From contig CAVRJB010000013.1 of NCBI GenBank assembly GCA_963721385.1, forward strand, positions 548,338 through 612,337: a DNA stretch of 64,000 nucleotides, in the 5' to 3' direction. The notes beneath the pieces were generated by a model. That model searched no databases. It was not told the DNA's origin and saw only the letters and a program-made list of their open reading frames with translations. The number at the start of each line of letters is the position of its first letter. Position 1 is the first letter of the stretch. The translations under genes and the position numbers were made by a program. Below, one piece after another: positions 1-64,000 of the stretch. This DNA comes from an uncultured Acidobacteriota bacterium (GTDB lineage: Bacteria; Acidobacteriota; Thermoanaerobaculia; UBA5066).

Positions 1-365
1 GGAAAGCCGGCGCCGAGGAGCCACGCGGCAAGGAGGACGGTGACGCCCGCGTGGAGCGCGATGTTGACGCCGCGGAAGAGCGCGGGACGGTTCCCGTGGA
101 TCCAGCGCGGGACGGCAAAGGAGAGCAGCGTCACCGGCCGGTAGTTCTGCGCGCTCGAAAGCGAGCCGCCGAAATACTGCGTCGTGAAGATCTCGGCGAC
201 GTTCTCCGGCGAGGCGATCCGCTCGTCGTCCCGGATGATCAGCTTGTCGTCGTAGGTGAAGTCCGCCGGGAGCCCGTTCAGGAACGGCAGGACCGCGAGG
301 AGTGCCAGCCCCCACGCCTCCGCTCGAGAGAGTCTGGGCGGCGCGCCCGACCCGGAGGCGCTCAC
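1..365 (-). CDS. membrane GT-C (PMT/ArnT-like) glycosyltransferase-like protein, N-terminal fragment; continues beyond the window start
   Basis: My own minus-strand translation from the GTG at 365 gives VSASGSGAPPRLSRAEAWGLALLAVLPFLNGLPADFTYDDKLIIRDDERIASPENVAEIFTTQYFGGSLSSAQNYRPVTLLSFAVPRWIHGNRPALFRGVNIALHAGVTVLLAAWLLGAGF. It has a hydrophobic N-terminus and an FTYDDxxII motif, as in PMT_2/TPR-type GT-C proteins. There is a GTGA start/stop overlap with the upstream permease. It is absent from the ORF track because it runs off the edge. Confidence 0.45.
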   Translation of the reverse strand, partial: MSASGSGAPPRLSRAEAWGLALLAVLPFLNGLPADFTYDDKLIIRDDERIASPENVAEIFTTQYFGGSLSSAQNYRPVTLLSFAVPRWIHGNRPALFRGVNIALHAGVTVLLAAWLLGAGF

Positions 366-1174
366 GCCCGGATCGTCCGGCGCGCCGGGTCGAGCCGGTC
401 GACGAACGCGTCGCCGAGGACATTCGTCGCGAGGACGACGGCGAAGATCGCCGCCGCCGGCGCGAGGACGGCGTGAGGGGCGTCGAGAACGTGAGTCCGC
501 GCTCCGGCCAGCATCCCGCCCCACGACGGCGCAGGCGGCGGAACGCCGAGGCCGAGGAAGGAGAGCGCCGACTCCGCGAGGATCGCGCCGGCCAGGTGGA
601 GCGTCGCCTGCACGACGAGGGGCGCGGCGACGTTTGGCAGGAGGTGAGCGACGATCAGCCGCGGTCGCGCCGCCCCCGCCGCGCGCGCGGCGGCCACGAA
701 GTCGAGCGAGGCGACGCGTCGCGCCTCGGTCCGCGCGAGGCGGGCGTACGGAACCCAGCCCGCGGCCGAGAGGGCGAGGATCGTGTTCGTGACGGACGGG
801 CCGAGAACCGCGGCGAGCGCGACGGCCAGGAGGAGGCCGGGGAAGGCGAGGACGAGATCGGCGAGGCGCCCGACGCCGGCGTCGAGGAGCCCGCCGCGCT
901 CCCCCGCGAGAAGGCCGAGGAGCGACCCGATCGTCGACGAAACGGCGACCGCCGCAGCCGCAATGCCGAGCGAGACCGTTGCCCCGGCCATCAGCCGGGC
1001 GAGGATGCTCCGTCCCAGCTCATCGGTCCCGAGGGGGCGCTCCGCCGTCGGCGCGGCCAGGCGCGAGCGGAGGTCGATCCGCGTCGGCCGCTCCCCGAGG
1101 AGGAGCGGTGCGAGCAGGGCCGCCGCGAAGGCGACGGCGAGGACGGCGGCGGCCGCCCGCGTGCCGGCGGTCAA
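362..1174 (-). CDS. ABC transporter permease, DppC/OppC family (peptide/nickel type)
   Basis: This is the C-terminal 270 codons of ORF 362..1900. Sequence includes ...PLGTDELGRSILARLMAGATVSLGIAAAAV...LAFPGLLLAVALAAVLG...SAAGWVPYARLARTEARRVASLDFVAAARAAGA...LLPNVAAPLVVQATL, the typical BPD-transporter inner-membrane component. The start is set at the TTG at 1174, which forms a TTGA overlap with the dppB-like stop. The remaining 5' part of the ORF is out-of-frame overlap with the neighbour. Confidence 0.75.
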   Translation of the reverse strand: MTAGTRAAAAVLAVAFAAALLAPLLLGERPTRIDLRSRLAAPTAERPLGTDELGRSILARLMAGATVSLGIAAAAVAVSSTIGSLLGLLAGERGGLLDAGVGRLADLVLAFPGLLLAVALAAVLGPSVTNTILALSAAGWVPYARLARTEARRVASLDFVAAARAAGAARPRLIVAHLLPNVAAPLVVQATLHLAGAILAESALSFLGLGVPPPAPSWGGMLAGARTHVLDAPHAVLAPAAAIFAVVLATNVLGDAFVDRLDPARRTIRA

Positions 1175-2094
1175 CCCGCCCTCCGGTCCGCGGCCCGCGG
1201 GTCGAGCCGGAGCGCCGCCGCGTCGACGACGCCGTTCACGACGACGTAGACCGACGCAATGAAGAGAACGCACCCCTGCACCGTCGGATAGTCGCGGCGC
1301 TGGATCGACTGGACGAGGAGCCGCCCCACGCCGGGCCACGAGAAGATCGTCTCCGTGACGACGGCGCCCGTGAGAAGCGAGCCGAACTGCAGCCCGGCGA
1401 CGACGAGGACCGGCGGCAGCGCGTTCCGCGCCGCGTGGGTCAGGACCGACCTGGCTCTCCCCTCGCCGCGCGCCGCCGCGGCCAGCATGTAAGGCCGCCC
1501 GAGCTCTTCCACGAGCGAGACGCGGATCATCCGCGAGAGGAGCGCCGCGAGCGCGAGGCCCATCGTCGTCGCCGGGAGGATCAGCGCACCGGGAGCGTCG
1601 CGGCCCGAGACCGGGAGGAGGCCGAGCCCGATCGAGAAGACGAGGATCAGGATCGGGCCCGAGACGTAGTTCGGCGTCGAGACGCCGGCGAGCGAGAGGA
1701 GCCGGAGGATCCGGTCGGGCGCCCGCCCCCGCGTCAGCGCGCCGACGACGCCGGTCGGGACAGCGACGACAAGCGCCGCGAAAAAAGCGGCGAGCGCGAG
1801 CGAAGCGGTGGCCGGCACCGCGCGGGCGATCTCGGCGGTCACCTTCCGCCGCGTCTGGATCGACGTCCCGAGGTCGCCGCGGACGACGCCGGAAAGCCAC
1901 GAAACGTACTGCGCGAGGAGCGGCCGGTCCAGCCCGAGATCGTGCCGGAGCGCGTCGACGTCTGCGGGCGCCGCGCCCTCGCCCAGCATCGCGGCCGCCG
2001 GGTCGCCCGGCACGAGGTGAATGAGAAGGAAGACGAGCGTCGCCGCGCCCCAGAGGAGGGCGACGAGGCCCGCGGCGCGCCGGACGATCCTCAC
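1171..2094 (-). CDS. ABC transporter permease, DppB/OppB family
   Basis: ORF of 307 aa: MRIVRRAAGLVALLWGAATLVFLLIHLVPGDPAAAMLG...TETIFSWPGVGRLLVQSIQRRDYPTVQGCVLFIASVYVVVNGVVD. This is the canonical DppB N- and C-terminal signature. Confidence 0.8.
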   Translation of the reverse strand: MRIVRRAAGLVALLWGAATLVFLLIHLVPGDPAAAMLGEGAAPADVDALRHDLGLDRPLLAQYVSWLSGVVRGDLGTSIQTRRKVTAEIARAVPATASLALAAFFAALVVAVPTGVVGALTRGRAPDRILRLLSLAGVSTPNYVSGPILILVFSIGLGLLPVSGRDAPGALILPATTMGLALAALLSRMIRVSLVEELGRPYMLAAAARGEGRARSVLTHAARNALPPVLVVAGLQFGSLLTGAVVTETIFSWPGVGRLLVQSIQRRDYPTVQGCVLFIASVYVVVNGVVDAAALRLDPRAADRRAG

Positions 2095-2104
2095 GGCGCG
2101 GAGT

Positions 2105-5100
2105 CTAAGGGACCGGACGCTCCCGCCGCCGCGGCGCCGCGAGGCCGAGGACCTTCATCTCGTAGAGGAGCGACTGCCGGGAGAGTCCGAGCCGCTTCGC
2201 CGCCTGCGTCCGGTTTCCGCCCGACTCGTCGAGCGCGTTCTGGATCGACCCGCGCTTCGCGTCGGCGACGGCATCCCGGTACGACGCGGAGGCGGCGGGC
2301 GACGTGGCCGAACGCGCGCCGCGCACGGCGGCCGGGAGGTGCTGCGGCTCGACGACCCGCTCCGGCGCGGCGAGGGCCTTCGCCGACTCGAGAGCCGACG
2401 CGAGCTCACGGAGGTTCCCGGGCCACCGGTAGCGCCGGACGAGGTCGCGCGCCGCGGACGAGAGCGCGGCCCCCGCGAGCGCCGTCTCCACGAAACGCGC
2501 GAGATCCCGGGGGCGGTTTCGGAGCGGCTCGAGGACGAGCTCCACGCCGCGGAGACGGTAGAGAAGGTCGGGCCGGAACGTCCCCGCCTCGGCCATCGCC
2601 ACGAGGTCCCGGTGCGTCGCGGCGACGACCCTGAGATCCACGCGGCGCACCTTCGTCTCGCCCACCCGGCGCACCTCCCGCTCCTGCAGGACTCGGAGAA
2701 GCTTGCCCTGCAGCGGCAGCGGCATGTCGCCGATCTCGTCGAGGAAGAGGGTCCCTCCGGACGACTCCTCGACGAGGCCCGTCCGGTCCCGGTCGGCGCC
2801 GGTGAAGGCGCCGCGGGCGTGGCCGAAGAGCTCCGATTCGATGAGGGTCCCGGCGAGCGCGGCAACGTTGACGGCGACAAAACGCCCCGCCCTGCGCGAA
2901 AGGCGGTGGATCGCTCTTGCGACGATCTCCTTTCCCGTTCCGGTCTCGCCGAGGATCAGGACCGGGACGGCCGTCGGCGCGATCCGCCGCGCCTGCGCGA
3001 GAACCGCCCGGGTCGAGGCGTCCTCGGCGACGACGCCCGGTCCCTCGGCGTCGACGCCCGGGGCCTGCCGCGGGGAGATGAACAGCCGCGGTCCGCCGCA
3101 AAGAGGAGAGCCGGCGAACCGCTTCCGGGAGCCCGGCGGCCGCGGCGGCCCGCTCCCCGAGAGCGAGGACCGCATCGGCTGCCGGCGTCGCGAAGAGCTC
3201 CGGAAACCGCCCCTTCCACTCGAGCACACGGGCGGCAACCGCCGCCGCCCCGGCGCCGGAGCCGATCCGACGCGAGAGTTCTGCGAACGCCGAGTCCGGA
3301 GGCTCCGCCCTCCGGGCAAGCGCCGCCTCTGCGGCCAGAAGCGCCCGCTCGCCCGCCGGGATCGCGTCGACGGATCCGGGCCCGCGTCCGAGGTCGATTC
3401 GGGCGGAGGCGGCCAGGCGGAGACGGCGGGGCTCGTTCTGTTCGCGGTTGTCCGGAAGAGCCCCGGCCCGGGAAAGAAGCTCGAGCGCCGCCTCCGGCTC
3501 CCGCTCCGCAAGCAGCCGCGCCGCCTCGAGGGTCAGGATCTCCCGCCAGGCGGGGTGTGGGTCCGCAGCTCCCCGCCGCGACTCGGCCTCGCGGAACGCC
3601 TCCGCGGCCGCCGCCCCGTTCCCCGTGAGAAGCGCCAACTCCTGGAGCGCCGGAACGCAAAAGAGGAACTGGTGTTCTCGGCCCGGCCGCTTCTCGTGAG
3701 CGTGAACGGTGTCGAGCGTCTCGCGGGCCTCTCCGAAACGGCCTGTCCTCATCGCGAAATCGACCCTGTTTCCGAGCGCCGAGAGGTAGCGCTCCTCGTC
3801 GCCGGCCTCCGCATAGAGCGAGAGGCTGGCCGACAGCTCGGTCTCGGCGTCGGCGAATCGGCCTTCGTGATGAGCGGCCACCGACAGGTTCAGCGTTGCG
3901 TCGGCCCGGTGGCGAGCGTCTCCCGCCACGTCTCTCGCCCTTCGGAACCACGTCCGCGCCTCCGCGTGGCGGGCCCGGTCGACGGCAAGGTGGCCGGCCG
4001 TCATCGCCGCCTCGAACGCCTCGGCAGGATCGTCGCCGGCGGGGAGGAGATCCTCGACGCGCGACAGGAGCGATGCCGCCCGGTCGAGCTCTCCCCGGCG
4101 CGAGGCCGCTTCGGCGCCCAGGCGGGCCGCTGCCAGCCGCTCGTCGGTGGAGAGCGGGCCGGCCAGCCGCGACAGGATCGCCTCCGCCTCGTCCGTCCGC
4201 CGAAGGTCGAGCAGGACCTGGGCGCGGGCCAGGAGCTCCCCCGCCGAGCCGTCCGGCCCGACGAGGGCCAGCGCCGCGTCTCCCTCGCCGAGGCGGGCGA
4301 TCCGCCGCGCGAGCCCCCGCCGCGACGCCAGCGGTCCGGGCGGGAGCCCGCTCGCGCCGATCCGCCGGGCGGCCCGCCGCGCCTCCTCGAGCCTCCCCCG
4401 CTCGACGAGGACTGAAACGGCGAGGTCCGGCCGGCCGAGATCCGGGTCGCGCGAAGGGACCCGCTCCAGCAGCTCCGCGACGAGCCCGGAGTCCCCGCGG
4501 GCCGCCGCCGCCGAGAGCGCCGAGCGGGCGAAGGCGAGGTCGTCCTCCGCGGCGCGCGCGAGGGCCACGACCGCGAAACGGTCCCCTTCCAGCCCCTCCT
4601 TTTCGAGCCGTTCGACGACGTGCCGCCTCGCTGCCGCCGTCAGTCGTTTTGCCCGGCGCGCCCTCTCGGCCTCGCTCGGGAACTGCCAGGCCCCGGGAGG
4701 ACCCTCCTGCAAGCGCCCCGCCGCGGCCTCGGCGAGGAGCACCTCCACGGCCTCCGACTCCGCGACGCCTGCCGCCACACCGGCTTCCGCGGCGCCGAAA
4801 CCGGACGCGAGCAGCGAGGCGGCGTCGAGCACCGGGTGCGCGTCCGCTCTGGGCTCGTTGAAGCGGAACGAGCCGACGGGCACCCGGGACGCGGGATCGA
4901 AGGCGGCCGCGAGACTCCGGGCCGCCTCGAGAAAACGCCCTGGGTCGCCTCGGGCTTGCCGGGCGACCGCCTCCCACGCCTTCGACGCTTCGCCGAGCGA
5001 CCGGAAGGGGAGCCAGAGGAGCGACGCGACGTCCGCGGGCTCGAGCGAGACCACCACCTCGGCCCGCTCGAGCCACGGAGGCGGGGCCGCGCGGCGCGTC

Positions 5101-6068
5101 TCGAGCCGACGGAAGCCTGCGGCGCCGAGCTCGCCCTCGAACGCCCGGCGCGACCTCGGATCCCACGCATCGGCGTCCACGGCCACGACTTCGACGGGCG
5201 GTCCCACCGGGAGGTGCAAGGCGCTCCCCGCGGCGAGCGCTTCGATCGGTCCGCCGCGCGGGTCGGCGCCCAGAGCCCGTCCGAGGCGCGCGAGCGCCGC
5301 TCCGTCGACGAGCGAAGGCCCGGGCCGGCACTCGACGAAGCCGGTCGCCGGGGAGCGCCGCGCTGCGCCACGGACGACGAAAAGGGCGGCCGGGCCGGCG
5401 GCAAAGCGGGGCCGATCTCCGTCGCCGGAAGCCGCCGGCGGATACGCGAGACCGAGGAGGTCCGGTCCCAGCCGGACGCCCCCGGCCCGGCGCGCCAGCT
5501 CCCCCACCAGCGCTTCGGCCGCTCCCCCGGACTCGGCCGCCCGAAGTGTCGCAGCGACGACCGGGGCCCATGCCGGCTCCAGTTCCGACGCGAGGGCCGA
5601 CCGAACCGAATCCCTCAGCGCGACCGCGTTCTTTCCCGCGACTCGCGCTCCGCCGAGCCGGGCCGCAATCGCCGCGACGAGAAGAGCCGGCGAAGCGGCC
5701 CGCCACTCGGGCACCGGGGCGCCTCCGAGCGCGGGACGTGCGCGGCCACCGCGCTGCGAGCCGATTCTCGCGACGTCGCCGAACGCGATGCCGAGACCGT
5801 GGAACCTGAGAAACGCCGCGAGGCCGGCGAGCCGCGCAAGGAACCCCGTTCTCTCCTCGGGCGGGAGGTCGCACGGGAGCGGCTCCGGCGCCGGCGGCTC
5901 CGGGGAGAGGACGAGCCCGTCCCCGTCCGGAAGCGCCGCCGTGAACTCGGGGAGAAGAGGGTGCAGAAGCGCGAGGAGCGTTCCCGCTCCCGCCGCGAGA
6001 TCCGACCGCGGCAGCGTCCAGCCGCCCCGTGAAGAAACCCCTCCCCTCCCGCGTTCCCGGCGTTCCAT
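2105..6068 (-). CDS. sigma-54-dependent transcriptional activator (bEBP) with a very long (about 1000 aa) N-terminal TPR-like sensory region; reading frame interrupted once
   Basis: The C-terminal part (frame of ORF 2105..3511) has the AAA+ sigma-54 interaction domain: [12 protein letters not shown] (Walker A), GAFTGA loop ([19 protein letters not shown]), TLFLDEIG (Walker B), RWPGNLREL, and a Fis-type HTH ([22 protein letters not shown]). The N-terminal part (frame of ORF 2406..6281, from the ATG at 6068, [10 protein letters not shown]...) is a helical, Ala/Leu/Arg-rich, TPR-like region. The two frames join at the run cccgggg at 3057-3063 if one nucleotide is removed (...[27 protein letters not shown]...). 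There is no start codon in the downstream frame near the AAA+ domain. Confidence 0.75.
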
Positions 6069-6139
6069 CTGACGTTCGCTCCCCGAACGATTCCCCGGAG
6101 AGGGGCCGTTCGTCAAGCGTTTAAGATGGCGGAACGCCC

Positions 6140-6874
6140 ATGAGAAGCCGGCGATCGGTCTCGCTCGTCGTCCCGATGTACAACGAGGAGGAGAGCCTCG
6201 GGCACTTCCTGGACGTCGCGATCCCCGCGCTCCAGGCCCACGCGGACGACTGGGAGATCGTCCTCGTCGACGACGGTTCACGGGACCGGACCGGGGAGGT
6301 CGCCCGCTCGCGGGCGGCGGCCGAGCCGCGGATCCGGGTCCTCGCGCACGAAAAGAACCGCGGCCTCGGCGGGACGCTGCGCACCGGCTTCAGGGCGGCC
6401 GGAAAGGAGTGGATCCTCTATTCCGACTGCGATCTCCCGTGGGACCTCGACGCCACCGGCCGCCTCTTCCGGGCCGTGGAGATCACCGGGTGCGACTTCG
6501 TCTCGGCGTTCCGGCACGACCGCCGGCAGGAGGGGCTGGGCCGGGCCGTCTATTCCTTCGTCTACAACGGCCTCGTCCAGTCGCTCTTCTCGCTCGGCCT
6601 TCGCGACGTGAACTTCGCCTGCAAGCTCTTCCGGCGGTCGCTCCTCGACGGCGCCGAGCTCAAGAGCGAGGGGTCGTTCATCGACGTGGAGCTTCTCGCG
6701 CGCTGCCGGGCCCGGGGCGCCGTCATCCAGCAGGTAGGCCTCGATTATTTCCCGCGAACCCGCGGTGCCTCGACCCTCTCCTCGCCGCGGACCATCTACC
6801 GGATCCTCCGGGAGATGTCATCCCTCTCGTCCGAGCTCCGCCGCGCGCGCCGGGAATCCCGGCCCGCCGGCTAG
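6140..6874 (+). CDS. family 2 glycosyltransferase (polyprenol-phosphate glycosyltransferase, DPM1/ArnC-like)
   Basis: ORF of 244 aa: VSLVVPMYNEEESLGHFL...WEIVLVDDGSRDRTGE...HEKNRGLGGTLRTGF...ILYSDCDLPWD. This is the GT-A fold DxD/DDGS signature. Confidence 0.8.
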   Translation: MRSRRSVSLVVPMYNEEESLGHFLDVAIPALQAHADDWEIVLVDDGSRDRTGEVARSRAAAEPRIRVLAHEKNRGLGGTLRTGFRAAGKEWILYSDCDLPWDLDATGRLFRAVEITGCDFVSAFRHDRRQEGLGRAVYSFVYNGLVQSLFSLGLRDVNFACKLFRRSLLDGAELKSEGSFIDVELLARCRARGAVIQQVGLDYFPRTRGASTLSSPRTIYRILREMSSLSSELRRARRESRPAG

Positions 6875-8166
6875 GCCCGGGGCGACACGAGCGCGGCCCA
6901 CTCCCTGAAGAAGCGCGGCCACGACTTCGCAGCGGTCCCGGGGTCGTCGAGCGTCGAGCCGGCCGGGAGCCCGAGCGCGAGGACGGCCGCCGCCATCGCG
7001 ACCCGGTGGTCGCCGTGGGCGGCGAAAGACGCGGCGCGCGGGGCGCCGGACCGGCCGTCTATGACCAGCCGCACGTCGCTCCCCTCGATCGCCTCCGCGG
7101 CCGAAGCTCCCGCCCGGGAGAGGAGGTCGACCCCCGCCGCGAGCCGGTCGGACTCCTTCTCCCGAAGGCGCGCCGCTCCGGAGAGGACCGACGTCCCGCC
7201 CGCGAACGCCAGCATCGCCGCGAGCGGCAACGCGGCGTCCGGCGCGGAGTCGACGTTTGCCGAGAGGGGCGAGACCGACGCCGGACCCGGAAGGTGCCCC
7301 GCGTCGACGGTCAGCTCTTCCCCGCTGGCGCCCGCCGCCCACGTCAACCGGCCGCCGGCGGCCTCGGCCCAGCTCCGGAAGAGCGCATCCGGCTGGCCGG
7401 ACGTCGGCGCGAGGCCCTCGAGCACGACGCGGCCCGACGAGACGAGAGCACCGGCGATCGGAAAGCAGGCGGCCGAGTCGTCCCCGTCGACGGCGAAGTC
7501 GGCCGGACGGTAGCCGCCTCCCGGCCGCCCGCCGAACGCCTTGACGGTCCGCCGCGTCAGGCCGACGTAGGCCGCGCTCGCGCTCCTCCCTTTCACTTCG
7601 AGGCCGATCCCCCCCGGGACGAGCGGCGAGGCGAGAAGGAGCGCCGAGAGGAACTGCGACGAGACGTCGCCCCGGATCGGGACGCGGCCGCCGTGAAGGG
7701 TCGCCCCGTGGATCCGGACGGGGAGGCGGCCGGGGCGTCCCAGGTCGTCGATCCGGGCGCCGAGGCTCCGGAGGGCGTCGAACAGGGGCCCCATCGGGCG
7801 TTCCTGCATCCGGGCCGAGCCGGTCAGGACGAAGCGCCCCGGGAGCGCCGGAAGGAGCGCGGCGAGGAAGCGCGCCGGGGTTCCGGCCGGCCCGACGTCG
7901 AGCACGGCCTCCCCCGCGGGGTCGGGGGCCAGAGGCCCTGCGACCGTCCAGACGGTCTCGGCCGTCTCGACCCGCGCCCCGAGGCGGCCGAGGAGGAGCG
8001 CGAGCGTCCGCGTGTCGTCCGAGTCGAGGGGAAAGCGGAGGCGGCTCGTCCCCTTCGCGAGCGCGGCGCAGACGAGGGCCCGGTTCGTGACGCTCTTGCT
8101 CCCCGGGACCCGGAGGCGGCCCGCCAGCCGGCCCGACGGAAGGGGGAACGGCTCCGGCCCGTTCAC
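6871..8166 (-). CDS. aroA: 3-phosphoshikimate 1-carboxyvinyltransferase (EPSP synthase)
   Basis: ORF 6871..8283 contains LRVPGSKSVTNRALVCAALAKGTSRL...DSDDTR...GPAGTPARFL...ARMQERPMGPLFDALRSLGA...GDVSSQFLSALLLASPL...ESDRLAA...HGDHRVAMAAAVLAL. The start is placed at the GTG at 8166 (VNGPEPFPLP...), which forms a GTGA overlap with the upstream gene's stop. Confidence 0.85.
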   Translation of the reverse strand: MNGPEPFPLPSGRLAGRLRVPGSKSVTNRALVCAALAKGTSRLRFPLDSDDTRTLALLLGRLGARVETAETVWTVAGPLAPDPAGEAVLDVGPAGTPARFLAALLPALPGRFVLTGSARMQERPMGPLFDALRSLGARIDDLGRPGRLPVRIHGATLHGGRVPIRGDVSSQFLSALLLASPLVPGGIGLEVKGRSASAAYVGLTRRTVKAFGGRPGGGYRPADFAVDGDDSAACFPIAGALVSSGRVVLEGLAPTSGQPDALFRSWAEAAGGRLTWAAGASGEELTVDAGHLPGPASVSPLSANVDSAPDAALPLAAMLAFAGGTSVLSGAARLREKESDRLAAGVDLLSRAGASAAEAIEGSDVRLVIDGRSGAPRAASFAAHGDHRVAMAAAVLALGLPAGSTLDDPGTAAKSWPRFFREWAALVSPRA

Positions 8167-8957
8167 GGCGTCGTCGCCGCGTGCGCGGTCGGGCGTTTCA
8201 CCGCGCGCTCCGCGCCCGCCTCCTCCACGAGGACCAGCGTCCCATCCGGCCCGATCTCGGCGTGGCGGCGCTCTTCCAGCCACGCGGGCAGCACCTGCGC
8301 GACCGTCTCCCCGGACGAAACGACGCGGTCGACGTGGAAGTGCCCGACGAGGAGCCGCCCGTAGCCGGCGGCGCGGGCGCGCCGTGCCTCGGCGAGGAGG
8401 GCCGCCTCCGGCAGGTACGACTTGTGCCGGAAGTTCGTCTTGTAGAGGCGCGCCTCGGTCCCCGAGACGATCGCCCGCGCGACGGGCCCGGGAATCACCT
8501 TCATCGCCGCGCGGGAAACGGGGTTCTTCGAGAGCAACCGCCAGAAACGGTACGGCAGGTCTTTCGTGTTCACCCGGTCACCGTGTACGAAAGCGAACGC
8601 GGCCCCGCCCACTGAAAGGCCGTCCATTTCGCCATACGCCACGAATGACGAGACGAACGGTGTCCCGGAGAGAAAGAAGTCGCGGTTCCCTTCGACGTAC
8701 CTGAGCGCCACGCCGTCCGCCGCGAGAGCGCGCCAGCCGTCCAGGACCCGCCGGACGAGCGGCGTCTCGAATTTCGCATCGCCGATGAAGACGTGGAAGA
8801 TGTCGCCGAGGAGGACGATCGTCCGGAAGCCGCGTCGGGAGACGTCCGACAGGGCCGCGAGGAAGTCGTCCCCGTCCTGCGGCGCCTGCCCAAGGTGGGC
8901 GTCGGCGAAGACGGCGACTCCTCCCTCGACGGGGACCGGCGCCCGATACGTCGTCAC
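8163..8957 (-). CDS. lpxH: UDP-2,3-diacylglucosamine hydrolase-like metallophosphoesterase (LpxH family)
   Basis: ORF of 264 aa carrying the calcineurin-like motif series in LpxH order: VFADAHLG, LLGDIFHVFIGD, EGNRDFF, VHGDR, VGHFHV. Confidence 0.7.
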   Translation of the reverse strand: MTTYRAPVPVEGGVAVFADAHLGQAPQDGDDFLAALSDVSRRGFRTIVLLGDIFHVFIGDAKFETPLVRRVLDGWRALAADGVALRYVEGNRDFFLSGTPFVSSFVAYGEMDGLSVGGAAFAFVHGDRVNTKDLPYRFWRLLSKNPVSRAAMKVIPGPVARAIVSGTEARLYKTNFRHKSYLPEAALLAEARRARAAGYGRLLVGHFHVDRVVSSGETVAQVLPAWLEERRHAEIGPDGTLVLVEEAGAERAVKRPTAHAATTP

Positions 8958-9009
8958 CGGGCGATCTTAGCGGGGCCGGGCCCGGGGCGGCCCCACGGAG
9001 CCCCGGGCG

Positions 9010-9039
9010 AAAAAAAAGGCCCCGGGTCGCCCCGGGGCC
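9010..9039 (-). terminator. rho-independent terminator of the mtrCAB-like operon
   Basis: Located 23 nt downstream of the mtrB-like stop. The GC stem ggccccgg/ccggggcc (9018-9025 / 9032-9039) has a 6-nt loop. On the transcribed (minus) strand it is followed by an 8-U run (A-run 9010-9017 on plus). Confidence 0.65.
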
Positions 9040-9061
9040 GAAGGTCACGGTTTCCGTGAAA

Positions 9062-11017
9062 TCAGTTCGGGTGCCAGCGCAGGTACGCGCCGATGGTGTT
9101 GGCCTTGTAGTCGCCGTAGAGGTTGATCGTCTCCTCGTACTTGTCGTAGGCCCACTCGCCGATGATCGAGAACTGCTTCGCGAACGGGATCTCGGCCCGG
9201 ACGCGCGCGCGGTCGATCGTGAAGGCCGCGTTGCCCTGGTTCTCGAACCGCATCGCCGAGCCGGTCAGCATGAAGACGTCGAACGTGAGGCCGAGGTTGA
9301 CCTCGTACGACATCCCCTTCTCGGCGTAAATCGACGCGACGGTCGTGAGGTTCTGCGGAATGACGATCGGGATCGAGGTGTTGTTGTTGATCTGGCCGGC
9401 CTGGAAACCAATCGTGAGGGGTTTCCAGGGCGTGATCGAGATGTTGCCGGAGTAGAAGCGGTACTTGGAGGAGAGGCCGAGGCCGACCCCGGAGTTGGAG
9501 TTGTCGACCCACTGGCCCGAGCCTCCGACCGTCAGGAAGTTCTTGAGCGTCCAGCTCCCGCGGAGCTTGAAGGTCTGCTGGTCCTGGAAGTCTGTCCGGA
9601 CGATGGCGTGGTTGGCGCCCGAAGTCGAGTAGTCGCCGAGGACCGTGAAGCCGGCCATCGCGAACGTCAGCCCCGCCTTGACCGTGTGGAAGTTCCGCTC
9701 GTAGATGCCGCCCTGCCCGCCGATCGGAAGGACGATCTCGGCCACGGACTCCGACAGGTTCAGGTCCTGCTTCGTGTACGAGTAGCCGCCGCGGATGGAG
9801 ACCGGGCCGACTTTCCGGATGTTGACCGACGCGTCCCAGGTCTCGTCGTCCCGGACCATGTGGTTGTAGACCGGTGTCGAGAGAAAGTTCGTCGGGAGAC
9901 CGCCCGTGTACGTGACGGCGTTGGCGAAGAGGGTGGAGATCAGCGCCGACCCGTTCTCGTCCCGGTGGCTCTGCCGCCATCCGGCGATGAAGTCGACGTT
10001 CTCCCCGAGCCCGTACTCGGCCCGCACCGCGCCGCGCCAGAAGGAGTTCCCGGCGCGGGGAGCCTGCGTCTCGCTGAGGCCGCTGAAGAACTGTCCGAGG
10101 GCGAAGCTGACCATGTTGCCCGCGGCGTTCTCGTTGTCGTTCGCGTCGAGATTGCCGCCCGTGTGGATGTAGGTGCCGGTGACGCGGCAGCGCGGGCAGA
10201 ACTGCGCCGTGACCGCCGCGTTCGTGATCGGCTGGTTGACCGTCGTATCGGTCGAGTTCGAGTAGCTCGTCAGCTTGAGCGTCTGGCCGAGCACGGAGGT
10301 CGGGTAGTCCCCGGCGCCCTTGCCCGGCATCAGGGTCTGGACGTCGTTCTCGACCGTCTTCCGCCAGCCCTGGGTGACATGACCCGAGATCCCGTAGGCG
10401 TTGAAGAGGAGGCCGACGCGCGGCTCCTGGTCGACGACGCGGAGGGTCTCGTTCAGCTGGTAGACGTTGCCGCCCACGAGGGCCGTCGTCGTGCCCGGGC
10501 CCGCGTAGTGGTTCTGGGTGTAGCCGAAGAGGGGCGAAACGATCTTGTCGGGCAGGAGGACGAGCTCGGCGTCGTAGATGTTGCGGTCGCGGTTCCACGT
10601 CTGCTGGCCGGGGATGATTCCCTGGTCGAGGAACGGGTTGGCGAAGGCGGGAAGCGCCGAGAACATCTCCTGGTGCGAGTAGCGGAGCCGGAGCTGGTAC
10701 CAGCCGGTCTTCCCGATCTCGAGCCGGCCGAACCCCTGGGGGCCGGCGCCGAGGTCGGAGACGTCGATGCGGAACTGGTCGAAGGCATTCGTCGCGCCGT
10801 CGAAGTTCGTCGTCGAGAGCGTGAAGGACCTGAGGTTGAAGCCCTGCTGCTCGTTGATCTGCGACCGGTACATGTCCTCGTTGCCCGAGACGGACACCCA
10901 CTTGTAGCCGACCTCGAGGTCGATGGGGATCGTCTCCGCGGCCGCCCCGAAGGCGGCGACGAGGAGGACGAGGGCCGCAGCGAGGGGGACGAGCCGGGTG
11001 AGTTTGTCTTTTCTCAT
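9062..11017 (-). CDS. mtrB: outer-membrane beta-barrel protein, MtrB/PioB family (decaheme-associated porin)
   Basis: ORF of 651 aa with a signal peptide (MRKDKLTRLVPLAAALVLLVAAFGAAAE). It shows alternating amphipathic beta-strand composition rich in Y/G/N/T/S/Q throughout and ends with an aromatic-rich strand (GAYLRWHPN). There is an internal CPRC motif at residues 274-277. It sits immediately (10 nt) downstream of the periplasmic decaheme gene, with RBS GGAGA. Size and position match MtrB. Confidence 0.75.
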   Translation of the reverse strand: MRKDKLTRLVPLAAALVLLVAAFGAAAETIPIDLEVGYKWVSVSGNEDMYRSQINEQQGFNLRSFTLSTTNFDGATNAFDQFRIDVSDLGAGPQGFGRLEIGKTGWYQLRLRYSHQEMFSALPAFANPFLDQGIIPGQQTWNRDRNIYDAELVLLPDKIVSPLFGYTQNHYAGPGTTTALVGGNVYQLNETLRVVDQEPRVGLLFNAYGISGHVTQGWRKTVENDVQTLMPGKGAGDYPTSVLGQTLKLTSYSNSTDTTVNQPITNAAVTAQFCPRCRVTGTYIHTGGNLDANDNENAAGNMVSFALGQFFSGLSETQAPRAGNSFWRGAVRAEYGLGENVDFIAGWRQSHRDENGSALISTLFANAVTYTGGLPTNFLSTPVYNHMVRDDETWDASVNIRKVGPVSIRGGYSYTKQDLNLSESVAEIVLPIGGQGGIYERNFHTVKAGLTFAMAGFTVLGDYSTSGANHAIVRTDFQDQQTFKLRGSWTLKNFLTVGGSGQWVDNSNSGVGLGLSSKYRFYSGNISITPWKPLTIGFQAGQINNNTSIPIVIPQNLTTVASIYAEKGMSYEVNLGLTFDVFMLTGSAMRFENQGNAAFTIDRARVRAEIPFAKQFSIIGEWAYDKYEETINLYGDYKANTIGAYLRWHPN

Positions 11018-11027
11018 CGGCCGTCTC

Positions 11028-11951
11028 CTACTTGAAGAGCTGCGGCGAGAAGTTGGAACCGTGGACGGCGGTGTGGCACGTCGTGCAGTTCCTCCACTTC
11101 GGCAGCGAGATGTTGTGAATGGACGGAGGCTGCGAGCCGGCCGTCGGCCACCCGAGGTTCGAGTGGCACTCGAGGCAGAGCGCGGCGACCGTGGAGCGGG
11201 TCAGCATGTGCATGTTCGGCGAGCCGTGCGGCCGGTGGCAGCTCATGCAGTTCCCCGCCACGTTGGTCACGTGCTCGTAGACGTGCGGCCCCTTCTTCTC
11301 GGCGTGGCACGAGACGCAGATCAGGTCTCCCGCGCGGGTCAGCTTGATCGTCTGGCCCTGGGGGCGCCCGTGGGCGTTGTGGCACGACGAGCAGTCGATG
11401 CCGCCGCGCCCGACGTGGTGCGTGTACGGCTCGCTCTTGAACGACGTGACCGGCCCCGCATGGCACCCGCCGCAAAGCTCCACCTGGGGCTTGACGAGCA
11501 GTTTCTGCGTGCGGAAGTCGGCGTGGTGAACGGAGTGACAGCTCAGGCAGTTGACCGCTTCCGAGGAGGCGTGGACGCCGGTCCGGTAGGACCAGCGCTC
11601 CCGCATCTTGTCGTGGCAGCCGAGGCAGGTCTCGGAGCCCTGCCAGCCCTTCAGGCCGCGGATCATCGCGACGTCGCCGCCGGCTTCCGCGTGGTTCTTG
11701 CCCGGGCCGTGGCAGCTCTCGCAGACCGCTTCGGCAGGGTCCTTCTTGGCCAGCCAGGTCCGGATGTGCGGGTTGTTCTGGAAGGCCTTGACCTGGTCCT
11801 CGTGGCAACTTGCGCAGAGGCTGTCCGTCGGCGCGGCACCCTTTTTCGCGTCCGGCGCCGCCGCCAGCGTCAGGCCCGGCGTGAGCCCGACGAGGAGGAG
11901 AAGCGCCAGCAGCAGGAGGATGCCGCCGGGAAGGAAGACTCTTGTTCGCAT
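11028..11951 (-). CDS. mtrA: periplasmic decaheme c-type cytochrome, MtrA/DmsE family
   Basis: ORF of 307 aa with a signal peptide and exactly ten CxxCH motifs: CASCH, CESCH, CLGCH, CLSCH, CGGCH, CSSCH, CVSCH, CMSCH, CLECH, CTTCH. This is about one heme per 30 aa, typical of MtrA. Confidence 0.85.
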   Translation of the reverse strand: MRTRVFLPGGILLLLALLLLVGLTPGLTLAAAPDAKKGAAPTDSLCASCHEDQVKAFQNNPHIRTWLAKKDPAEAVCESCHGPGKNHAEAGGDVAMIRGLKGWQGSETCLGCHDKMRERWSYRTGVHASSEAVNCLSCHSVHHADFRTQKLLVKPQVELCGGCHAGPVTSFKSEPYTHHVGRGGIDCSSCHNAHGRPQGQTIKLTRAGDLICVSCHAEKKGPHVYEHVTNVAGNCMSCHRPHGSPNMHMLTRSTVAALCLECHSNLGWPTAGSQPPSIHNISLPKWRNCTTCHTAVHGSNFSPQLFK

Positions 11952-11964
11952 CTAAGCCTCATGG

Positions 11965-11996
11965 CCTCGGGCGGCGCCGGCTGGCGCCGCCCGAGG
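11965..11996 (-). other. intercistronic stem-loop between the mtrC-like and mtrA-like genes
   Basis: Perfect 14-bp inverted repeat cctcgggcggcgcc / ggcgccgcccgagg (11965-11978 / 11983-11996) with a 4-nt loop. It fills most of the 54-nt gap. There is no U-run after it on the minus strand. Confidence 0.5.
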
Positions 11997-12005
11997 ACTG
12001 TCAGT

Positions 12006-14079
12006 TCAGTAGGCGTGGACCTTGGCGACGCTCCAGTCTGCGTTCCCACCGTGGCAGGTGCCGCACGCCTCGCCGAAGGGTGCTGTGTTGAGGTACGCGT
12101 GGGCGGCGGCGTCGCGGCTGTCGTGGCAGCCGAGGCAGGCGGCCGTTCCGGAACCCTGAGGCGTGAAGTAGTCGCGCTGCGTCACCACGTTCAGCGTGCC
12201 CGCCGGCATCGGAAGGTCGTAGGCGGCGGCGTTCGTGTGGCAGGCGAGGCAGTTCCGGCGGTCGCCGGGATAGGTCACCTCGTTGAAGCTGCCCGGCTGC
12301 CCGCTGTTGCCGTAGATCGTGTAGTCCTGGGTCAGCTCTTCGCCCGTGTGGATCCGGTGGATCATCCGGGCCATCTCGATCGACTCGCCGGGGTCGGCCG
12401 AATGGTCGGTCGGACGGCGGGTAATGTCGCTGTTGACGGGGTTGTGGCACATGACGCAGTACTGGATCGAGATTCGCTGCCCGCCGTGCGAGAAGGTCGT
12501 CGCGAGGCGGCTGTGGCAGGCGTTGCACTTGGCGAGGTCGACGGCCACGCGGCGGTGCGTCACGGCGGTTCCCGCCTTGACGGCGAAATCGTAGATCGGG
12601 TTCTCCTTGGGGCCTTCGGTGAAGGATCTCGTCCCGCCCGAGGCCTGGGTGAGGGTGACGGTCCGCCGGGTCGCTGCGCTCATCGTCCACGTCCCGGTGG
12701 CGTCCGCCGGAATCGCGGTCGTGAAGTTCCAAGTGCAGATTCCCGTCGCCGGGTCATAGATCGCGGTCGTCGCGGTCTGGCTGATGGGCACCATGCCGTA
12801 ATCCGAGGTGTTTCCCGCGAGGACGAGGGTCGCCGAGGCCCCGCCGGTCGCCGAGGAGGGCTTGACGGGCGTCCCGTCGTTCTCGGTGATCTTGAAGGTG
12901 ACGGTCGGCTTCTGGCCGGGGGCGGTGTTCGTCACCGAAAGGATCGCGAAGTTGAGGCCCTTGAGCTGCTTCGATTCGGCGGGCAGGACGTGCGCCCCCT
13001 TGATCGAGGCATCCCACTCGGAGCCGCTATCAGGCGTGTGGCAGGTGGCGCAGTCGTTGTCGTTGGCCTGCGGGAGATTCGCGTCGCTGTGGCCCGCTCC
13101 GGTCGCGAAGTTGACGCTGGTGTGGCAGCCGCCGCAGGCAGCCCGCGAGGGCTGCGACATCCAGGTCGTCCCCATCGGCGCCGCCTTGTCGTGACAGGTG
13201 TCGCAATCCTGGACGAGCTGCGGGTAGGTGATCTCCGCGGCCCCCTCCCACTGCTCGGAGTGGATGAGGTGCCAGAAGTGCTGTCCGTCGTAGGTGGAAC
13301 GCTCCTCGGCCGGCTCGCCTCCGGAGCCGGGAATCTGTCCCACCATGTTGTTCGGGTTGTGGCAGAGGGCGCAGGTCTTCGTCTCGCGGTAGTTCCCGCC
13401 GTGCGGACTGACCGCCGAGCCGAGATCCGGCGTGTGGCACTGGTTGCAGCGCGTCGTCGTGGTGTTGCCCCAGGTCGTCGCCGCGGTCTGGAGGTCCGGC
13501 GGCATCCCGTCCTTGAAGGCCTGGACGTAGTAGTTCTTTCCGATGATCGCGGAGGTGTTCCGGACGAAACCGCCGAAGAGGGTCGTCGGCTTCGTCCCGT
13601 CGAACTTCGTCGGCAGCGCGTTGAAGAAGGTGTACTTGTAGTGGCCGATGTCGAGCGTCTGCGTGGTGCCGGTGTTGTCGCGCGTCGGGTTGCCGCCGAT
13701 GCCGATCTGGTTCGTGTAGTACTTGCCGTCCCAGATGGCGACGATGAACCGGTAGGTGACCGTCCCCGCCGTCGCGGCGCCCGTCCGGTCGAGCGGGTTG
13801 CCGAAGTCGTCGGTGATCGTGAACTCGACGACCGGCTTCTGGCCCGGCAGCGAGGTTCGCCACGCTGTTGATCGTGACCTTGAGGCCCGGCCGGATGTAG
13901 TCCAGCTGGTCCGGCGTCAGATACGCCTCGCGCTGGTCGGCGCTGTAGGCCACCGGCGCCTCGGGAGCGAGTCGCTTCACCGGAGAACCGACGTCGCCGG
14001 AGTCGACCGGGACTTGCGACGGAAGGGCCAGGGCCCCGGCCGCCATGAGGACGAGAAGGCCGCGCTGCACCGCTACCAT
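12006..14079 (-). CDS. mtrC: extracellular-type decaheme c-type cytochrome, OmcA/MtrC family; reading frame interrupted once
   Basis: Frame 1 runs from the ATG at 14079 (RBS GGAGGAG): MVAVQRGLLVLMAAGALALPSQ...GLKVTINSVANLAAG. It then switches at ggcccggc (13841-13848, one extra nucleotide) to the frame of ORF 12006..13505: QKPVVEFTITDDFGNPL...MPPDLQ.... The reconstructed protein is about 690 aa with the MtrC domain order: beta domain, then 5 CxxCH (CNQCH, CALCH, CDTCH, CGGCH, CATCH), then a second beta domain (NFAILSVTNTAPGQKPTVTFKITENDGTPV, a near repeat of the first, INSVANLAAGQKPVVEFTITDDFGNPL), then 5 CxxCH (CNACH, CVMCH, CLACH, CLGCH, CGTCH). No lipobox cysteine follows the signal peptide. 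Confidence 0.8.
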
Positions 14080-14117
14080 GAGAACTCCTCCTTCCGGCTG
14101 CCGCCGGACCGGACGTT

Positions 14118-14133
14118 GGAAAGCATGCTTTCC
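14118..14133. promoter_or_regulatory. perfect 16-bp palindrome GGAAAGCATGCTTTCC in the mtrC-like 5' region (candidate operator or 5'-UTR hairpin)
   Basis: Read directly from the sequence. It lies 39-54 nt upstream of the mtrC-like ATG, downstream of the only AT-rich patch (14215-14240) in the 223-nt intergenic region. Confidence 0.3.
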
Positions 14134-14302
14134 TGTTTGTTGCCGTTTTGAATGACCGCGCGCCGGGAGAGGCGGGCGGCGATTCCAAGCGACCGCGAGT
14201 CACACGGAGCACCCGGAATCTGAATAAAGAATGTAGGGGACGCCTGATGCATTGGCCGGCAGACTAGGTTTTCCCCCCCGAACCCGACATGATTCAGATG
14301 CG

Positions 14303-15046
14303 CTATCTTCCGGAGGAAGCAGATCTCGAGGCCCTGAGGAGGAGGGTGACCCCCACGGGGAGACGAAACCTCTCGATCAGGGCCGCTTCGAGGCCCAAAA
14401 GGGCCGTCAGGGGAGCGTTCAGGAGCCCCGGAGTGAAGTGGAATTCCGATCGGGCCTCCTGGGCCGGGCGCCCACCAATCAGAATGCTCTGAACCCTCCG
14501 GGCGATGAAAATGGGGAGCGCGAGGAAGAAGTTGGCGTAGCTCGTCCGAGAGACCTGGAAACCGGCCGCCTCGACCTTCGCCGCCATCTCTTCGGCCGTA
14601 TACCGGCGCAGCGCGTGGCTCGCACGGTCCTGCTCTCCCCTGAAAGCGTCGAAGGCCGCGGCGGTGACGTAGAGCGTCGCTCCCGGCTTGGCGACGCGGG
14701 CCAGCTCCCGGAGCGCGGCGAGGTCGTCGGGAACGGCATAGAGAACGTCGTGGCAGGTGACGGCGTCGAACGTCGCATCGCGAAAGGGGAGCCGCTCGAG
14801 TCTCCCCTGAACGAATCGCGGAAGGCCGCGCCGGCGGCAGAAGAGGAGCGCTTCGAAAGAGAAATCCGCACCGAAGCCGAGCGGCCCGCCGGCCCCTCCG
14901 GCCACGTGCGCGAGGTTCGCGCCGGTGCCGCATCCGGCGTCGAGGACCCGGGCCGTCGGCGACAGACGAAAAAGCTCGGGTGCGAAGGCCCGGGCGATCC
15001 GCCTCATCCCGCGGTACCACCAGTACCGCTCTTCGCGCCGGAACAT
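14303..15046 (-). CDS. class I SAM-dependent methyltransferase
   Basis: This is the C-terminal 247 codons of ORF 14303..16246: MFRREERYWWYRGMRR...RVLDAGCGTGANL (motif I)...FDAVTCHDVLYAVPD...AKPGATLYV. An alternative GTG start lies at 15070. The rest of the long ORF is antisense to the neighbouring gene. Confidence 0.75.
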   Translation of the reverse strand: MFRREERYWWYRGMRRIARAFAPELFRLSPTARVLDAGCGTGANLAHVAGGAGGPLGFGADFSFEALLFCRRRGLPRFVQGRLERLPFRDATFDAVTCHDVLYAVPDDLAALRELARVAKPGATLYVTAAAFDAFRGEQDRASHALRRYTAEEMAAKVEAAGFQVSRTSYANFFLALPIFIARRVQSILIGGRPAQEARSEFHFTPGLLNAPLTALLGLEAALIERFRLPVGVTLLLRASRSASSGR

Positions 15047-15106
15047 CGTCTCGTACTCGGGGAGGTTCACGCGTCTTGCCTCTCGCAGCCGATGTGCGTT
15101 CCTATA

Positions 15107-16264
15107 ATGCCCGCTCCCGTGCCGTCCACCCGCCGCGTCCTCTCCGTCAGCCTCCTCTGGGCGGCCTGCGTCTGGACGCTGGCCCTCGTCGCGGCCCGGA
15201 GCACGCCCTGGCTGACCGGCCCCAACACCTGGACCTACGAGGTGAAGCGCCGCGTCACGCCCCTCGCGCGCTGGGACTCGGGCTGGTACATCGGCATCGC
15301 CGAGTCGGGCTACATGCTGCCTCCCAAGACATTCGGCGAGGAGACGAATCACGCCTTCTTCCCGCTCTACCCGCTCCTGATGCGCGCCGTCATGCGGTCG
15401 ACCGGCCTCGAGACCTCGCTCGCGGGGAACCTCGTCTCGCTCGCCTGCTTCCTCGGCGCGACGGTTCTCTTCGCCCGCTGGGTCGGGTCGCGCTGGGGAC
15501 CGTCCCGCGTGATGCCGGCGCTCCTCGCGCTTCTGGCGTTTCCCACGTCGTTCTTCTTCCTGACCGTCTACACCGAGGCGCTCTTCCTCTTCCTCGCCCT
15601 TCTCGCCGCCGACGCGCTCGACCGGGACCGCCCCCTGCTCGCGGCGCTCGCGGGCTACCTCGCCGGCCTCACGCGGATTTCCGGCGTCGTCCTCGGGCCT
15701 TACCTCGCCGTCTCGTCGTTCCTCCGGACCCGCTCCCGGGGGCGCGGCGTCCTCCGGTCGCTTGCGGCGGCGGCGGTGACGGGCCTCCCGCCGCTCCTCG
15801 GCTTCGCCACCTTCTGTGCCTACTTTTATCGCCGGTACGGTGACCCGTTTCTCTTCTCGACGGCGCAGCACAACTGGGGGAGGGCGGAGAAGACGGCCTG
15901 GGACGGGCCGATGCTGATTGCGAAGGACGTCTTCGAGGACTTCTCGACCGGGCGGATCTTCCACAAGAGTCCCGCGCGGACGCTCGAGGGAGTCTTCTTC
16001 CTCCTCTTTGCGTACCTCGCCTGGCGGCTCCTCCGGGAGAAGCGGTGGCCGGAGTCGCTCTACACGCTCCTGACGATCGGCCTCATCCCCTTCACCGGGA
16101 CGCTCGAGAGCGCGGGGCGCTACGTCCTGCCCGCGTTTCCCGGCTTCCCGGTCCTCGGCTCGCTCGCGGCTTCGCCCCGGCTCTTTCGGGCCGTCCTCGC
16201 CCTCGGCTTCCTGATCCAGGCGGCCTACGTCTGGGTCTTCGTCCACTGGCTCTGGGCCGGATGA
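15107..16264 (+). CDS. integral-membrane mannosyltransferase-like GT-C protein (PIG-V / DUF2029-like)
   Basis: This is the 3' part of ORF 14252..16264: MPAPVPSTRRVLSVSLLWAACVW...ARWDSGWYIGIAESGY...NHAFFPLYPLLMR..., with about 10 predicted TM helices. The alternative ATG at 15092 is in frame. Confidence 0.55.
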   Translation: MPAPVPSTRRVLSVSLLWAACVWTLALVAARSTPWLTGPNTWTYEVKRRVTPLARWDSGWYIGIAESGYMLPPKTFGEETNHAFFPLYPLLMRAVMRSTGLETSLAGNLVSLACFLGATVLFARWVGSRWGPSRVMPALLALLAFPTSFFFLTVYTEALFLFLALLAADALDRDRPLLAALAGYLAGLTRISGVVLGPYLAVSSFLRTRSRGRGVLRSLAAAAVTGLPPLLGFATFCAYFYRRYGDPFLFSTAQHNWGRAEKTAWDGPMLIAKDVFEDFSTGRIFHKSPARTLEGVFFLLFAYLAWRLLREKRWPESLYTLLTIGLIPFTGTLESAGRYVLPAFPGFPVLGSLAASPRLFRAVLALGFLIQAAYVWVFVHWLWAG

Positions 16265-17076
16265 GCCTCTGGAGGGCCCGGCCCGCCGTCGTCCTCGCGC
16301 TTGCGGCGCTCGCGGCGCTCCTGGCCGTGGCGCTCCTGCCCGGCTGCGATCGGGAGCCGGCGCCTTTCGGCCGCCACGCCGCCTTCGTGCCGGTCGTCCT
16401 CGACTCCCGCATTCCGGGCCGCGTGCCGTGGCAGACCCGCATCGAGGTGACGAACGACGGGCCCGACGCGGGCGTCGTCCGGGTCACCCGCTGGCCCCCC
16501 GACCGGCGGGAAGCCGAGGTCGAGGACTACCGCGTCGCCCCGGGCGCGACGCTCGGCATCCCGTCACGTGTTCCCTTCTTCCCGTCTGTCTCGTCGTTCT
16601 GGCTCGAGAGCGAGACTCCCTTCCACGTTCGCGCCGTCGTCCGGAACCGGAAGAGCCCGCTGCCGCCGCCGCTCGACGTGCCGGTCCTCTCCCCATCCGA
16701 TCTCGCGCGCCCCGGCGACACGCTGCGCCTCGGCCCGTTCTTCTCCGACGGCGCGAGGCGGAGCCACTTCTGCTACACCTTTCCCGGAACGGACGTCCGC
16801 TCGGTCCCGTACCTCGTCCGGACGGTCTTCACCGGGCTCGACGGGAAGCTCCTTGGCCGCTTCGAGTTCGGTCTCGCCGGCGTCCCGACGCTGATCGAGA
16901 ACCCGTGGGTCCGCTTCGCCCTTCCCGAGGGGCAGCCATTCCAGCTCGAGGTGACGTTCCTCGGGTCGTCGCGGGGGCGAACGCCGCGGTACGGGCTCTG
17001 GGTCTACGGCATCGTGACGGACCGGCGGACGAACGAGTCCCGCTTCCTGAAGACGACGGTCGTCCGCTCGCGTTAG
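16261..17076 (+). CDS. hypothetical lipoprotein
   Basis: There is an ATGA overlap with the upstream stop. The N-terminus MSLWRARPAVVLALAALAALLAVALLPGCDRE carries a lipobox (LLPGC). I recognise no family for the rest. Confidence 0.5.
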   Translation: MSLWRARPAVVLALAALAALLAVALLPGCDREPAPFGRHAAFVPVVLDSRIPGRVPWQTRIEVTNDGPDAGVVRVTRWPPDRREAEVEDYRVAPGATLGIPSRVPFFPSVSSFWLESETPFHVRAVVRNRKSPLPPPLDVPVLSPSDLARPGDTLRLGPFFSDGARRSHFCYTFPGTDVRSVPYLVRTVFTGLDGKLLGRFEFGLAGVPTLIENPWVRFALPEGQPFQLEVTFLGSSRGRTPRYGLWVYGIVTDRRTNESRFLKTTVVRSR

Positions 17077-18170
17077 CGCCGGACGGCGTCCGAAAGCGCC
17101 CGCGCGACCAGATCCGCTTCGCCGTCGGTCAGCTCGGGATAGAGCGGCAGGGAGAGGACCTCCCGCGCGGCGCGCTCCGTCTCGGGCAGCGCTCCGCGCG
17201 GGAACGACGCGAACGCGGGCTGCTCGTGGACGGCGCGCGGGTAATGGACGTCGGTGCCGATCCCGGCCGCCGACAGGCGCTCCCGAACCGCCTCGCGCTC
17301 CGCGACCCGGACGACGTAGAGGTGGTGGCACGGCACCGCGCCCGGGGCGGCCGGCGGCGGCGTCTCGACCGCTCCCCGGAGCCGCTCGTCATAGCGCGCC
17401 GCGAGCGCGGCCCGCCGCCGGTTCGCCTCCGAAAGGCGGAGGAGCCGCTCCGAAAGGAACGCCGCCTGCAGCTCGTCCAGCCGGCTGTTGAAACCGGGCT
17501 CGAGGGAATCGTTCCGCGTGGCATAGCCGTAGATCCGGAGCCTCCGGACGCGCTCCGCCACGTCGGCCCGCGACGTCGTCACGAGCCCGCCGTCGCCCAG
17601 CGCCCCGAGGTTCTTCGTGGGATAGAAGCTCCAGGTCGCGGCGTCGCCAAACGTCCCGACGCTCTTTCCGCCGAGCCGCGCGCCGTGCGCCTGCGCGCAG
17701 TCCTCGACGAGGGCGAGATGGTGCTCGCGGGCGAAGAAGGCGATCTCCTCCATCGCGGCGGGCCGGCCGTAGAGGTGGACCGGCACGATGGCGCGCGTCC
17801 GCGGCGTCAAGGCGGCCGGAAGGCGCCCCGGGTCGAGCGTCAGCGTGCGGGGGTCGACCTCGACGAAGACCGGCCGCGCGCCCGCGTTCAGGATCCCGGT
17901 CGCCGTCGGCGCGCAGGTCATCGAGACGGTCAGGACGTCGTCCCCCTCGCCCACGTCCAGCGCCCGGAGCGCGAGGGTGATCGCGTCCGTCCCGTTCGCG
18001 CAGCCGACCCCGTGCGCGGCGCCGGCGAACGCCGCGAAGTCGCGCTCGAAGGCTTCGACCTCGGGTCCGAGAACGTAGCGCCCCGAGGCGTGAACGCGCG
18101 CGAACGCGCTCGCGAGGGCCCCGGCCTCGGCCGCCGCCGCCCGAGTGAGGTCGAGGTAGGGGACTTTCAC
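17073..18170 (-). CDS. DegT/DnrJ/EryC1/StrS family PLP-dependent sugar aminotransferase (ArnB/WecE-like)
   Basis: VKVPYLDLTRA...GRYVLGPEVEAFERDFAAF...GVGCANGTDAITLAL...FGDAATWSFYPTKNLGALGDGG (PLP lysine)...SRLDELQAAFL. The GTG start at 18170 forms a GTGA overlap with the upstream stop. Confidence 0.85.
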   Translation of the reverse strand: MKVPYLDLTRAAAAEAGALASAFARVHASGRYVLGPEVEAFERDFAAFAGAAHGVGCANGTDAITLALRALDVGEGDDVLTVSMTCAPTATGILNAGARPVFVEVDPRTLTLDPGRLPAALTPRTRAIVPVHLYGRPAAMEEIAFFAREHHLALVEDCAQAHGARLGGKSVGTFGDAATWSFYPTKNLGALGDGGLVTTSRADVAERVRRLRIYGYATRNDSLEPGFNSRLDELQAAFLSERLLRLSEANRRRAALAARYDERLRGAVETPPPAAPGAVPCHHLYVVRVAEREAVRERLSAAGIGTDVHYPRAVHEQPAFASFPRGALPETERAAREVLSLPLYPELTDGEADLVARALSDAVRR

Positions 18171-19177
18171 GCCGTCGCGTCCCAGTAGTGCGCGCCGTGC
18201 TCCCGGAAGAACGCCACCGTTCGCTTCAGCCCCTCCTCGAGCGAGACCGTGGGGCGCCAGCCGGCCGCCTCGCGGAGGCGGTGCGAGTCGGTCGAGAAGT
18301 CGCCGATGTCGATCTGCTTTCGCTCGGGCGGGAACGGGACGATCTGGATCGAGCCCGTCCCGGCGATCCGGACGAGCGTCTCGGCGAACTCGAGCAGCGA
18401 GACGGCCTCCTCGCGCCCGCAGTTCCACGCCTCGCCGTTCCCCGGAAGCCTCTCGGCGGCGAGCAGGAAGGCCTCGACGGCGTCGTCGACGTAGAGGAGG
18501 TCCCGGCGCTGTCGCCCCGTGCCGAAGAGCTCGAGCGTCTCTCCCCGTAGGGCCTTCCGGACGAGCCAGCCGGTGAAGCTGGCACGCGAGTGCGCGACGA
18601 GCTGCCGGGGTCCGTAGATGTTCGTGAGGCGAAGAACCGACGTCGCGAGGCCGAGCCGCTCGGCGGCGACCATCGCGTAGAACTCGGCCGCGATCTTCGA
18701 AACGCCGTTGTAGTCGGGCGGGCGGAGCGGGTGCGTCTCGTCCACGGGGAGGCGGAGCGGCGTGCCGTAAACCTGCCGCGTCCCTGCGATGACGATCCGC
18801 GCCGACGGGTTCGTCCGGCGGCAGGCGTCGAGGAGGACGACCGTCGTCGCGGCGTTGTCGATCAGGTCGTCGACGGGACGCACGAGCGAATCGACGTGAC
18901 TCACCTTCCCGGCGAGGTGGAAGACGACGTCGCAGCCGGCGATGGCCGCCTCGGCCGCGGCCCGGTCGGCGGCGTTCGCGACCGTCACCTCGGGCGATCG
19001 CCCCTCGAGTGAGTCGAGGTTGTGCGGGTTCCCGCCGTCTCCGGGCGTCAGCGCGTCGAGGACCCGGACCTCGGCCCCTTCGAAGAGGAGCCGCCGGACG
19101 AGGTTCGAGCCGATGAACCCGAGCCCGCCCGTCACGAGGACCCGGCGGCCGGCGAACCGGCCTTGGGCGGCGCTCAA
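18167..19177 (-). CDS. NAD-dependent nucleotide-sugar epimerase/dehydratase (extended SDR)
   Basis: This is the last 336 codons of the 1171-aa track ORF 18167..21682: RRVLVTGGLGFIGSNLVRRL (Rossmann GxxGxxG)...PDYNGVSKIAAE (YxxxK)...NIYGPRQ. The TTG start at 19177 forms a TTGA overlap with the upstream stop. The rest of the long ORF is antisense to real genes. Confidence 0.85.
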   Translation of the reverse strand: MSAAQGRFAGRRVLVTGGLGFIGSNLVRRLLFEGAEVRVLDALTPGDGGNPHNLDSLEGRSPEVTVANAADRAAAEAAIAGCDVVFHLAGKVSHVDSLVRPVDDLIDNAATTVVLLDACRRTNPSARIVIAGTRQVYGTPLRLPVDETHPLRPPDYNGVSKIAAEFYAMVAAERLGLATSVLRLTNIYGPRQLVAHSRASFTGWLVRKALRGETLELFGTGRQRRDLLYVDDAVEAFLLAAERLPGNGEAWNCGREEAVSLLEFAETLVRIAGTGSIQIVPFPPERKQIDIGDFSTDSHRLREAAGWRPTVSLEEGLKRTVAFFREHGAHYWDATA

Positions 19178-19968
19178 GGGCGAGGTGCCGCGAGACCCGG
19201 GCCCGCGGCAGGAGGCGCTCCGGAGGGCGCCGGATGGGCGACGTTGCGCGGCGTGTCCCTGACGACGTTCAGTTCCCACCAGAGCCGGAGGATGTTCACC
19301 GCCGTCGCGAAGAGCCGGCGGAAGTTGAAGAACTGTGACCGCCCGTGGACCCGGTGGTAGTGGTGGACCGGGAAGTCGGCGAAGCGGAAGCCGGCGAGCT
19401 CGAGCTTCCTCACGAGCTCGAGGCAGATGACCCCGCTCGAGTGCTTGAGCGAAATCGTCTCGAGGGCCGAGCGCCGCATGAGCCGGAAGTCGCAGTCGAC
19501 GTCTCGGACCCGGAACCTGAAGAGGATCCGCATCAGGACGAGGTAGACCTTCCCGATCACGATCCGGTGCCACGGGTCGGAGCGGGCGATCTTGTACCCG
19601 TTCACGACGTCGACGCCCTCCTGGAGGACCGGGAGGAGCCTCTTCAGCTCGAGGACGTCGTACTGCCCGTCGCCGTCCGTGTAGAAGACGAGGTCCTTCC
19701 CGGCGGCGGTGAACCCGCTCCGGAGCGCGCCGCCGTAACCGCGGTTCGCGCCGTGATAAACGACACGCAGCTCGGTGTAGTGCGCCTTCAGCTCCTCGAG
19801 GATCTGGGCGCTCGCATCGGTCGAGCCGTCGTCCACGACGAGAATCTCGAACTCCCGCCCGGAGTCCTTGCCGACGACGTGAGCGCCGGCCACGAGCGAC
19901 CCGATCGTCCCCGCGTCGTTGTAGCAGGGAAAGAAGATCGTCAGGCTCTCGCAGCCGGCGGCGGGCAT
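19174..19968 (-). CDS. family 2 glycosyltransferase (ArnC/DPM1-like polyprenyl-phosphate sugar transferase)
   Basis: ORF of 264 aa: LTIFFPCYNDAGTIGSLV...FEILVVDDGSTDASAQIL...HGANRGYGGALRSGF...VFYTDGDGQYD. Confidence 0.8.
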   Translation of the reverse strand: MPAAGCESLTIFFPCYNDAGTIGSLVAGAHVVGKDSGREFEILVVDDGSTDASAQILEELKAHYTELRVVYHGANRGYGGALRSGFTAAGKDLVFYTDGDGQYDVLELKRLLPVLQEGVDVVNGYKIARSDPWHRIVIGKVYLVLMRILFRFRVRDVDCDFRLMRRSALETISLKHSSGVICLELVRKLELAGFRFADFPVHHYHRVHGRSQFFNFRRLFATAVNILRLWWELNVVRDTPRNVAHPAPSGAPPAAGPGLAAPRP

Positions 19969-20014
19969 CGTGCGTCGATTCTATCCGCCGCGCGGATGCT
20001 ATCTTCCGCGCCCC

Positions 20015-21640
20015 ATGATCTCGTTCTCGGGCGTCGGCAAGCAGTACGGCCGCCAGATCCTGTTCCTCGACGCCTCCTTCCAGCTCAACCCCGGCGAGAA
20101 GGCCGGCCTCGTCGGCCCGAACGGCGCCGGAAAGACGACGGTCTTCCGGATGATCGCGGGCGAAGAGCACGCCGACGACGGCGACGTCGCCGTCCCGAAG
20201 AAGCTCTCCATCGGGTATTTCCGGCAGGAGATCGACGAGATGGCGGGCCGCCCCGTCCTCGACGAGGCGATCGCCGGCAGCGGCCGCCTCGGCGACCTGC
20301 ACCACGAGCTGATCGACCTCGAGCACGCGCTCGGCGATCCGGCGCGCGCCGACGAGATGGAGCGGCTCCTCGAGAGCTTCGGCGAAGTCCAGGGCGAGTA
20401 CCAGCAGCGGGGAGGCTACGAGCTCGAAGCCCGCGCCCGGGAGGTCCTCCACGGCCTCGGTTTCGACGACGAGCGGATCGACGGTGACGTCGGAGCGCTC
20501 TCGGGCGGCTGGAAGATGCGCGTCGCGATGGCGAAGGTCCTCCTCGGGAGGCCCGACGTCCTCCTGATGGACGAGCCGACCAACCATCTCGACCTCGAGT
20601 CGATCCTCTGGCTCGAGGAGTACCTGAAAGGCTACCCCGGGACGCTGCTCATGACGTGCCACGACCGCGACTTCATGAACCGGGTCGTGACGAAGATCGT
20701 GGAGATCGACGGCGGCGAGCTGGTGACGTATTCGGGCAACTACGACTTCTACCTGAAGGAGCGGAGCCTCCGCGAGACGCAGCGCGAGGCCGCCTACGCC
20801 CGCCAGCAGGCGATGTTCGCGAAAGAGCAGCGCTTCATCGAGCGCTTCTCGACCCATGCCTCCAAGGCGGCGCAGGTGCAGAGCCGGGTCAAGAAGCTCG
20901 AGAAGATCGAGGCGGTCGAGCTCCCGAAGCGGCGAACGGCGGTGGCGTTCGACTTCCGGACGCCGCCCCGTTCCGGCGACGACGTCGTCGCGCTGGAAGG
21001 GGTCGACAAGAGCTACGGGAGGAGGACGCTCTACTCGGGCTTCGACTTCCTGATCCGCCGCGGCGAGCGCTGGTGCGTGATGGGGGTGAACGGCGCCGGG
21101 AAGACGACCCTCCTGAAGCTGGTTTCGGGCGCCCTCGCGCCCGACGCCGGGCGCGTCCGGCTCGGGGCGAGCCTGAAGATGGGCTATTTCGCCCAGCAGT
21201 CGCTCGACCTCCTCGACCCGGAGCTGACCGTCCTCGAGCAGATCCAGAACGACTTCCCCGCCGAGGGTCTCGGCGTCCTCCGGAGCCTCCTCGGCGCGTT
21301 CCAGTTCTCGGGAGACGACGTCCACAAGACGATCCGGTACCTCTCCGGTGGCGAGAAGTCCCGGCTGGTTCTCGCCCGGATGCTCTTCGACCCCCCGAAC
21401 TTCCTCGTCCTCGACGAGCCGACGAACCACCTCGACCTCGCCACGAAGGAGATGCTCGTGTCGGCTCTCCGGGACTTCGCGGGGACGATGCTCTTCGTCT
21501 CGCACGACCGGATGTTCCTGCGGGGCCTGGCGACGCGCGTCCTCGAGGTCGGAGGTCCCGCAGGCCCCGTCCCGTTCGGCGGCTCCTACGAGGAATGGGT
21601 GGCGCGGACCGGGCAGGAGGCGCCGGGGGTCCACCACTGA
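20015..21640 (+). CDS. ABC-F family ATPase (two ATP-binding cassettes, no membrane domain)
   Basis: MISFSGVGKQYG...GLVGPNGAGKTT...LSGGWKMRVAMA...LLMDEPTNHLD...linker...VMGVNGAGKTTLL...LSGGEKSRLVLA...LVLDEPTNHLD. The start is chosen at an internal ATG of ORF 19970..21640. Confidence 0.9.
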   Translation: MISFSGVGKQYGRQILFLDASFQLNPGEKAGLVGPNGAGKTTVFRMIAGEEHADDGDVAVPKKLSIGYFRQEIDEMAGRPVLDEAIAGSGRLGDLHHELIDLEHALGDPARADEMERLLESFGEVQGEYQQRGGYELEARAREVLHGLGFDDERIDGDVGALSGGWKMRVAMAKVLLGRPDVLLMDEPTNHLDLESILWLEEYLKGYPGTLLMTCHDRDFMNRVVTKIVEIDGGELVTYSGNYDFYLKERSLRETQREAAYARQQAMFAKEQRFIERFSTHASKAAQVQSRVKKLEKIEAVELPKRRTAVAFDFRTPPRSGDDVVALEGVDKSYGRRTLYSGFDFLIRRGERWCVMGVNGAGKTTLLKLVSGALAPDAGRVRLGASLKMGYFAQQSLDLLDPELTVLEQIQNDFPAEGLGVLRSLLGAFQFSGDDVHKTIRYLSGGEKSRLVLARMLFDPPNFLVLDEPTNHLDLATKEMLVSALRDFAGTMLFVSHDRMFLRGLATRVLEVGGPAGPVPFGGSYEEWVARTGQEAPGVHH

Positions 21641-21696
21641 GCCGAAAGGTGATAGAACCCGCCCGAGATCCGAATTCCACAATCAGAGGAGAGCCC

Positions 21697-22347
21697 ATGA
21701 GAGTCGCATTCCGCCTGACAGCGATCGCGGCGGTCCTCGGCCTTCTTGGCTTCGGCGCCCCCGCCGAAGCGAAGGAGAAGAAACCCACCCCGGCGCCGAC
21801 GCCCGCCGCCGACACGTCGAAGGACGTCAAGAAGGTCGAGCCGATCGACATCAATACGGCCGACGTGAAGGCGATCGCCGCCGTCCCGGGCGTCGGGGAC
21901 AAGCTGGCGAAGGAGATCGTGAAGGGCCGTCCTTACAAGAGCGCCGACGACCTCCAGAAGGTGAAGGGGATCGGCAAGAAGAACGGGCCGAAGCTCGCGA
22001 AGTACTTCACGTTCGGCGAGGCGAAGTCCGCGGCCCCGCCTGCCAAACCCACCGCCAAGGCCGCGCCGGCCGCCGCCGCGGCGCCCGCCGCGGCCACCTC
22101 CGCCCCCAAGGGCTCGTCCGCGTCGGCCGAAAAGAAGCCCGCCCTCGCACCCGGCGAGAAGATCAACATCAACACGGCGTCTGCCGAGGACCTCGACCGG
22201 CTCCCCGGCATCGGCCCCGTCAAGGCCCAGGCGATCCTCGACTACCGCGCCAAGCAGCGGTTCGAGACGATCGAGGACATCATGAAGGTGTCCGGGATCA
22301 AGGAAGGCGAGTTCGCCAAGATCAAGGACCTGATCAAGGTCCGCTGA
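21697..22347 (+). CDS. secreted ComEA-like helix-hairpin-helix DNA-binding protein (two HhH modules)
   Basis: RBS agaggagag followed by an ATG, then a signal peptide MRVAFRLTAIAAVLGLLGFGAPAEA. It carries two HhH units (IDINTADVKAIAAVPGVGDKLAKEIV and ININTASAEDLDRLPGIGPVKAQAILDYR) separated by an Ala/Pro/Lys-rich linker. Confidence 0.7.
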   Translation: MRVAFRLTAIAAVLGLLGFGAPAEAKEKKPTPAPTPAADTSKDVKKVEPIDINTADVKAIAAVPGVGDKLAKEIVKGRPYKSADDLQKVKGIGKKNGPKLAKYFTFGEAKSAAPPAKPTAKAAPAAAAAPAAATSAPKGSSASAEKKPALAPGEKININTASAEDLDRLPGIGPVKAQAILDYRAKQRFETIEDIMKVSGIKEGEFAKIKDLIKVR

Positions 22348-22356
22348 CGGAAGACT

Positions 22357-22391
22357 CTCCCGCCCGCCGCGAACGCCGCCGCGGGCGGGAG
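22357..22391. terminator. GC-rich hairpin between convergent genes (possible bidirectional terminator)
   Basis: Arms ctcccgcccgc (22357-22367) and gcgggcgggag (22381-22391). There is no clear U-tract on either side. Confidence 0.35.
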
Positions 22392-22396
22392 TGCCG

Positions 22397-22852
22397 TCAG
22401 TTCCCCGGGCGCTCGGAGACGCTGTAGCAGCCCGGCGTCAGGCAGAGTTGGCGGCTCGGCCCGGCTTTCACCGGCGAATCGGGCGCGACGACCGGTGCGA
22501 CGGAGAGGCAGGTCTCGGCCGAGCCCGCCTTGAAGCGGGTGGCGAGCGTCAGCGTCCGCTGCTCTCCGGCCCCGAAAGCTCCGAGTTCGGCCCGGCCGAC
22601 GGGCGAGGGCCCGCTCTTCGCCTCCAGGGCCGCCCCTTTCGCCGGCGCCGCTCCCCGGTTGATGACGCGCACCCGGAGCTTCAGTTCCTGGTTGAAGGTC
22701 GGAGGGAAGGCCGGATCGACCGAAAGTTCCAGGATCTCGACCTTTGATTCGGGCCCGGCGGCGCCTGCCGGGGAGACGACCACGATTCCGAAAAGAAGCG
22801 CCGAGAGGCCGAGAGTCGTCGTCCATCCGTTTGTCTTCTGCTTCAAGCTCAT
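22397..22852 (-). CDS. hypothetical secreted protein (CARDB-like beta-sandwich suspected)
   Basis: The internal ATG at 22852 is preceded by GGAGGAAAGG. It starts with MSLKQKTNGWTTTLGLSALLFGIVVVSPAGAAG as a signal/anchor, followed by VEILELSVDPAFPPTFNQELKLRVRVINRGAAPAKG. Confidence 0.5.
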   Translation of the reverse strand: MSLKQKTNGWTTTLGLSALLFGIVVVSPAGAAGPESKVEILELSVDPAFPPTFNQELKLRVRVINRGAAPAKGAALEAKSGPSPVGRAELGAFGAGEQRTLTLATRFKAGSAETCLSVAPVVAPDSPVKAGPSRQLCLTPGCYSVSERPGN

Positions 22853-22993
22853 CGCCTTTCCTCCATCAAGATGCACGCCGGCTCCCTCCGGCGCCACTCG
22901 GGAAATTGTCCAAAGGCGAAAATCGGGCGTCCCGGTGCGCCAAAACGCCCGAATGGCCCCGGAGCGACACACAGAGACGCCTCCCGGGGCCAT

Positions 22994-24334
22994 TCATGAC
23001 CTCTCGCCCGGCTCTTCCCCGCCCCTCCGGAGCGCCACCTCCGATCGGCGGAATTCGTTCGGAGAGACTCCGAACCGCGCCTTGAATCGGCGGGTAAAAT
23101 GCGAAGGGTCCTTGAATCCGACCCGGTAGGCGATCTTCGTCACCGGATCGTCCCCGGCGCGAATCAGCCGCGCCGCCTCCTGTAGCCGCGTTTCCATCAG
23201 CCAGTTCATGGGCGACGTCCCGAACCGCTCGCGGAAAAGGCGCTGAAGCGTCCGGAGGGAGACGCCGGCCAGATCCGCCAGGGTTTCGGCCGTCAGATCC
23301 TCGCGGAGGCGGGGTCCGAGGCTCCGGCGGAGCCGCTCGACCGGATCGTCGTTCGTCGACGGCGCGGCGTCGCCCACCACGAGCGGCACCGCGGCGAAGG
23401 CGGCGAGCTTTTTCCGACGGATCGCACGGCGTCCCAGCAAGAACGCAAGGGCGAGCGCGAGGGCAACGCCGAGGCCGGCGAGCCAGGGTCCGACGCGCCG
23501 GAGAAACCGCCGTCCCAGGCCGGGGGGCTCGAGCCGGGCGCGGCTCCACGCTGCCGGCGATTCGAAATGGGCCTGCGACGACCAGTCCGCAGAGCGGACG
23601 ACGGGCGGAGCGTCGGTGCCCGGGCCGGGCGAGAGGTCGTTGACGGCGACGTCGAGATCGAACTCGCGCCCGACCGGCGGAACCCCGCCGACGGCCGTCC
23701 ACGGAATCGCGACCTCGATCCGGTAGCCGGGCGCCCCGTCCGGGCCGGCTTCCGGACCGTCGGCGACCGCCACCTCGAGCGGAATGTTCATTCCCCAGTC
23801 CTTCGGCTGAAGGCCCGACAGCGCCGGAAGAGGCTGCCCGAGGCTCTCGGCGAGGGCGGCCGAGCCCTTGAACGTCGTCCGGCGGCCGTCGCGGGCGACC
23901 GTGAACTGGTAGTCGTTCGTGTCCATGAGCCGAGTCCGCTCGCCGTGCGCGTCGAGGAAGATTTCGATCGAGTCGGACAGGGTTCCGAGCGAAGGGTCCT
24001 CGTCACGGATGCCCGCCGTGACGGGCGTCGCGTCGCCGATCTCGCAGAGGACGCGGAGCGCCCCCTCGTCCCACGCGACGCGAACGGCCACCGGCGTTCC
24101 GGCGACGCGGAACCGGTTCGCGGGAATGCCTGTCCAGGCGACCCAGCCGGCCGTCCACGGGCTCCGGATGTGCGGACCAAGGGACCGAGAGGAGCGGCGC
24201 CGGCGCCCCGTCCTTCTCCGACGCAAGCGCCGGGAGGACGAGAAGGACCGAGACGAATCCCGCGAGGATTCCGCCGCGCTGGAGAATGGCCTGAGTCTAT
24301 CGACTCGCTGGGAGGCGCGTGTAACCTCTCTCAC
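22994..24334 (-). CDS. membrane-anchored AraC-family transcriptional regulator with extracytoplasmic CBM9-like domain; N-terminal frame disrupted
   Basis: The main frame (ORF 22994..24661) reads: ...WTAGWVAWTGIPANRF...DSIEIFLDAHGERTRLMDTNDYQFTV...IEVAIPW (CBM9/DOMON-like). This is followed by a TM helix WLAGLGVALALALAFLLG with RRAIRRKK on its cytoplasmic side. An AraC HTH follows (LRTLQRLFRERFGTSPMNWLMETRLQEAARLI...IAYRVGFKDPSHFTRRFKARFGVSPNEFRR). A signal-like segment ILQRGGILAGFVSVLLVLPALASEKDGAPAPLL lies in another frame (24287 down to about 24180) and joins the main frame with a 1-nt change near 24160-24200. That frame has no canonical start codon (TAG at 24299-24297). The true start is therefore either the GTG at 24334 with a second indel, or an unusual ATT at 24287. 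Confidence 0.6.
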   Translation of the reverse strand: MREVTRASQRVDRLRPFSSAAESSRDSSRSFSSSRRLRRRRTGRRRRSSRSLGPHIRSPWTAGWVAWTGIPANRFRVAGTPVAVRVAWDEGALRVLCEIGDATPVTAGIRDEDPSLGTLSDSIEIFLDAHGERTRLMDTNDYQFTVARDGRRTTFKGSAALAESLGQPLPALSGLQPKDWGMNIPLEVAVADGPEAGPDGAPGYRIEVAIPWTAVGGVPPVGREFDLDVAVNDLSPGPGTDAPPVVRSADWSSQAHFESPAAWSRARLEPPGLGRRFLRRVGPWLAGLGVALALALAFLLGRRAIRRKKLAAFAAVPLVVGDAAPSTNDDPVERLRRSLGPRLREDLTAETLADLAGVSLRTLQRLFRERFGTSPMNWLMETRLQEAARLIRAGDDPVTKIAYRVGFKDPSHFTRRFKARFGVSPNEFRRSEVALRRGGEEPGERS

Positions 24335-24401
24335 AGGGCGCCTGCCCTCTGGGCGCGACGCGACTAATGACCTACGAAGGAACCGAAGGAGAGGGATACC
24401 G

Positions 24402-24971
24402 ATGAAGACCCCCAGCCGCCTCGCTCTCGGGATCCTGGCGGCCGCGGCTCTGTCGGTCGCCGCCCAGCAGCCCCGCACCCCCGGCCCGCCGCCGGGCGGG
24501 ACCCCGGCCGGCGGGCCGAACGACACCGGCAAGCCGGACATCACGAGCAGGAAGGGGATCAAGATTGGTTCGGTCTTCATCGCGTGGGGCGGTACCGGGA
24601 CGCTGAAGGCCGCCGAGGCGATCCAGTCGAGCGCGAACAACGCCTGCGCGTTCAACGCCATTTACGACATGGTCAACGTCGGCTCCGTCACCACCAGCCC
24701 CGCGTTCCTGAACCGGCTGAACGTGGACACCACGAGCGTCGTCGCGATCAGCTCGGGCCTCTCGCTGACCGCCGGCGAGACGAAGAACATCACGACGCTG
24801 CCCTATCTCCCCTTCGGCACCCACCGGCTGACGCTCGCGTTCGACGACGACAAAAACGTCGCCGAGTCGGACGAGTCCCCGGCGAGCAACGTCAAGACCG
24901 TCTCGTACACCCTGCAGGGGCCCTGTGGCGCGCCGCCGAATCCGGCCGGGGCCGCCGTTCCGAAGAAGTGA
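24402..24971 (+). CDS. hypothetical secreted protein (CARDB-like beta-sandwich suspected)
   Basis: RBS ggagagg followed by an ATG. The signal peptide is MKTPSRLALGILAAAALSVAAQQ, followed by a Pro/Gly-rich linker and a region reading LTAGETKNITTLPYLPFGTHRLTLAFDDDKNVAESDE. Confidence 0.55.
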   Translation: MKTPSRLALGILAAAALSVAAQQPRTPGPPPGGTPAGGPNDTGKPDITSRKGIKIGSVFIAWGGTGTLKAAEAIQSSANNACAFNAIYDMVNVGSVTTSPAFLNRLNVDTTSVVAISSGLSLTAGETKNITTLPYLPFGTHRLTLAFDDDKNVAESDESPASNVKTVSYTLQGPCGAPPNPAGAAVPKK

Positions 24972-26680
24972 CGCCGGAAAAAGTCCGGAAGATCGTGACG
25001 AGGAGGCTGCTCTCCGCCGCCGGCGTCATCCTCCTCGCCGTCGGGGCGTGGGCCGGCGCCGAAGCGGCCCGCCGGACGTTCTGGACGACGACGGACGAGC
25101 CGTACCACGTCGCGTCGGCGCGGGAGCTCCGCTCCGGGCCCGGGCTCGTCTCGAACGTCGAGCACCCTGTCCTGATGAAGGTGCTCGCCGCCGCCGCCCT
25201 TCCGCGAGAAAAGGCCGCCTTGCCCGTCGACGAGACGCGCGAGGCCCGACGCTTCTTTCCGGCCGTCTTCGCGCTCCTCGTCCTCGTCGCCGGCGCGTGG
25301 GCCGTAAAACGGGGGGGCGTCTCGCTCGGCCTCGCCGCCGCGGCGCTGCTGGCGCTCGAGCCGTCGCTCCGCGGGCACGGCGCCCTCGTGACGAGCGACG
25401 TCCTCGTCGCGCTCTTCCTCGTGGCGGCCGCAGCCGCGGCCGACCGCGCGGGCGCGGGGCGCTCCGGCCCGCGTCCTGCGTGGCTCGCCGCCGCAGGAGC
25501 GCTCTACGGCCTCGGATTGGCGTCGAAGTACTCTGCGGCGCCTTATCTCGCCGCCTTCGCCCTGTTCGCGGTCCTCGCCGCGCTTCGGGCCGGGGCCCCG
25601 GGATTCCGCCCCCGTTTCTTCGGGATCTCACGCGCCGCGGCCCTGCTCGTCTTCGTCTCGGTCACGACGCTCGCGGCGGTCCAGGCCGCCGCGTTCGCGA
25701 CGACTTCCGACGCCGACTTCCGCCGCGGCCTCGCCGCCCAGTTCGTGGGACTCCCCCAGCGCCCCGCCGTGGAGCGCATCGCCGACCGCCTCCCCCGCTG
25801 GGCCGCCGCCTACGGTGCGGGCCTTCTCTTCGTCCGGGGCGTCGCCGGACCCGGAGAGCGGATCAACTACTTCCTCGGAGAGGCCTCGGGCCTCGGGTTT
25901 CCCGCCTATTTCCCGGTCGCGCTCGCGGTCAAGCTGACGACGGCCGCCGTCCTCGCGCTTGCCCTCGCGCCGTTCGCCGCCGCGGCGGCGTTGGTCCGGG
26001 CCCCCGGACGGCGCCGGCGCCGCCTCCTCCGGCTCCTTTCGGCGCGGTCGCTCTTCCCGGCTGCCCTCGCGCTCACGTGGCTGGCCGCGGCGATGCTCTC
26101 GAACGTCGACATCGGCGTCCGGCACGTCTTCCCGGTCGTGCCCTTCTTCCTCGTGGCGGCGGCGGGCGTCGGGCGGACGTTCCTCGGCGGCCGGCGCGCC
26201 GCGATCCTTGCCCTCGCGGTGGTCCTGCTCGCCGGCGCAGAGGCCGCGGTCCGGCATGGGCGCGAGATCTCGTTCGGGAACCTCTTCGCGGGCGGAAACG
26301 CCGGCCTCCCGCAGATCGTCTCGGACTCGAACGTCGACTGGAGCCAGGAGCAGGGCCGCATCTTTGCGCGGTCACGCCTCGGCGATCTCGGCCGCGTCGG
26401 CGTCGTCGCCCTCTACGTCGACGAGGAAGCCGCCCGCAATGCCGGCATCGCCGGGATGGTCTACCGGCCCGACGCGCCCGTCGACGCGGTCTTCTTCTCG
26501 CGCCACCTCTGGGACCTCGCCCCCGCCGTCGAGCGGTGCCCCGAGTCGTTCCCGAAGATCGTCTGGGCGCGAGAATGGCTCCCGCCTCTCAGGCGCGGGC
26601 TCGAGGAGCGCGCGGCGTCCGTCGAGCCGTTCGGCGACGCCTACGTCCTCCTCAAGCTCAAGGCGCCGCCCGGCGGCTGA
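24968..26680 (+). CDS. GT-C fold membrane glycosyltransferase (family 39, ArnT/PMT-like)
   Basis: The GTG at 24968 forms a GTGA overlap with the upstream stop. Sequence includes TDEPYHVASARE...EHPVLMKVLAAAALP, followed by about 11 hydrophobic helices and a soluble C-terminal domain. Confidence 0.65.
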   Translation: MTPEKVRKIVTRRLLSAAGVILLAVGAWAGAEAARRTFWTTTDEPYHVASARELRSGPGLVSNVEHPVLMKVLAAAALPREKAALPVDETREARRFFPAVFALLVLVAGAWAVKRGGVSLGLAAAALLALEPSLRGHGALVTSDVLVALFLVAAAAAADRAGAGRSGPRPAWLAAAGALYGLGLASKYSAAPYLAAFALFAVLAALRAGAPGFRPRFFGISRAAALLVFVSVTTLAAVQAAAFATTSDADFRRGLAAQFVGLPQRPAVERIADRLPRWAAAYGAGLLFVRGVAGPGERINYFLGEASGLGFPAYFPVALAVKLTTAAVLALALAPFAAAAALVRAPGRRRRRLLRLLSARSLFPAALALTWLAAAMLSNVDIGVRHVFPVVPFFLVAAAGVGRTFLGGRRAAILALAVVLLAGAEAAVRHGREISFGNLFAGGNAGLPQIVSDSNVDWSQEQGRIFARSRLGDLGRVGVVALYVDEEAARNAGIAGMVYRPDAPVDAVFFSRHLWDLAPAVERCPESFPKIVWAREWLPPLRRGLEERAASVEPFGDAYVLLKLKAPPGG

Positions 26681-28566
26681 GCGTCCGCTCCCAGCCTGGC
26701 AGGGAGACGCCCGCCGCCCGCGCGGCTTCCACGCTCCGGCGGAAGCCGTCGCGCGAGGCCTCCGGGAGGCAGCCGGCGTCGCCGCGGAGGAGGAGCCTCA
26801 CGTTCACGATCCAGGGGTGGCATGGCTCGGGGCTCGCCGCGAGAAGCTTTTCCGCCTCGCCGTTCCGCCCGAGGAGCCGCGCCGCGTCGGCTGCCATCGC
26901 GACGATGCGCGCGTCGGCGGAGACCGGCCCCCGACCGGTGAGGCGGGCGCCGAGCTCGTGCGCCCGGGAGGCGTTTTTCATGTCGAGAGCGCGGACCATC
27001 TGGTCGGCGAGGGCGTCGCGGAACGGATCGAGGGTTCCCGGGAGCGGCGCGGCCCACGCCCGGCCCCAGAAAGGCCAGCCGAAGGGCGCGGCAGCGGCGA
27101 CCACCGCCGACGCCGGATGCTCGGGCCACGGGATGACGAGTGGCGGGTCGAGGTCCGGGAATGAGGGACGGTCTGATCCCCGCAGCTTTTCACCGAGAAT
27201 CCGCGCGTGGAGCCGGATCGGTGACCACGCCGGCGTGAGGGAGAGATGGTGCGGCCCGCTCGCCAGCACGGAACCGTCGGGTCGGCGCCAGATTTCGTAC
27301 GGGGTCCCGGCCGCGCGCCGTTCCGAGATCGGCTGCGGCGGAACGAGCGACGCCAGGGCATAGAGCTGCGGAAAGGGGACGAGAGCGCCAAGGACGTTGA
27401 CGCACGCGCCGGCTGCCGCGAGAACGCCCCCCGCCAACGTCCCGAGGCGCCCTCCCTCGGAAACCGCGACGCCCGCGAAGAGCATCAGCGCGGGCAGCGC
27501 CGGAACGAGCAGGCGCGGACCCCATCCCGCCTGGCCGTCCCAGGCCCACCATGCCGAGACCGCCGCAAGGACCGAGAGCGCCGAGAGAGCCATGCCGGAA
27601 GCGAGGCGCGGGTCGCGGCGGAAGAGACGGACGAAGCCCCACGGTGCAAGGAGGACGAGCGGCGCATAGAAGAGAAGCCCCTTGTTCGGGAGGAGCGTCA
27701 GCCGCAGGAAGCCCGTGAACGGCGGATACGAGAAGTCCTCGCCGGGATAGCCGCCGAAGAGCCTGCCGAACCGGACGACCTCGAACGCCGCCCAGACGAG
27801 CAGGCCGGCCCCGAAGGAGGCGAGCAGCCCCCAGCGGATTCGCCCCTCCGGCGCGGCCCGGCGGGTCCTTTTTCCCGTCCCGGGCGCCCCTTCCGAAGGC
27901 CTTTCGCGGAAGAGCGACACGGCAACGACCGGAACGACGGCGACGAAAAGAAGCGATTTCACGAGGACCGCGGCGGCCGCTGCCATTCCCGCCGCGACAG
28001 CCCAGGCGTTCTCTCGCGAGAGAGCGCCGGCCCGCAGCTCGACCGCCGCGAGAACGAGGAGAGAGAGGAGACCCGCCTGCACGGCCTCGGAGTAGTCGCT
28101 CGTCGCGTAGCTCCAGAGAAACGTCGAGAAGACGAGGGAAAGTCCGGTCGCGGCCGCGACTCCCGGCGGGGCGCCGAGCCGGGCGGCCGCGCGCGAGACT
28201 GCCCAGGCCGCGGCCACGAGCGAGAGGAGCGGGACGAGGACGAAGAGCGGGGTCGAGAAGGCGGCGGGGCGCGCGGCCACGAAGGCTCGTGAGAGCGTCG
28301 CCGGGACGGCCTCGATGAGGGAGTAGGCCCATCCCGAATCGTGAGACCGCGTCCCCGGCCGGCCGCTCCGGCGCGTTGATCCAGTCCCGCGAGACGCCGA
28401 TCTCTCCGAACCGTGCCACGGCGGCACCGGCCGAGAGCATCTCCCGTCCGTCGGGAATCGTCCCGAAGGAGCGCTCGTCGCTCGATGCAATGAGGAGGAC
28501 GAGGGCGGCGAGCGCGGCCCATCGCGGGGCGGCCGGTGACCCGGAACCTGGGCGAAAGGCGCTCAT
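26658..28566 (-). CDS. GT-C-like polytopic membrane glycosyltransferase-like protein; reading frame interrupted once
   Basis: The N-terminus is in the frame of ORF 27190..28566 (MSAFRPGSGSPAAPRWAALAALVLLIASSDERSFGTIPDGREMLSAGAAVARFGEIGVSRDWINAPE...SRFGMG). It continues in the frame of ORF 26658..28490 (YSLIEAVPATLSRAF... and many TM helices). The join is at 28326-28330 (one extra nucleotide in ggccc). Its 3' end overlaps the convergent gene by 23 nt. Confidence 0.55.
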
Positions 28567-28600
28567 TCCCGTTCCCGGCGACTATCTTAAGGACCGGGGG

Positions 28601-29221
28601 CTACTTCACGCGCTCGAGAGGCCCTTCGACGCCCAGCGGGAGCGGGAGCTTTGCGTCGACGTCCTTGTTCTTGATCAAGAGCGTGTAGATCCCCGGGTCC
28701 CACTTCTCCTTCGGCGAAGCGAAGTAGAGCGGACCGTGGGCCATCTGGAGCGTGCTCAGAACCAGCTCGGGGCGGACGATCCCTCCGTCGGGTCCGACGA
28801 AGAAGCGGATCCGCTCGGACGACCGCCGAAACGGGAAGTAACCTTCGAGGGGGTCGGACTGGATTGCGGCGAGCCGCTCGATCCGCTGCACGTCCGCGAC
28901 GTCTTCGGCGAAGCGCTTTTGCGTCGGGAGGTTCAGCCGGGTTCCGTCAGGCGTCACGAGCGTGAAGTCCTCGCGCTGGAACGCCAGCGGGCGGTTCCAG
29001 ACGGGCGTCATGTAGGTGTCGAGGAGGATCCACTTCTGGTCGAGGCTGTTCGCGGCGTACCGGTAGCCGACCACGAGCTGGATCACGTCGTCCTTGTACT
29101 GCAGGACCCGCTCCCCGAGCCGCTTGACGAAGCTCGATTCGAGGGCATCCTCCGCGACCGCGGACCCCGCGAGCAGGAATACGATGCCGAAGACTCGCGC
29201 CCGCTTCGAACTCCTGGTCAT
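28601..29221 (-). CDS. hypothetical secreted protein
   Basis: The internal ATG at 29221 is preceded by GGGAGG. The signal peptide is MTRSSKRARVFGIVFLLAGSAVAEDA. I recognise no family. Confidence 0.5.
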   Translation of the reverse strand: MTRSSKRARVFGIVFLLAGSAVAEDALESSFVKRLGERVLQYKDDVIQLVVGYRYAANSLDQKWILLDTYMTPVWNRPLAFQREDFTLVTPDGTRLNLPTQKRFAEDVADVQRIERLAAIQSDPLEGYFPFRRSSERIRFFVGPDGGIVRPELVLSTLQMAHGPLYFASPKEKWDPGIYTLLIKNKDVDAKLPLPLGVEGPLERVK

Positions 29222-29306
29222 GAGAACCTCCCGCCCCGGCCCCGAAAGGGGACACGCGGCACCGACCAAGAAGCTATAGCATGGTTCATACCGGAAGGAG
29301 GCCCGG

Positions 29307-29738
29307 ATGGGCTCGAGTCCTCTCGTCGGGGTCTGGAAGCTCCTCGTCATCGAGTTCCGATCCGAGGGCGAGGTCTACTACCCGTTCGGCCGGGAGGCGA
29401 AGGGGGTCCTGATCTTCGAGTCGGGTGGCTGGGCGTCGACCCAGATCATGCGCGCGGGCCGGGCCACGTTCGTCTCGGGGGATCAGGGCCGCGGCACGCC
29501 GGAGGAAGTCCGCGACGCCGTCGAGGGATACGTGGCCCACGCCGGGCCGTACAGTGCCGACGAGCAGCACGGAATCCTGTCGCTCGAGATCGTCTGCAGC
29601 CTCTTCCCGAACTGGGTCGGGACCGTCCAGAAGCGGTTCTACCGCCTCGACGGGAACCGGCTGATCGTCGGTACGCCTCCGCTCGTCATCGGAAGCCGGA
29701 TGACCGACGTGATGCTGATCTGGGAGCGCGTGCGCTGA
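29307..29738 (+). CDS. lipocalin-like domain protein
   Basis: ORF of 143 aa: LVGVWKLLVIEFRSEGEVYYPFGREAKGVLIFESGGWASTQIM...VAHAGPYSADEQHGILSLEIVCSLFPNWVGTVQKRFYRLDGNRLIV. This is the pattern of the bacterial lipocalin-like (PF13924-type) domain. Confidence 0.6.
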   Translation: MGSSPLVGVWKLLVIEFRSEGEVYYPFGREAKGVLIFESGGWASTQIMRAGRATFVSGDQGRGTPEEVRDAVEGYVAHAGPYSADEQHGILSLEIVCSLFPNWVGTVQKRFYRLDGNRLIVGTPPLVIGSRMTDVMLIWERVR

Positions 29739-29750
29739 CGGCTCCGCGCG

Positions 29751-32231
<2,481 letters not shown>

Positions 32232-32240
32232 GGGGCGAGG

Positions 32241-34616
32241 TTAACCCGGCGGCGACCCCGCTGCTGGGGCCGTGATCGCGCGGAACCGGGCGTCGTCCGC
32301 GAGGGACGCGAGGTCGGGCTCGATCGCGGCGCGAGCCGCCGTGAAGGCCGGGCGCTTCGCGGCCGCCTTCTCGAGGTGGGCGAGCGCCTCGTCGGGCTGC
32401 CCGAGGAGCGCCGCCGCGCAAGCCGCGTAGTAGCGCGTGAAGGGGTCGTCCGCGCCCATCCCGAGGCGCCGGGCGAAGGCGGCAAGAGACGACTCGAGAG
32501 CCGCCATCCCTTCCCTTCCCCGGCCGGACTTCACGAGCGAGCTGCCGATCCGTTCCTCGATTTCGACGAAGTGACGCTCCTTCAGCGCATGGCCGTATCG
32601 CTGGAGGAAATCCAGCTCCCGGTCGAACTCCGCGAGCGCTTCCTCGTGCCTCCCCTCGAGCGCCGCGATCTGCCCGAGCCGCGTGTGCCCGCCGACGATG
32701 AGCGCCCCTTCCCGCCCCGAGAGGAACGCGTCCTGCAGCTCGATCGCGCAGTGCGCGGCCTTCGTCGCGCGCGGGAAGTCGCGGAGGAGCGCCGCGGCGT
32801 GAGCGAGCTGGAGCGCGGCCCAGCCGTAGCGGGGATTCAGCTCGAGCGCGCGGCCGAACTCGTCGGCGGCTTCGGCGAATCGGCCGAGCCCGACGAAGTA
32901 CGCCCTCCCGAGGGAGTTGTGGACGCCGGCGTCCGACGGGTCGAGGGCGGCGGCGGCGCGGATCTCGGCGATCCCCTCCTCCACCCGCCCCAGGTCGATG
33001 AGGATGCCGCCCATCTCGCGGCGCGCCCGGACGAAGCGGGGATTCCGGTCGAGCGCCTTCCGGAACGCGAGGAGCGCGCGCTCGGAGTACTCAGGCACGC
33101 TCAGGTAGGACGCCTTCAGGTCGTACGCGCTCCCGAGCTCCGCCCAGGCGCGCGCCCATCCGGGGTCGAACGCCGTGGCCCGCTCGAAGAGGACGATCGC
33201 CCGGTCGAGCGCCTCGGCGCTCTCGGCCCGGAGGTTGACGACCCCCTTCGTCAGCGCCTCGTACGCCTCCAGGACCTGCGTCTCATCCCCTTCCGGCGCG
33301 CCGGCCGGGACGGCGAGGTCGAGGCCCGCGGCCAGTTCGCGGACGACGCGGTCCTGGAGCGCGAAGAGGCCGTCCATCGTCCCGTCGAGCTTCACGGTCC
33401 GAAGGACGGCGCCGGTCGCGGTCTCGGTGAGACGGGCCGTGACGCGGACCGTGCCGCCCAGCCGCTGGTAGCCGCCGCTGACGACCCAGCGGGCGCCCAG
33501 CTCGCGCCCGACGTCCACGGCGATCTCCGCGCCCGGCGACTCCCCCGGCCCCGTCAGCTTCTGGAGGGCTTCGTGGACGCGCTCGCGTGCGACGACGGAG
33601 ACCCCCTCGACCGCCTTGAGGTCGGCCGCGGCGGTCTCGGCGATTCCGGTTCCGAGCCAGTCGTCCTCGCCGTTTTTCGTGATGTTCTCGAACGCGAGGA
33701 CGGCGATCGAGCGCCCCGGCCCGCGCGTCGCCGGGAGCGAGGCCGCGGCGGGTCCCTCCTTCAGCGCCCGTTCCAGCGCCTCGAGCTCGCGCGCGACTTC
33801 CCGCATCGACGCCGGACGATCCGCCGGCTCCTTCGCGAGCATCCGCCGCACGAGGCCGTCGAGAGGGGCGGGGACCGCACCGCGGCCGGCCAGCGTCGCC
33901 GGCTCCGCGTGGCGGATCGCGTCGATCACCTCCACGGCGTTCGCCCCCCGGAACGGCACCTCGCCCGTGAGCAGCTCGTAGAGGACGACGCCGAGCGAGA
34001 AGACGTCGCTGCGGCCGTCCACGTCGCGCCCGAGGGCCTGCTCGGGAGACATGTAGGCAATCGTGCCGAGAAGCCCTGGCGGAGTCCCCGCGCCGCTCGC
34101 GAAGACGCTCCAGGTGTCGTCCGAGCTGCCGGCCGGGGGGACGTACGCGGCGACGCCGAAGTCGAGGACCTTGACGTGCCCCGCCTCTGAGACCATCACG
34201 TTCGACGGCTTCACGTCCCGGTGGATGACGCCGCGCTCGTGCGCGGCCGCGAGCGCCTCGGCCACCTGGCGCGTGAGCTCGAGAATCCGGGGAAGCGCGC
34301 AGGCGTTTCGCTCGACGTACGCCTTGAGCGTCTCCCCCTCGACGTACTCCATGGCGATGAAGTTCCGTCGCGCCCCGTCCTTCTCCATCTCGGAGACCTC
34401 GTAGATGACGCCGATCGCGGGATGGGAGAGCTGGGAGGCGAGGCGCGCCTCGCGGAGAAGCCGGAGACGCGCCGCGTCGCCTCCGGCGAACGCTTTCAGG
34501 ATCTTCAGCGCCACCCGCCGGTGGAGCTCGCGGTCCTCGGCGAGGAAGACCTCGCTCATCCCTCCCGAGCCGAGGAGCTTGATCACGCGGTAGCGGGAGG
34601 TGCGGTCGACGTCCAT
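32241..34616 (-). CDS. Ser/Thr protein kinase with TolB-N-like and TPR C-terminal domains
   Basis: ORF of 791 aa. Kinase motifs present: YRVIKLLGSGGMSEVFLA (Gly loop), VALKILK, HRDVKPSNVM, DFGVA, YMSPEQ. These are followed by SIAVLAFENITKNGEDDWLGTGIAE..., and then multiple TPR-like repeats. Confidence 0.85.
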   Translation of the reverse strand: MDVDRTSRYRVIKLLGSGGMSEVFLAEDRELHRRVALKILKAFAGGDAARLRLLREARLASQLSHPAIGVIYEVSEMEKDGARRNFIAMEYVEGETLKAYVERNACALPRILELTRQVAEALAAAHERGVIHRDVKPSNVMVSEAGHVKVLDFGVAAYVPPAGSSDDTWSVFASGAGTPPGLLGTIAYMSPEQALGRDVDGRSDVFSLGVVLYELLTGEVPFRGANAVEVIDAIRHAEPATLAGRGAVPAPLDGLVRRMLAKEPADRPASMREVARELEALERALKEGPAAASLPATRGPGRSIAVLAFENITKNGEDDWLGTGIAETAAADLKAVEGVSVVARERVHEALQKLTGPGESPGAEIAVDVGRELGARWVVSGGYQRLGGTVRVTARLTETATGAVLRTVKLDGTMDGLFALQDRVVRELAAGLDLAVPAGAPEGDETQVLEAYEALTKGVVNLRAESAEALDRAIVLFERATAFDPGWARAWAELGSAYDLKASYLSVPEYSERALLAFRKALDRNPRFVRARREMGGILIDLGRVEEGIAEIRAAAALDPSDAGVHNSLGRAYFVGLGRFAEAADEFGRALELNPRYGWAALQLAHAAALLRDFPRATKAAHCAIELQDAFLSGREGALIVGGHTRLGQIAALEGRHEEALAEFDRELDFLQRYGHALKERHFVEIEERIGSSLVKSGRGREGMAALESSLAAFARRLGMGADDPFTRYYAACAAALLGQPDEALAHLEKAAAKRPAFTAARAAIEPDLASLADDARFRAITAPAAGSPPG

Positions 34617-34665
34617 CGGTGAGACGGAATCTTATTCCCCACCCGCCGCCCCGATAATCCGCTCC

Positions 34666-35835
34666 ATGAAGCCGCCGCCGGGAAACGTCCGAGAAGTGGC
34701 GGCGCTTTTCCTGAAGCTCGGGCTGACCGCGTTCGGCGGCCCGGCGGCCCACGTGGCGATGATGGAGGACGAGGTCGTCCGGCGCCGTGGCTGGTTGACG
34801 CGGGAGGAGTTCGTCGACCTGATGTCGGCCGTGAACCTGATCCCGGGTCCCAACTCCACCGAGATGGCGATCCACGTGGGAAGGCTCCGGGCCGGCACGC
34901 CCGGACTTCTCGCGGCCGGGGCCTGCTTCATCCTGCCGGCTGCTTTCATGACGGCCGCCCTCGCCTGGGCTTACGTCCGCTATGGCGCCGCCCCGGCGTT
35001 CCCCGCGATCCTCAAGGGGATCCAGCCGGTCGTCCTCGCGATCGTCCTTGTCGCGTTCGCCCGCCTCTCCTCCGCGGCCGCGAAGACCCGGTCTCTCGCC
35101 TTCCTCGCAGTGGCGGTCTTCGCGCTCTCGCTCCTTCGCGGCCACGAGCTGTTGCTCCTCGGCGCAGGCGGAGTCCTCGGGATGCTGCTCACGCTGCGAG
35201 GAAAGGCATCGGAAAAGCCGAAGAACGGCGCCGCCGCCGGCCTCCTCGCCGCCGCCGTTCTGTCGCCTTCGAGAGCTTTTTCCTCGGCGTCGGCTCTCTC
35301 GACGGCTGTCGCGGCTTTCTCCCTCCCGTCGCTCTTCCTCGTCTTCCTGAAGATCGGGTCGGTCCTCTTCGGCAGCGGCTACGTCCTCCTGGCCTTTCTC
35401 GAGAACGACCTCGTGGCCCGCCGAGGCTGGCTCACCGAGACACAGCTCCTCGACGCCGTCGCCGCGGGGCAGTTCACTCCCGGTCCCGTCTTCACGACGG
35501 CGACGTTCGTCGGCTACCTCCTCGGCCGGGGGCCGGGCGCCGTCATCGCCACCCTCGGCATCTTCCTGCCGGCCTTCGTCTTCGTCGGGGCGACGGCGCC
35601 GCTCGTCACACGCCTGCGGGCGTCGCGGCCGCTCGGCGGCTTCCTCGACGGGCTGAACGCCTCGTCCCTCGGGCTGATGGGTGCCGTGACCGTGACGCTG
35701 ACGGGCGCCGCGGTGACCGGAGTCGCGACCGCGGCCTTCGCCGCCGCCGCCCTCGGGCTGCTCGTCGCGACGCGCCTCAACTCCGCGTGGCTCGTCCTCG
35801 CCGGCGGCGCGGCCGGGGCGCTTTTCCTGCGCTGA
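34666..35835 (+). CDS. chrA: chromate ion transporter (CHR family, two-domain)
   Basis: MKPPPGNVREVAALFLKLGLTAFGGPAAHVAMMEDEVVRRRGWLTREEFVDLMSAVNLIPGPNSTEMA. A second CHR repeat follows: FLKIGSVLFGSGYVLLAFLENDLVARRGWLTETQLLDAVAAGQFTPGPVF. Confidence 0.85.
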   Translation: MKPPPGNVREVAALFLKLGLTAFGGPAAHVAMMEDEVVRRRGWLTREEFVDLMSAVNLIPGPNSTEMAIHVGRLRAGTPGLLAAGACFILPAAFMTAALAWAYVRYGAAPAFPAILKGIQPVVLAIVLVAFARLSSAAAKTRSLAFLAVAVFALSLLRGHELLLLGAGGVLGMLLTLRGKASEKPKNGAAAGLLAAAVLSPSRAFSSASALSTAVAAFSLPSLFLVFLKIGSVLFGSGYVLLAFLENDLVARRGWLTETQLLDAVAAGQFTPGPVFTTATFVGYLLGRGPGAVIATLGIFLPAFVFVGATAPLVTRLRASRPLGGFLDGLNASSLGLMGAVTVTLTGAAVTGVATAAFAAAALGLLVATRLNSAWLVLAGGAAGALFLR

Positions 35836-35841
35836 CCGGGG

Positions 35842-36306
35842 CTACTTCTTCCGCTGCGGCGGCGCGGCCTCGGGGCCCCGGAGCATCTTCCGGACCTCCC
35901 CGACATGCGCCTCCTCGGTCCCGATCATCTTCCGCGCGTACTCCTCGAGCATGACGGACTTCCCCTCCACGAGCCCGATCAGTTCGCTGTAGAGGTCGAG
36001 GGCCATCGTCTCGTGCTCGAGCGCCTCCGCCAGAATGTCGGAGAGGTCGTGCCGGTGCGTGTCGAGGAGCGGCCCGATCGCCAGCGACGGGTGCCCGCCG
36101 AGGCTCGTGATCATCTCCCCCGCTTCCGTGGCGTGGAGGAGGGACTCCGAGGCCTGGCCGCGGAGCCACTGCACGATCGCGATCCGGTGGAAGCCGAAGA
36201 CCATGAACGAGTAGTGGGTGTACCGGACCACGCCGGCCAGCTCGGCCTCGAGAATCCGGTTGAGCTGGCGGACCACCGCCCCCGTGTCGTACGTCGCGCG
36301 TGCCAT
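35842..36306 (-). CDS. bfr: bacterioferritin-family ferritin-like protein
   Basis: The internal ATG at 36306 has an upstream GAGGAG. Sequence: VVRQLNRILEAELAGVVRYTHYSFMVFG...ASESLLHATEAGEMITSLGG...ILAEALEHETMALDLY...GTEEAHVGEVRKML. It is a four-helix diiron-type E/H pattern. Confidence 0.65.
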   Translation of the reverse strand: MARATYDTGAVVRQLNRILEAELAGVVRYTHYSFMVFGFHRIAIVQWLRGQASESLLHATEAGEMITSLGGHPSLAIGPLLDTHRHDLSDILAEALEHETMALDLYSELIGLVEGKSVMLEEYARKMIGTEEAHVGEVRKMLRGPEAAPPQRKK

Positions 36307-36407
36307 CGAAAGCTCCTCGCTCGTTGCCGTGCGCCCCCCGACGACGGCGGTCGGGCGCATCATAAGGGAGGCTGCATTCCCCGAAGCTCCGGCAGGAGGC
36401 GCGACCG

Positions 36408-38000
36408 ATGAGACGCTGGAACGGCTGGGGAGACGAGACGGTTACGGCGACTCTCCCGCCGCGCGCAATCCCATTTCTCGGCGACCGGCTCGGCGCGGGC
36501 GTGCATCCACGCGACGCGCCGCTTCACGACGTCCTCGGGCGCCTTCCGCCGCCGCGCCTCCCGGCGGAGGGCGCTCTCGACGCCGAGCCGCTCTCCCGGC
36601 TGCTCCACGCTCGCGGGCAGAGCCTTCCCGACTGGATCGCCCTACGGAGCGGCCGCATCCGCACCTTCCCCGACCTCGTGGCGTGGCCGGAGTCCGTGGC
36701 CGACGTGAACGACTTGATCGGACTCGCGCAGAAGTGCGGCGCCTCTCTCATTCCCTTCGGCGGCGGAACGAGCGTGGTCGGGCACGTCAATCCGATCGCG
36801 GGAGCCCGCCCGGTCATCAGCGTCGATCTCTCCCGCATGAGTCTTCTCCGCCGCCTCGACGACAGGAGCCGCCTCGCCGCTTTCGGGGCCGGAATCAAGG
36901 GCCCCGACCTCGAGGCCGCGCTACGGACCCACGGCTTCACGCTGGGACACTTTCCCCAGTCCTTCGAGTTCTCGACGCTGGGCGGCTGGGTCGCCACGCG
37001 CTCGTGCGGGCAGCAGTCCCTCGGCTATGGGCGGATCGAGAGGCTCTTCGCGGGCTGCCGGATGGAGACCCCCGCCGGCCCCCTCGAGATCCCCGTCTTT
37101 CCCGCCTCGGCCGCGGGCCCCGACCTCAGAGAGATCGTGCTCGGCTCCGAGGGCCGTCTCGGAATCCTGACCGAGGTCACCGTTCGGGTGACGCCACTCC
37201 CCGAACGGGAGGAGTTCCTCTCCGTCTTCTTCCCGGACTGGGACGCGGGGCTCGTGGCCGCGCGCGAGATCGCCCAGGCCCGCATTCCGGTCTCCATGCT
37301 GCGGCTCGCGACGCCGGAAGAGACTGCGGCGACGCTCGTCCTGGCCGGGCACGAGAGGCTGATCGGCGCGCTGGAGGGATACCTCAGGTTCCGGGGGAAA
37401 GGAGAAACGAAGTGCCTGCTCCTCGTCGGCCTCACGGGAAGGAAAAGAGACGTCCGCTCAGCCCGGCGTGAGGTCCTGGCCTGCTCGCGGTCCCACGGCG
37501 GGGTCACCGCGGGAACGGCGTTCGGAGAAAGGTGGCGGCGGACCCGGTTCCGCGCGCCCTACCTGCGGAACACTCTCTGGGAAGCGGGCTACGCCGTCGA
37601 CACGCTCGAGACGGCCGTCCCGTGGTCCGCCCTTCCCTCCCTTCAGGTCGGCGTGGAGACGGCCCTCCGGGAAGGGCTTCGCGAGATCGGGGAGCGCGTC
37701 CACGCCTTCTCCCACCTCTCGCATCTCTACGCCGACGGATCCAGCCTCTACACGACGTATCTGTTCCGGCTGGCCGAAGATCCGGACGAGAACCTGCGCC
37801 GCTGGCAGCTTCTGAAGAGCGCCGCGAGCCGCGCGATCATGGAGGCTCGGGGGACGATCAGCCACCAGCACGGCGTCGGCATCGACCATCTCCCGTACCT
37901 CGCCTCGGAGAAGGGGCCGCTGGGGATCTCGGCCCTCCAGTCCCTCTGCCGGCACTTCGATCCCGACGGTCTCATGAACCCGGGGAAGCTCGTCCCGTGA
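36408..38000 (+). CDS. FAD-linked oxidase related to alkyldihydroxyacetonephosphate synthase (AGPS-like)
   Basis: ORF of 530 aa. The N-terminal MRRWNGWGDE matches the WNGWG motif characteristic of AGPS. It has a PCMH-type FAD-binding domain (VAWPESVADVNDLIGLAQKCGASLIPFGGGTSVVGH) and a C-terminal GTISHQHGVGIDHLPYL. Confidence 0.75.
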   Translation: MRRWNGWGDETVTATLPPRAIPFLGDRLGAGVHPRDAPLHDVLGRLPPPRLPAEGALDAEPLSRLLHARGQSLPDWIALRSGRIRTFPDLVAWPESVADVNDLIGLAQKCGASLIPFGGGTSVVGHVNPIAGARPVISVDLSRMSLLRRLDDRSRLAAFGAGIKGPDLEAALRTHGFTLGHFPQSFEFSTLGGWVATRSCGQQSLGYGRIERLFAGCRMETPAGPLEIPVFPASAAGPDLREIVLGSEGRLGILTEVTVRVTPLPEREEFLSVFFPDWDAGLVAAREIAQARIPVSMLRLATPEETAATLVLAGHERLIGALEGYLRFRGKGETKCLLLVGLTGRKRDVRSARREVLACSRSHGGVTAGTAFGERWRRTRFRAPYLRNTLWEAGYAVDTLETAVPWSALPSLQVGVETALREGLREIGERVHAFSHLSHLYADGSSLYTTYLFRLAEDPDENLRRWQLLKSAASRAIMEARGTISHQHGVGIDHLPYLASEKGPLGISALQSLCRHFDPDGLMNPGKLVP

Positions 38001-39619
38001 AGGACGCCCGGCGGCCGACGTCCGGACGCGAGGCGGTCTGGTCCCGGCTATCTGCGCCGTGGGATCTGCTGATCATCGGCGGGGGGATCACGGGGGCCGG
38101 AATCCTCCGCGAGGCGACGCGCTCCGGCCTTTCCGCCCTCCTCGTCGAACAGCGCGACTTCGGGTCGGGCACCTCCAGCCGCTCCTCGAAGCTGGTCCAC
38201 GGCGGGCTCCGGTATCTCAAGCAGGGGAACCTCCGATTGACGAGCGAGTCCGTGCACGAGCGGGAGCGGCTCGTCCGCGAGGGGCCGGGCCTCGTGGAGC
38301 GCCTCGGCTTCGTCCTCGCGAGCTACCCCGGCGACCGCCCGGGACGGCTCGTGTACGGCACGGGCCTCCTCGTCTACGACTTCCTCGCGGGCCGATGGAA
38401 TCACCGCCATCTCTCGGCCGAGGAGCTCCGGACCCTCGCGCCACGGATCTCCACCGAGGGCCTCCGGGGCGGATTCTGGTTCGGCGACGCCGAGACGGAT
38501 GACGCGCGCCTCGTCTTCCGCGTGATCCGGGAGGCCGTGAGGGGCGGCGCGGCCGCGCTCAACTACGCCGCGGTCGAGGATCTGCTGGTCCACCGCGGCG
38601 AGGTCGTCGGCGCCACCGTGCGGGATGGACTCAGCGACCGGGCGTTCGAAGTCCGCGCCCGCGCCGTCGTCAACGCGACCGGGGCGTGGGCCGACGCCTC
38701 CGGGCGAAGGCCGGTGCGGCCGCACGGCTCCGGCCTCTGCGCGGGAGCCATCTCGTCTTTCCGGCCTGGCGTCTTCCCGCCCCGCAGGCGACCAGCTTTC
38801 TTCACCCGCGCGATCACCGCCCTCTCTTCGTCGTCCCGTGGGAAGGGGTCACGATCTTCGGAACGACGGACGTGGATCACGGAAGGCCCCCCGACGAGGA
38901 GCCGGCGATCGGTGCGGAGGAGGCGGCGTATCTGATGGAAGCCCTGACGGCCCGTTTCCCGTCGCTCGACCTCACGCCTTCGTGACGCCCTTGCGACCTT
39001 CAGCGGCGTTCGCCCGATCATCGGCACCGGGAAGAAGGACCCTTCGAAGGAGTCGCGGGACCATGCCATCTGGGAAGAGCGCGGCCTCGTGACCGTCACC
39101 GGCGGAAAGCTGACGACGTTCCGGCTGGTCGCTCTCGCCACCCTCCGGGCCCTCCGCAGGCGCCTTTCGGGACCGGTCCGTCTCGACGAGTCGTCGGCGA
39201 TCCTGGACCCGGTGCCGGACGTTCTCCCCGGCGGCCCCTCGCTCGACGCGGGGCAATGCCGCCGCCTTCTCGGCCGTTACGGCCTCGAGGCTGGCCAGGT
39301 CGTCGCGTCCGCGAAGCCCGGCGAGCTCACGCCCTTCCCGTCGACGACCGTCCTCCCCGCCGAGATCCGCTGGGGCGCCCGCACCGAGTGCGTCGTTCAT
39401 CTCGACGACCTGCTTCTGCGGCGCGTCCGCCTCGGCCTCGTGGCGGCTCAGGGAGGCGCGGCGCATCTACCCGTGATCGGCGAGATCTGCCGGGACGAGC
39501 TGGGCTGGGACAAATCGCGGTGGGAGGCGGAGGAGCGCGCCTACCGGCAGCTCTGGCAGGGGCAGCATGGCGTCCCGCCCGAAGGGCAGAAGGGGGTGCC
39601 GACATGGGCCGGGAACTGA
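37997..39619 (+). CDS. glpD: FAD-dependent glycerol-3-phosphate dehydrogenase/oxidase; reading frame interrupted twice
   Basis: The GTG at 37997 forms a GTGA overlap with the upstream stop. Sequence: [53 protein letters not shown]...[10 protein letters not shown]. At about 38693-38698 one nucleotide is missing. It then reads [25 protein letters not shown]...[20 protein letters not shown]...SLDLTPS. At about 38981-38984 there is one extra nucleotide. It then reads [47 protein letters not shown]... to the stop at 39619. Confidence 0.75.
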
Positions 39620-41166
39620 TCCTCGCGCTCGACGCCGGGACCCAGAGCGTCCGGGCCCTGGTCTTCGACCTTTCGGGGGAGCTCGTCGCCAAGGCGCGCG
39701 TCCCGATCACGCCCTACGTCTCGCCGCGGCCGGGGTGGGCCGAACAGCGGCCCGAGGTCTACTGGGAGGCGCTCGTCGCGGCCTGCGGCGCGCTCTGGTC
39801 CGGGGGCACAGCCCGTCCCGGGGACGTGGCCGGCCTGGCTCTGACGACACAGCGGGCGACGATGGTCAACGTGGACCCGGAGGGACGCCCCCTCCGTCCC
39901 GCGATCGTCTGGCTGGACCAGCGTCGTGCGGAAGGCGTCCCGCGGCTCTCGGGACTCTGGGGCCTCGCGTTCAAGGCCATCGGAATGTCCCGGACCGTGG
40001 CCCAGTTCCAGGCCGACGCGGAGGCGAACTGGATCCGGGCGAACGAGCCCGATGTCTTTCGGCGGACGCACAAGTTCCTCTTCCTGTCCGGGTACCTCAC
40101 GCACCGTCTGACGGGCCGCTTCGTCGACTCCGTCGGCTGCCAGGTCGGATACGTCCCCTTCGACTACCGGCGGCTCCGTTGGGCCCGCGCCGGTGACTGG
40201 AAGTGGAAGGCCGTTTCCGTCGAAAGGGAACAGCTGCCCGATCTCGTTCCGCCCGGCCAGCCTCTCGGCGAGTTGACCTCCGACGCGGCCGAGGCGACGG
40301 GGCTTCCCCCGGGCCTCCCGGTCATCGCGGCGGCGGCGGACAAGGCCTGCGAAGTCATCGGCGCCGGCTGCCTCTCGCCCGAGGTCGGCTGCCTGAGCTA
40401 CGGCACGACGGCCACCATCAACACGACCCACCGCCGTTACATCGAGCCGTACCCGCTGTTTCCCCCGTATCCCGCCGCCGTGCCCGGCGCCTACAGCCTG
40501 GAGATCCAGATCTACCGCGGGTACTGGATGGTCAGCTGGTTCCGCGACGAGTTCGGCGACCGAGAGGCGGCCCTTGCGCGGGAGCGGGGAATCGAGCCGG
40601 AGAGCCTCTTCGACGAGCTGGTCCGTCAGGTTCCACCCGGCTCGATGGGTCTCGTCCTCCAGCCCTACTGGTCGCCCGGCGTGAAGGTGCCCGGCCCCGA
40701 GGCGAAAGGCGCCGTGATCGGCTTCGGCGACGTCCACACGCGCGCGCATCTCTATCGAGCCATTCTGGAGGGGCTCGCCTACGCGCTGCGCGACGGCAAG
40801 GAGCGCTGCGAACGGCGTAGCGGCGTTCCGATCACCGAGCTTCGCGTGGCCGGGGGAGGCTCTCAGAGCGACGCCGCGCTTCAGATCACGGCCGACGTCT
40901 TCGGCCTGCCGGTCGGCCGCCCGCACGTCTACGAAGCCTCGGGGCTGGGCGCCGCCATCGACGCGTCCGTCGGCCTCGGCCTCCACCGGGACTTCGACGC
41001 CGCCGTGAAATCGATGACGCGCGTGGGGCGGGTCTTCTCTCCCGATCCCGCGACCTCGGCCCTCTACGGCGAGCTCTATTCGCGCGTCTACCGGCAGATG
41101 TACGCGCGCTTGAAGCCGCTCTACAACGAGATCCGCGCGATCACCGGCTACCCGCCGGGCCGATGA
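39604..41166 (+). CDS. FGGY-family carbohydrate kinase (glycerol/xylulose kinase-like)
   Basis: [23 protein letters not shown]...[13 protein letters not shown]...[11 protein letters not shown]...PAIVWLDQR...[26 protein letters not shown]...EASGLGAAI. It overlaps the glpD 3' end by 16 nt. Confidence 0.8.
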
Positions 41167-41226
41167 AGGCCACCCTATAATCCGCCGGTCTTCGCGCCGC
41201 CCGGCGCGTGCCCGCAAGGAGACCCC

Positions 41227-42651
41227 GTGAGCCCATCGCCCTTCTCCTACGACCTCGTCATCATCGGCTCCGGGCCCGGCGGCTACGTCGCGGCGATCCG
41301 GGCCGCCCAGCTCGGCCTCCGGACCGCGATCGTCGAGAAGGACGCGAAGGTTCCGGGCGTCGGACTCGGCGGCAACTGTCTCCACCGCGGCTGCATCCCG
41401 ACGAAGGCGATGCTCAAGTCCGCGACGCTCCTGACCGAGGCGCGCGACGCGGCGGAGTTCGGCGTGAAGACCGCCGGCGTCGAGCTCGACTTCCCCGCCG
41501 TCGCGAAGTTCCGCGACAAGGTCGTGATCAAGGGCGCGCGGGGCGTCGAGTACCAGATGAAGAAGAACAAGGTGGACGTCCACGCAGGGCGCGGGCGCCT
41601 TGCGGGCCCGAACGCCGTGATCGTGACCAGCGACGGCGGCGAGACCCGGCTCGAGGCGAAGAACGTCCTGATCGCGACCGGATCCGTCCCGCGCGATCTC
41701 CCCTTCCTGAAGGCCGACGGGCACCGGATCCTGAACTCCGACCACATCCTGAAGTCGACGTCCGTCCCGACGTCGCTCCTCGTCATCGGCTCGGGGGCCG
41801 TCGGCGCCGAGTTCGCGTCGTGCTTCTCCCGGTACGGGACGAAGACCATCCTCGTCGAGGTCCTCCCGCGCCTCCTTCCGGTCGAGGACGAGGAGATCTC
41901 GCGGGAGATCGAGAAGTCGTTCCGGAAAAAGAAGATCGAATGCCACGTGAAGACCGGGGTGGAGTCGGCCACGCCCGACGCCGACGGGACCGTCACCGTC
42001 GCCGCAAAGGGGCCCGACGGCGCCCCGCTCTCCTGGACGGTCGAAAAGGTGCTGCTCGCGGTCGGGCGGAAGCCGGTGACCGAGGGAATCGGCCTCGAGA
42101 CCGCGGGCATCGTGACGGACCGCGGCTATGTCGTCGTCGACAAGTGGCAGCGGACGAACGTGCCGAACGTCTGGGCCATCGGGGACGTCACGCCGACGAT
42201 CTGGCTCGCGCACGTCGCCTCCGCCGAGGGAATCGTCGCGGCGGAGATGATGGCCGGCTACCCGACGTACGCGATCAATCGCGACCAGGTGCCCGGCTGC
42301 ACCTACTGCGACCCGGAGGTCGCGTCGATCGGGCTGACGGAGGCGAAGGCCCGCGAACGCGGCTACGACGTCGCCGTCGGCAGATTCGGCTTCCAGGTCC
42401 TCGCGAAGAGCGCCATGGAGCACACGAACGAGGGGTTCGTGAAGGTCGTCTCGGAGAAGAAGTACGACGAGATCCTCGGCGTCCACATCATCGGGCCGCA
42501 TGCGACGGAGCTGATCTCGGAGGCCGCCGCCCTCCTCCGCTGCGAGGCGACGACCGAGGAGATGATCCGGACGATCCACGCGCACCCGACGCTGTCCGAG
42601 GCGATGCACGAGGCGGCGGAGGCGGTCCACGGCCACAACATTCATGGATAA
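41227..42651 (+). CDS. lpdA: dihydrolipoyl dehydrogenase (E3)
   Basis: ORF of 474 aa: YDLVIIGSGPGGYVAAIRAAQLG, redox-active disulfide GGNCLHRGCIPTKAML, LLVIGSGAVGAEFA, and C-terminal HAHPTLSEAMHEAA. Confidence 0.9.
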   Translation: MSPSPFSYDLVIIGSGPGGYVAAIRAAQLGLRTAIVEKDAKVPGVGLGGNCLHRGCIPTKAMLKSATLLTEARDAAEFGVKTAGVELDFPAVAKFRDKVVIKGARGVEYQMKKNKVDVHAGRGRLAGPNAVIVTSDGGETRLEAKNVLIATGSVPRDLPFLKADGHRILNSDHILKSTSVPTSLLVIGSGAVGAEFASCFSRYGTKTILVEVLPRLLPVEDEEISREIEKSFRKKKIECHVKTGVESATPDADGTVTVAAKGPDGAPLSWTVEKVLLAVGRKPVTEGIGLETAGIVTDRGYVVVDKWQRTNVPNVWAIGDVTPTIWLAHVASAEGIVAAEMMAGYPTYAINRDQVPGCTYCDPEVASIGLTEAKARERGYDVAVGRFGFQVLAKSAMEHTNEGFVKVVSEKKYDEILGVHIIGPHATELISEAAALLRCEATTEEMIRTIHAHPTLSEAMHEAAEAVHGHNIHG

Positions 42652-44152
42652 GGGGCCGTCTTCGGCGGCCCCTCGAACCCCCGGCACGGCTGACACGGCC
42701 GGGGGCCTCGTTCGGCATGTCCTCGACGTCGGAGCCGCGGTCCTCGCGATCGCCGGGGCGACGGCCATCGGCCGGCTCGCGGGCACGAACGCCACGACCA
42801 CCGGCTTCCTCTTCCTGATCGTCGTCCTCGGCGTGGCGGTCGGGCGCGGCCTCGTGGCGGGGACGATCGCCTCGCTGGCTGGCACGGTGGCCTTCAACTA
42901 CTTCTTCCTGCCGCCCGTCGGGACCCTCACCATTGCCGACCCGTCGAACTGGGTGGCTCTCGCGGCGTTTCTCGTCGCCTCCACCGTCGCCAGCCGGCTC
43001 GTGGCGCGGGCCCGGCAGCAAGCCGCCGATGCCGAGGCACGGCGGGCCGAGGTCGAGGCGCTTTACGACCTCTCGGTCGACCTCTTCACCGCGACGAACC
43101 GGGTGGGCGCGCTCGGCCTCGCGGCCGGGCGGGCACTCCGGACGATCGGCGCGGCGGGGGGCGGCCTCGTCCTGTTCCGCGAAGGGCCCGTCAGGGCCGA
43201 GGTGATCTTCGACGTCGGTGGATCACTCCGGCCGGACGACCCGCTCGTGGATGCCGTCGGGCGGAACGGCGAGACGGTGGAGGTGCCCGCCGCCGGCTTC
43301 TCCCGTGACGTCTACCTCCCCCTCGGGGTCGGCGGCAAACCGAACGGCGTCCTCGTGGCGCGGGGAACGCGGGCCGAGCGGACGGCCCTTGAGTCAGTCG
43401 GACGGCTCGTCGCGCTGGCTGTCGAGCGCGAGCGGTTCCTCCGCGAGCGAACGGCCATGGAGGCCCTCCGGGAAAGCGAGTCGTTGAAGACGTCCCTGCT
43501 CCGCGCGGTCTCGCACGATCTCCGGACGCCGATCACCGCGATACGGATCGGCCTCGAGCGGCTCCGGAGGAACGCCGGCGCCGAAGAAGCCGTGAACGAG
43601 GTCGCCCGCGAGACGGAGAGGTTGTCGCGGCGCATCGACAACCTCCTCGCCATGGCGCGCCTCGACGCCGGCACGTTCCTCCCGAAGCCGGAGCCTTCGC
43701 CCGCGGCCGACCTCTTCCGTGCCGCGATCGAGAGCCTGTCGCTCGTGGTCCAAGGGCGCGCCGTCGAGGTCTCGATCGCGCCGGAGACGCCCGATCTCCT
43801 CGTCGACCCGGCCCTCGCCGTCGAGATCCTGTCGAACCTCCTCGAGAACGCCGCCCGCGTTTCGGCCCCCGAGGCGCCCCTCGAGCTCTCGGCGGCGCCG
43901 GCGCCTCTCGAGCCGGGTCGGGTCCGCCTCGAAGTGCTCGACCGCGGCCCGGGCGTTCCCACCGCGGTGAAGCGCGCGGTCACCGCGCGGGTGGAATCCG
44001 GCGATACCGGCCGGACGGGGCTGGGGCTCGAGATCTGCCGGTCTCTGTCGCGCGCCCTCGGCGGGAGCGTCAGCCTCGCCGATCGGCCAGGAGGAGGGAC
44101 GGTCGCCCGGATCGACCTTCCGGCGGTTCCCGCGGCCGGAGACCCGGGATGA
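42644..44152 (+). CDS. kdpD: sensor histidine kinase corresponding to the C-terminal half of KdpD (DUF4118 membrane domain - GAF-like - HisKA - HATPase); lacks the KdpD N-terminal/USP domains
   Basis: ORF of 502 aa: TTTGFLFLIVVLGVAVGRGLVAGTIASLAGTVAFNYFFLPPVGTLTIADPSNWVALAAFLVASTVASRLV (KdpD-type TM block). It has an H-box (SLKTSLLRAVSHDLRTPITAI) and N/G boxes (LSNLLENAARVS, DRGPGVP, GTGLGLEICRSL). It is followed by kdpE with an ATGA overlap. Confidence 0.8.
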   Translation: MDKGPSSAAPRTPGTADTAGGLVRHVLDVGAAVLAIAGATAIGRLAGTNATTTGFLFLIVVLGVAVGRGLVAGTIASLAGTVAFNYFFLPPVGTLTIADPSNWVALAAFLVASTVASRLVARARQQAADAEARRAEVEALYDLSVDLFTATNRVGALGLAAGRALRTIGAAGGGLVLFREGPVRAEVIFDVGGSLRPDDPLVDAVGRNGETVEVPAAGFSRDVYLPLGVGGKPNGVLVARGTRAERTALESVGRLVALAVERERFLRERTAMEALRESESLKTSLLRAVSHDLRTPITAIRIGLERLRRNAGAEEAVNEVARETERLSRRIDNLLAMARLDAGTFLPKPEPSPAADLFRAAIESLSLVVQGRAVEVSIAPETPDLLVDPALAVEILSNLLENAARVSAPEAPLELSAAPAPLEPGRVRLEVLDRGPGVPTAVKRAVTARVESGDTGRTGLGLEICRSLSRALGGSVSLADRPGGGTVARIDLPAVPAAGDPG

Positions 44153-44858
44153 TCCGAGCCGCCCACGCGCCGCGGATCCTCGTCGTGGACGACGATCCCG
44201 GCATCCGGCGAGCCCTCCACGCCGAGTTGCAGGCAGCGGGCTACGACGTCATCGAGGCGGCGGAAGGCGACGAGGGGCTCCGCCGGTTCGAGGCGGAGGC
44301 CCCCGACCTCGTCCTGACCGACCTCGCGATGCCGGGAACGGACGGGTACGACCTGATCGCCTCCGTACGGCGGCGCGCGAGGACTCCGATCGTCGTCCTG
44401 TCGGTCCGCGGCGGGGAGGCGGACAAGGTGCGCTCCCTCGACCTCGGAGCCGACGACTACGTCACGAAACCGTTCTCCGTCCATGAGCTGCTCGCCCGCG
44501 TCCGGGCGCAGCTCCGGCGGACCCGGGACGACGCGGCGCCCGGCTCCCTGGAGTTCCCGGGCCTCGTCATCGACCGCGAGCGGCACCTCGTCGTCGTCGA
44601 GGGGCGCGAGGTGCGCCTGACGCCGACCGAGTTCTCGATCCTGGAGTTCCTCGCCTCCCGCGCCGGAAAGCCGGTCACGATCGCCCAGATCATCGGCCGC
44701 GTCTGGCACGGTGCGCCGGGGACGACGCCCGACGTCGTCCGCGTCCACGTCGGCTCGCTACGGAAGAAGATCGACGACCGCCCGACCCGGCCCGGCCCCG
44801 ATTCCTCGTCACAGAGCCCTGGGTCGGCTACCGCTTTGTCGTTGAACCTATTGACTGA
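44149..44858 (+). CDS. kdpE: OmpR-family response regulator KdpE; C-terminal frame interrupted once
   Basis: RILVVDDDPGIRRAL...DLVLTDLAMPGTDG...VLSVRGGEADKVRSLDLGADDYVTKPF is followed by a winged helix (VRLTPTEFSILEFLASRAGKPVTIAQII...VRVHVGSLRKKI). After the C/G runs at 44781-44800 the conserved ending PRFLVTEPWVGYRFVVEPID-stop (TGA 44856-44858) lies in the -1 frame, meaning one nucleotide is missing. The track ORF instead runs on to 44880 with unrelated sequence. Confidence 0.8.
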
Positions 44859-45177
44859 AAAGGGGTTTCACCGCCTTTAGGGATTCTTTCGGCCTCCTTC
44901 CGGACTTCTTGGGGAGGTCGGCCGCAAGTTCCCGGCGTGAACACGGAGACCCAAGTCCCACCCACCGAACCTACTTCAGGCCTTCCTCCTCGTCGCTCTG
45001 GCGATCGCGTCGCTCGTCGGCGGCGCCGCGGTGGCGCTCTACGTCGACGGATTCGCATGTCTGGCCGTCGTCCTCGCCGGCTTCGGAGGCTATCTCGCGC
45101 TCTTCGCGGCCGCGCTTCGCCGGTTCGGCGGGGACTGGGATCGCTGGCGCGAGCCAGACTCGGAATGGCGCTCCGGC

Positions 45178-46356
45178 ATGCGGCGCCCGTCGGGCGGAAA
45201 GCGCGGAAGCGGCGCCCTGCGCCTGGCCGCCACGACGATCCTCTCGGCGGCCGTGGCCCTCCCACTCGTCGGCGAGGAGGCCCCGACTCCCAGGCCGACG
45301 CCGGCGCCCGTAGCCGCCGAGTCCGCGGCTCCTGCCGAAAAGCCCTGGTACCAGGAGATCACCGTCAACGGCTTCCTCTCGGTCTGGTACGAGTACAACA
45401 CCAACCGCCCGGCCTCGGGCCGCAACCAGTACCGCGTCTTCGACTATCTGGACAACAGCGTGAGCGTCGACGCGGCCGAGATCGTCGTCCAGAAAGCCGT
45501 CGAGAAGCCCGGCGACGTCGGCTTCCGAGTCGACGCCGTCGCCGGCAACGTGGCGAGGGTCTCGTCGGCCGCCGGCCTCTTCCAGGGCCAGGACTTCGAC
45601 CTCCAGCAGGCCACCGTCAGCTGGATCGCCCCCGTCGGCAGCGGCCTGCGCCTCGACTTCGGCAAGTTCATCACCCACATGGGCAACGAGGTGATCGAGG
45701 GGTACGACGGCTGGAACGACAACGCCACCCGCTCCTTCGTCTTCGGCTACGCCATCCCCTTCACCCACACCGGCCTGAAGGCCACCACGTCGTTCGGGGA
45801 CCAGCTCACGGCCATGCTGGTCCTCTGCAACGGCTGGGACGTCGTGCAGGACAACAACAGCGGCAAGTCCATTGGCGCCCAGCTCATCTGGACCCCCTCG
45901 AAGGCCGTCACGGTCACGGGGAACTACATGGGCGGCCCCGAGCAGCCCAACTCGACCGCGAACTGGCGCAACGTCGGCAACGTCGTGGCCCAGTGGAAGG
46001 CCACCGACCGGACGGTCTTCACCCTCGAGCTGACCTACGGGGGCGAGCCGAACGTCGTGACCAGCGGAGAGACGGCCACCTGGAGCGGGATCGTCGGCTA
46101 CGCGCGGTTCGGCCTCACCGACTGCTTCGCCCTCAGTCTACGCGGCGAGTACTTCGCCGACCCCGACGGCGCACGGACCGGCGTCCCCCAGTACCTCAAG
46201 GAGGTCACCCTGACCCCCGAATGGAAGATCTCCCGCCACTTCCTCGTCCGCGGCGACTTCCGCCTCGACTGGTCCAGCCGCGACGTCTTCGAGAAGAAGT
46301 CCGCCTTCACCGACACCCAGCCCACGATCCTCGCCAACGTGATCTACGTCTTCTGA
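45178..46356 (+). CDS. outer-membrane beta-barrel porin (OmpL-like / bbp2-type) encoded at the head of the kdp operon
   Basis: The internal ATG of ORF 45031..46356 gives the signal peptide MRRPSGGKRGSGALRLAATTILSAAVALPLVGEEA. The body is an alternating beta-strand pattern rich in Y/G/N/D/T (ITVNGFLSVWYEYNTN...RVDAVAG...LRLDFGKFITHMGNEVIEGY...) and ends with ILANVIYVF (C-terminal Phe). Confidence 0.65.
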   Translation: MRRPSGGKRGSGALRLAATTILSAAVALPLVGEEAPTPRPTPAPVAAESAAPAEKPWYQEITVNGFLSVWYEYNTNRPASGRNQYRVFDYLDNSVSVDAAEIVVQKAVEKPGDVGFRVDAVAGNVARVSSAAGLFQGQDFDLQQATVSWIAPVGSGLRLDFGKFITHMGNEVIEGYDGWNDNATRSFVFGYAIPFTHTGLKATTSFGDQLTAMLVLCNGWDVVQDNNSGKSIGAQLIWTPSKAVTVTGNYMGGPEQPNSTANWRNVGNVVAQWKATDRTVFTLELTYGGEPNVVTSGETATWSGIVGYARFGLTDCFALSLRGEYFADPDGARTGVPQYLKEVTLTPEWKISRHFLVRGDFRLDWSSRDVFEKKSAFTDTQPTILANVIYVF

Positions 46357-46367
46357 AAAGGAATCCG

Positions 46368-46451
46368 ATGCTCGACGTGATCTTCCTCCTCGCCACCGCC
46401 GCCCTCCTCGCCGCCTCGCTCTGGTACGCGAAGCGCTGCGACGAGCTGTGA
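46368..46451 (+). CDS. candidate 27-aa hydrophobic micropeptide upstream of kdpF
   Basis: My own translation gives MLDVIFLLATAALLAASLWYAKRCDEL-stop. An aaagga sequence lies 6 nt upstream. It has one predicted TM helix and I know of no homology. It is too short for the ORF track. Confidence 0.25.
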   Translation: MLDVIFLLATAALLAASLWYAKRCDEL

Positions 46452-46459
46452 GGGCCGTC

Positions 46460-46549
46460 ATGACTTTCGAAAGCGCTCTCGGCCTCGTCCTCGCCGTGGC
46501 CGCCCTCGCCTATCTCCTCTACGCCCTCGTGAAACCGGAAAAGCTCTGA
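46460..46549 (+). CDS. kdpF: K+-transporting ATPase subunit F
   Basis: My own translation gives MTFESALGLVLAVAALAYLLYALVKPEKL-stop (29 aa). This matches the KdpF pattern (single TM helix ending LxYLxxALxxPEKF/L). It ends 7 nt before the kdpA ATG. Confidence 0.6.
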   Translation: MTFESALGLVLAVAALAYLLYALVKPEKL

Positions 46550-46556
46550 GGCCCCG

Positions 46557-48265
46557 ATGAACGACGTCTTCCTGAAGACCGGCCTTTACTTTCTCCTGAT
46601 CCTCGCCGTCACGAAGCCGCTCGGTATCTACATGAAGCGAGTTTTCGCCGGCGAGCGGACGTTCCTCGACCCCGTCATAGGCCCGGTCGAGAAGCTCCTC
46701 TACCGCCTCGGCGGCGTCGGTTCCCTCAAGGACCAGACCTGGCTCCAGTACGGCGGGGCGATGCTGATCTTCAACGTCGTCGGCCTCGTCGTCGTCTACG
46801 CGATGCAGCGGCTGCAGCACCTCCTTCCCTTCAACCCCGACAAGCTCCCCGCCGTGCCGCCCGCCCTCGCCTGGAACACCGCCGTCTCGTTCACGACGAA
46901 CACGAACTGGCAGGCCTACTCCGGCGAGTCGACGATGTCCCACCTGACGCAGATGGCGGGCCTGACGATCCACAACTTCGTCTCGGCCGCAACGGGCATC
47001 GCGCTCGCCGTCGCCATCGTCCGCGGGATCGCGCGGACCGAGTCGAAGGGGATCGGCAACTTCTGGCAGGACCTCGTCCGGTCGACGCTCTGGGTCCTGC
47101 TTCCCATCAGCCTCGTCTCCGCGATCGTCCTGACGTCCCAGGGCGTGATCCAGAACTTCCAGCCGACCCGCGAGGTCACGACGCTCGAAGGGGCCGTCCA
47201 GAAGATCCCGGGCGGGCCCGTCGCCTCGCAGGAGTCGATCAAGGAGCTCGGGACGAACGGCGGCGGCTTCTTCAACGCGAACTCCGCCCACCCCTACGAG
47301 AACCCGACGCCGGCGACGAACCTCCTCGAGATGTTCCTGATCTTCGCGATCCCGGCCGGGCTGACGTACACGCTCGGCTCGATGACCGGGAAGCCGCGAC
47401 ACGGCTGGGCCGTCTTCTGGGCCATGGCGATCCTCTTCCTCGGCGCGGCCTTCGTCGCCGGATGGGCCGAGGTGCGGGGCAATCCGATTCACCACGCCCT
47501 CGGCGTCGCCGGCGGCGCCCGGGAACATGGAGGGGAAGGAGGTCCGGTTCGGGCCGGGCGACTCCGCCCTCTTCGCGACGATCACGACCGACGCCTCGTG
47601 CGGCGCCGTGAACTCGATGCACGACTCCTTCACGCCCCTCGGCGGCCTGGTCCCGCTCGTGAACATCCAGCTCGGCGAGATCGTCTTCGGCGGGGTCGGC
47701 GCCGGGCTCTACGGGATGTTCCTCTTCGTCGTCCTCTCGGTCTTCATCGCCGGCCTCATGGTCGGCCGGACGCCCGGAGTACCTCGGCAAGCGGATCGAG
47801 GCGCACGACGTCAAGCTCGCGATGCTCGCGGTCCTGATCCTGACGTTCTCGATCCTCGTCGGGACCGCGGCGGGCGTCGCGACGAAGGCCGGCCTCGCGA
47901 GCCTGAACAACGCCGGCCCCCACGGCCTGTCTGAGATCCTCTACGCCTACACGAGCGCGACCGGGAACAACGGCAGCGCGTTCGCCGGCCTGAACGCGAA
48001 CACCGACTTCTACAACGTGACGCTGGCCGTCGCGATGTTCTTCGGCCGCTTCTGGATGATCATCCCGCTCCTCGGCATCGCCGGCTCGCTCGCCGCCAAG
48101 AAGAAGGTCGCCGAGTCGGCGGGCACGTTCCCGGTCGACGGCCCGGTCTTCGTCTTCCTCCTCGTCAGCGTCATCCTGATCGTCGGCGCCCTCACGTTCT
48201 TCCCCGCCCTCTCGCTCGGACCGATCGTCGAGCACCTCCTGATGGGCGCCGGGAAGCTCTTCTGA
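46557..48265 (+). CDS. kdpA: K+-transporting ATPase subunit A; reading frame interrupted twice
   Basis: Three track ORFs read as one KdpA. ORF 46557.. gives [33 protein letters not shown]...[35 protein letters not shown]...[23 protein letters not shown]... up to ...[11 protein letters not shown] 47527.. gives [10 protein letters not shown]...[24 protein letters not shown]...[11 protein letters not shown] 47822.. gives [20 protein letters not shown]...[26 protein letters not shown]...GPIVEHLL. The junctions are at gcccggg (47517-47523) and ccc (47773-47775), each with one extra nucleotide. Confidence 0.85.
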
Positions 48266-48274
48266 TCGAAAGCC

Positions 48275-50324
48275 ATGAAAAAAGCAGAGAAGCTCTCCCT
48301 CTTCGACCGCGCGATCCTTTCCCGCGCCGCCGTCGACTCCTTCGCGAAGCTCCACCCGCGGAAGATGATCGGAAACCCGGTCATGTTCATCGTCGAGGTG
48401 GGCGCCGTCGCGACCACGCTCTTCCTCCTCCCCGGCCTCGCGCCGAAGGGGCTCTTCGGCTTCCAGCTCCAGATCGTCTTCTGGCTCTGGGCGACGGTCC
48501 TCTTCGCGAACTTCGCCGAGGCGGTCGCCGAGGGGCGCGGCAAGGCCCAGGCCGACGCGCTCCGGCGCGCGAAGACCGACGCCGTCGCCCGGCGGCTCCT
48601 CGGGAACGGCGCCTCGGCCCAGGAGGAGCGGATTCCAGCCTCGAGCCTCCGCAAGGGCGACCTCGTCGTCGTCGAGGCGAACGAGCTGATCCCGGGCGAC
48701 GGGACGGTCGTCGAGGGGATCGCCTCGGTCAACGAGTCGGCGATCACCGGCGAGTCGGCTCCCGTCATCCGCGAGGCCGGCGGCGACCGTTCCGCCGTGA
48801 CCGGCGGGACGACGGTCCTCTCCGACCGGATCGTCGTCGAGATCACCTCCGAACCGGGCCAGACGTTCCTCGACCGGATGATCCGGCTCGTCGAAGGGGC
48901 CGAGCGCCAGAAGACGCCGAACGAGATCGCCCTCGACATCCTCCTCGCCGGCCTGACGATCGTCTTCCTCTTCGCGACCGTGACGCTCCGCCCGTTCGCG
49001 GTCTACTCCGGGGGAAACGTCTCGGTCACGGTCCTGATCGCCCTCCTCGTCTGCCTCATCCCGACGACGATCGGCGGCCTCCTGTCGGCGATCGGCATCG
49101 CCGGGATGGACCGGGTCCTGACGCACAACATCCTGGCGATGTCGGGACGCGCCGTCGAGGCCGCCGGCGACGTGAACGTCCTCCTCCTCGACAAGACCGG
49201 GACGATCACGCTCGGCAATCGGGAAGCCACGATGTTCCTCGCGGCCCCGCGCGTCGAGGAACACGAGCTGGCCGGGATCGCGCAGCTCTCCTCCCTCGCC
49301 GACGAGACCCCCGAGGGGCGCTCGATCGTCGTCCTCGCGAAGGAGAAGTACGGCCTGCGGGGCCGCGCACCTTCGGGAGCTGAACGCCACCTTCGTCCCG
49401 TTCACGGCGAAGACCCGGATGTCGGGTCTCGACTTCGCGGACGGCCGGAAGGTGCGAAAGGGAGCCGCCGACGCCGTCGACGCATTCGTCCGCTCCCTCG
49501 GCGGCTCGCTCCCCGAGGAGGTCCGGCGGGACGTCGCGACGATCGCGGCGGAAGGAGGCACCCCGCTCGTCGTGGCCGACGGGCCGCGCGTCGTCGGGAC
49601 GATCTACCTGAAGGACATCGTGAAGGGCGGGATGAAGGAGCGCTTCGACCGCCTCCGCGCCATGGGGATCCGGACGGTCATGATCACGGGCGACAACCCC
49701 CTCACTGCGGCGACGATCGCCCGCGAGGCGGGCGTCGACGACTTCCTCGCCCAGGCGACGCCAGAGGACAAGCTCGCGCTGATCCGGTCGGAGCAGGCGA
49801 AGGGGAACCTCGTGGCGATGACCGGCGACGGCACGAACGACGCCCCCGCCCTCGCGCAGGCCGACGTCGGCATGGCGATGAACACCGGCACGCAGGCCGC
49901 CAAGGAAGCCGGCAACATGGTCGACCTCGACTCGAATCCGACGAAGCTGATCGAGGTCGTCGAGATTGGCAAGCAGCTCCTGATGACGCGCGGCGCGCTG
50001 ACGACGTTCTCTATCGCGAACGACGTCGCGAAGTACTTCGCGATCATTCCCGCGATGTTCCTCGCCACCTACCCCGCTCTCCAGGCCCTGAACGTCATGC
50101 ACCTCGCGACGCCCGAGAGCGCGATCCTCTCGGCCGTCATCTTCAACGCCCTGATCATCGTCGCGCTCATTCCTCTCGCGCTCCGCGGCGTCAAGTACCG
50201 CCCGCTCGGCGCGGGACGGATCCTGCGCCGGAACCTCGTCCTCTACGGCCTGGGCGGCGTCCTCGTCCCGTTCGCCGGCATCAAGCTGATCGATCTGATT
50301 CTCGTCGCCCTCCACCTCGTCTGA
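48275..50324 (+). CDS. kdpB: K+-transporting P-type ATPase subunit B; reading frame interrupted once
   Basis: ORF 48275.. gives [41 protein letters not shown]...[14 protein letters not shown]...[17 protein letters not shown] (DKTGT phosphorylation site)...[11 protein letters not shown]. After a shift at about 49365-49372 (one extra nucleotide), the ORF 49419.. frame gives [22 protein letters not shown]...[14 protein letters not shown]...[25 protein letters not shown]... Confidence 0.9.
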
Positions 50325-50332
50325 GAGCCGCC

Positions 50333-50987
50333 ATGAAAGAACACCTGCTCCCCTCGATCCGCCTCTACCTCGTCCTCACGCTCCTCCTCGGGTTCGGCGT
50401 ATCCGGCCGTCGTCTGGGCCGTCGGCCGGATCGCCTTCCGGGACGCCTCTGGCGGGAGCCTCCTGAAGAAGACAGACGACCCCGGCGCTCTCGTCGGCTC
50501 GTCGCTCATCGGACAGTCGTTCGTGATGCCGGGACACTTCCACGGCCGCCCCTCCGCGGCGGGGAGCGGCTACGACGCCACGGCGTCGAGCGGCACGAAT
50601 CTCGGTCCGACTTCCCAGAAGCTCGCCGACGCCGTCAAGGACGCCGTGAAGTCCGTGAGAGACGACGAGGGAGTCACCGGGTCCGTCCCGGCCGACGCCG
50701 TCACGTCCTCCGGCTCGGGCCTGGATCCCCACATCTCGCCGGAGTACGCACGCCTGCAGGTTGCTCGCGTCTCCCGGGAGACCCGGATTCCCGCCGCCGA
50801 CCTCGAGGCGCTCGTCACGAGGAACACCGAGGGGCGGTTCCTCGGCGTCTACGGCGAGAGCCGCGTCAACGTCCTTGCCCTGAACCTCGAGATCGACGCG
50901 CGGCTCGGCCATCCCCAGATCGCGCCCACGCCCACTCCGACGCCGGCGCCTGCCCCGTCCGTGAGCCCGGCGGCCCCCGCCGGATAA
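50333..50987 (+). CDS. kdpC: K+-transporting ATPase subunit C; reading frame interrupted once
   Basis: The ATG at 50333 gives [20 protein letters not shown]. After a shift at ggg (about 50390-50392, one extra nucleotide), the frame of ORF 50523..50987 gives [15 protein letters not shown]...[20 protein letters not shown]...[12 protein letters not shown]...[24 protein letters not shown]...[11 protein letters not shown]. The C-terminus is an unusual Pro/Thr/Ala-rich tail. Confidence 0.8.
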
Positions 50988-50994
50988 TGGGCGG

Positions 50995-52143
50995 GTGAAG
51001 CCGGAAGAACCCAAGCGCCCGGACCCCGAAGCCTTCCTCCGTCTCCTCGCGCGCGAAGAGAAGCGCGGCCGGCTGAAGGTCTACCTCGGACAGGCGGCCG
51101 GGGTCGGCAAGACCTACCGGATGCTCGACGACGCGCAAGCGATGCGCACGCGCGGGATCGACGTCGTCGTCGGCCTCGTCGAGACGCACGGGCGGAAGGA
51201 GACGGCGGACCGGATCGGCGACCTCGAGGTCGTCCCCCGCCGCCGGGTCGAGTACAAGGGGACCGTCCTCGAGGAGATGGACCTCGAGGCCCTCCTCGCA
51301 CGGAAGCCCGAGGTCGCGGTCGTGGACGAGCTCCCCCACACGAACGCGCCCGGCGGCAAGAACGAGAAGCGGTGGCAGGACGTGGAAGACCTCCTCGCGG
51401 CGGGGATCTCCGTCCTGACCACGCTCAACGTCCAGCACCTCGAGGGGGTGCAGGACGTCGTCAAGTCCGCGATTCACCTCGAGATCCGCGAGCGGGTCCC
51501 GGACCGCGTTGTTCGCGAGGCGGACGCTGTCGTGAACGTCGACCTCCCGGTCTCGGAGCTCCGCGAGCGGCTCAAGCAGGGGAAGATCTACCCCCCCGCC
51601 CAGGCCGCCTCGGCGCTCGAGAATTTCTTCCGCGAGGACAACCTCCGCTCTCTTCGCGAGCTCGCGCTCCGCGAGACCGCGGAAGGAGTCGGCCGGGAAC
51701 GAACCGAGACGTCGGGGACCTTCGCGGTCCCGTCGGGCATTCAGGTCGCCGTGGCCCTGCCGCTCGACACGGCCCGGGCCCGCGCCCTGATCCGCCGCGG
51801 CTCGAAGCTGGCCGGCCGGATGAACACGCGCTGGTACGCGCTCTATGTCCGGCGGAAGAGGGACCACCCCGAGAACCTCTCCGCCGCCCAGCACCGCGAG
51901 CTCGTCGAGAACATCAACCTCGCCATGTCGCTCGGCGCCAACGTCGTCTATCGCGAGTCCGAGGACGTCGCCGGGGCGATCCTCGAGTTCGCGAAGTCGG
52001 AAGGGGTGAAAGTCCTCGTGATGGGCCGGCCGGGTCGGACGGGCCTCAAAGGACGGCTTTCACCGGGCATCGTCCAGCGGGTGCTCGAGGGGGCCGAAAG
52101 CATCGACGTCGTGGTCGCCGACATCGCTGCCGACGCCCCGTGA
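50995..52143 (+). CDS. kdpD: stand-alone KdpD N-terminal sensor domain plus universal-stress-protein (USP) domain, with no kinase core
   Basis: ORF of 382 aa (GTG start): [25 protein letters not shown] (Walker-A-like)...[15 protein letters not shown]...[10 protein letters not shown]...[26 protein letters not shown]...[17 protein letters not shown]...[13 protein letters not shown]...[21 protein letters not shown]-like domain follows (VAVALPLD...WYALYVRR...[11 protein letters not shown]). There is no TM domain and no HisKA or HATPase domain. Confidence 0.8.
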
Positions 52144-52224
52144 CGCCGCTGATCCCATTACACCCTTGCCACGCGGCCCGAGGGGCTCCAGATTTCTCCC
52201 TGAACAGGGGAAAGGAGTCTCACG

Positions 52225-52662
52225 ATGGCGATTCAGATCAGGAAGATCCAGCTCTGGCGCCGCGAGGCGCCCGACGCCCCGGGGGCCGGCGCGTCAACCC
52301 TCGAGCCGTTCGCCCGGACCGGCGCGAGCCTGAAGCTCGTGATGGGGTACCGGATTCACGACGGCCGGGCCGCCGTGGAGGTCTGGCCGGTCGAGGGGAA
52401 GAAGACCGCGGCCGCCGCCCAGGCCGCCGGGCTCTCGCCGGCGCCGATCCCGGCGCTCCTCGTCCAGGGGGACGACCGGCCGGGCCTCGGCCATGCTTTC
52501 GCCCGGGCCGTCGCCGAGGCCGGAATCAACCTCGCATTCCTCGTGGCCCAGGTCGTCGGCCGGAAGTTCTCGGCCGTCTTCGGATTCGGGAGCGAGGCGG
52601 ACCAGAAGGCCGCGGCCGGGCTCCTCCGGAAAGCGGGGACGGCGGAGCGGAAACGGAGATAG
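52225..52662 (+). CDS. hypothetical ACT-domain-like small regulatory protein
   Basis: ORF of 145 aa with RBS ggaaaggag. The segment ALLVQGDDRPGLGHAFARAVAEAGINLAFLVAQVVGRKFSAVFGF resembles an ACT fold. This is a weak assignment. Confidence 0.45.
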   Translation: MAIQIRKIQLWRREAPDAPGAGASTLEPFARTGASLKLVMGYRIHDGRAAVEVWPVEGKKTAAAAQAAGLSPAPIPALLVQGDDRPGLGHAFARAVAEAGINLAFLVAQVVGRKFSAVFGFGSEADQKAAAGLLRKAGTAERKRR

Positions 52663-52797
52663 GCCCGCCTCGCCCTTGATTTCCCGCGACGCCGTTCCTA
52701 GCTTTCTCAGGGGATGCGCCGCCGGCCGGCGGTCTGCCTCCGGTCGCGGTTCTCGCTGAGCGCGTCGGCTCCCGACGGACGCCCCGAAGGAGGCCGT

Positions 52798-53271
52798 ATG
52801 TCCGTCTCGACAAAGCTCGCCAACTTCCTGGAGGAGAAGCACGTCCCGTACGTCACGCTCCCCCACCCGCGCGCCTTCACGGCTCAGGAGATCGCCGCGG
52901 CGGTGCATGTCCCGGGCTGGGAGGTGGCCAAGTCGGTCATCGTTCGAGTCGACGGGCGCTTCCTGATGGCCGTCCTTCCGGCCACGAGGCGGATCGACCT
53001 CGACCAGCTGAAGCACGCGGTCGGCGCGTCGATGATCCGGCTGGCGACCGAGGCGGAGTTCTCGGAGCTCTTCCCGGAGTGCGAGACCGGGGCGATGCCG
53101 CCGTTCGGGAACCTCTACCAGATCCCGGTCGTGGTGGACGAGTCGCTGAAGAAGGACAAGGCGATCGTCTTCAACGCCGGAACGCACACGGAGACGATCC
53201 GGATGTCGTTCGCCGAGTTCACGGACCTCGTCCGGCCGATGTTCGCCTCGTTCACCGAGCGGCCCACCTGA
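52798..53271 (+). CDS. YbaK/EbsC-type aminoacyl-tRNA editing (deacylase) domain protein
   Basis: The internal ATG follows gaaggagg. Sequence: MSVSTKLANFLEEKHVPYVTLPHPRAFTAQEIAAAVHVPGWEVAKSVIVRVDGRFLMAVLPATRRIDLDQLK...GAMPPFGNLYQIPVVVDESL...IVFNAGTH. Confidence 0.6.
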   Translation: MSVSTKLANFLEEKHVPYVTLPHPRAFTAQEIAAAVHVPGWEVAKSVIVRVDGRFLMAVLPATRRIDLDQLKHAVGASMIRLATEAEFSELFPECETGAMPPFGNLYQIPVVVDESLKKDKAIVFNAGTHTETIRMSFAEFTDLVRPMFASFTERPT

Positions 53272-53290
53272 GGGAGCGCCGGGCGGGCGG

Positions 53291-53713
53291 TCAGTCCCGA
53301 GGGTTACCCGCCGGACCGCCGGACCCGCCACGCCGGTCCGGCCGCGACGTCAGGAACTCCCGGCAGACTTCGAGGAGCGCGTCGAACTCGGTCGACTTGT
53401 CGAGGAAGAGATCGGCCCCGGCGTCCAGGCAGCGGCGACGGTTGGGGGCCCAGGGGTAGTTCGTCAGGACACAGACGAGTGTTTCGGGCCAGGTCGTCTT
53501 CACGTGGCGGATGACGTCCACCCCGGTCCCGTCCGGGAGCTGAAAGTCGGTGACCACGAGGTCCGGCGCCCCGGTCAGGAAGGCGCGGCGGGCCCCCGCG
53601 ACGTCCCACGCCTGGGGGAGGACCTCGACGCCGTCGACGGACCCGAGGAGCGAAGAAAGACGCGAGCCGGCCACGGCCGAATCGTCGACGACGAGAATGC
53701 GAAGTGGAGACAT
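53291..53713 (-). CDS. single-domain response regulator (CheY-like receiver)
   Basis: The internal ATG at 53713 gives MSPLRILVVDDSAVAGSRL...DLVVTDFQLPDGTGVDVIRHVK...VCVLTNYPW...CLDAGADLFLDKS. Confidence 0.75.
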   Translation of the reverse strand: MSPLRILVVDDSAVAGSRLSSLLGSVDGVEVLPQAWDVAGARRAFLTGAPDLVVTDFQLPDGTGVDVIRHVKTTWPETLVCVLTNYPWAPNRRRCLDAGADLFLDKSTEFDALLEVCREFLTSRPDRRGGSGGPAGNPRD

Positions 53714-53886
53714 CGGGCTCAAGTTCCCTCTGGTTGATGAATGGAAGGGCCGTGGCCGGCTCGCGGGCAGGAGACTCATGACGCACCGGAAGATAGTCGC
53801 CGGCCGGGGCGGGCGGTATCGGACGGCTCCGGATTCGGCGCGGCCGTTTCCGGAAACCGGCTGTCGGATTCCGTCCTACGCCGTCG

Positions 53887-54522
53887 TCAGCCGACGAGGC
53901 CGCGCGAGATGGCGTAGTGCGTCAGCTCGGCGTTCGTCTTCATGCCCGTCTTCTCGAGGATCCGCGCGCGGTAGGTGCTGACGGTCTTCACCGAGAGGTT
54001 GAGGTGCCCGGCGATCTCCGTCGGCGTCTTCCCCGAGGCGATCAGCCGCAGGACCTCGAATTCCCGATCGGAAAGCGCTTCGTGAGGGGCGCCCGCACTT
54101 CCCGAGACGAGGGCGGCCGCCAGCTTCTCGCCGAGCGCTTCGCTGACGTACTTCCCCCCGGCGCGGACCTTCCGGACGGCGGAGACGAGCTCCGCGGGCG
54201 CGCTTTCCTTGTTCAGGTAGCCGGCGGCGCCCGCCTTCAGGGCCCGCACCGCAAAGTGGTCCTCCGCGTGAACCGAGAGAACGAGGACCGGCGTCTTCGG
54301 CGACAGCTCCCGCATCTCCTTCAGGGCGTCGAGGCCGCTCCGGTCCGGGAGCGTCACGTCGAGAATCACGGCGTCCCAGAGCCCGCCCTTCACGGCCGCG
54401 ATCCCGTCCCGCGCGGTGCCGGCCTCGCCGATCTCGGCCCCGGCGAACGCGTCGCGCAGGATCTCGGCGAGGCCCCTCCGGACGACGGCGTGGTCGTCCA
54501 CGATCAGGAAGCGCCCGCTCAC
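53887..54522 (-). CDS. NarL/FixJ (LuxR-type HTH) family response regulator
   Basis: ORF of 211 aa: RFLIVDDHAVVRRGL...DAVILDVTLPDRSGLDALKEM...VLVLSVHAEDHFAVRALKAGAAGYLNKES...LSDREFEVLRLIASGKTPTEIAGHLNLSVKTVSTYRARILEK. The GTG start forms a GTGA overlap with the kinase stop. Confidence 0.85.
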   Translation of the reverse strand: MSGRFLIVDDHAVVRRGLAEILRDAFAGAEIGEAGTARDGIAAVKGGLWDAVILDVTLPDRSGLDALKEMRELSPKTPVLVLSVHAEDHFAVRALKAGAAGYLNKESAPAELVSAVRKVRAGGKYVSEALGEKLAAALVSGSAGAPHEALSDREFEVLRLIASGKTPTEIAGHLNLSVKTVSTYRARILEKTGMKTNAELTHYAISRGLVG

Positions 54523-56321
54523 GATGGCCTCTCCGCATCTCCCCGCGGGACGCGGGCCACGACCTGCGTCCCCCGCCCGGGCGCGCCCTCGAAAGAGACC
54601 GCGCCCCCGACGGCGCGGGCCCGCTCCTGCATCCCGAGGACGCCGAGCGCCGCCGGCGCCGCGAGGTCCGCGGCGGCGACGCCCTTCCCGTCGTCGGCCA
54701 CCCGGAGAACGAGGTCGTTTCCCTCCGCGTCGAGCGTCACGGTGATGTGCGCGGCGCCCGCGTGGCGGCCGACGTTCGTCAGCGCCTCCTGGAAGATCCG
54801 GAAGAGCGCCGTCGCGCGGCGTGCGTCGAGCCCTTCGTCGCCCGCCGCCGCGTCCAGCCGCGTCTGCACACCGGTCCGTTCGCCGAAACGCTCGAGGGCG
54901 AACTCGAGCGCCGCCACGAGGCCGAGAGGGTCGAGGAGATGCGGGCGAAGCTCGCCCGAGATCTTCCGGACCGTCTCGACGGTGCCGTCGACGAGCGCGC
55001 TCATGCTGCGGATCCTTTCGGAGGCGCCCTCGCGCGCTCCGTCGGGGAGCGACCGCGCGAGCGCGCCGAGGTCCATCTTCAGCCCCGTCAGCGACTGGCC
55101 CAGGTCGTCGTGGATCTCGCGGGCGATCCGGATCGACTCCTCCTCCCGGAGCGTCTCGAGGCGGCCCGTCAGCGCGCGCAGCTTCTCGTTCGACTGCCGA
55201 AGCTCTTCCGCGGCGCGATTGCGCTCGGCCTCGTTCGACTCGAGCCCCGCGGCCATCTCGTCGAGGGCGGCGGCCAGCTCGCCCAGTTCGCCGTGCTCGC
55301 GGGGAAGACCGCTCCGGGCCGAGAGGTCGCCCGAGCCGAGCCGCCGGGCGGCCGAGACGAGACGCTTCATCCGGGAGAGCATCAGGACGTCCCCGAGGAA
55401 CCAGACGCCCGCGAGCGAGACGAGCGCGACGAGGCCGAGCATCCCGATCTGCCGGACTGAGCGCCTCCTGGGCGGGCGCGTAGAGGACGGAGCCGGCGAC
55501 CTGGAGGGAGAGGACCCCGATCTCCTCGGTGCCGTCGGAGAGCGGCTCGAAGAGGTAGAACTCCGGGACTCCGGCAGGCTGGACGAACCGGTCCGACTGC
55601 CAGCCGCGGGTTTCGTCGAAGAAGCGCTTCGCCGGGAGGAGCGGCGTCGCCGATCCTTCCGTGCGCCGGGGTCGTGGGCGAGGATCGTCCCGTCGCGGTC
55701 CAGGAGGTAGAGTTCCCAGCCCTCGGGCGGCGGCGCCTTGGCGACCAGCTCGTCCAGCCAGTCGAGGTCGATCGACGCGACGGCCACGGAACGGAGCCGC
55801 CGTCGGCCCCGGCGACCGGCACCGCGAAAGCGAGGGTCGGCTTGCCCGAGAGACGGCCGATCTGGAACTCCCCCGTCTGCGGGCGGCCGGTCTCGACCGC
55901 GCGCCGGAAGTACGGGCGGTCCGCGAGCGTCACGCCCGGCGCCGCTCCGGGGGCGCTGCAGAGGATCGTCCCGTCCGGCGCCGCGAGGAGAAGGCTCGCG
56001 AAGCGCGGCTCGAGGCGCCGGAGCTTCTCGAGGCGGCCGGCGCAGCGCGGACGGGTCCGGACGACCTCCCTGCTCCTCGACGATCGCCGCGATCTCTCCG
56101 CGAGGATCCGCCGCGCGATGCCGAGCGAGGCCTGGTGCCGCGCCGCGAAGATCCGGAGGAGCCGGTGTCCCTCGGCCGTCGCCGCTGCGAGCGCCCGGGA
56201 CGCGCTCCCGGTTCGCGCCCCAGAGGACGAAGAGGAGCGCCGGCGCGAGGGCGCAGAGGACGACCGTGAGGAGCCGCCCCCGGAGGCTCGTCCGGAACGG
56301 GTATCTCGCGGGGTCGCTCAC
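54519..56321 (-). pseudogene. NarX/UhpB-type sensor histidine kinase (TM - Cache-like periplasmic domain - TM - HAMP - HisKA_3 - HATPase). The sensor half is broken by at least four, probably six, frame changes
   Basis: The kinase half is intact in the frame of ORF 54519..56618. It reads QIGMLGLVALVSLAGVWFLG, then HAMP (LSRMKRLVSAARRLGSGDLSAR), then H-box (REEESIRIAREIHDDLGQSLTGLK), then FRIFQEALTNVGRHAGA, DDGKG and GVLGMQERA. The start is a GTG at 56321 (VSDPARYPFRTSLRGRLLTVVLCALAPALLFVLWGANRE), with a GTGA overlap with yjbQ. Between 56210 and 55455 the plausible protein hops between all three frames: SASRALAAATAEGHRLLRIFAARHQASLGIARRILAE / EIAAIVEEQ / EVVRTRPRCAGRLEKLRRLEPRFASLLLAAPDGTILCSAPGAAPGVTLADRPYFRRAVETGRPQTGEFQIGRLSGKPTLAFAVPVAGADGG / SVAVASIDLDWLDELVAKAPPPEGWELYLLDRDGTILAHDPGA / EGSATPLLPAKRFFDETRGWQSDRFVQPAGVPEFYLFEPLSDGTEEIGVLSLQVAGSVLYAPAQEAL. 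Confidence 0.65.
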
Positions 56322-56731
56322 CAGATCACCGACACGACGACCCGGCGGGCGGCCCGGGGACCGTCGAATTCGCAGAGGAAGACGTTCTGCCAGGTGCCGA
56401 GGACGAGCCGCCCCCCCTGGACCGGGATCGTCTCGGACGGTCCCACGATCGCCGCCTTGATGTGCGCGGCGGCGTTGTCGTCCACCCGGTCGTGAAGCCA
56501 TCCGTCGTGGTCCTTGACGAGCCGCGAGAGGGCCGTCAGCAGGTCCGTTCCGACGTTCGGATCGTCGTTTTCGTTGATGGCGATGGCCGCCGTCGCGTGC
56601 GGCGTGTAGACGGTGCACTGCCCCTCCGCGGCCCCGGCGTTCCGGACGGCGTCCGCGACCTCGCGGGTGATGTCGAGGACCTGGTCCTTCGCCGACGTAC
56701 GGAACGTCAGGGTCGCCGTCCGACAGGGCAT
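56318..56731 (-). CDS. yjbQ: YjbQ family protein (UPF0047; secondary thiamine-phosphate synthase-type)
   Basis: ORF of 137 aa: LTFRTSAKDQVLDITREVADAV...GQCTVYTPHATAAIAINENDDPNV..DL...D.NAAAHIKAAIVGPSETIPVQGGRLVLGTWQNVFLCEFDGPR. Confidence 0.8.
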   Translation of the reverse strand: MPCRTATLTFRTSAKDQVLDITREVADAVRNAGAAEGQCTVYTPHATAAIAINENDDPNVGTDLLTALSRLVKDHDGWLHDRVDDNAAAHIKAAIVGPSETIPVQGGRLVLGTWQNVFLCEFDGPRAARRVVVSVIW

Positions 56732-56759
56732 CGCGCCCTCCCTCGCGCCACCAGAGCCT

Positions 56760-57395
56760 TTACTTCAGCGCGGCCAGCTTCGCCTTCTCGAGTGCGTTGT
56801 AGACCGAGCGGGCGAAGTCGGACTCCACGGGGCTCGCGTCGATCGAGACGAGGAAACGCTTCGCGACGACGACGTCGATCTCGCCGCGCTTCGAGGACTT
56901 GTTCCACTTCTCGATCCCGGGGTTTCCGTCGATCGTGACGCCCTTCTCGAAACCCTCGGTCGACTCGCGCGCGAACTGCGCCGCCATCGTCACGCCGGCG
57001 TAGATGAGCGGGTTGTAGGCGCCGTCCACGATCTTGATCCGAAGGTGCTGGTCGCCTTTGGTGTAGCTCCGTTCGACCTCGGAGACCTTGACGCCCATCG
57101 TCTGGGTCGTCTCACCGCGGGGCTCTCCCGCGGCCGTGAAGCCGGCCGGCGCCACCGGGAGGAGCGGAAGGAGGGCGTTGAAGCTGACCGGGTCGACCGG
57201 CTTCATCTCCTGCATCTCCTTCGCCGTCTCCGCCGCCTTCTTGGCAGCGTCGCTCAGCTGGCCAAGGGCGGTGATCGGATTCTTCGAGAGCTCCTTCCCC
57301 TCGTTGACCTTTTCTTTCTTCCCGCAGGCGAGGAGCAAGGCGAGCGGCAGGCCTACGGCGAGTGCGAGGGCGCGGTTCCGGATCGACATCGGCAA
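56760..57395 (-). CDS. hypothetical lipoprotein
   Basis: ORF of 211 aa with RBS aaggagg. The signal peptide with lipobox is MPMSIRNRALALAVGLPLALLLACGKKE. I recognise no family. Confidence 0.55.
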   Translation of the reverse strand: MPMSIRNRALALAVGLPLALLLACGKKEKVNEGKELSKNPITALGQLSDAAKKAAETAKEMQEMKPVDPVSFNALLPLLPVAPAGFTAAGEPRGETTQTMGVKVSEVERSYTKGDQHLRIKIVDGAYNPLIYAGVTMAAQFARESTEGFEKGVTIDGNPGIEKWNKSSKRGEIDVVVAKRFLVSIDASPVESDFARSVYNALEKAKLAALK

Positions 57396-57442
57396 GTTCC
57401 TCCTTGAGGCGATGGCGCCGGAAGATTACGACAGGGCGGGTA

Positions 57443-58456
57443 TCAGGACGAGGCGGAGGCCGGCGGCGGCGCGGCGGGGACGGCCGGCCGGCCCAGCGCC
57501 GTGAGGCCCGAGAGCCCCCCGAGGCCCATCGTCTCGACGGCGCTCGAGGGGACGATCACCATCGAGCCCTTCTCCTTGATCGCCTCGTAGAGCATGTTCA
57601 TGGCCCGGAGGTGGAGCGCCAGCGGCTTCCCCTCGTACTCCTGGCCCGCGCTCACGAAGCGGCTGGCGATCTCCGTCTCCGCCGTGCCGAGGATGATCCG
57701 GGCCTGCCGTTCGCGTTCGGCCTGGGCCTGGCGCGACATCGCGTCCTCGAGCTCGGCCGGGATCTTCACGTCGCGGATCTCGACCGACTGCACGGTGATC
57801 CCCCACGGGCTGGTCTTTCCGTCGAGGATCGCCTGCAGCCCGCGGCCCAGCTTCTCGCGTTCGGTGATCATCTCGGCCAGCTGGTGGCGGCCAATCGCCT
57901 CGCGGAGCGCCGTCTGCGCCGAGAACCAGACGGCGTCGAAGTAGTCCGCCACCTCGAGGACCGACTTCTTCGCGTCCCAGACGGTCCAGAAGACGATGGC
58001 GTCGACATTGACCGGCACCGTGTCCTTCGTCAGGGCCGACTCCGCCGTCACGTCGGTCACCCGGAGCCGCTGGTCGACGATCTGCGAAACGACGTCGACG
58101 ACCGGGACGACGCCGAAGAGCCCCGGCCCCTTCAGGGCGTGGAACCGTCCGAAGCGGAGGACCACGGCCCGCTCCCACTGCGTGGCGACGCGGAGGGAGA
58201 AGAGAGCGAAGAGGCCGAGGACGAACCCCGCGGCGACGAACCCCTCCTTCCTCGTGAGGCCCGCCGTCACACCCCCCGCGGCGAGGAGCACGAGGAAGGC
58301 CGCAAGACCGACACCGCTGAAGAAGCGGCGGAGCTCGACCGCGTCCTCCCGCGCCTTGCGGCGGCGCTCGGAGCTGGCCGGCGCCCCCTTCTCGGGCGGC
58401 GGGGTCGCGTCGTCCTTCTTCGACCGGAACGATTTCGAGACGGTGATCGGGATCAT
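57443..58456 (-). CDS. SPFH/band-7 (stomatin/slipin-like) membrane protein
   Basis: The ATG at 58456 forms an ATGA overlap with the GntR stop. Sequence: MIPITVSKSF...TM helices FFSGVGLAAFLVLLAAGGV / FVAAGFVLGLFALFSL...QWERAVVLRFGRFHALKGPGLFGVVPVVD...DTVPVNVDAIVFWTVWD...ITVQSVEIRDVKIPAELEDAMSRQAQAERERQARII. Confidence 0.8.
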   Translation of the reverse strand: MIPITVSKSFRSKKDDATPPPEKGAPASSERRRKAREDAVELRRFFSGVGLAAFLVLLAAGGVTAGLTRKEGFVAAGFVLGLFALFSLRVATQWERAVVLRFGRFHALKGPGLFGVVPVVDVVSQIVDQRLRVTDVTAESALTKDTVPVNVDAIVFWTVWDAKKSVLEVADYFDAVWFSAQTALREAIGRHQLAEMITEREKLGRGLQAILDGKTSPWGITVQSVEIRDVKIPAELEDAMSRQAQAERERQARIILGTAETEIASRFVSAGQEYEGKPLALHLRAMNMLYEAIKEKGSMVIVPSSAVETMGLGGLSGLTALGRPAVPAAPPPASASS

Positions 58457-58855
58457 GACGTCCTCCTGCCGGGCTCGGCCGATCTTTCGGCGAGGGCCCC
58501 GGCGATCTCTTGGGGCGTGAAGCCGCGGGCCGCGGCGTGCGCGAGGAGCTGCCGGACGAAGGAGTCGAGCGCCTTCCGGCGCTCCGCGCCCTTTCGCTCG
58601 GGCTTCCGGTGGGCGACAAACGTCCCCGTACCCTGCTGCGTCGTGACGAGCCCCCGGATCTCCATCTCCTTGTAGGCGCGGGCGACCGTGTTCAGGTTGA
58701 CCGAGAGGTCGACGGCGAGCTGCCGGACGGTCGGCAGCTGGGTCCCCGGCGTTCAGCCGCCCGTCGGCCACCGCCAGCCCCACCTGATCGATGATCTGCC
58801 GGTAGAACGGCACCCCGCTCGCGGGGTCGAGGTGGAACGGGATGGCATCGGGCAT
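58453..58855 (-). CDS. GntR-family (YtrA/YhcF-like, short effector domain) transcriptional regulator; reading frame interrupted once
   Basis: The ATG at 58855 gives MPDAIPFHLDPASGVPFYRQIIDQVGLAVADGRLNAGD. After a shift at ggtcccc (58741-58747, one extra nucleotide) it reads QLPTVRQLAVDLSVNLNTVARAYKEMEIRGLVTTQQGTGTFVA, the GntR winged HTH. It continues in ORF 58453..58665. Confidence 0.7.
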
Positions 58856-58874
58856 GAGCGACGAGGGCCTTCTT

Positions 58875-58898
58875 AATGTACTAGTCAACTAGTACATT
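58875..58898. promoter_or_regulatory. palindromic operator, probable autoregulatory GntR/YtrA-type site overlapping the promoter of the GntR-SPFH operon
   Basis: AATGTACTAGT-ca-ACTAGTACATT: perfect 11-bp arms with a 2-bp spacer. It is AT-rich in a GC-rich genome and lies 20-43 nt upstream of the GntR start. It has a GT...AC core as in GntR operators. An extra half-site-like AATGTA lies at 58902-58907. Confidence 0.6.
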
Positions 58899-58934
58899 GA
58901 AAATGTAGGGCGCTCCGAAGGACCTGTCAAGGGG

Positions 58935-58976
58935 AAAAGAAAACCGGCGCCGGCCCGTGGAGGCCCGGCGCCGGTT
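58935..58976 (-). terminator. rho-independent terminator downstream of icd
   Basis: A 12-bp stem aaccggcgccgg / ccggcgccggtt (58942-58953 / 58965-58976). On the minus strand it is followed by uuuucuuuucccc. It lies 30 nt after the icd stop. Confidence 0.55.
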
Positions 58977-59005
58977 CCGGGGCGCTCAAGAATAGAGGCG
59001 GCCTT

Positions 59006-60304
59006 CTACATGTGCGCGATGACGGCGTCGCCGAACTCGCTGCACTTCACTTCCTTCGCCCCTTCCATCTGGCGGGCGAAGTCGTAGGTGACGATTCGGT
59101 CCTGGATCGCCCCGTCCATCCCCTTGAGGATGAGGTCCGCGGCCTCGGTCCACCCCATGTAGCGGAGCATCATCTCGCCCGAGAGGACGACCGAGCCCGG
59201 GTTGACCTTGTCGAGGTCCGCGTACTTCGGCGCCGTGCCGTGCGTCGCCTCGAAGATGGCGTGGCCGGTGACGTAGTTGACGTTGCCGCCCGGCGCGATC
59301 CCGATCCCGCCGACCTGCGCGGCGAGGGCGTCGGAAAGATAGTCGCCGTTCAGGTTCAGCGTCGCGATGACGTCGAACTCGTCCGGCCGCGTCAGGACCT
59401 GCTGGAGCGTGATGTCGGCGATGGCGTCCTTGATCAGGACCTTCCCCGAAGCCAGCTGCTGCTTCTGCTCGGCGTTGGCCGCCGCCTCGCCCTTTTCCGC
59501 CTTCGTCCGCTCCCACTGCTCCCAGGTGTAGGTCTGGGTCGGAAACTCCTTCTCGGCGAGGGCGTAGCCGCAGTTGCGGAACGCGCCCTCGGTGTACTTC
59601 ATGATGTTCCCCTTGTGGACGAGCGTGACGCTCTTCTTCCGGCTGCGGATCGCGTACTCGATCGCCGCGCGGACCAGGCGCTCGCTGCCGTCCTTCGAGA
59701 CCGGCTTGATGCCGAGGCCGGTCGAGTCGGGGAAGCGGATCTTCTTGTACTGCGGCGGGAAGTTCTCCTTCAGGAAGGCCAGGACCTTCTTCGCTTCGGC
59801 GCTGCCGGCGTCGAACTCGATGCCGGCGTAGATGTCCTCCGTGTTCTCGCGGAAGATGACCATGTCGATCTTCTCGGGGTGCTTGACCGGCGACGGGACG
59901 CCCTTGAACCAGCGGACCGGGCGGAGGCAGACGTAGAGGTCGAGGATCTGCCGGAGCGCGACGTTCAGCGAGCGGATGCCGCCGCCGATCGGGGTCGTGA
60001 GCGGCCCCTTGATGCCGACGAGGTAGTCGCGGAAGGCGTCGGTCGTCTCGTCGGGGAGCCAGGTCTGGGCGTTGTCGAACGACTTCTGGCCGGCCAGGAC
60101 CTCCATCCAGTGGATCTTCTTCTTTCCGCCGTAGGCCTTCGCGACCGCGGCGTCGAGGACGCGGACGCTGGCCCGCCAGATGTCGCGGCCGGTGCCGTCT
60201 CCCTCGATGAAGGGGATGATCGGGTTGTCGGGGACCTTGAGCTGTCCGCCGGAGATCGTGATCTTCGCTCCGCCGGCGGGGACTTTCGGCTTGGCGTCGG
60301 GCAT
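59006..60304 (-). CDS. icd: NADP-dependent isocitrate dehydrogenase (homodimeric, E. coli-type)
   Basis: The ATG at 60304 has RBS GAGGAGG. Sequence: [43 protein letters not shown]...[38 protein letters not shown] (contains the Ser of the GGIRSLN motif that AceK phosphorylates in E. coli)...[26 protein letters not shown]...[11 protein letters not shown]. Confidence 0.9.
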
Positions 60305-60368
60305 TTCGGAGCCTCCTCGGGCGCGGATCTTAGGGGCCCACCCTGTCCCCCACAACAGAGCGTTTGTA

Positions 60369-62100
60369 TCAGGCGGTCGCCGGGTCCGGATGGGGCAGCC
60401 GGCGGGCCTCCGGGTAGGGAAAGACGTCGAAGATCTCCCCCGCCCGCTCGCCGCCGCTGCATCTCCCTCCAGAAGCCGGGGAGAAGGAGGTCGGCGTGTC
60501 GCTCGAGGAACGCCGTCCGGCCGTCGCCGCGGAGCCCCATGAAGGTCAGGAACTCCTCCGGAAAGACGTCGTTCTCCCCGACGTAGAACCCCGGTTCGCC
60601 TCCGTCCCCGCCGTCCTCGTCGCCCGACGGGAGCTCGCGGAATCGGCAGTCGGTGACGAAGCAGAGCTCGTCGTAGTCGTAGAAGACGACGCGCCCGTGC
60701 CGGGTCACCCCGAAGTTCTTGAGGAGGAGGTCGCCCGGGAAGATGTTGGACCTTGCGAGGTCCCGGATCGCCTCGCCGAAGTCGAGGATCGCCCGCCGCG
60801 CCGCTTCGGGCGGCGCGTCCTTGAGATACAGGTTCAGAGGCGTCAGCCGGCGCTCGGTGAAGAGGTGGTGGACGACGACTTCGTTCCCGACGACCTCGAC
60901 CGTGCCGGCCGCGCCCGAAAGGAGCTTCTCGAGGAGTTCCGGGTTGAAGCGCGAGACCGGGAAGGAAAGGTGCTCGAACTCCTGAACGTCGACGAGACGC
61001 CCCGCCCGGCCGTGGCGGAAGACGAGACGGTACTTGTCGAGGACGTCCTGCCGCCCCGTCGTCTTCGGGTGGGCGAAAACGTCCCGGATGACCTTGAAGA
61101 CGACGTCGTACGACGGGAGGGTGAAGACGAGCATCACCATCCCCGCCTCCCCCGGCGCCAGGACGAACGGGTCGTCCGACGCCGCGAGATGCCGGAGGAG
61201 GTCGCGGTAGAGCTCGGTCTTCCCGTGCTTGTTGAAGCCGATCGCGGTGTAGAGCTCCCCGATCGGCTTCTTCGGCATGATCGTCTTGAGGAACGCCACG
61301 AGCGCCGCCGCGTTCGCGACGTCGACGTGGAAGTAGGAGCGCGTGAAGCTGAAGACGATCGAGGCTTCGTCCTCGTCCGCGAGGACGGCGTCCACGACGA
61401 CTTTCCCGCGGGGGTTCACGAGCGCGAGGAGGAAGGGCATCGTCCTCTCGCCGCGGCGGAGCCGGCCGACGAGATACGCCCCCTTGTTCCGGAAGAAGAC
61501 GGGGCGCAGCACCTGCGCCGTGTCGAATCCCGGCCCGCCCCAGAGCTCGGTGAGGTAGGCGTCCAGCTTCTCGGCCGCGAGGCTGGCGTCGCGCGACGCG
61601 TCCTCCCACCCGGCCGGGAACGGGTGCGCCGCGAGGATCCGGAAGAGGGCAGCGGCCGTTCCCTGCGCGCCGGAGTAGGTCTCCGCGAGGATCCGGGCGG
61701 CGCGAAGCGAGAGGGACGGGACCTCCGAGGCGACGAACTCCGTCCGCGGGTCGACGCCCACCGTGTGGAAGATCCGCCGCGACGCGGAGTTGAAGAACGT
61801 CTCGGCGAGCTCGATGTCCGGACGCCCGGCGACGAGAGAGGCGTACGCCTCCTTCATCTCCGACCAGACGGACTTGTCGCAGAGCCCCGCCTTGAGTATC
61901 GCCTCGAGGTCGGCGAGCGCCGGGTCGAGCACCTTCCGATAGAGCTCCAGCCGTTCGAGGGCGTCGGCGCGCATCCCGTGCCAGTCCCGGGAGACGAAGC
62001 GGTCCGGCGCGCGCCGCGTGATCTCCGCGAATGCGCGCCCATAGACCTCGTGCGCCTCGAGAATCCGTCTCGGCGCCGCGGAGGGCGGCGCCGGTGTCAC
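60369..62100 (-). CDS. aceK: isocitrate dehydrogenase kinase/phosphatase; C-terminal frame interrupted once
   Basis: The GTG at 62100 gives [56 protein letters not shown]...[13 protein letters not shown]...SYFHVDV...[19 protein letters not shown]...[20 protein letters not shown]...[27 protein letters not shown]...FWREMQ. After the C5 run at 60437-60441 (one extra nucleotide) the conserved ending [15 protein letters not shown]...stop (TGA 60371-60369) is recovered. Confidence 0.85.
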
Positions 62101-62184
62101 GTCCGGGTCTTCACGCGCCCGTATCGTACCGGGGGGAGACACGCGACTGGGTCGCGCACCGGCCGCGTGCGGCAGAATCGGCCC

Positions 62185-63406
62185 ATGAGCGACTTCTTCC
62201 AGAACGGGCAGATCACGACGCTCACCCGGCTCGGAGCGCGCCCCGCCGCGGAGCTCGAGGAGGCGATCGCCCGACACACGCGGCGGAATCGTGCGGCGCT
62301 CCTGATCCCCTGCCTCGTCTCGGAGCTGGAGAGACCCGCGCTCGCGCGAATCTGCGACGAGGTGGCGAAGGCCCCGTACCTCGACACCGTCCTCGTCTCG
62401 CTCGACCGGGCCGACGAGGCGGGCTACCGGGGCGCGCTCGACTTACTTCCGGCGCCTCGGCCGCCGGACCGTCGTCCTCTGGAACGACAGCCCGGGCGTG
62501 ACCGCCCTCCTCGAGAAGCTGGCGGCGAACGACCTCGCCCTCGGCGAGCGGGGGAAGGGGCGAGCCTGCTGGATGGCGTTCGGCTATCTCCTCGCGCAGG
62601 GAAATATCGAGTACATCGCGCTCCACGACGCCGACGTCCTCGACTACGACCGGGCGATGCTGGCGCGGCTCCTCTACCCGGTCGCCGATCCGATCCTGAA
62701 CTTCGACTTCTGCAAGGGCTTCTACGCCCGCTTCACCGACCGGCTCAACGGCCGGGTCGCCCGCCTCTTCGTCGGGCCCCTCCTCGCCTCGCTGAATGCG
62801 CTCCTCGGGCCCCACCCGTACATCGAGTTCCTGCAGTCTTTCCGTTATCCGCTGGCCGGCGAGTTCGCCGTCTCGGCCGACCTCGCGCGCCAGCTCCGCG
62901 TCCCGGCCGACTGGGGGCTCGAGATCGGCGTCCTCTCGGAGGTCTTCCGGCACCGCGCCGGGCGCCGGATCTGCCAGGTCGACCTCGCCGACCAGTACGA
63001 GCACAAGCACCAGCCCCTCTCTCCAGAGGACCCCACGGCCGGGCTGAACCGGATGGCTGGCGACATCGCCAAGCACCTCCTCCGGACGCTGGCGGCGGCG
63101 GACGTCGTCCTCTCCGAGGGGGCTCTGAAGTCGCTTCTCGCCTCCTACCAGCGACGCGCCGAGGATGCCGTCAACAGCTTCTACGCCCTCGCCAAGATGA
63201 ACGGGCTCACCTTCCTCCGCCACGAGGAGGAGACCGCCGTCGCGACCTTCGCCCGCGCTCTCAAGGCCGGCGCCGAGCAGTTCGAGCAGGATCCCCTCGG
63301 CGCCCCGCAGATCCCGAACTGGGCCCGAGTCCTCTCGGCCGTCCCGGACGCGGGCGACATCCTCCTCGAGTCGGTTCACGACAACGGCGGAATCCTCGAG
63401 CCCTGA
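62185..63406 (+). CDS. glucosyl-/mannosyl-3-phosphoglycerate synthase-like glycosyltransferase (compatible-solute type); reading frame interrupted once
   Basis: The ATG at 62185 gives MSDFFQNGQITTLTRLGARPAAELEEAI...AALLIPCLVSELERPAL...LDTVLVSLDRADEAGYRGALD. After a shift at about 62443-62448 (one extra nucleotide) it reads YFRRLGRRTVVLWNDSPGVTALLEKL...GKGRACWMAFGYLLAQGNIEYIALHDADV (DxD)...YPLAGEFAVS...QVDLADQYEHKHQ. The family-level call comes from motif memory only. Confidence 0.55.
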
Positions 63407-63414
63407 GTCTCCCG

Positions 63415-64000
63415 TCAGACGTGGCGGATGCCGGTGTCCTCGGACTCTGCCCGGAGCTTCTTCTCCAGGTAGCGGCGGGCGAGGTCGCGGGCTCCGAGGC
63501 CGAAAGCGAGGGCGAGGGCGAGCGCAAGCGCGCCCCCGACGATTGAAAACGCCGCGACGAGGATGGAGCGGGCCACACCGAGGTTGTCGAGCGCCATGGC
63601 CGCGAAGAAACCGAGGATGACGATGTGGACGCCGCGTGAGCCGGCACGCGCCCAGGGGAGGCCGGCGTTGACCGCGCCGAGCAACACGCTTCGGCGCGCG
63701 ATCGCGGCGACGCCAAGGCCGAGCAGGAGGATCAGCCCGGCGGCGAGGAGACGCGGGACGAACGCGACGATCTCGCTCAGGATGTTGCGGAGGGCGCCGG
63801 GTTCCAGAGCGTTGACGCCGACCGCCAGGACGGCGGCCACGCCGACCCAGAACGAAATGGCTCCGGCGGCCCGCTCGATGCCGGCATCGAGGCCGGCGGC
63901 GCGCAGGAACCGGTCGGGCAGGCTTCCGGGGCGCTTCCTGCCGCGGAGGACCAGCCGCGAGAAGAGCTCCAGAAAAGTGCGGAGGACCACGCCGATCAGG
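63415..64000 (-). CDS. polytopic membrane protein with repeated conserved-TM-helix motifs (MscS N-terminal-like); the 5' end probably lies beyond the window
   Basis: ORF 63415..63990: ...ISFWVGVAAVLAVGVNALEPGALRNILSEIVAFVPRLLAAGLILLLGLGVAAIARRSVLL..GLPWA...HIVILGFFAAMALDNLGVARSILVAAFSIVGGALALALALAFGLGARDLARRYL. The frame stays open to the window edge. Confidence 0.4.
   Translation of the reverse strand, partial: LIGVVLRTFLELFSRLVLRGRKRPGSLPDRFLRAAGLDAGIERAAGAISFWVGVAAVLAVGVNALEPGALRNILSEIVAFVPRLLAAGLILLLGLGVAAIARRSVLLGAVNAGLPWARAGSRGVHIVILGFFAAMALDNLGVARSILVAAFSIVGGALALALALAFGLGARDLARRYLEKKLRAESEDTGIRHV

Follow-up and report, generated by a model that had tools for sequence, protein, structure and literature searches.

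Operon organisation and genomic context

The window (the whole 64-kb stretch of DNA that was analysed) contains a cluster of three co-directional genes, mtrC-like, mtrA-like and mtrB-like in order of transcription, together with the following features:

9010..9039, minus strand: intrinsic terminator (9-bp all-GC stem, 4-nt loop, then T8)
9062..11017, minus strand: mtrB-like gene (outer-membrane beta-barrel, 651 aa; signal peptide, no plug domain, 26 predicted strands)
11028..11951, minus strand: mtrA-like gene (307 aa, signal peptide, periplasmic DmsE/MtrA-family decaheme cytochrome)
12006..14079, minus strand: mtrC-like gene, in two frames (690 aa after removal of one base; TIGR03507, PF22113)
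13841..13848, minus strand: run holding a one-base insertion in mtrC, the extra base lying within 13841-13845 (run written GCCGGGCCAG / GCCGGGCC)
14085..14095, minus strand: Shine-Dalgarno sequence GGAAGGAGGAG, 5 nt before the mtrC ATG, read directly from the sequence

Gaps of 54 nt (11952-12005) and 10 nt (11018-11027) separate mtrC from mtrA and mtrA from the barrel gene, respectively, and a single terminator 3' of the barrel gene ends the cluster, its hairpin (9039-9018; GGCCCCGGGG-CGAC-CCCGGGGCC, then T8) standing 23 nt past the barrel stop codon. A GC3 of 0.92-0.93 in all three genes shows that coding runs in these minus-strand frames; the long ORFs on the opposite strand are artefacts of the high GC content. 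The sequence thus confirmed what had originally been described: three tightly spaced genes before a strong terminator, the first with 10 CxxCH motifs, the second of 307 aa with 10 CxxCH motifs and the third a signal-peptide barrel of 651 aa.

One flank of the cluster carries glycosyltransferase genes; on the opposite flank lie aroA and a phosphoesterase-like gene. The description of the flanking genes in the original prediction as housekeeping and glycosylation genes was mostly right, except that the name lpxH could not be confirmed: the ORF so called had no Pfam match, and its counterparts on the contigs of relatives carried only a faint or weak Metallophos_2 mark. As had also been predicted, the window has no cymA-like gene and no omcA/mtrDEF paralogue; no further ORF in the 64 kb contains a CxxCH motif, a search of the window for a CymA-type or other inner-membrane quinol dehydrogenase found none, and neither omcA nor mtrDEF paralogues were found near the cluster. 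No type II secretion gene was identified.

Cytochromes of the MtrC and MtrA families

Once the extra base was removed, the MtrC-like protein scored 321.7 bits against TIGR03507, whose cut-off is 209.3; the match spans residues 79-688 of the protein and positions 5-672 of the 672-position profile. PF22113 matched it twice. It has exactly 10 CxxCH motifs, five at residues 211-347 and five at 518-676, and its secondary structure places beta domains at 67-192 and 375-499, giving the order beta domain I, pentaheme II, beta domain III, pentaheme IV. The two halves are 28% identical over about 300 residues (E = 6e-16), an internal duplication that, with the secondary structure, bears out the layout first proposed for this protein; the opening segments of its beta domains, previously called near-identical, are clearly related, but with 15 of 27 positions shared by our own count that wording was too strong. 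Searches of solved structures with phmmer matched MtrF (3PMQ) at 2e-20 and also MtrC (6R2Q_C). The predicted model had an overall pLDDT of 53 with poorly predicted heme domains; the five best Foldseek matches to this model were to OmcA, UndA and MtrF, with E = 5e-14 to 2e-11, and a wide gap separated them from the next hits. By its sequence, the protein is a member of the OmcA/MtrC family, as are the MtrC proteins of its relatives (intact, 645-713 aa), which NCBI and JGI already label in this way. Mtr homologues in Acidobacteria have likewise been reported before (PMC8805035, PMC8787282, PMC9671151), and the novelty initially attributed to the locus was therefore overrated.

A Sec-type signal peptide is present and the N-terminus (MVAVQRGLLVLMAAGALALPSQ) contains no cysteine, in agreement with the earlier remark that a lipobox is missing. 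The lipobox cysteine was absent from all sequences of the MtrC alignment (16/16, including that from the window) and from the MtrC of a distant relative (locus L002), and the Photobacterium MtrC used as a control has LLAAC. A lipobox is typical of the OmcA/MtrC family (Shewanella and Vibrionaceae MtrC) and does not define it. Given the missing lipobox and the lack of an identified type II secretion gene, the location of MtrC at the cell surface is only putative, and exposure there would have to be achieved in the absence of a lipid anchor.

The MtrA-like protein, with 10 CxxCH motifs and 24 histidines, scored 205 bits across residues 44-301 against TIGR03508 (cut-off 192.2), a profile that does not tell MtrA apart from MtoA, PioA or DmsE. 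It also matched the solved MtrA structure (6R2Q_A) at E = 4.4e-29 and is 30% identical to Photobacterium MtrA, placing it by sequence in the DmsE/MtrA family.

A frameshift within mtrC

As assembled, mtrC shifts frame after residue 79, frame 0 ending in ...NSVANLAAG and frame +1 continuing as QKPVVEFTITDDFGNPL... Were this frameshift real, the cluster would be decaying: a heme-less N-terminal product of 79 residues would be followed by out-of-frame sequence, leaving at most a conduit of MtrA and MtrB alone. The frameshift is indeed present in the window as given, and no other record carries an identical barrel sequence. Against decay, the frame past the shift retains all 10 of its CxxCH motifs, a GC3 of 0.92 and a full-length match to TIGR03507, with no further lesions. 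The repaired protein agrees with its relatives residue for residue (e.g. P0122, NVAAGQKPVVEFTITDDFGNPL), and mtrC is unbroken in all 15 aligned relatives, including a 672-aa gene on a syntenic contig. At least three other conserved genes of the same 64 kb, kdpA, kdpB and aceK, are frameshifted by similar indels, and related loci from long-read MAGs are riddled with them. Because mtrC is intact in its 15 relatives and kdpA, kdpB and aceK are also shifted, the frameshift is probably an assembly or sequencing error and the gene would be intact in the organism; we regard decay of the cluster as improbable.

A barrel remotely homologous to MtrB

Of the three profile searches originally proposed, those with TIGR03507 and TIGR03508 succeeded, but the barrel did not match TIGR03509, nor PF11854, even at E <= 10. 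Photobacterium MtrB, the positive control, scored 551 bits. Ten distant members of the barrel family had no match to PF11854 either, and a family profile run against PDB sequences did not recognise the barrel. This lack of an HMM match, together with a precomputed PF13609 (Porin_4) label on some homologues, would suit a general diffusion porin co-transcribed by chance with two cytochromes confined to the periplasm. Comparisons of structure and of profiles argue otherwise. The AlphaFold2 model (pLDDT 82.3) has 26 long strands, in line with the roughly 26 expected beforehand, and its best Foldseek match in the PDB is MtrB (6R2Q_B; E = 3e-15, TM 0.64 in both directions), with 22-strand transporters following at a TM of about 0.4. 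Alignment of the barrel with a profile of 21 MtrB/PioB proteins (PF11854) in hhalign gave 98.5% probability and E = 2.9e-15 across 549 collinear columns, close to the full length of MtrB/PioB, and reversed-profile controls gave 22% and 2%. Furthermore, the barrel always adjoins mtrA (here with the 10-nt gap), down to barrels of 25% identity, and a chance association with a diffusion porin is consequently a very remote prospect. The alignments and the predicted model, through homology, strand number and fold, instead identify the barrel as a remote homologue of MtrB, about 11-12% identical to it and, owing to this divergence, unseen by standard annotation models.

The only two cysteines of the barrel form a CPRC motif at residues 274-277, and it has no CxxCH. 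The internal CPRC had been pointed out in the original prediction and is present in this protein, but it is not a family feature: it is limited to relatives of at least 63% identity, and most family members have one cysteine or none. An N-terminal CXXC, a motif of MtrB from gammaproteobacterial metal reducers, is absent from the window's barrel; in the Photobacterium control it occurs as CSDC, at residue 39.

Conservation and inheritance in Acidobacteriota

The barrel family comprises 1,169 clusters at 50% identity, and its named members all belong to the Acidobacteriota, mostly to the Thermoanaerobaculia, and are labelled 'hypothetical protein'. In each of five related contigs checked, the barrel adjoins mtrC-mtrA, and the C-A-B order and spacing persist among relatives as barrel identity falls from 91% to 25%. 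The flanking context (glycosyltransferase genes, and the phosphoesterase-like gene with aroA) is retained at 42% barrel identity, and this conservation of the chromosomal context points to vertical inheritance of the cluster. At locus L004, the cluster is directly followed by genes for two cytochromes, one CbcL-like (12 hemes, fused to a cytochrome b) and the other NrfH/NapC-like, and a Rieske/cytochrome b complex also lies downstream; at locus L002, whose barrel is 25% identical to that of the window, a tetraheme cytochrome lies downstream of the barrel with a monoheme gene between them.

Comparison with known conduits and direction of electron flow

With both cytochromes above their profile cut-offs and the barrel a remote homologue of MtrB, the evidence supports the operon as an MtrC-MtrA-MtrB-type porin-cytochrome conduit of a GC-rich host that is not a gammaproteobacterium, in line with the original prediction. 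As in Shewanella MtrCAB (6R2Q; TIGR03507, TIGR03508, TIGR03509), the gene order is C-A-B, the ten hemes of MtrC are arranged as beta/pentaheme/beta/pentaheme, MtrA is a decaheme cytochrome some 300 aa long, and the barrel has 26 strands in about 650 aa. In contrast to that system, its barrel has diverged from MtrB beyond the reach of TIGR03509 and PF11854 and lacks the N-terminal CXXC, its MtrC lacks the lipobox, and neither an omcA/mtrDEF paralogue nor cymA is nearby. MtoAB and PioAB likewise combine an MtrA-family decaheme cytochrome with an MtrB/PioB-type barrel; however, their barrels match PF11854, and the operon in the window starts with mtrC. MtoAB and PioAB are not known to have an MtrC partner. 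The logic of porin, periplasmic cytochrome and surface cytochrome is also that of the Geobacter OmbB-OmaB-OmcB and ExtABCD complexes, and the CbcL-like and NrfH/NapC-like cytochromes beside the cluster at L004 recall Geobacter inner-membrane modules, but in the window the cytochromes are of the MtrA and MtrC families rather than Oma/Omc, and the barrel is homologous to MtrB. Group 5 MtrCAB, described from Acidobacteriia/Bryobacterales (Baker et al. 2022, PMC8805035), is also acidobacterial, with a single mtrC and no adjacent inner-membrane quinone oxidoreductase. In Group 5, the barrel is followed by a tetraheme cytochrome, an arrangement that L002 resembles apart from its interposed monoheme gene; the window has no such cytochrome, and its lineage differs (named relatives are Thermoanaerobaculia, GC about 68-70%).

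We consider it likely that this chromosomal, vertically inherited operon of an acidobacterium, probably one of the Thermoanaerobaculia, encodes an outward conduit to extracellular acceptors. An inner-membrane quinol oxidase, with its gene elsewhere in the genome, would hand electrons from the quinol pool to MtrA, which, threaded through the 26-strand MtrB-like barrel, would span the outer membrane as a heme wire. On the outer face of this conduit the MtrC-like decaheme would dock, and from it electrons would go to insoluble oxides of Fe(III) or Mn(IV) or to different acceptors outside the cell. That the three proteins assemble into one complex, and that electrons flow outward through it, we infer; direction is not readable from sequence. 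The same conduit could instead run inward, with Fe(II), minerals or partner cells as its electron source, in the manner of MtoAB/PioAB-type systems. MtrA-family conduits are reversible in principle, TIGR03508 draws no line between MtrA and MtoA, PioA or DmsE, a CymA-type reductive partner is absent nearby, and the Rieske/cytochrome b complex at L004 is compatible with either direction. Set against this, the cluster of every relative examined strictly includes an MtrC-type surface decaheme, and surveys label clusters 'mto-like' when an extracellular cytochrome is missing (PMC6137239). In addition, Thermoanaerobaculum aquaticum, the cultured member of the class, reduces Fe(III) as well as Mn(IV), and one MtrC and two MtrA are encoded in a MAG assigned to this species (PMC9671151, PMC8787282). 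An inward conduit therefore appears unlikely, and with electrons flowing outward the host acidobacterium probably respires on iron or manganese minerals.

Conclusion

The conduit is genuine but, within a known system, an expected member, with a barrel too divergent for standard models. A broader reading, which we put forward tentatively and at somewhat less than even odds, is that the barrel stands for a large group of divergent MtrB homologues, known to date from Acidobacteriota only, that HMM surveys (TIGR03509, PF11854 and derived tools) would miss. In that case the Thermoanaerobaculia would have inherited a complete Mtr-type conduit vertically, as an ancestral trait, as opposed to the 'MtrC/MtrA only' picture reported to date, and the lineage would have a variant design of its own, combining a surface MtrC that has no lipid anchor and a barrel that has no CXXC with CbcL-like or NrfH-like inner-membrane partners that, as in Geobacter, replace CymA.

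Organisation of the gene cluster

The three clustered, co-directional genes described in the original prediction are real: they lie on the minus strand, separated by 54 and 10 nt, and were delimited from an ORF listing and six-frame translation, with flanking elements read from the sequence, as follows.

12006-14079, minus strand: MtrC-like cytochrome gene, running across two frames
11028-11951, minus strand: ORF for the MtrA-like protein, 307 aa
9062-11017, minus strand: ORF for the barrel (MtrB-like) protein, 651 aa
Ahead of the mtrC ATG at 14079, minus strand: ribosome-binding site GGAAGGAGGAG
9039-9018, 3' of the barrel gene: 9-bp all-GC hairpin, then T8

GC at the third codon position (0.92-0.93) marks these frames as coding. 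By the same codon-position measure, the long ORFs that overlap one another on the two strands are artefacts, attributable to a GC content of ~68%. The 223-nt gap between mtrC and the upstream methyltransferase gene (14080-14302) gave no match to a sigma-70-like promoter, and holds a small hairpin at 14118-14133. Nothing in the window matched in scans against Rfam or for tRNA genes, which therefore yielded no marker of taxonomy. As originally noted, the 64 kb contain no second mtrC/omcA; they contain no other c-type cytochrome either.

Two decaheme cytochromes

With a single base of GCCGGGCCAG (13841-13848) deleted, the MtrC-like gene reads in one frame as a protein of 690 aa with ten CxxCH motifs, five at residues 211-347 and five at 518-676. 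The MtrA-like protein also carries ten, and the 24 histidines in each cytochrome are sufficient for bis-His ligation of ten hemes. Family models upheld the proposed identity of both: the repaired MtrC-like protein matched TIGR03507 (OmcA/MtrC) end-to-end at 321.7 bits (cut-off 209.3) and PF22113 twice, and the MtrA-like protein matched TIGR03508 (DmsE/MtrA) at 205 bits (cut-off 192.2). By sequence, the former also matches the solved structures of MtrF (3PMQ) and MtrC (6R2Q_C), and the latter that of MtrA (6R2Q_A, E = 4.4e-29). On the model of the GSU2203 decaheme family, the scores of the MtrA-like proteins did not reach threshold.

Aligned with each other, the halves of the MtrC-like protein share 28% identity (E = 6e-16); the 27-residue segments previously called 'near-identical' have 15 of 27 positions in common by hand count, and are thus related rather than near-identical. 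AlphaFold2 modelled this protein with low confidence (pLDDT 53) and poor heme domains, as expected of a prediction made without hemes from 16 sequences. The five best Foldseek matches to this low-confidence model were OmcA, UndA and MtrF, with a sharp drop thereafter.

One relative contig (proteins P0124 and P0001) encodes a barrel 91% identical to that of the window and an MtrC merely 64-66% identical. Among close relatives, variation in MtrC is greatest in beta domain III (residues 363-505), at 48-57% identity vs 76-81% for domain I, a pattern that fits fast evolution, or allele exchange, of the putatively surface-exposed part.

The mtrC frameshift

The frame break in mtrC admits two main readings, true decay of the cluster or an error of assembly. 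At the repaired junction (…NLAAG followed directly by QKPVVEFTITDDFGNPL…), the protein equals the relatives' sequence residue for residue; mtrC is intact in a syntenic relative (672 aa), and the frame downstream of the shift contains no further lesions. Other genes in the window are broken in a similar manner.

46557-48265: kdpA, frameshifted; one frame covers Pfam KdpA positions 3-309, another 393-548
48275-50324: kdpB, with a frame switch near 49350-49375; the E1-E2 ATPase domain and the DKTGT motif precede the switch, and the remainder of the HAD domain follows it
About 60440: aceK, with a frame change just ahead of the conserved C-terminus

The shifts in mtrC, kdpB and aceK sit in short G/C runs, and related loci from long-read MAGs have the same type of indel damage. 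Frame changes in third-position GC were too crude a heuristic for counting frameshifts alone, but became usable once candidates had been checked against Pfam. The kdpA, kdpB and aceK frameshifts suggest an indel-prone, probably long-read, assembly, and an assembly indel, as opposed to a pseudogene, is the most economical reading of the mtrC sequence; genuine decay we regard as quite unlikely. Programmed frameshifting is ruled out, since relatives encode a single continuous ORF. A gene for a BBP2/OmpL-like beta-barrel porin lies directly upstream of the kdpABC-kdpD potassium-uptake operon (44971-52143), and aceK, for isocitrate dehydrogenase kinase/phosphatase, immediately upstream of an isocitrate dehydrogenase gene (59006-62277, minus strand).

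A remote MtrB homologue beyond the reach of family models

The barrel has no CxxCH motif, and its sole cysteines are those of a CPRC at residues 274-277. Its proposed membership of MtrB/PioB failed at the level of profile searches: neither TIGR03509 nor PF11854 matched even at E ≤ 10, and at the same threshold Pfam and NCBIfam returned noise alone (Svf1 and a phage family). BLASTP against Photobacterium MtrB found no match, and a 28-sequence barrel profile searched against PDB sequences did not recover MtrB, its sole match being a spurious one to MHC. The models themselves work, as the Photobacterium control scored 551 bits on TIGR03509.

Such results would fit an unrelated porin, but structure and profile-profile alignment argue otherwise. 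In the AlphaFold2 model (pLDDT 82.3, pTM 0.74), 26 long strands form a barrel with no plug, for which the first Foldseek match in the PDB was Shewanella MtrB (6R2Q_B, E = 3e-15, TM 0.64 in both directions), followed by 22-strand TonB-dependent transporters at a TM of ~0.4. Alignment of the barrel family (A1) with 21 diverse PF11854 proteins (A3) in hhalign gave 98.5% probability (E = 2.9e-15) over 549 collinear columns, nearly the full length; reversing either profile gave 22% and 2%, indicating that the signal does not arise from mere beta-barrel periodicity. Three tests thus agree in pointing to a remote MtrB homologue, predicted to work in an MtrB-like manner, that falls outside the curated family models, and it appears highly improbable that the barrel is an unrelated porin.

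Differences from Shewanella and other Mtr systems

Whereas MtrC of the Shewanella type carries a lipobox (LLAAC in the Photobacterium control), the MtrC-like protein of the window has a Sec-type signal peptide and no lipobox cysteine, as first observed, and the same holds for all 15 aligned relatives. Similarly, MtrB of the Shewanella type has an N-terminal CXXC (CSDC at residue 39 in the control), which the barrel family lacks, most of its members having no cysteine or one. The internal CPRC is present as reported, but is not conserved, occurring only in relatives at least 63% identical, which rules it out as an equivalent of the Shewanella motif. Strand parity in the model would place it in the hairpin that links strands 10 and 11, probably facing the periplasm.

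Baker et al. identified mtrCAB in 148 species by PSI-BLAST, including five Acidobacteriia (Group 5) with a tetraheme cytochrome downstream and no quinol oxidase nearby; the term Thermoanaerobaculia is absent from their main text (PMC8805035). A related locus on a contig of 59% GC (L002, 6001-9117) encodes mtrC-mtrA followed by a 716-aa barrel, a distant member of the family, and resembles the Group 5 layout in having a tetraheme gene downstream of the barrel, with a monoheme gene between. On the strength of this layout, the window's barrel family may include the Group 5 'MtrB'. The L002 barrel also weakly matched the GSU2204 family (E = 2e-4). The cluster belongs to an already known kind of Mtr system; of what is new, the most useful points are a family of MtrB-like barrels, unannotated and invisible to HMMs, and the lack of both lipobox and CXXC across the lineage.

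Distribution and ancestry

A word-indexed search found 191 homologues of the barrel; those labelled by organism were Thermoanaerobaculia MAGs, and almost all those named were 'hypothetical protein'. A look-up of the window's exact barrel sequence gave no record. An exhaustive profile search (E ≤ 1e-3) extended the family to 1,169 clusters at 50% identity. PF11854 was absent from all ten distant full-length members tested, one of them labelled Acidobacteria.

The order mtrC-mtrA-barrel was kept in five of five related contigs, across which the identity of the barrel to that of the window ranges between 91% and 25%. A contig scan yielded a sole locus (L001), 46% identical, in which frameshifts were heavy. 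In two of these five contigs (barrels 91% and 42% identical), the surroundings of the cluster correspond throughout to those in the window: genes for an ABC-F ATPase, GT2 glycosyltransferase, epimerase, DegT aminotransferase, mannosyltransferase and methyltransferase on one side, and a phosphoesterase-like gene and aroA on the other. Of the flanking genes originally named, aroA and the glycosyltransferase context stood, and lpxH (8163-8957) was left unconfirmed, with no Pfam match at E ≤ 1e-5; counterparts of this ORF on relatives' contigs bear faint or weak Metallophos_2 marks alone. The conserved neighbourhood points to vertical inheritance of the cluster within the lineage, and a recent horizontally transferred island is ruled out by synteny at 42% barrel identity and by a cluster GC (0.67-0.68) inside the window's range (0.67-0.77).

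Direction and source of electron flow

An Mtr-type conduit with outward electron flow is the best-supported interpretation. The MtrA-like protein would be seated inside the 26-strand barrel, with the MtrC-like protein on the cell surface. A quinol oxidase of the inner membrane, its gene lying at another site in the genome, would supply the electrons, which would leave the cell for minerals of Fe(III) or Mn(IV). The direction is suggested by the presence of MtrC in every relative examined, and by Thermoanaerobaculum aquaticum, which reduces iron and of which a MAG carries one MtrC and two MtrA (PMC9671151, PMC8787282). A conduit running inward, for electron uptake, we consider unlikely.

On a 4.1-Mb relative contig (L004, 12000-19312), several cytochrome genes follow mtrC-mtrA-barrel.

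Downstream of the cluster: two monoheme proteins, 95 aa each
Downstream of the cluster: protein of CbcL-like architecture, 755 aa, combining 12 hemes with a domain of the cytochrome b type
Downstream of the cluster: five-heme NrfH/NapC-like protein, 480 aa
Downstream of the cluster: Rieske/cytochrome b pair and a nine-heme cytochrome

The 64-kb window has none of these, and they are plausible candidates for the inner-membrane electron sources of the lineage.

Significance

Thermoanaerobaculia are a widespread class of soil, sediment and hot springs with one cultured member, which reduces Fe(III) and Mn(IV), and the cluster is a genetic candidate for mineral respiration in this class. As standard MtrB/PioB models miss the barrel of this lineage, surveys demanding all three Mtr components would undercount acidobacterial conduits, and a profile built from the A1 alignment would recover the missed barrels in annotation. 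If the system proves functional, Mtr-type conduits do not in general require the lipobox or the CXXC, two features considered important in Shewanella.
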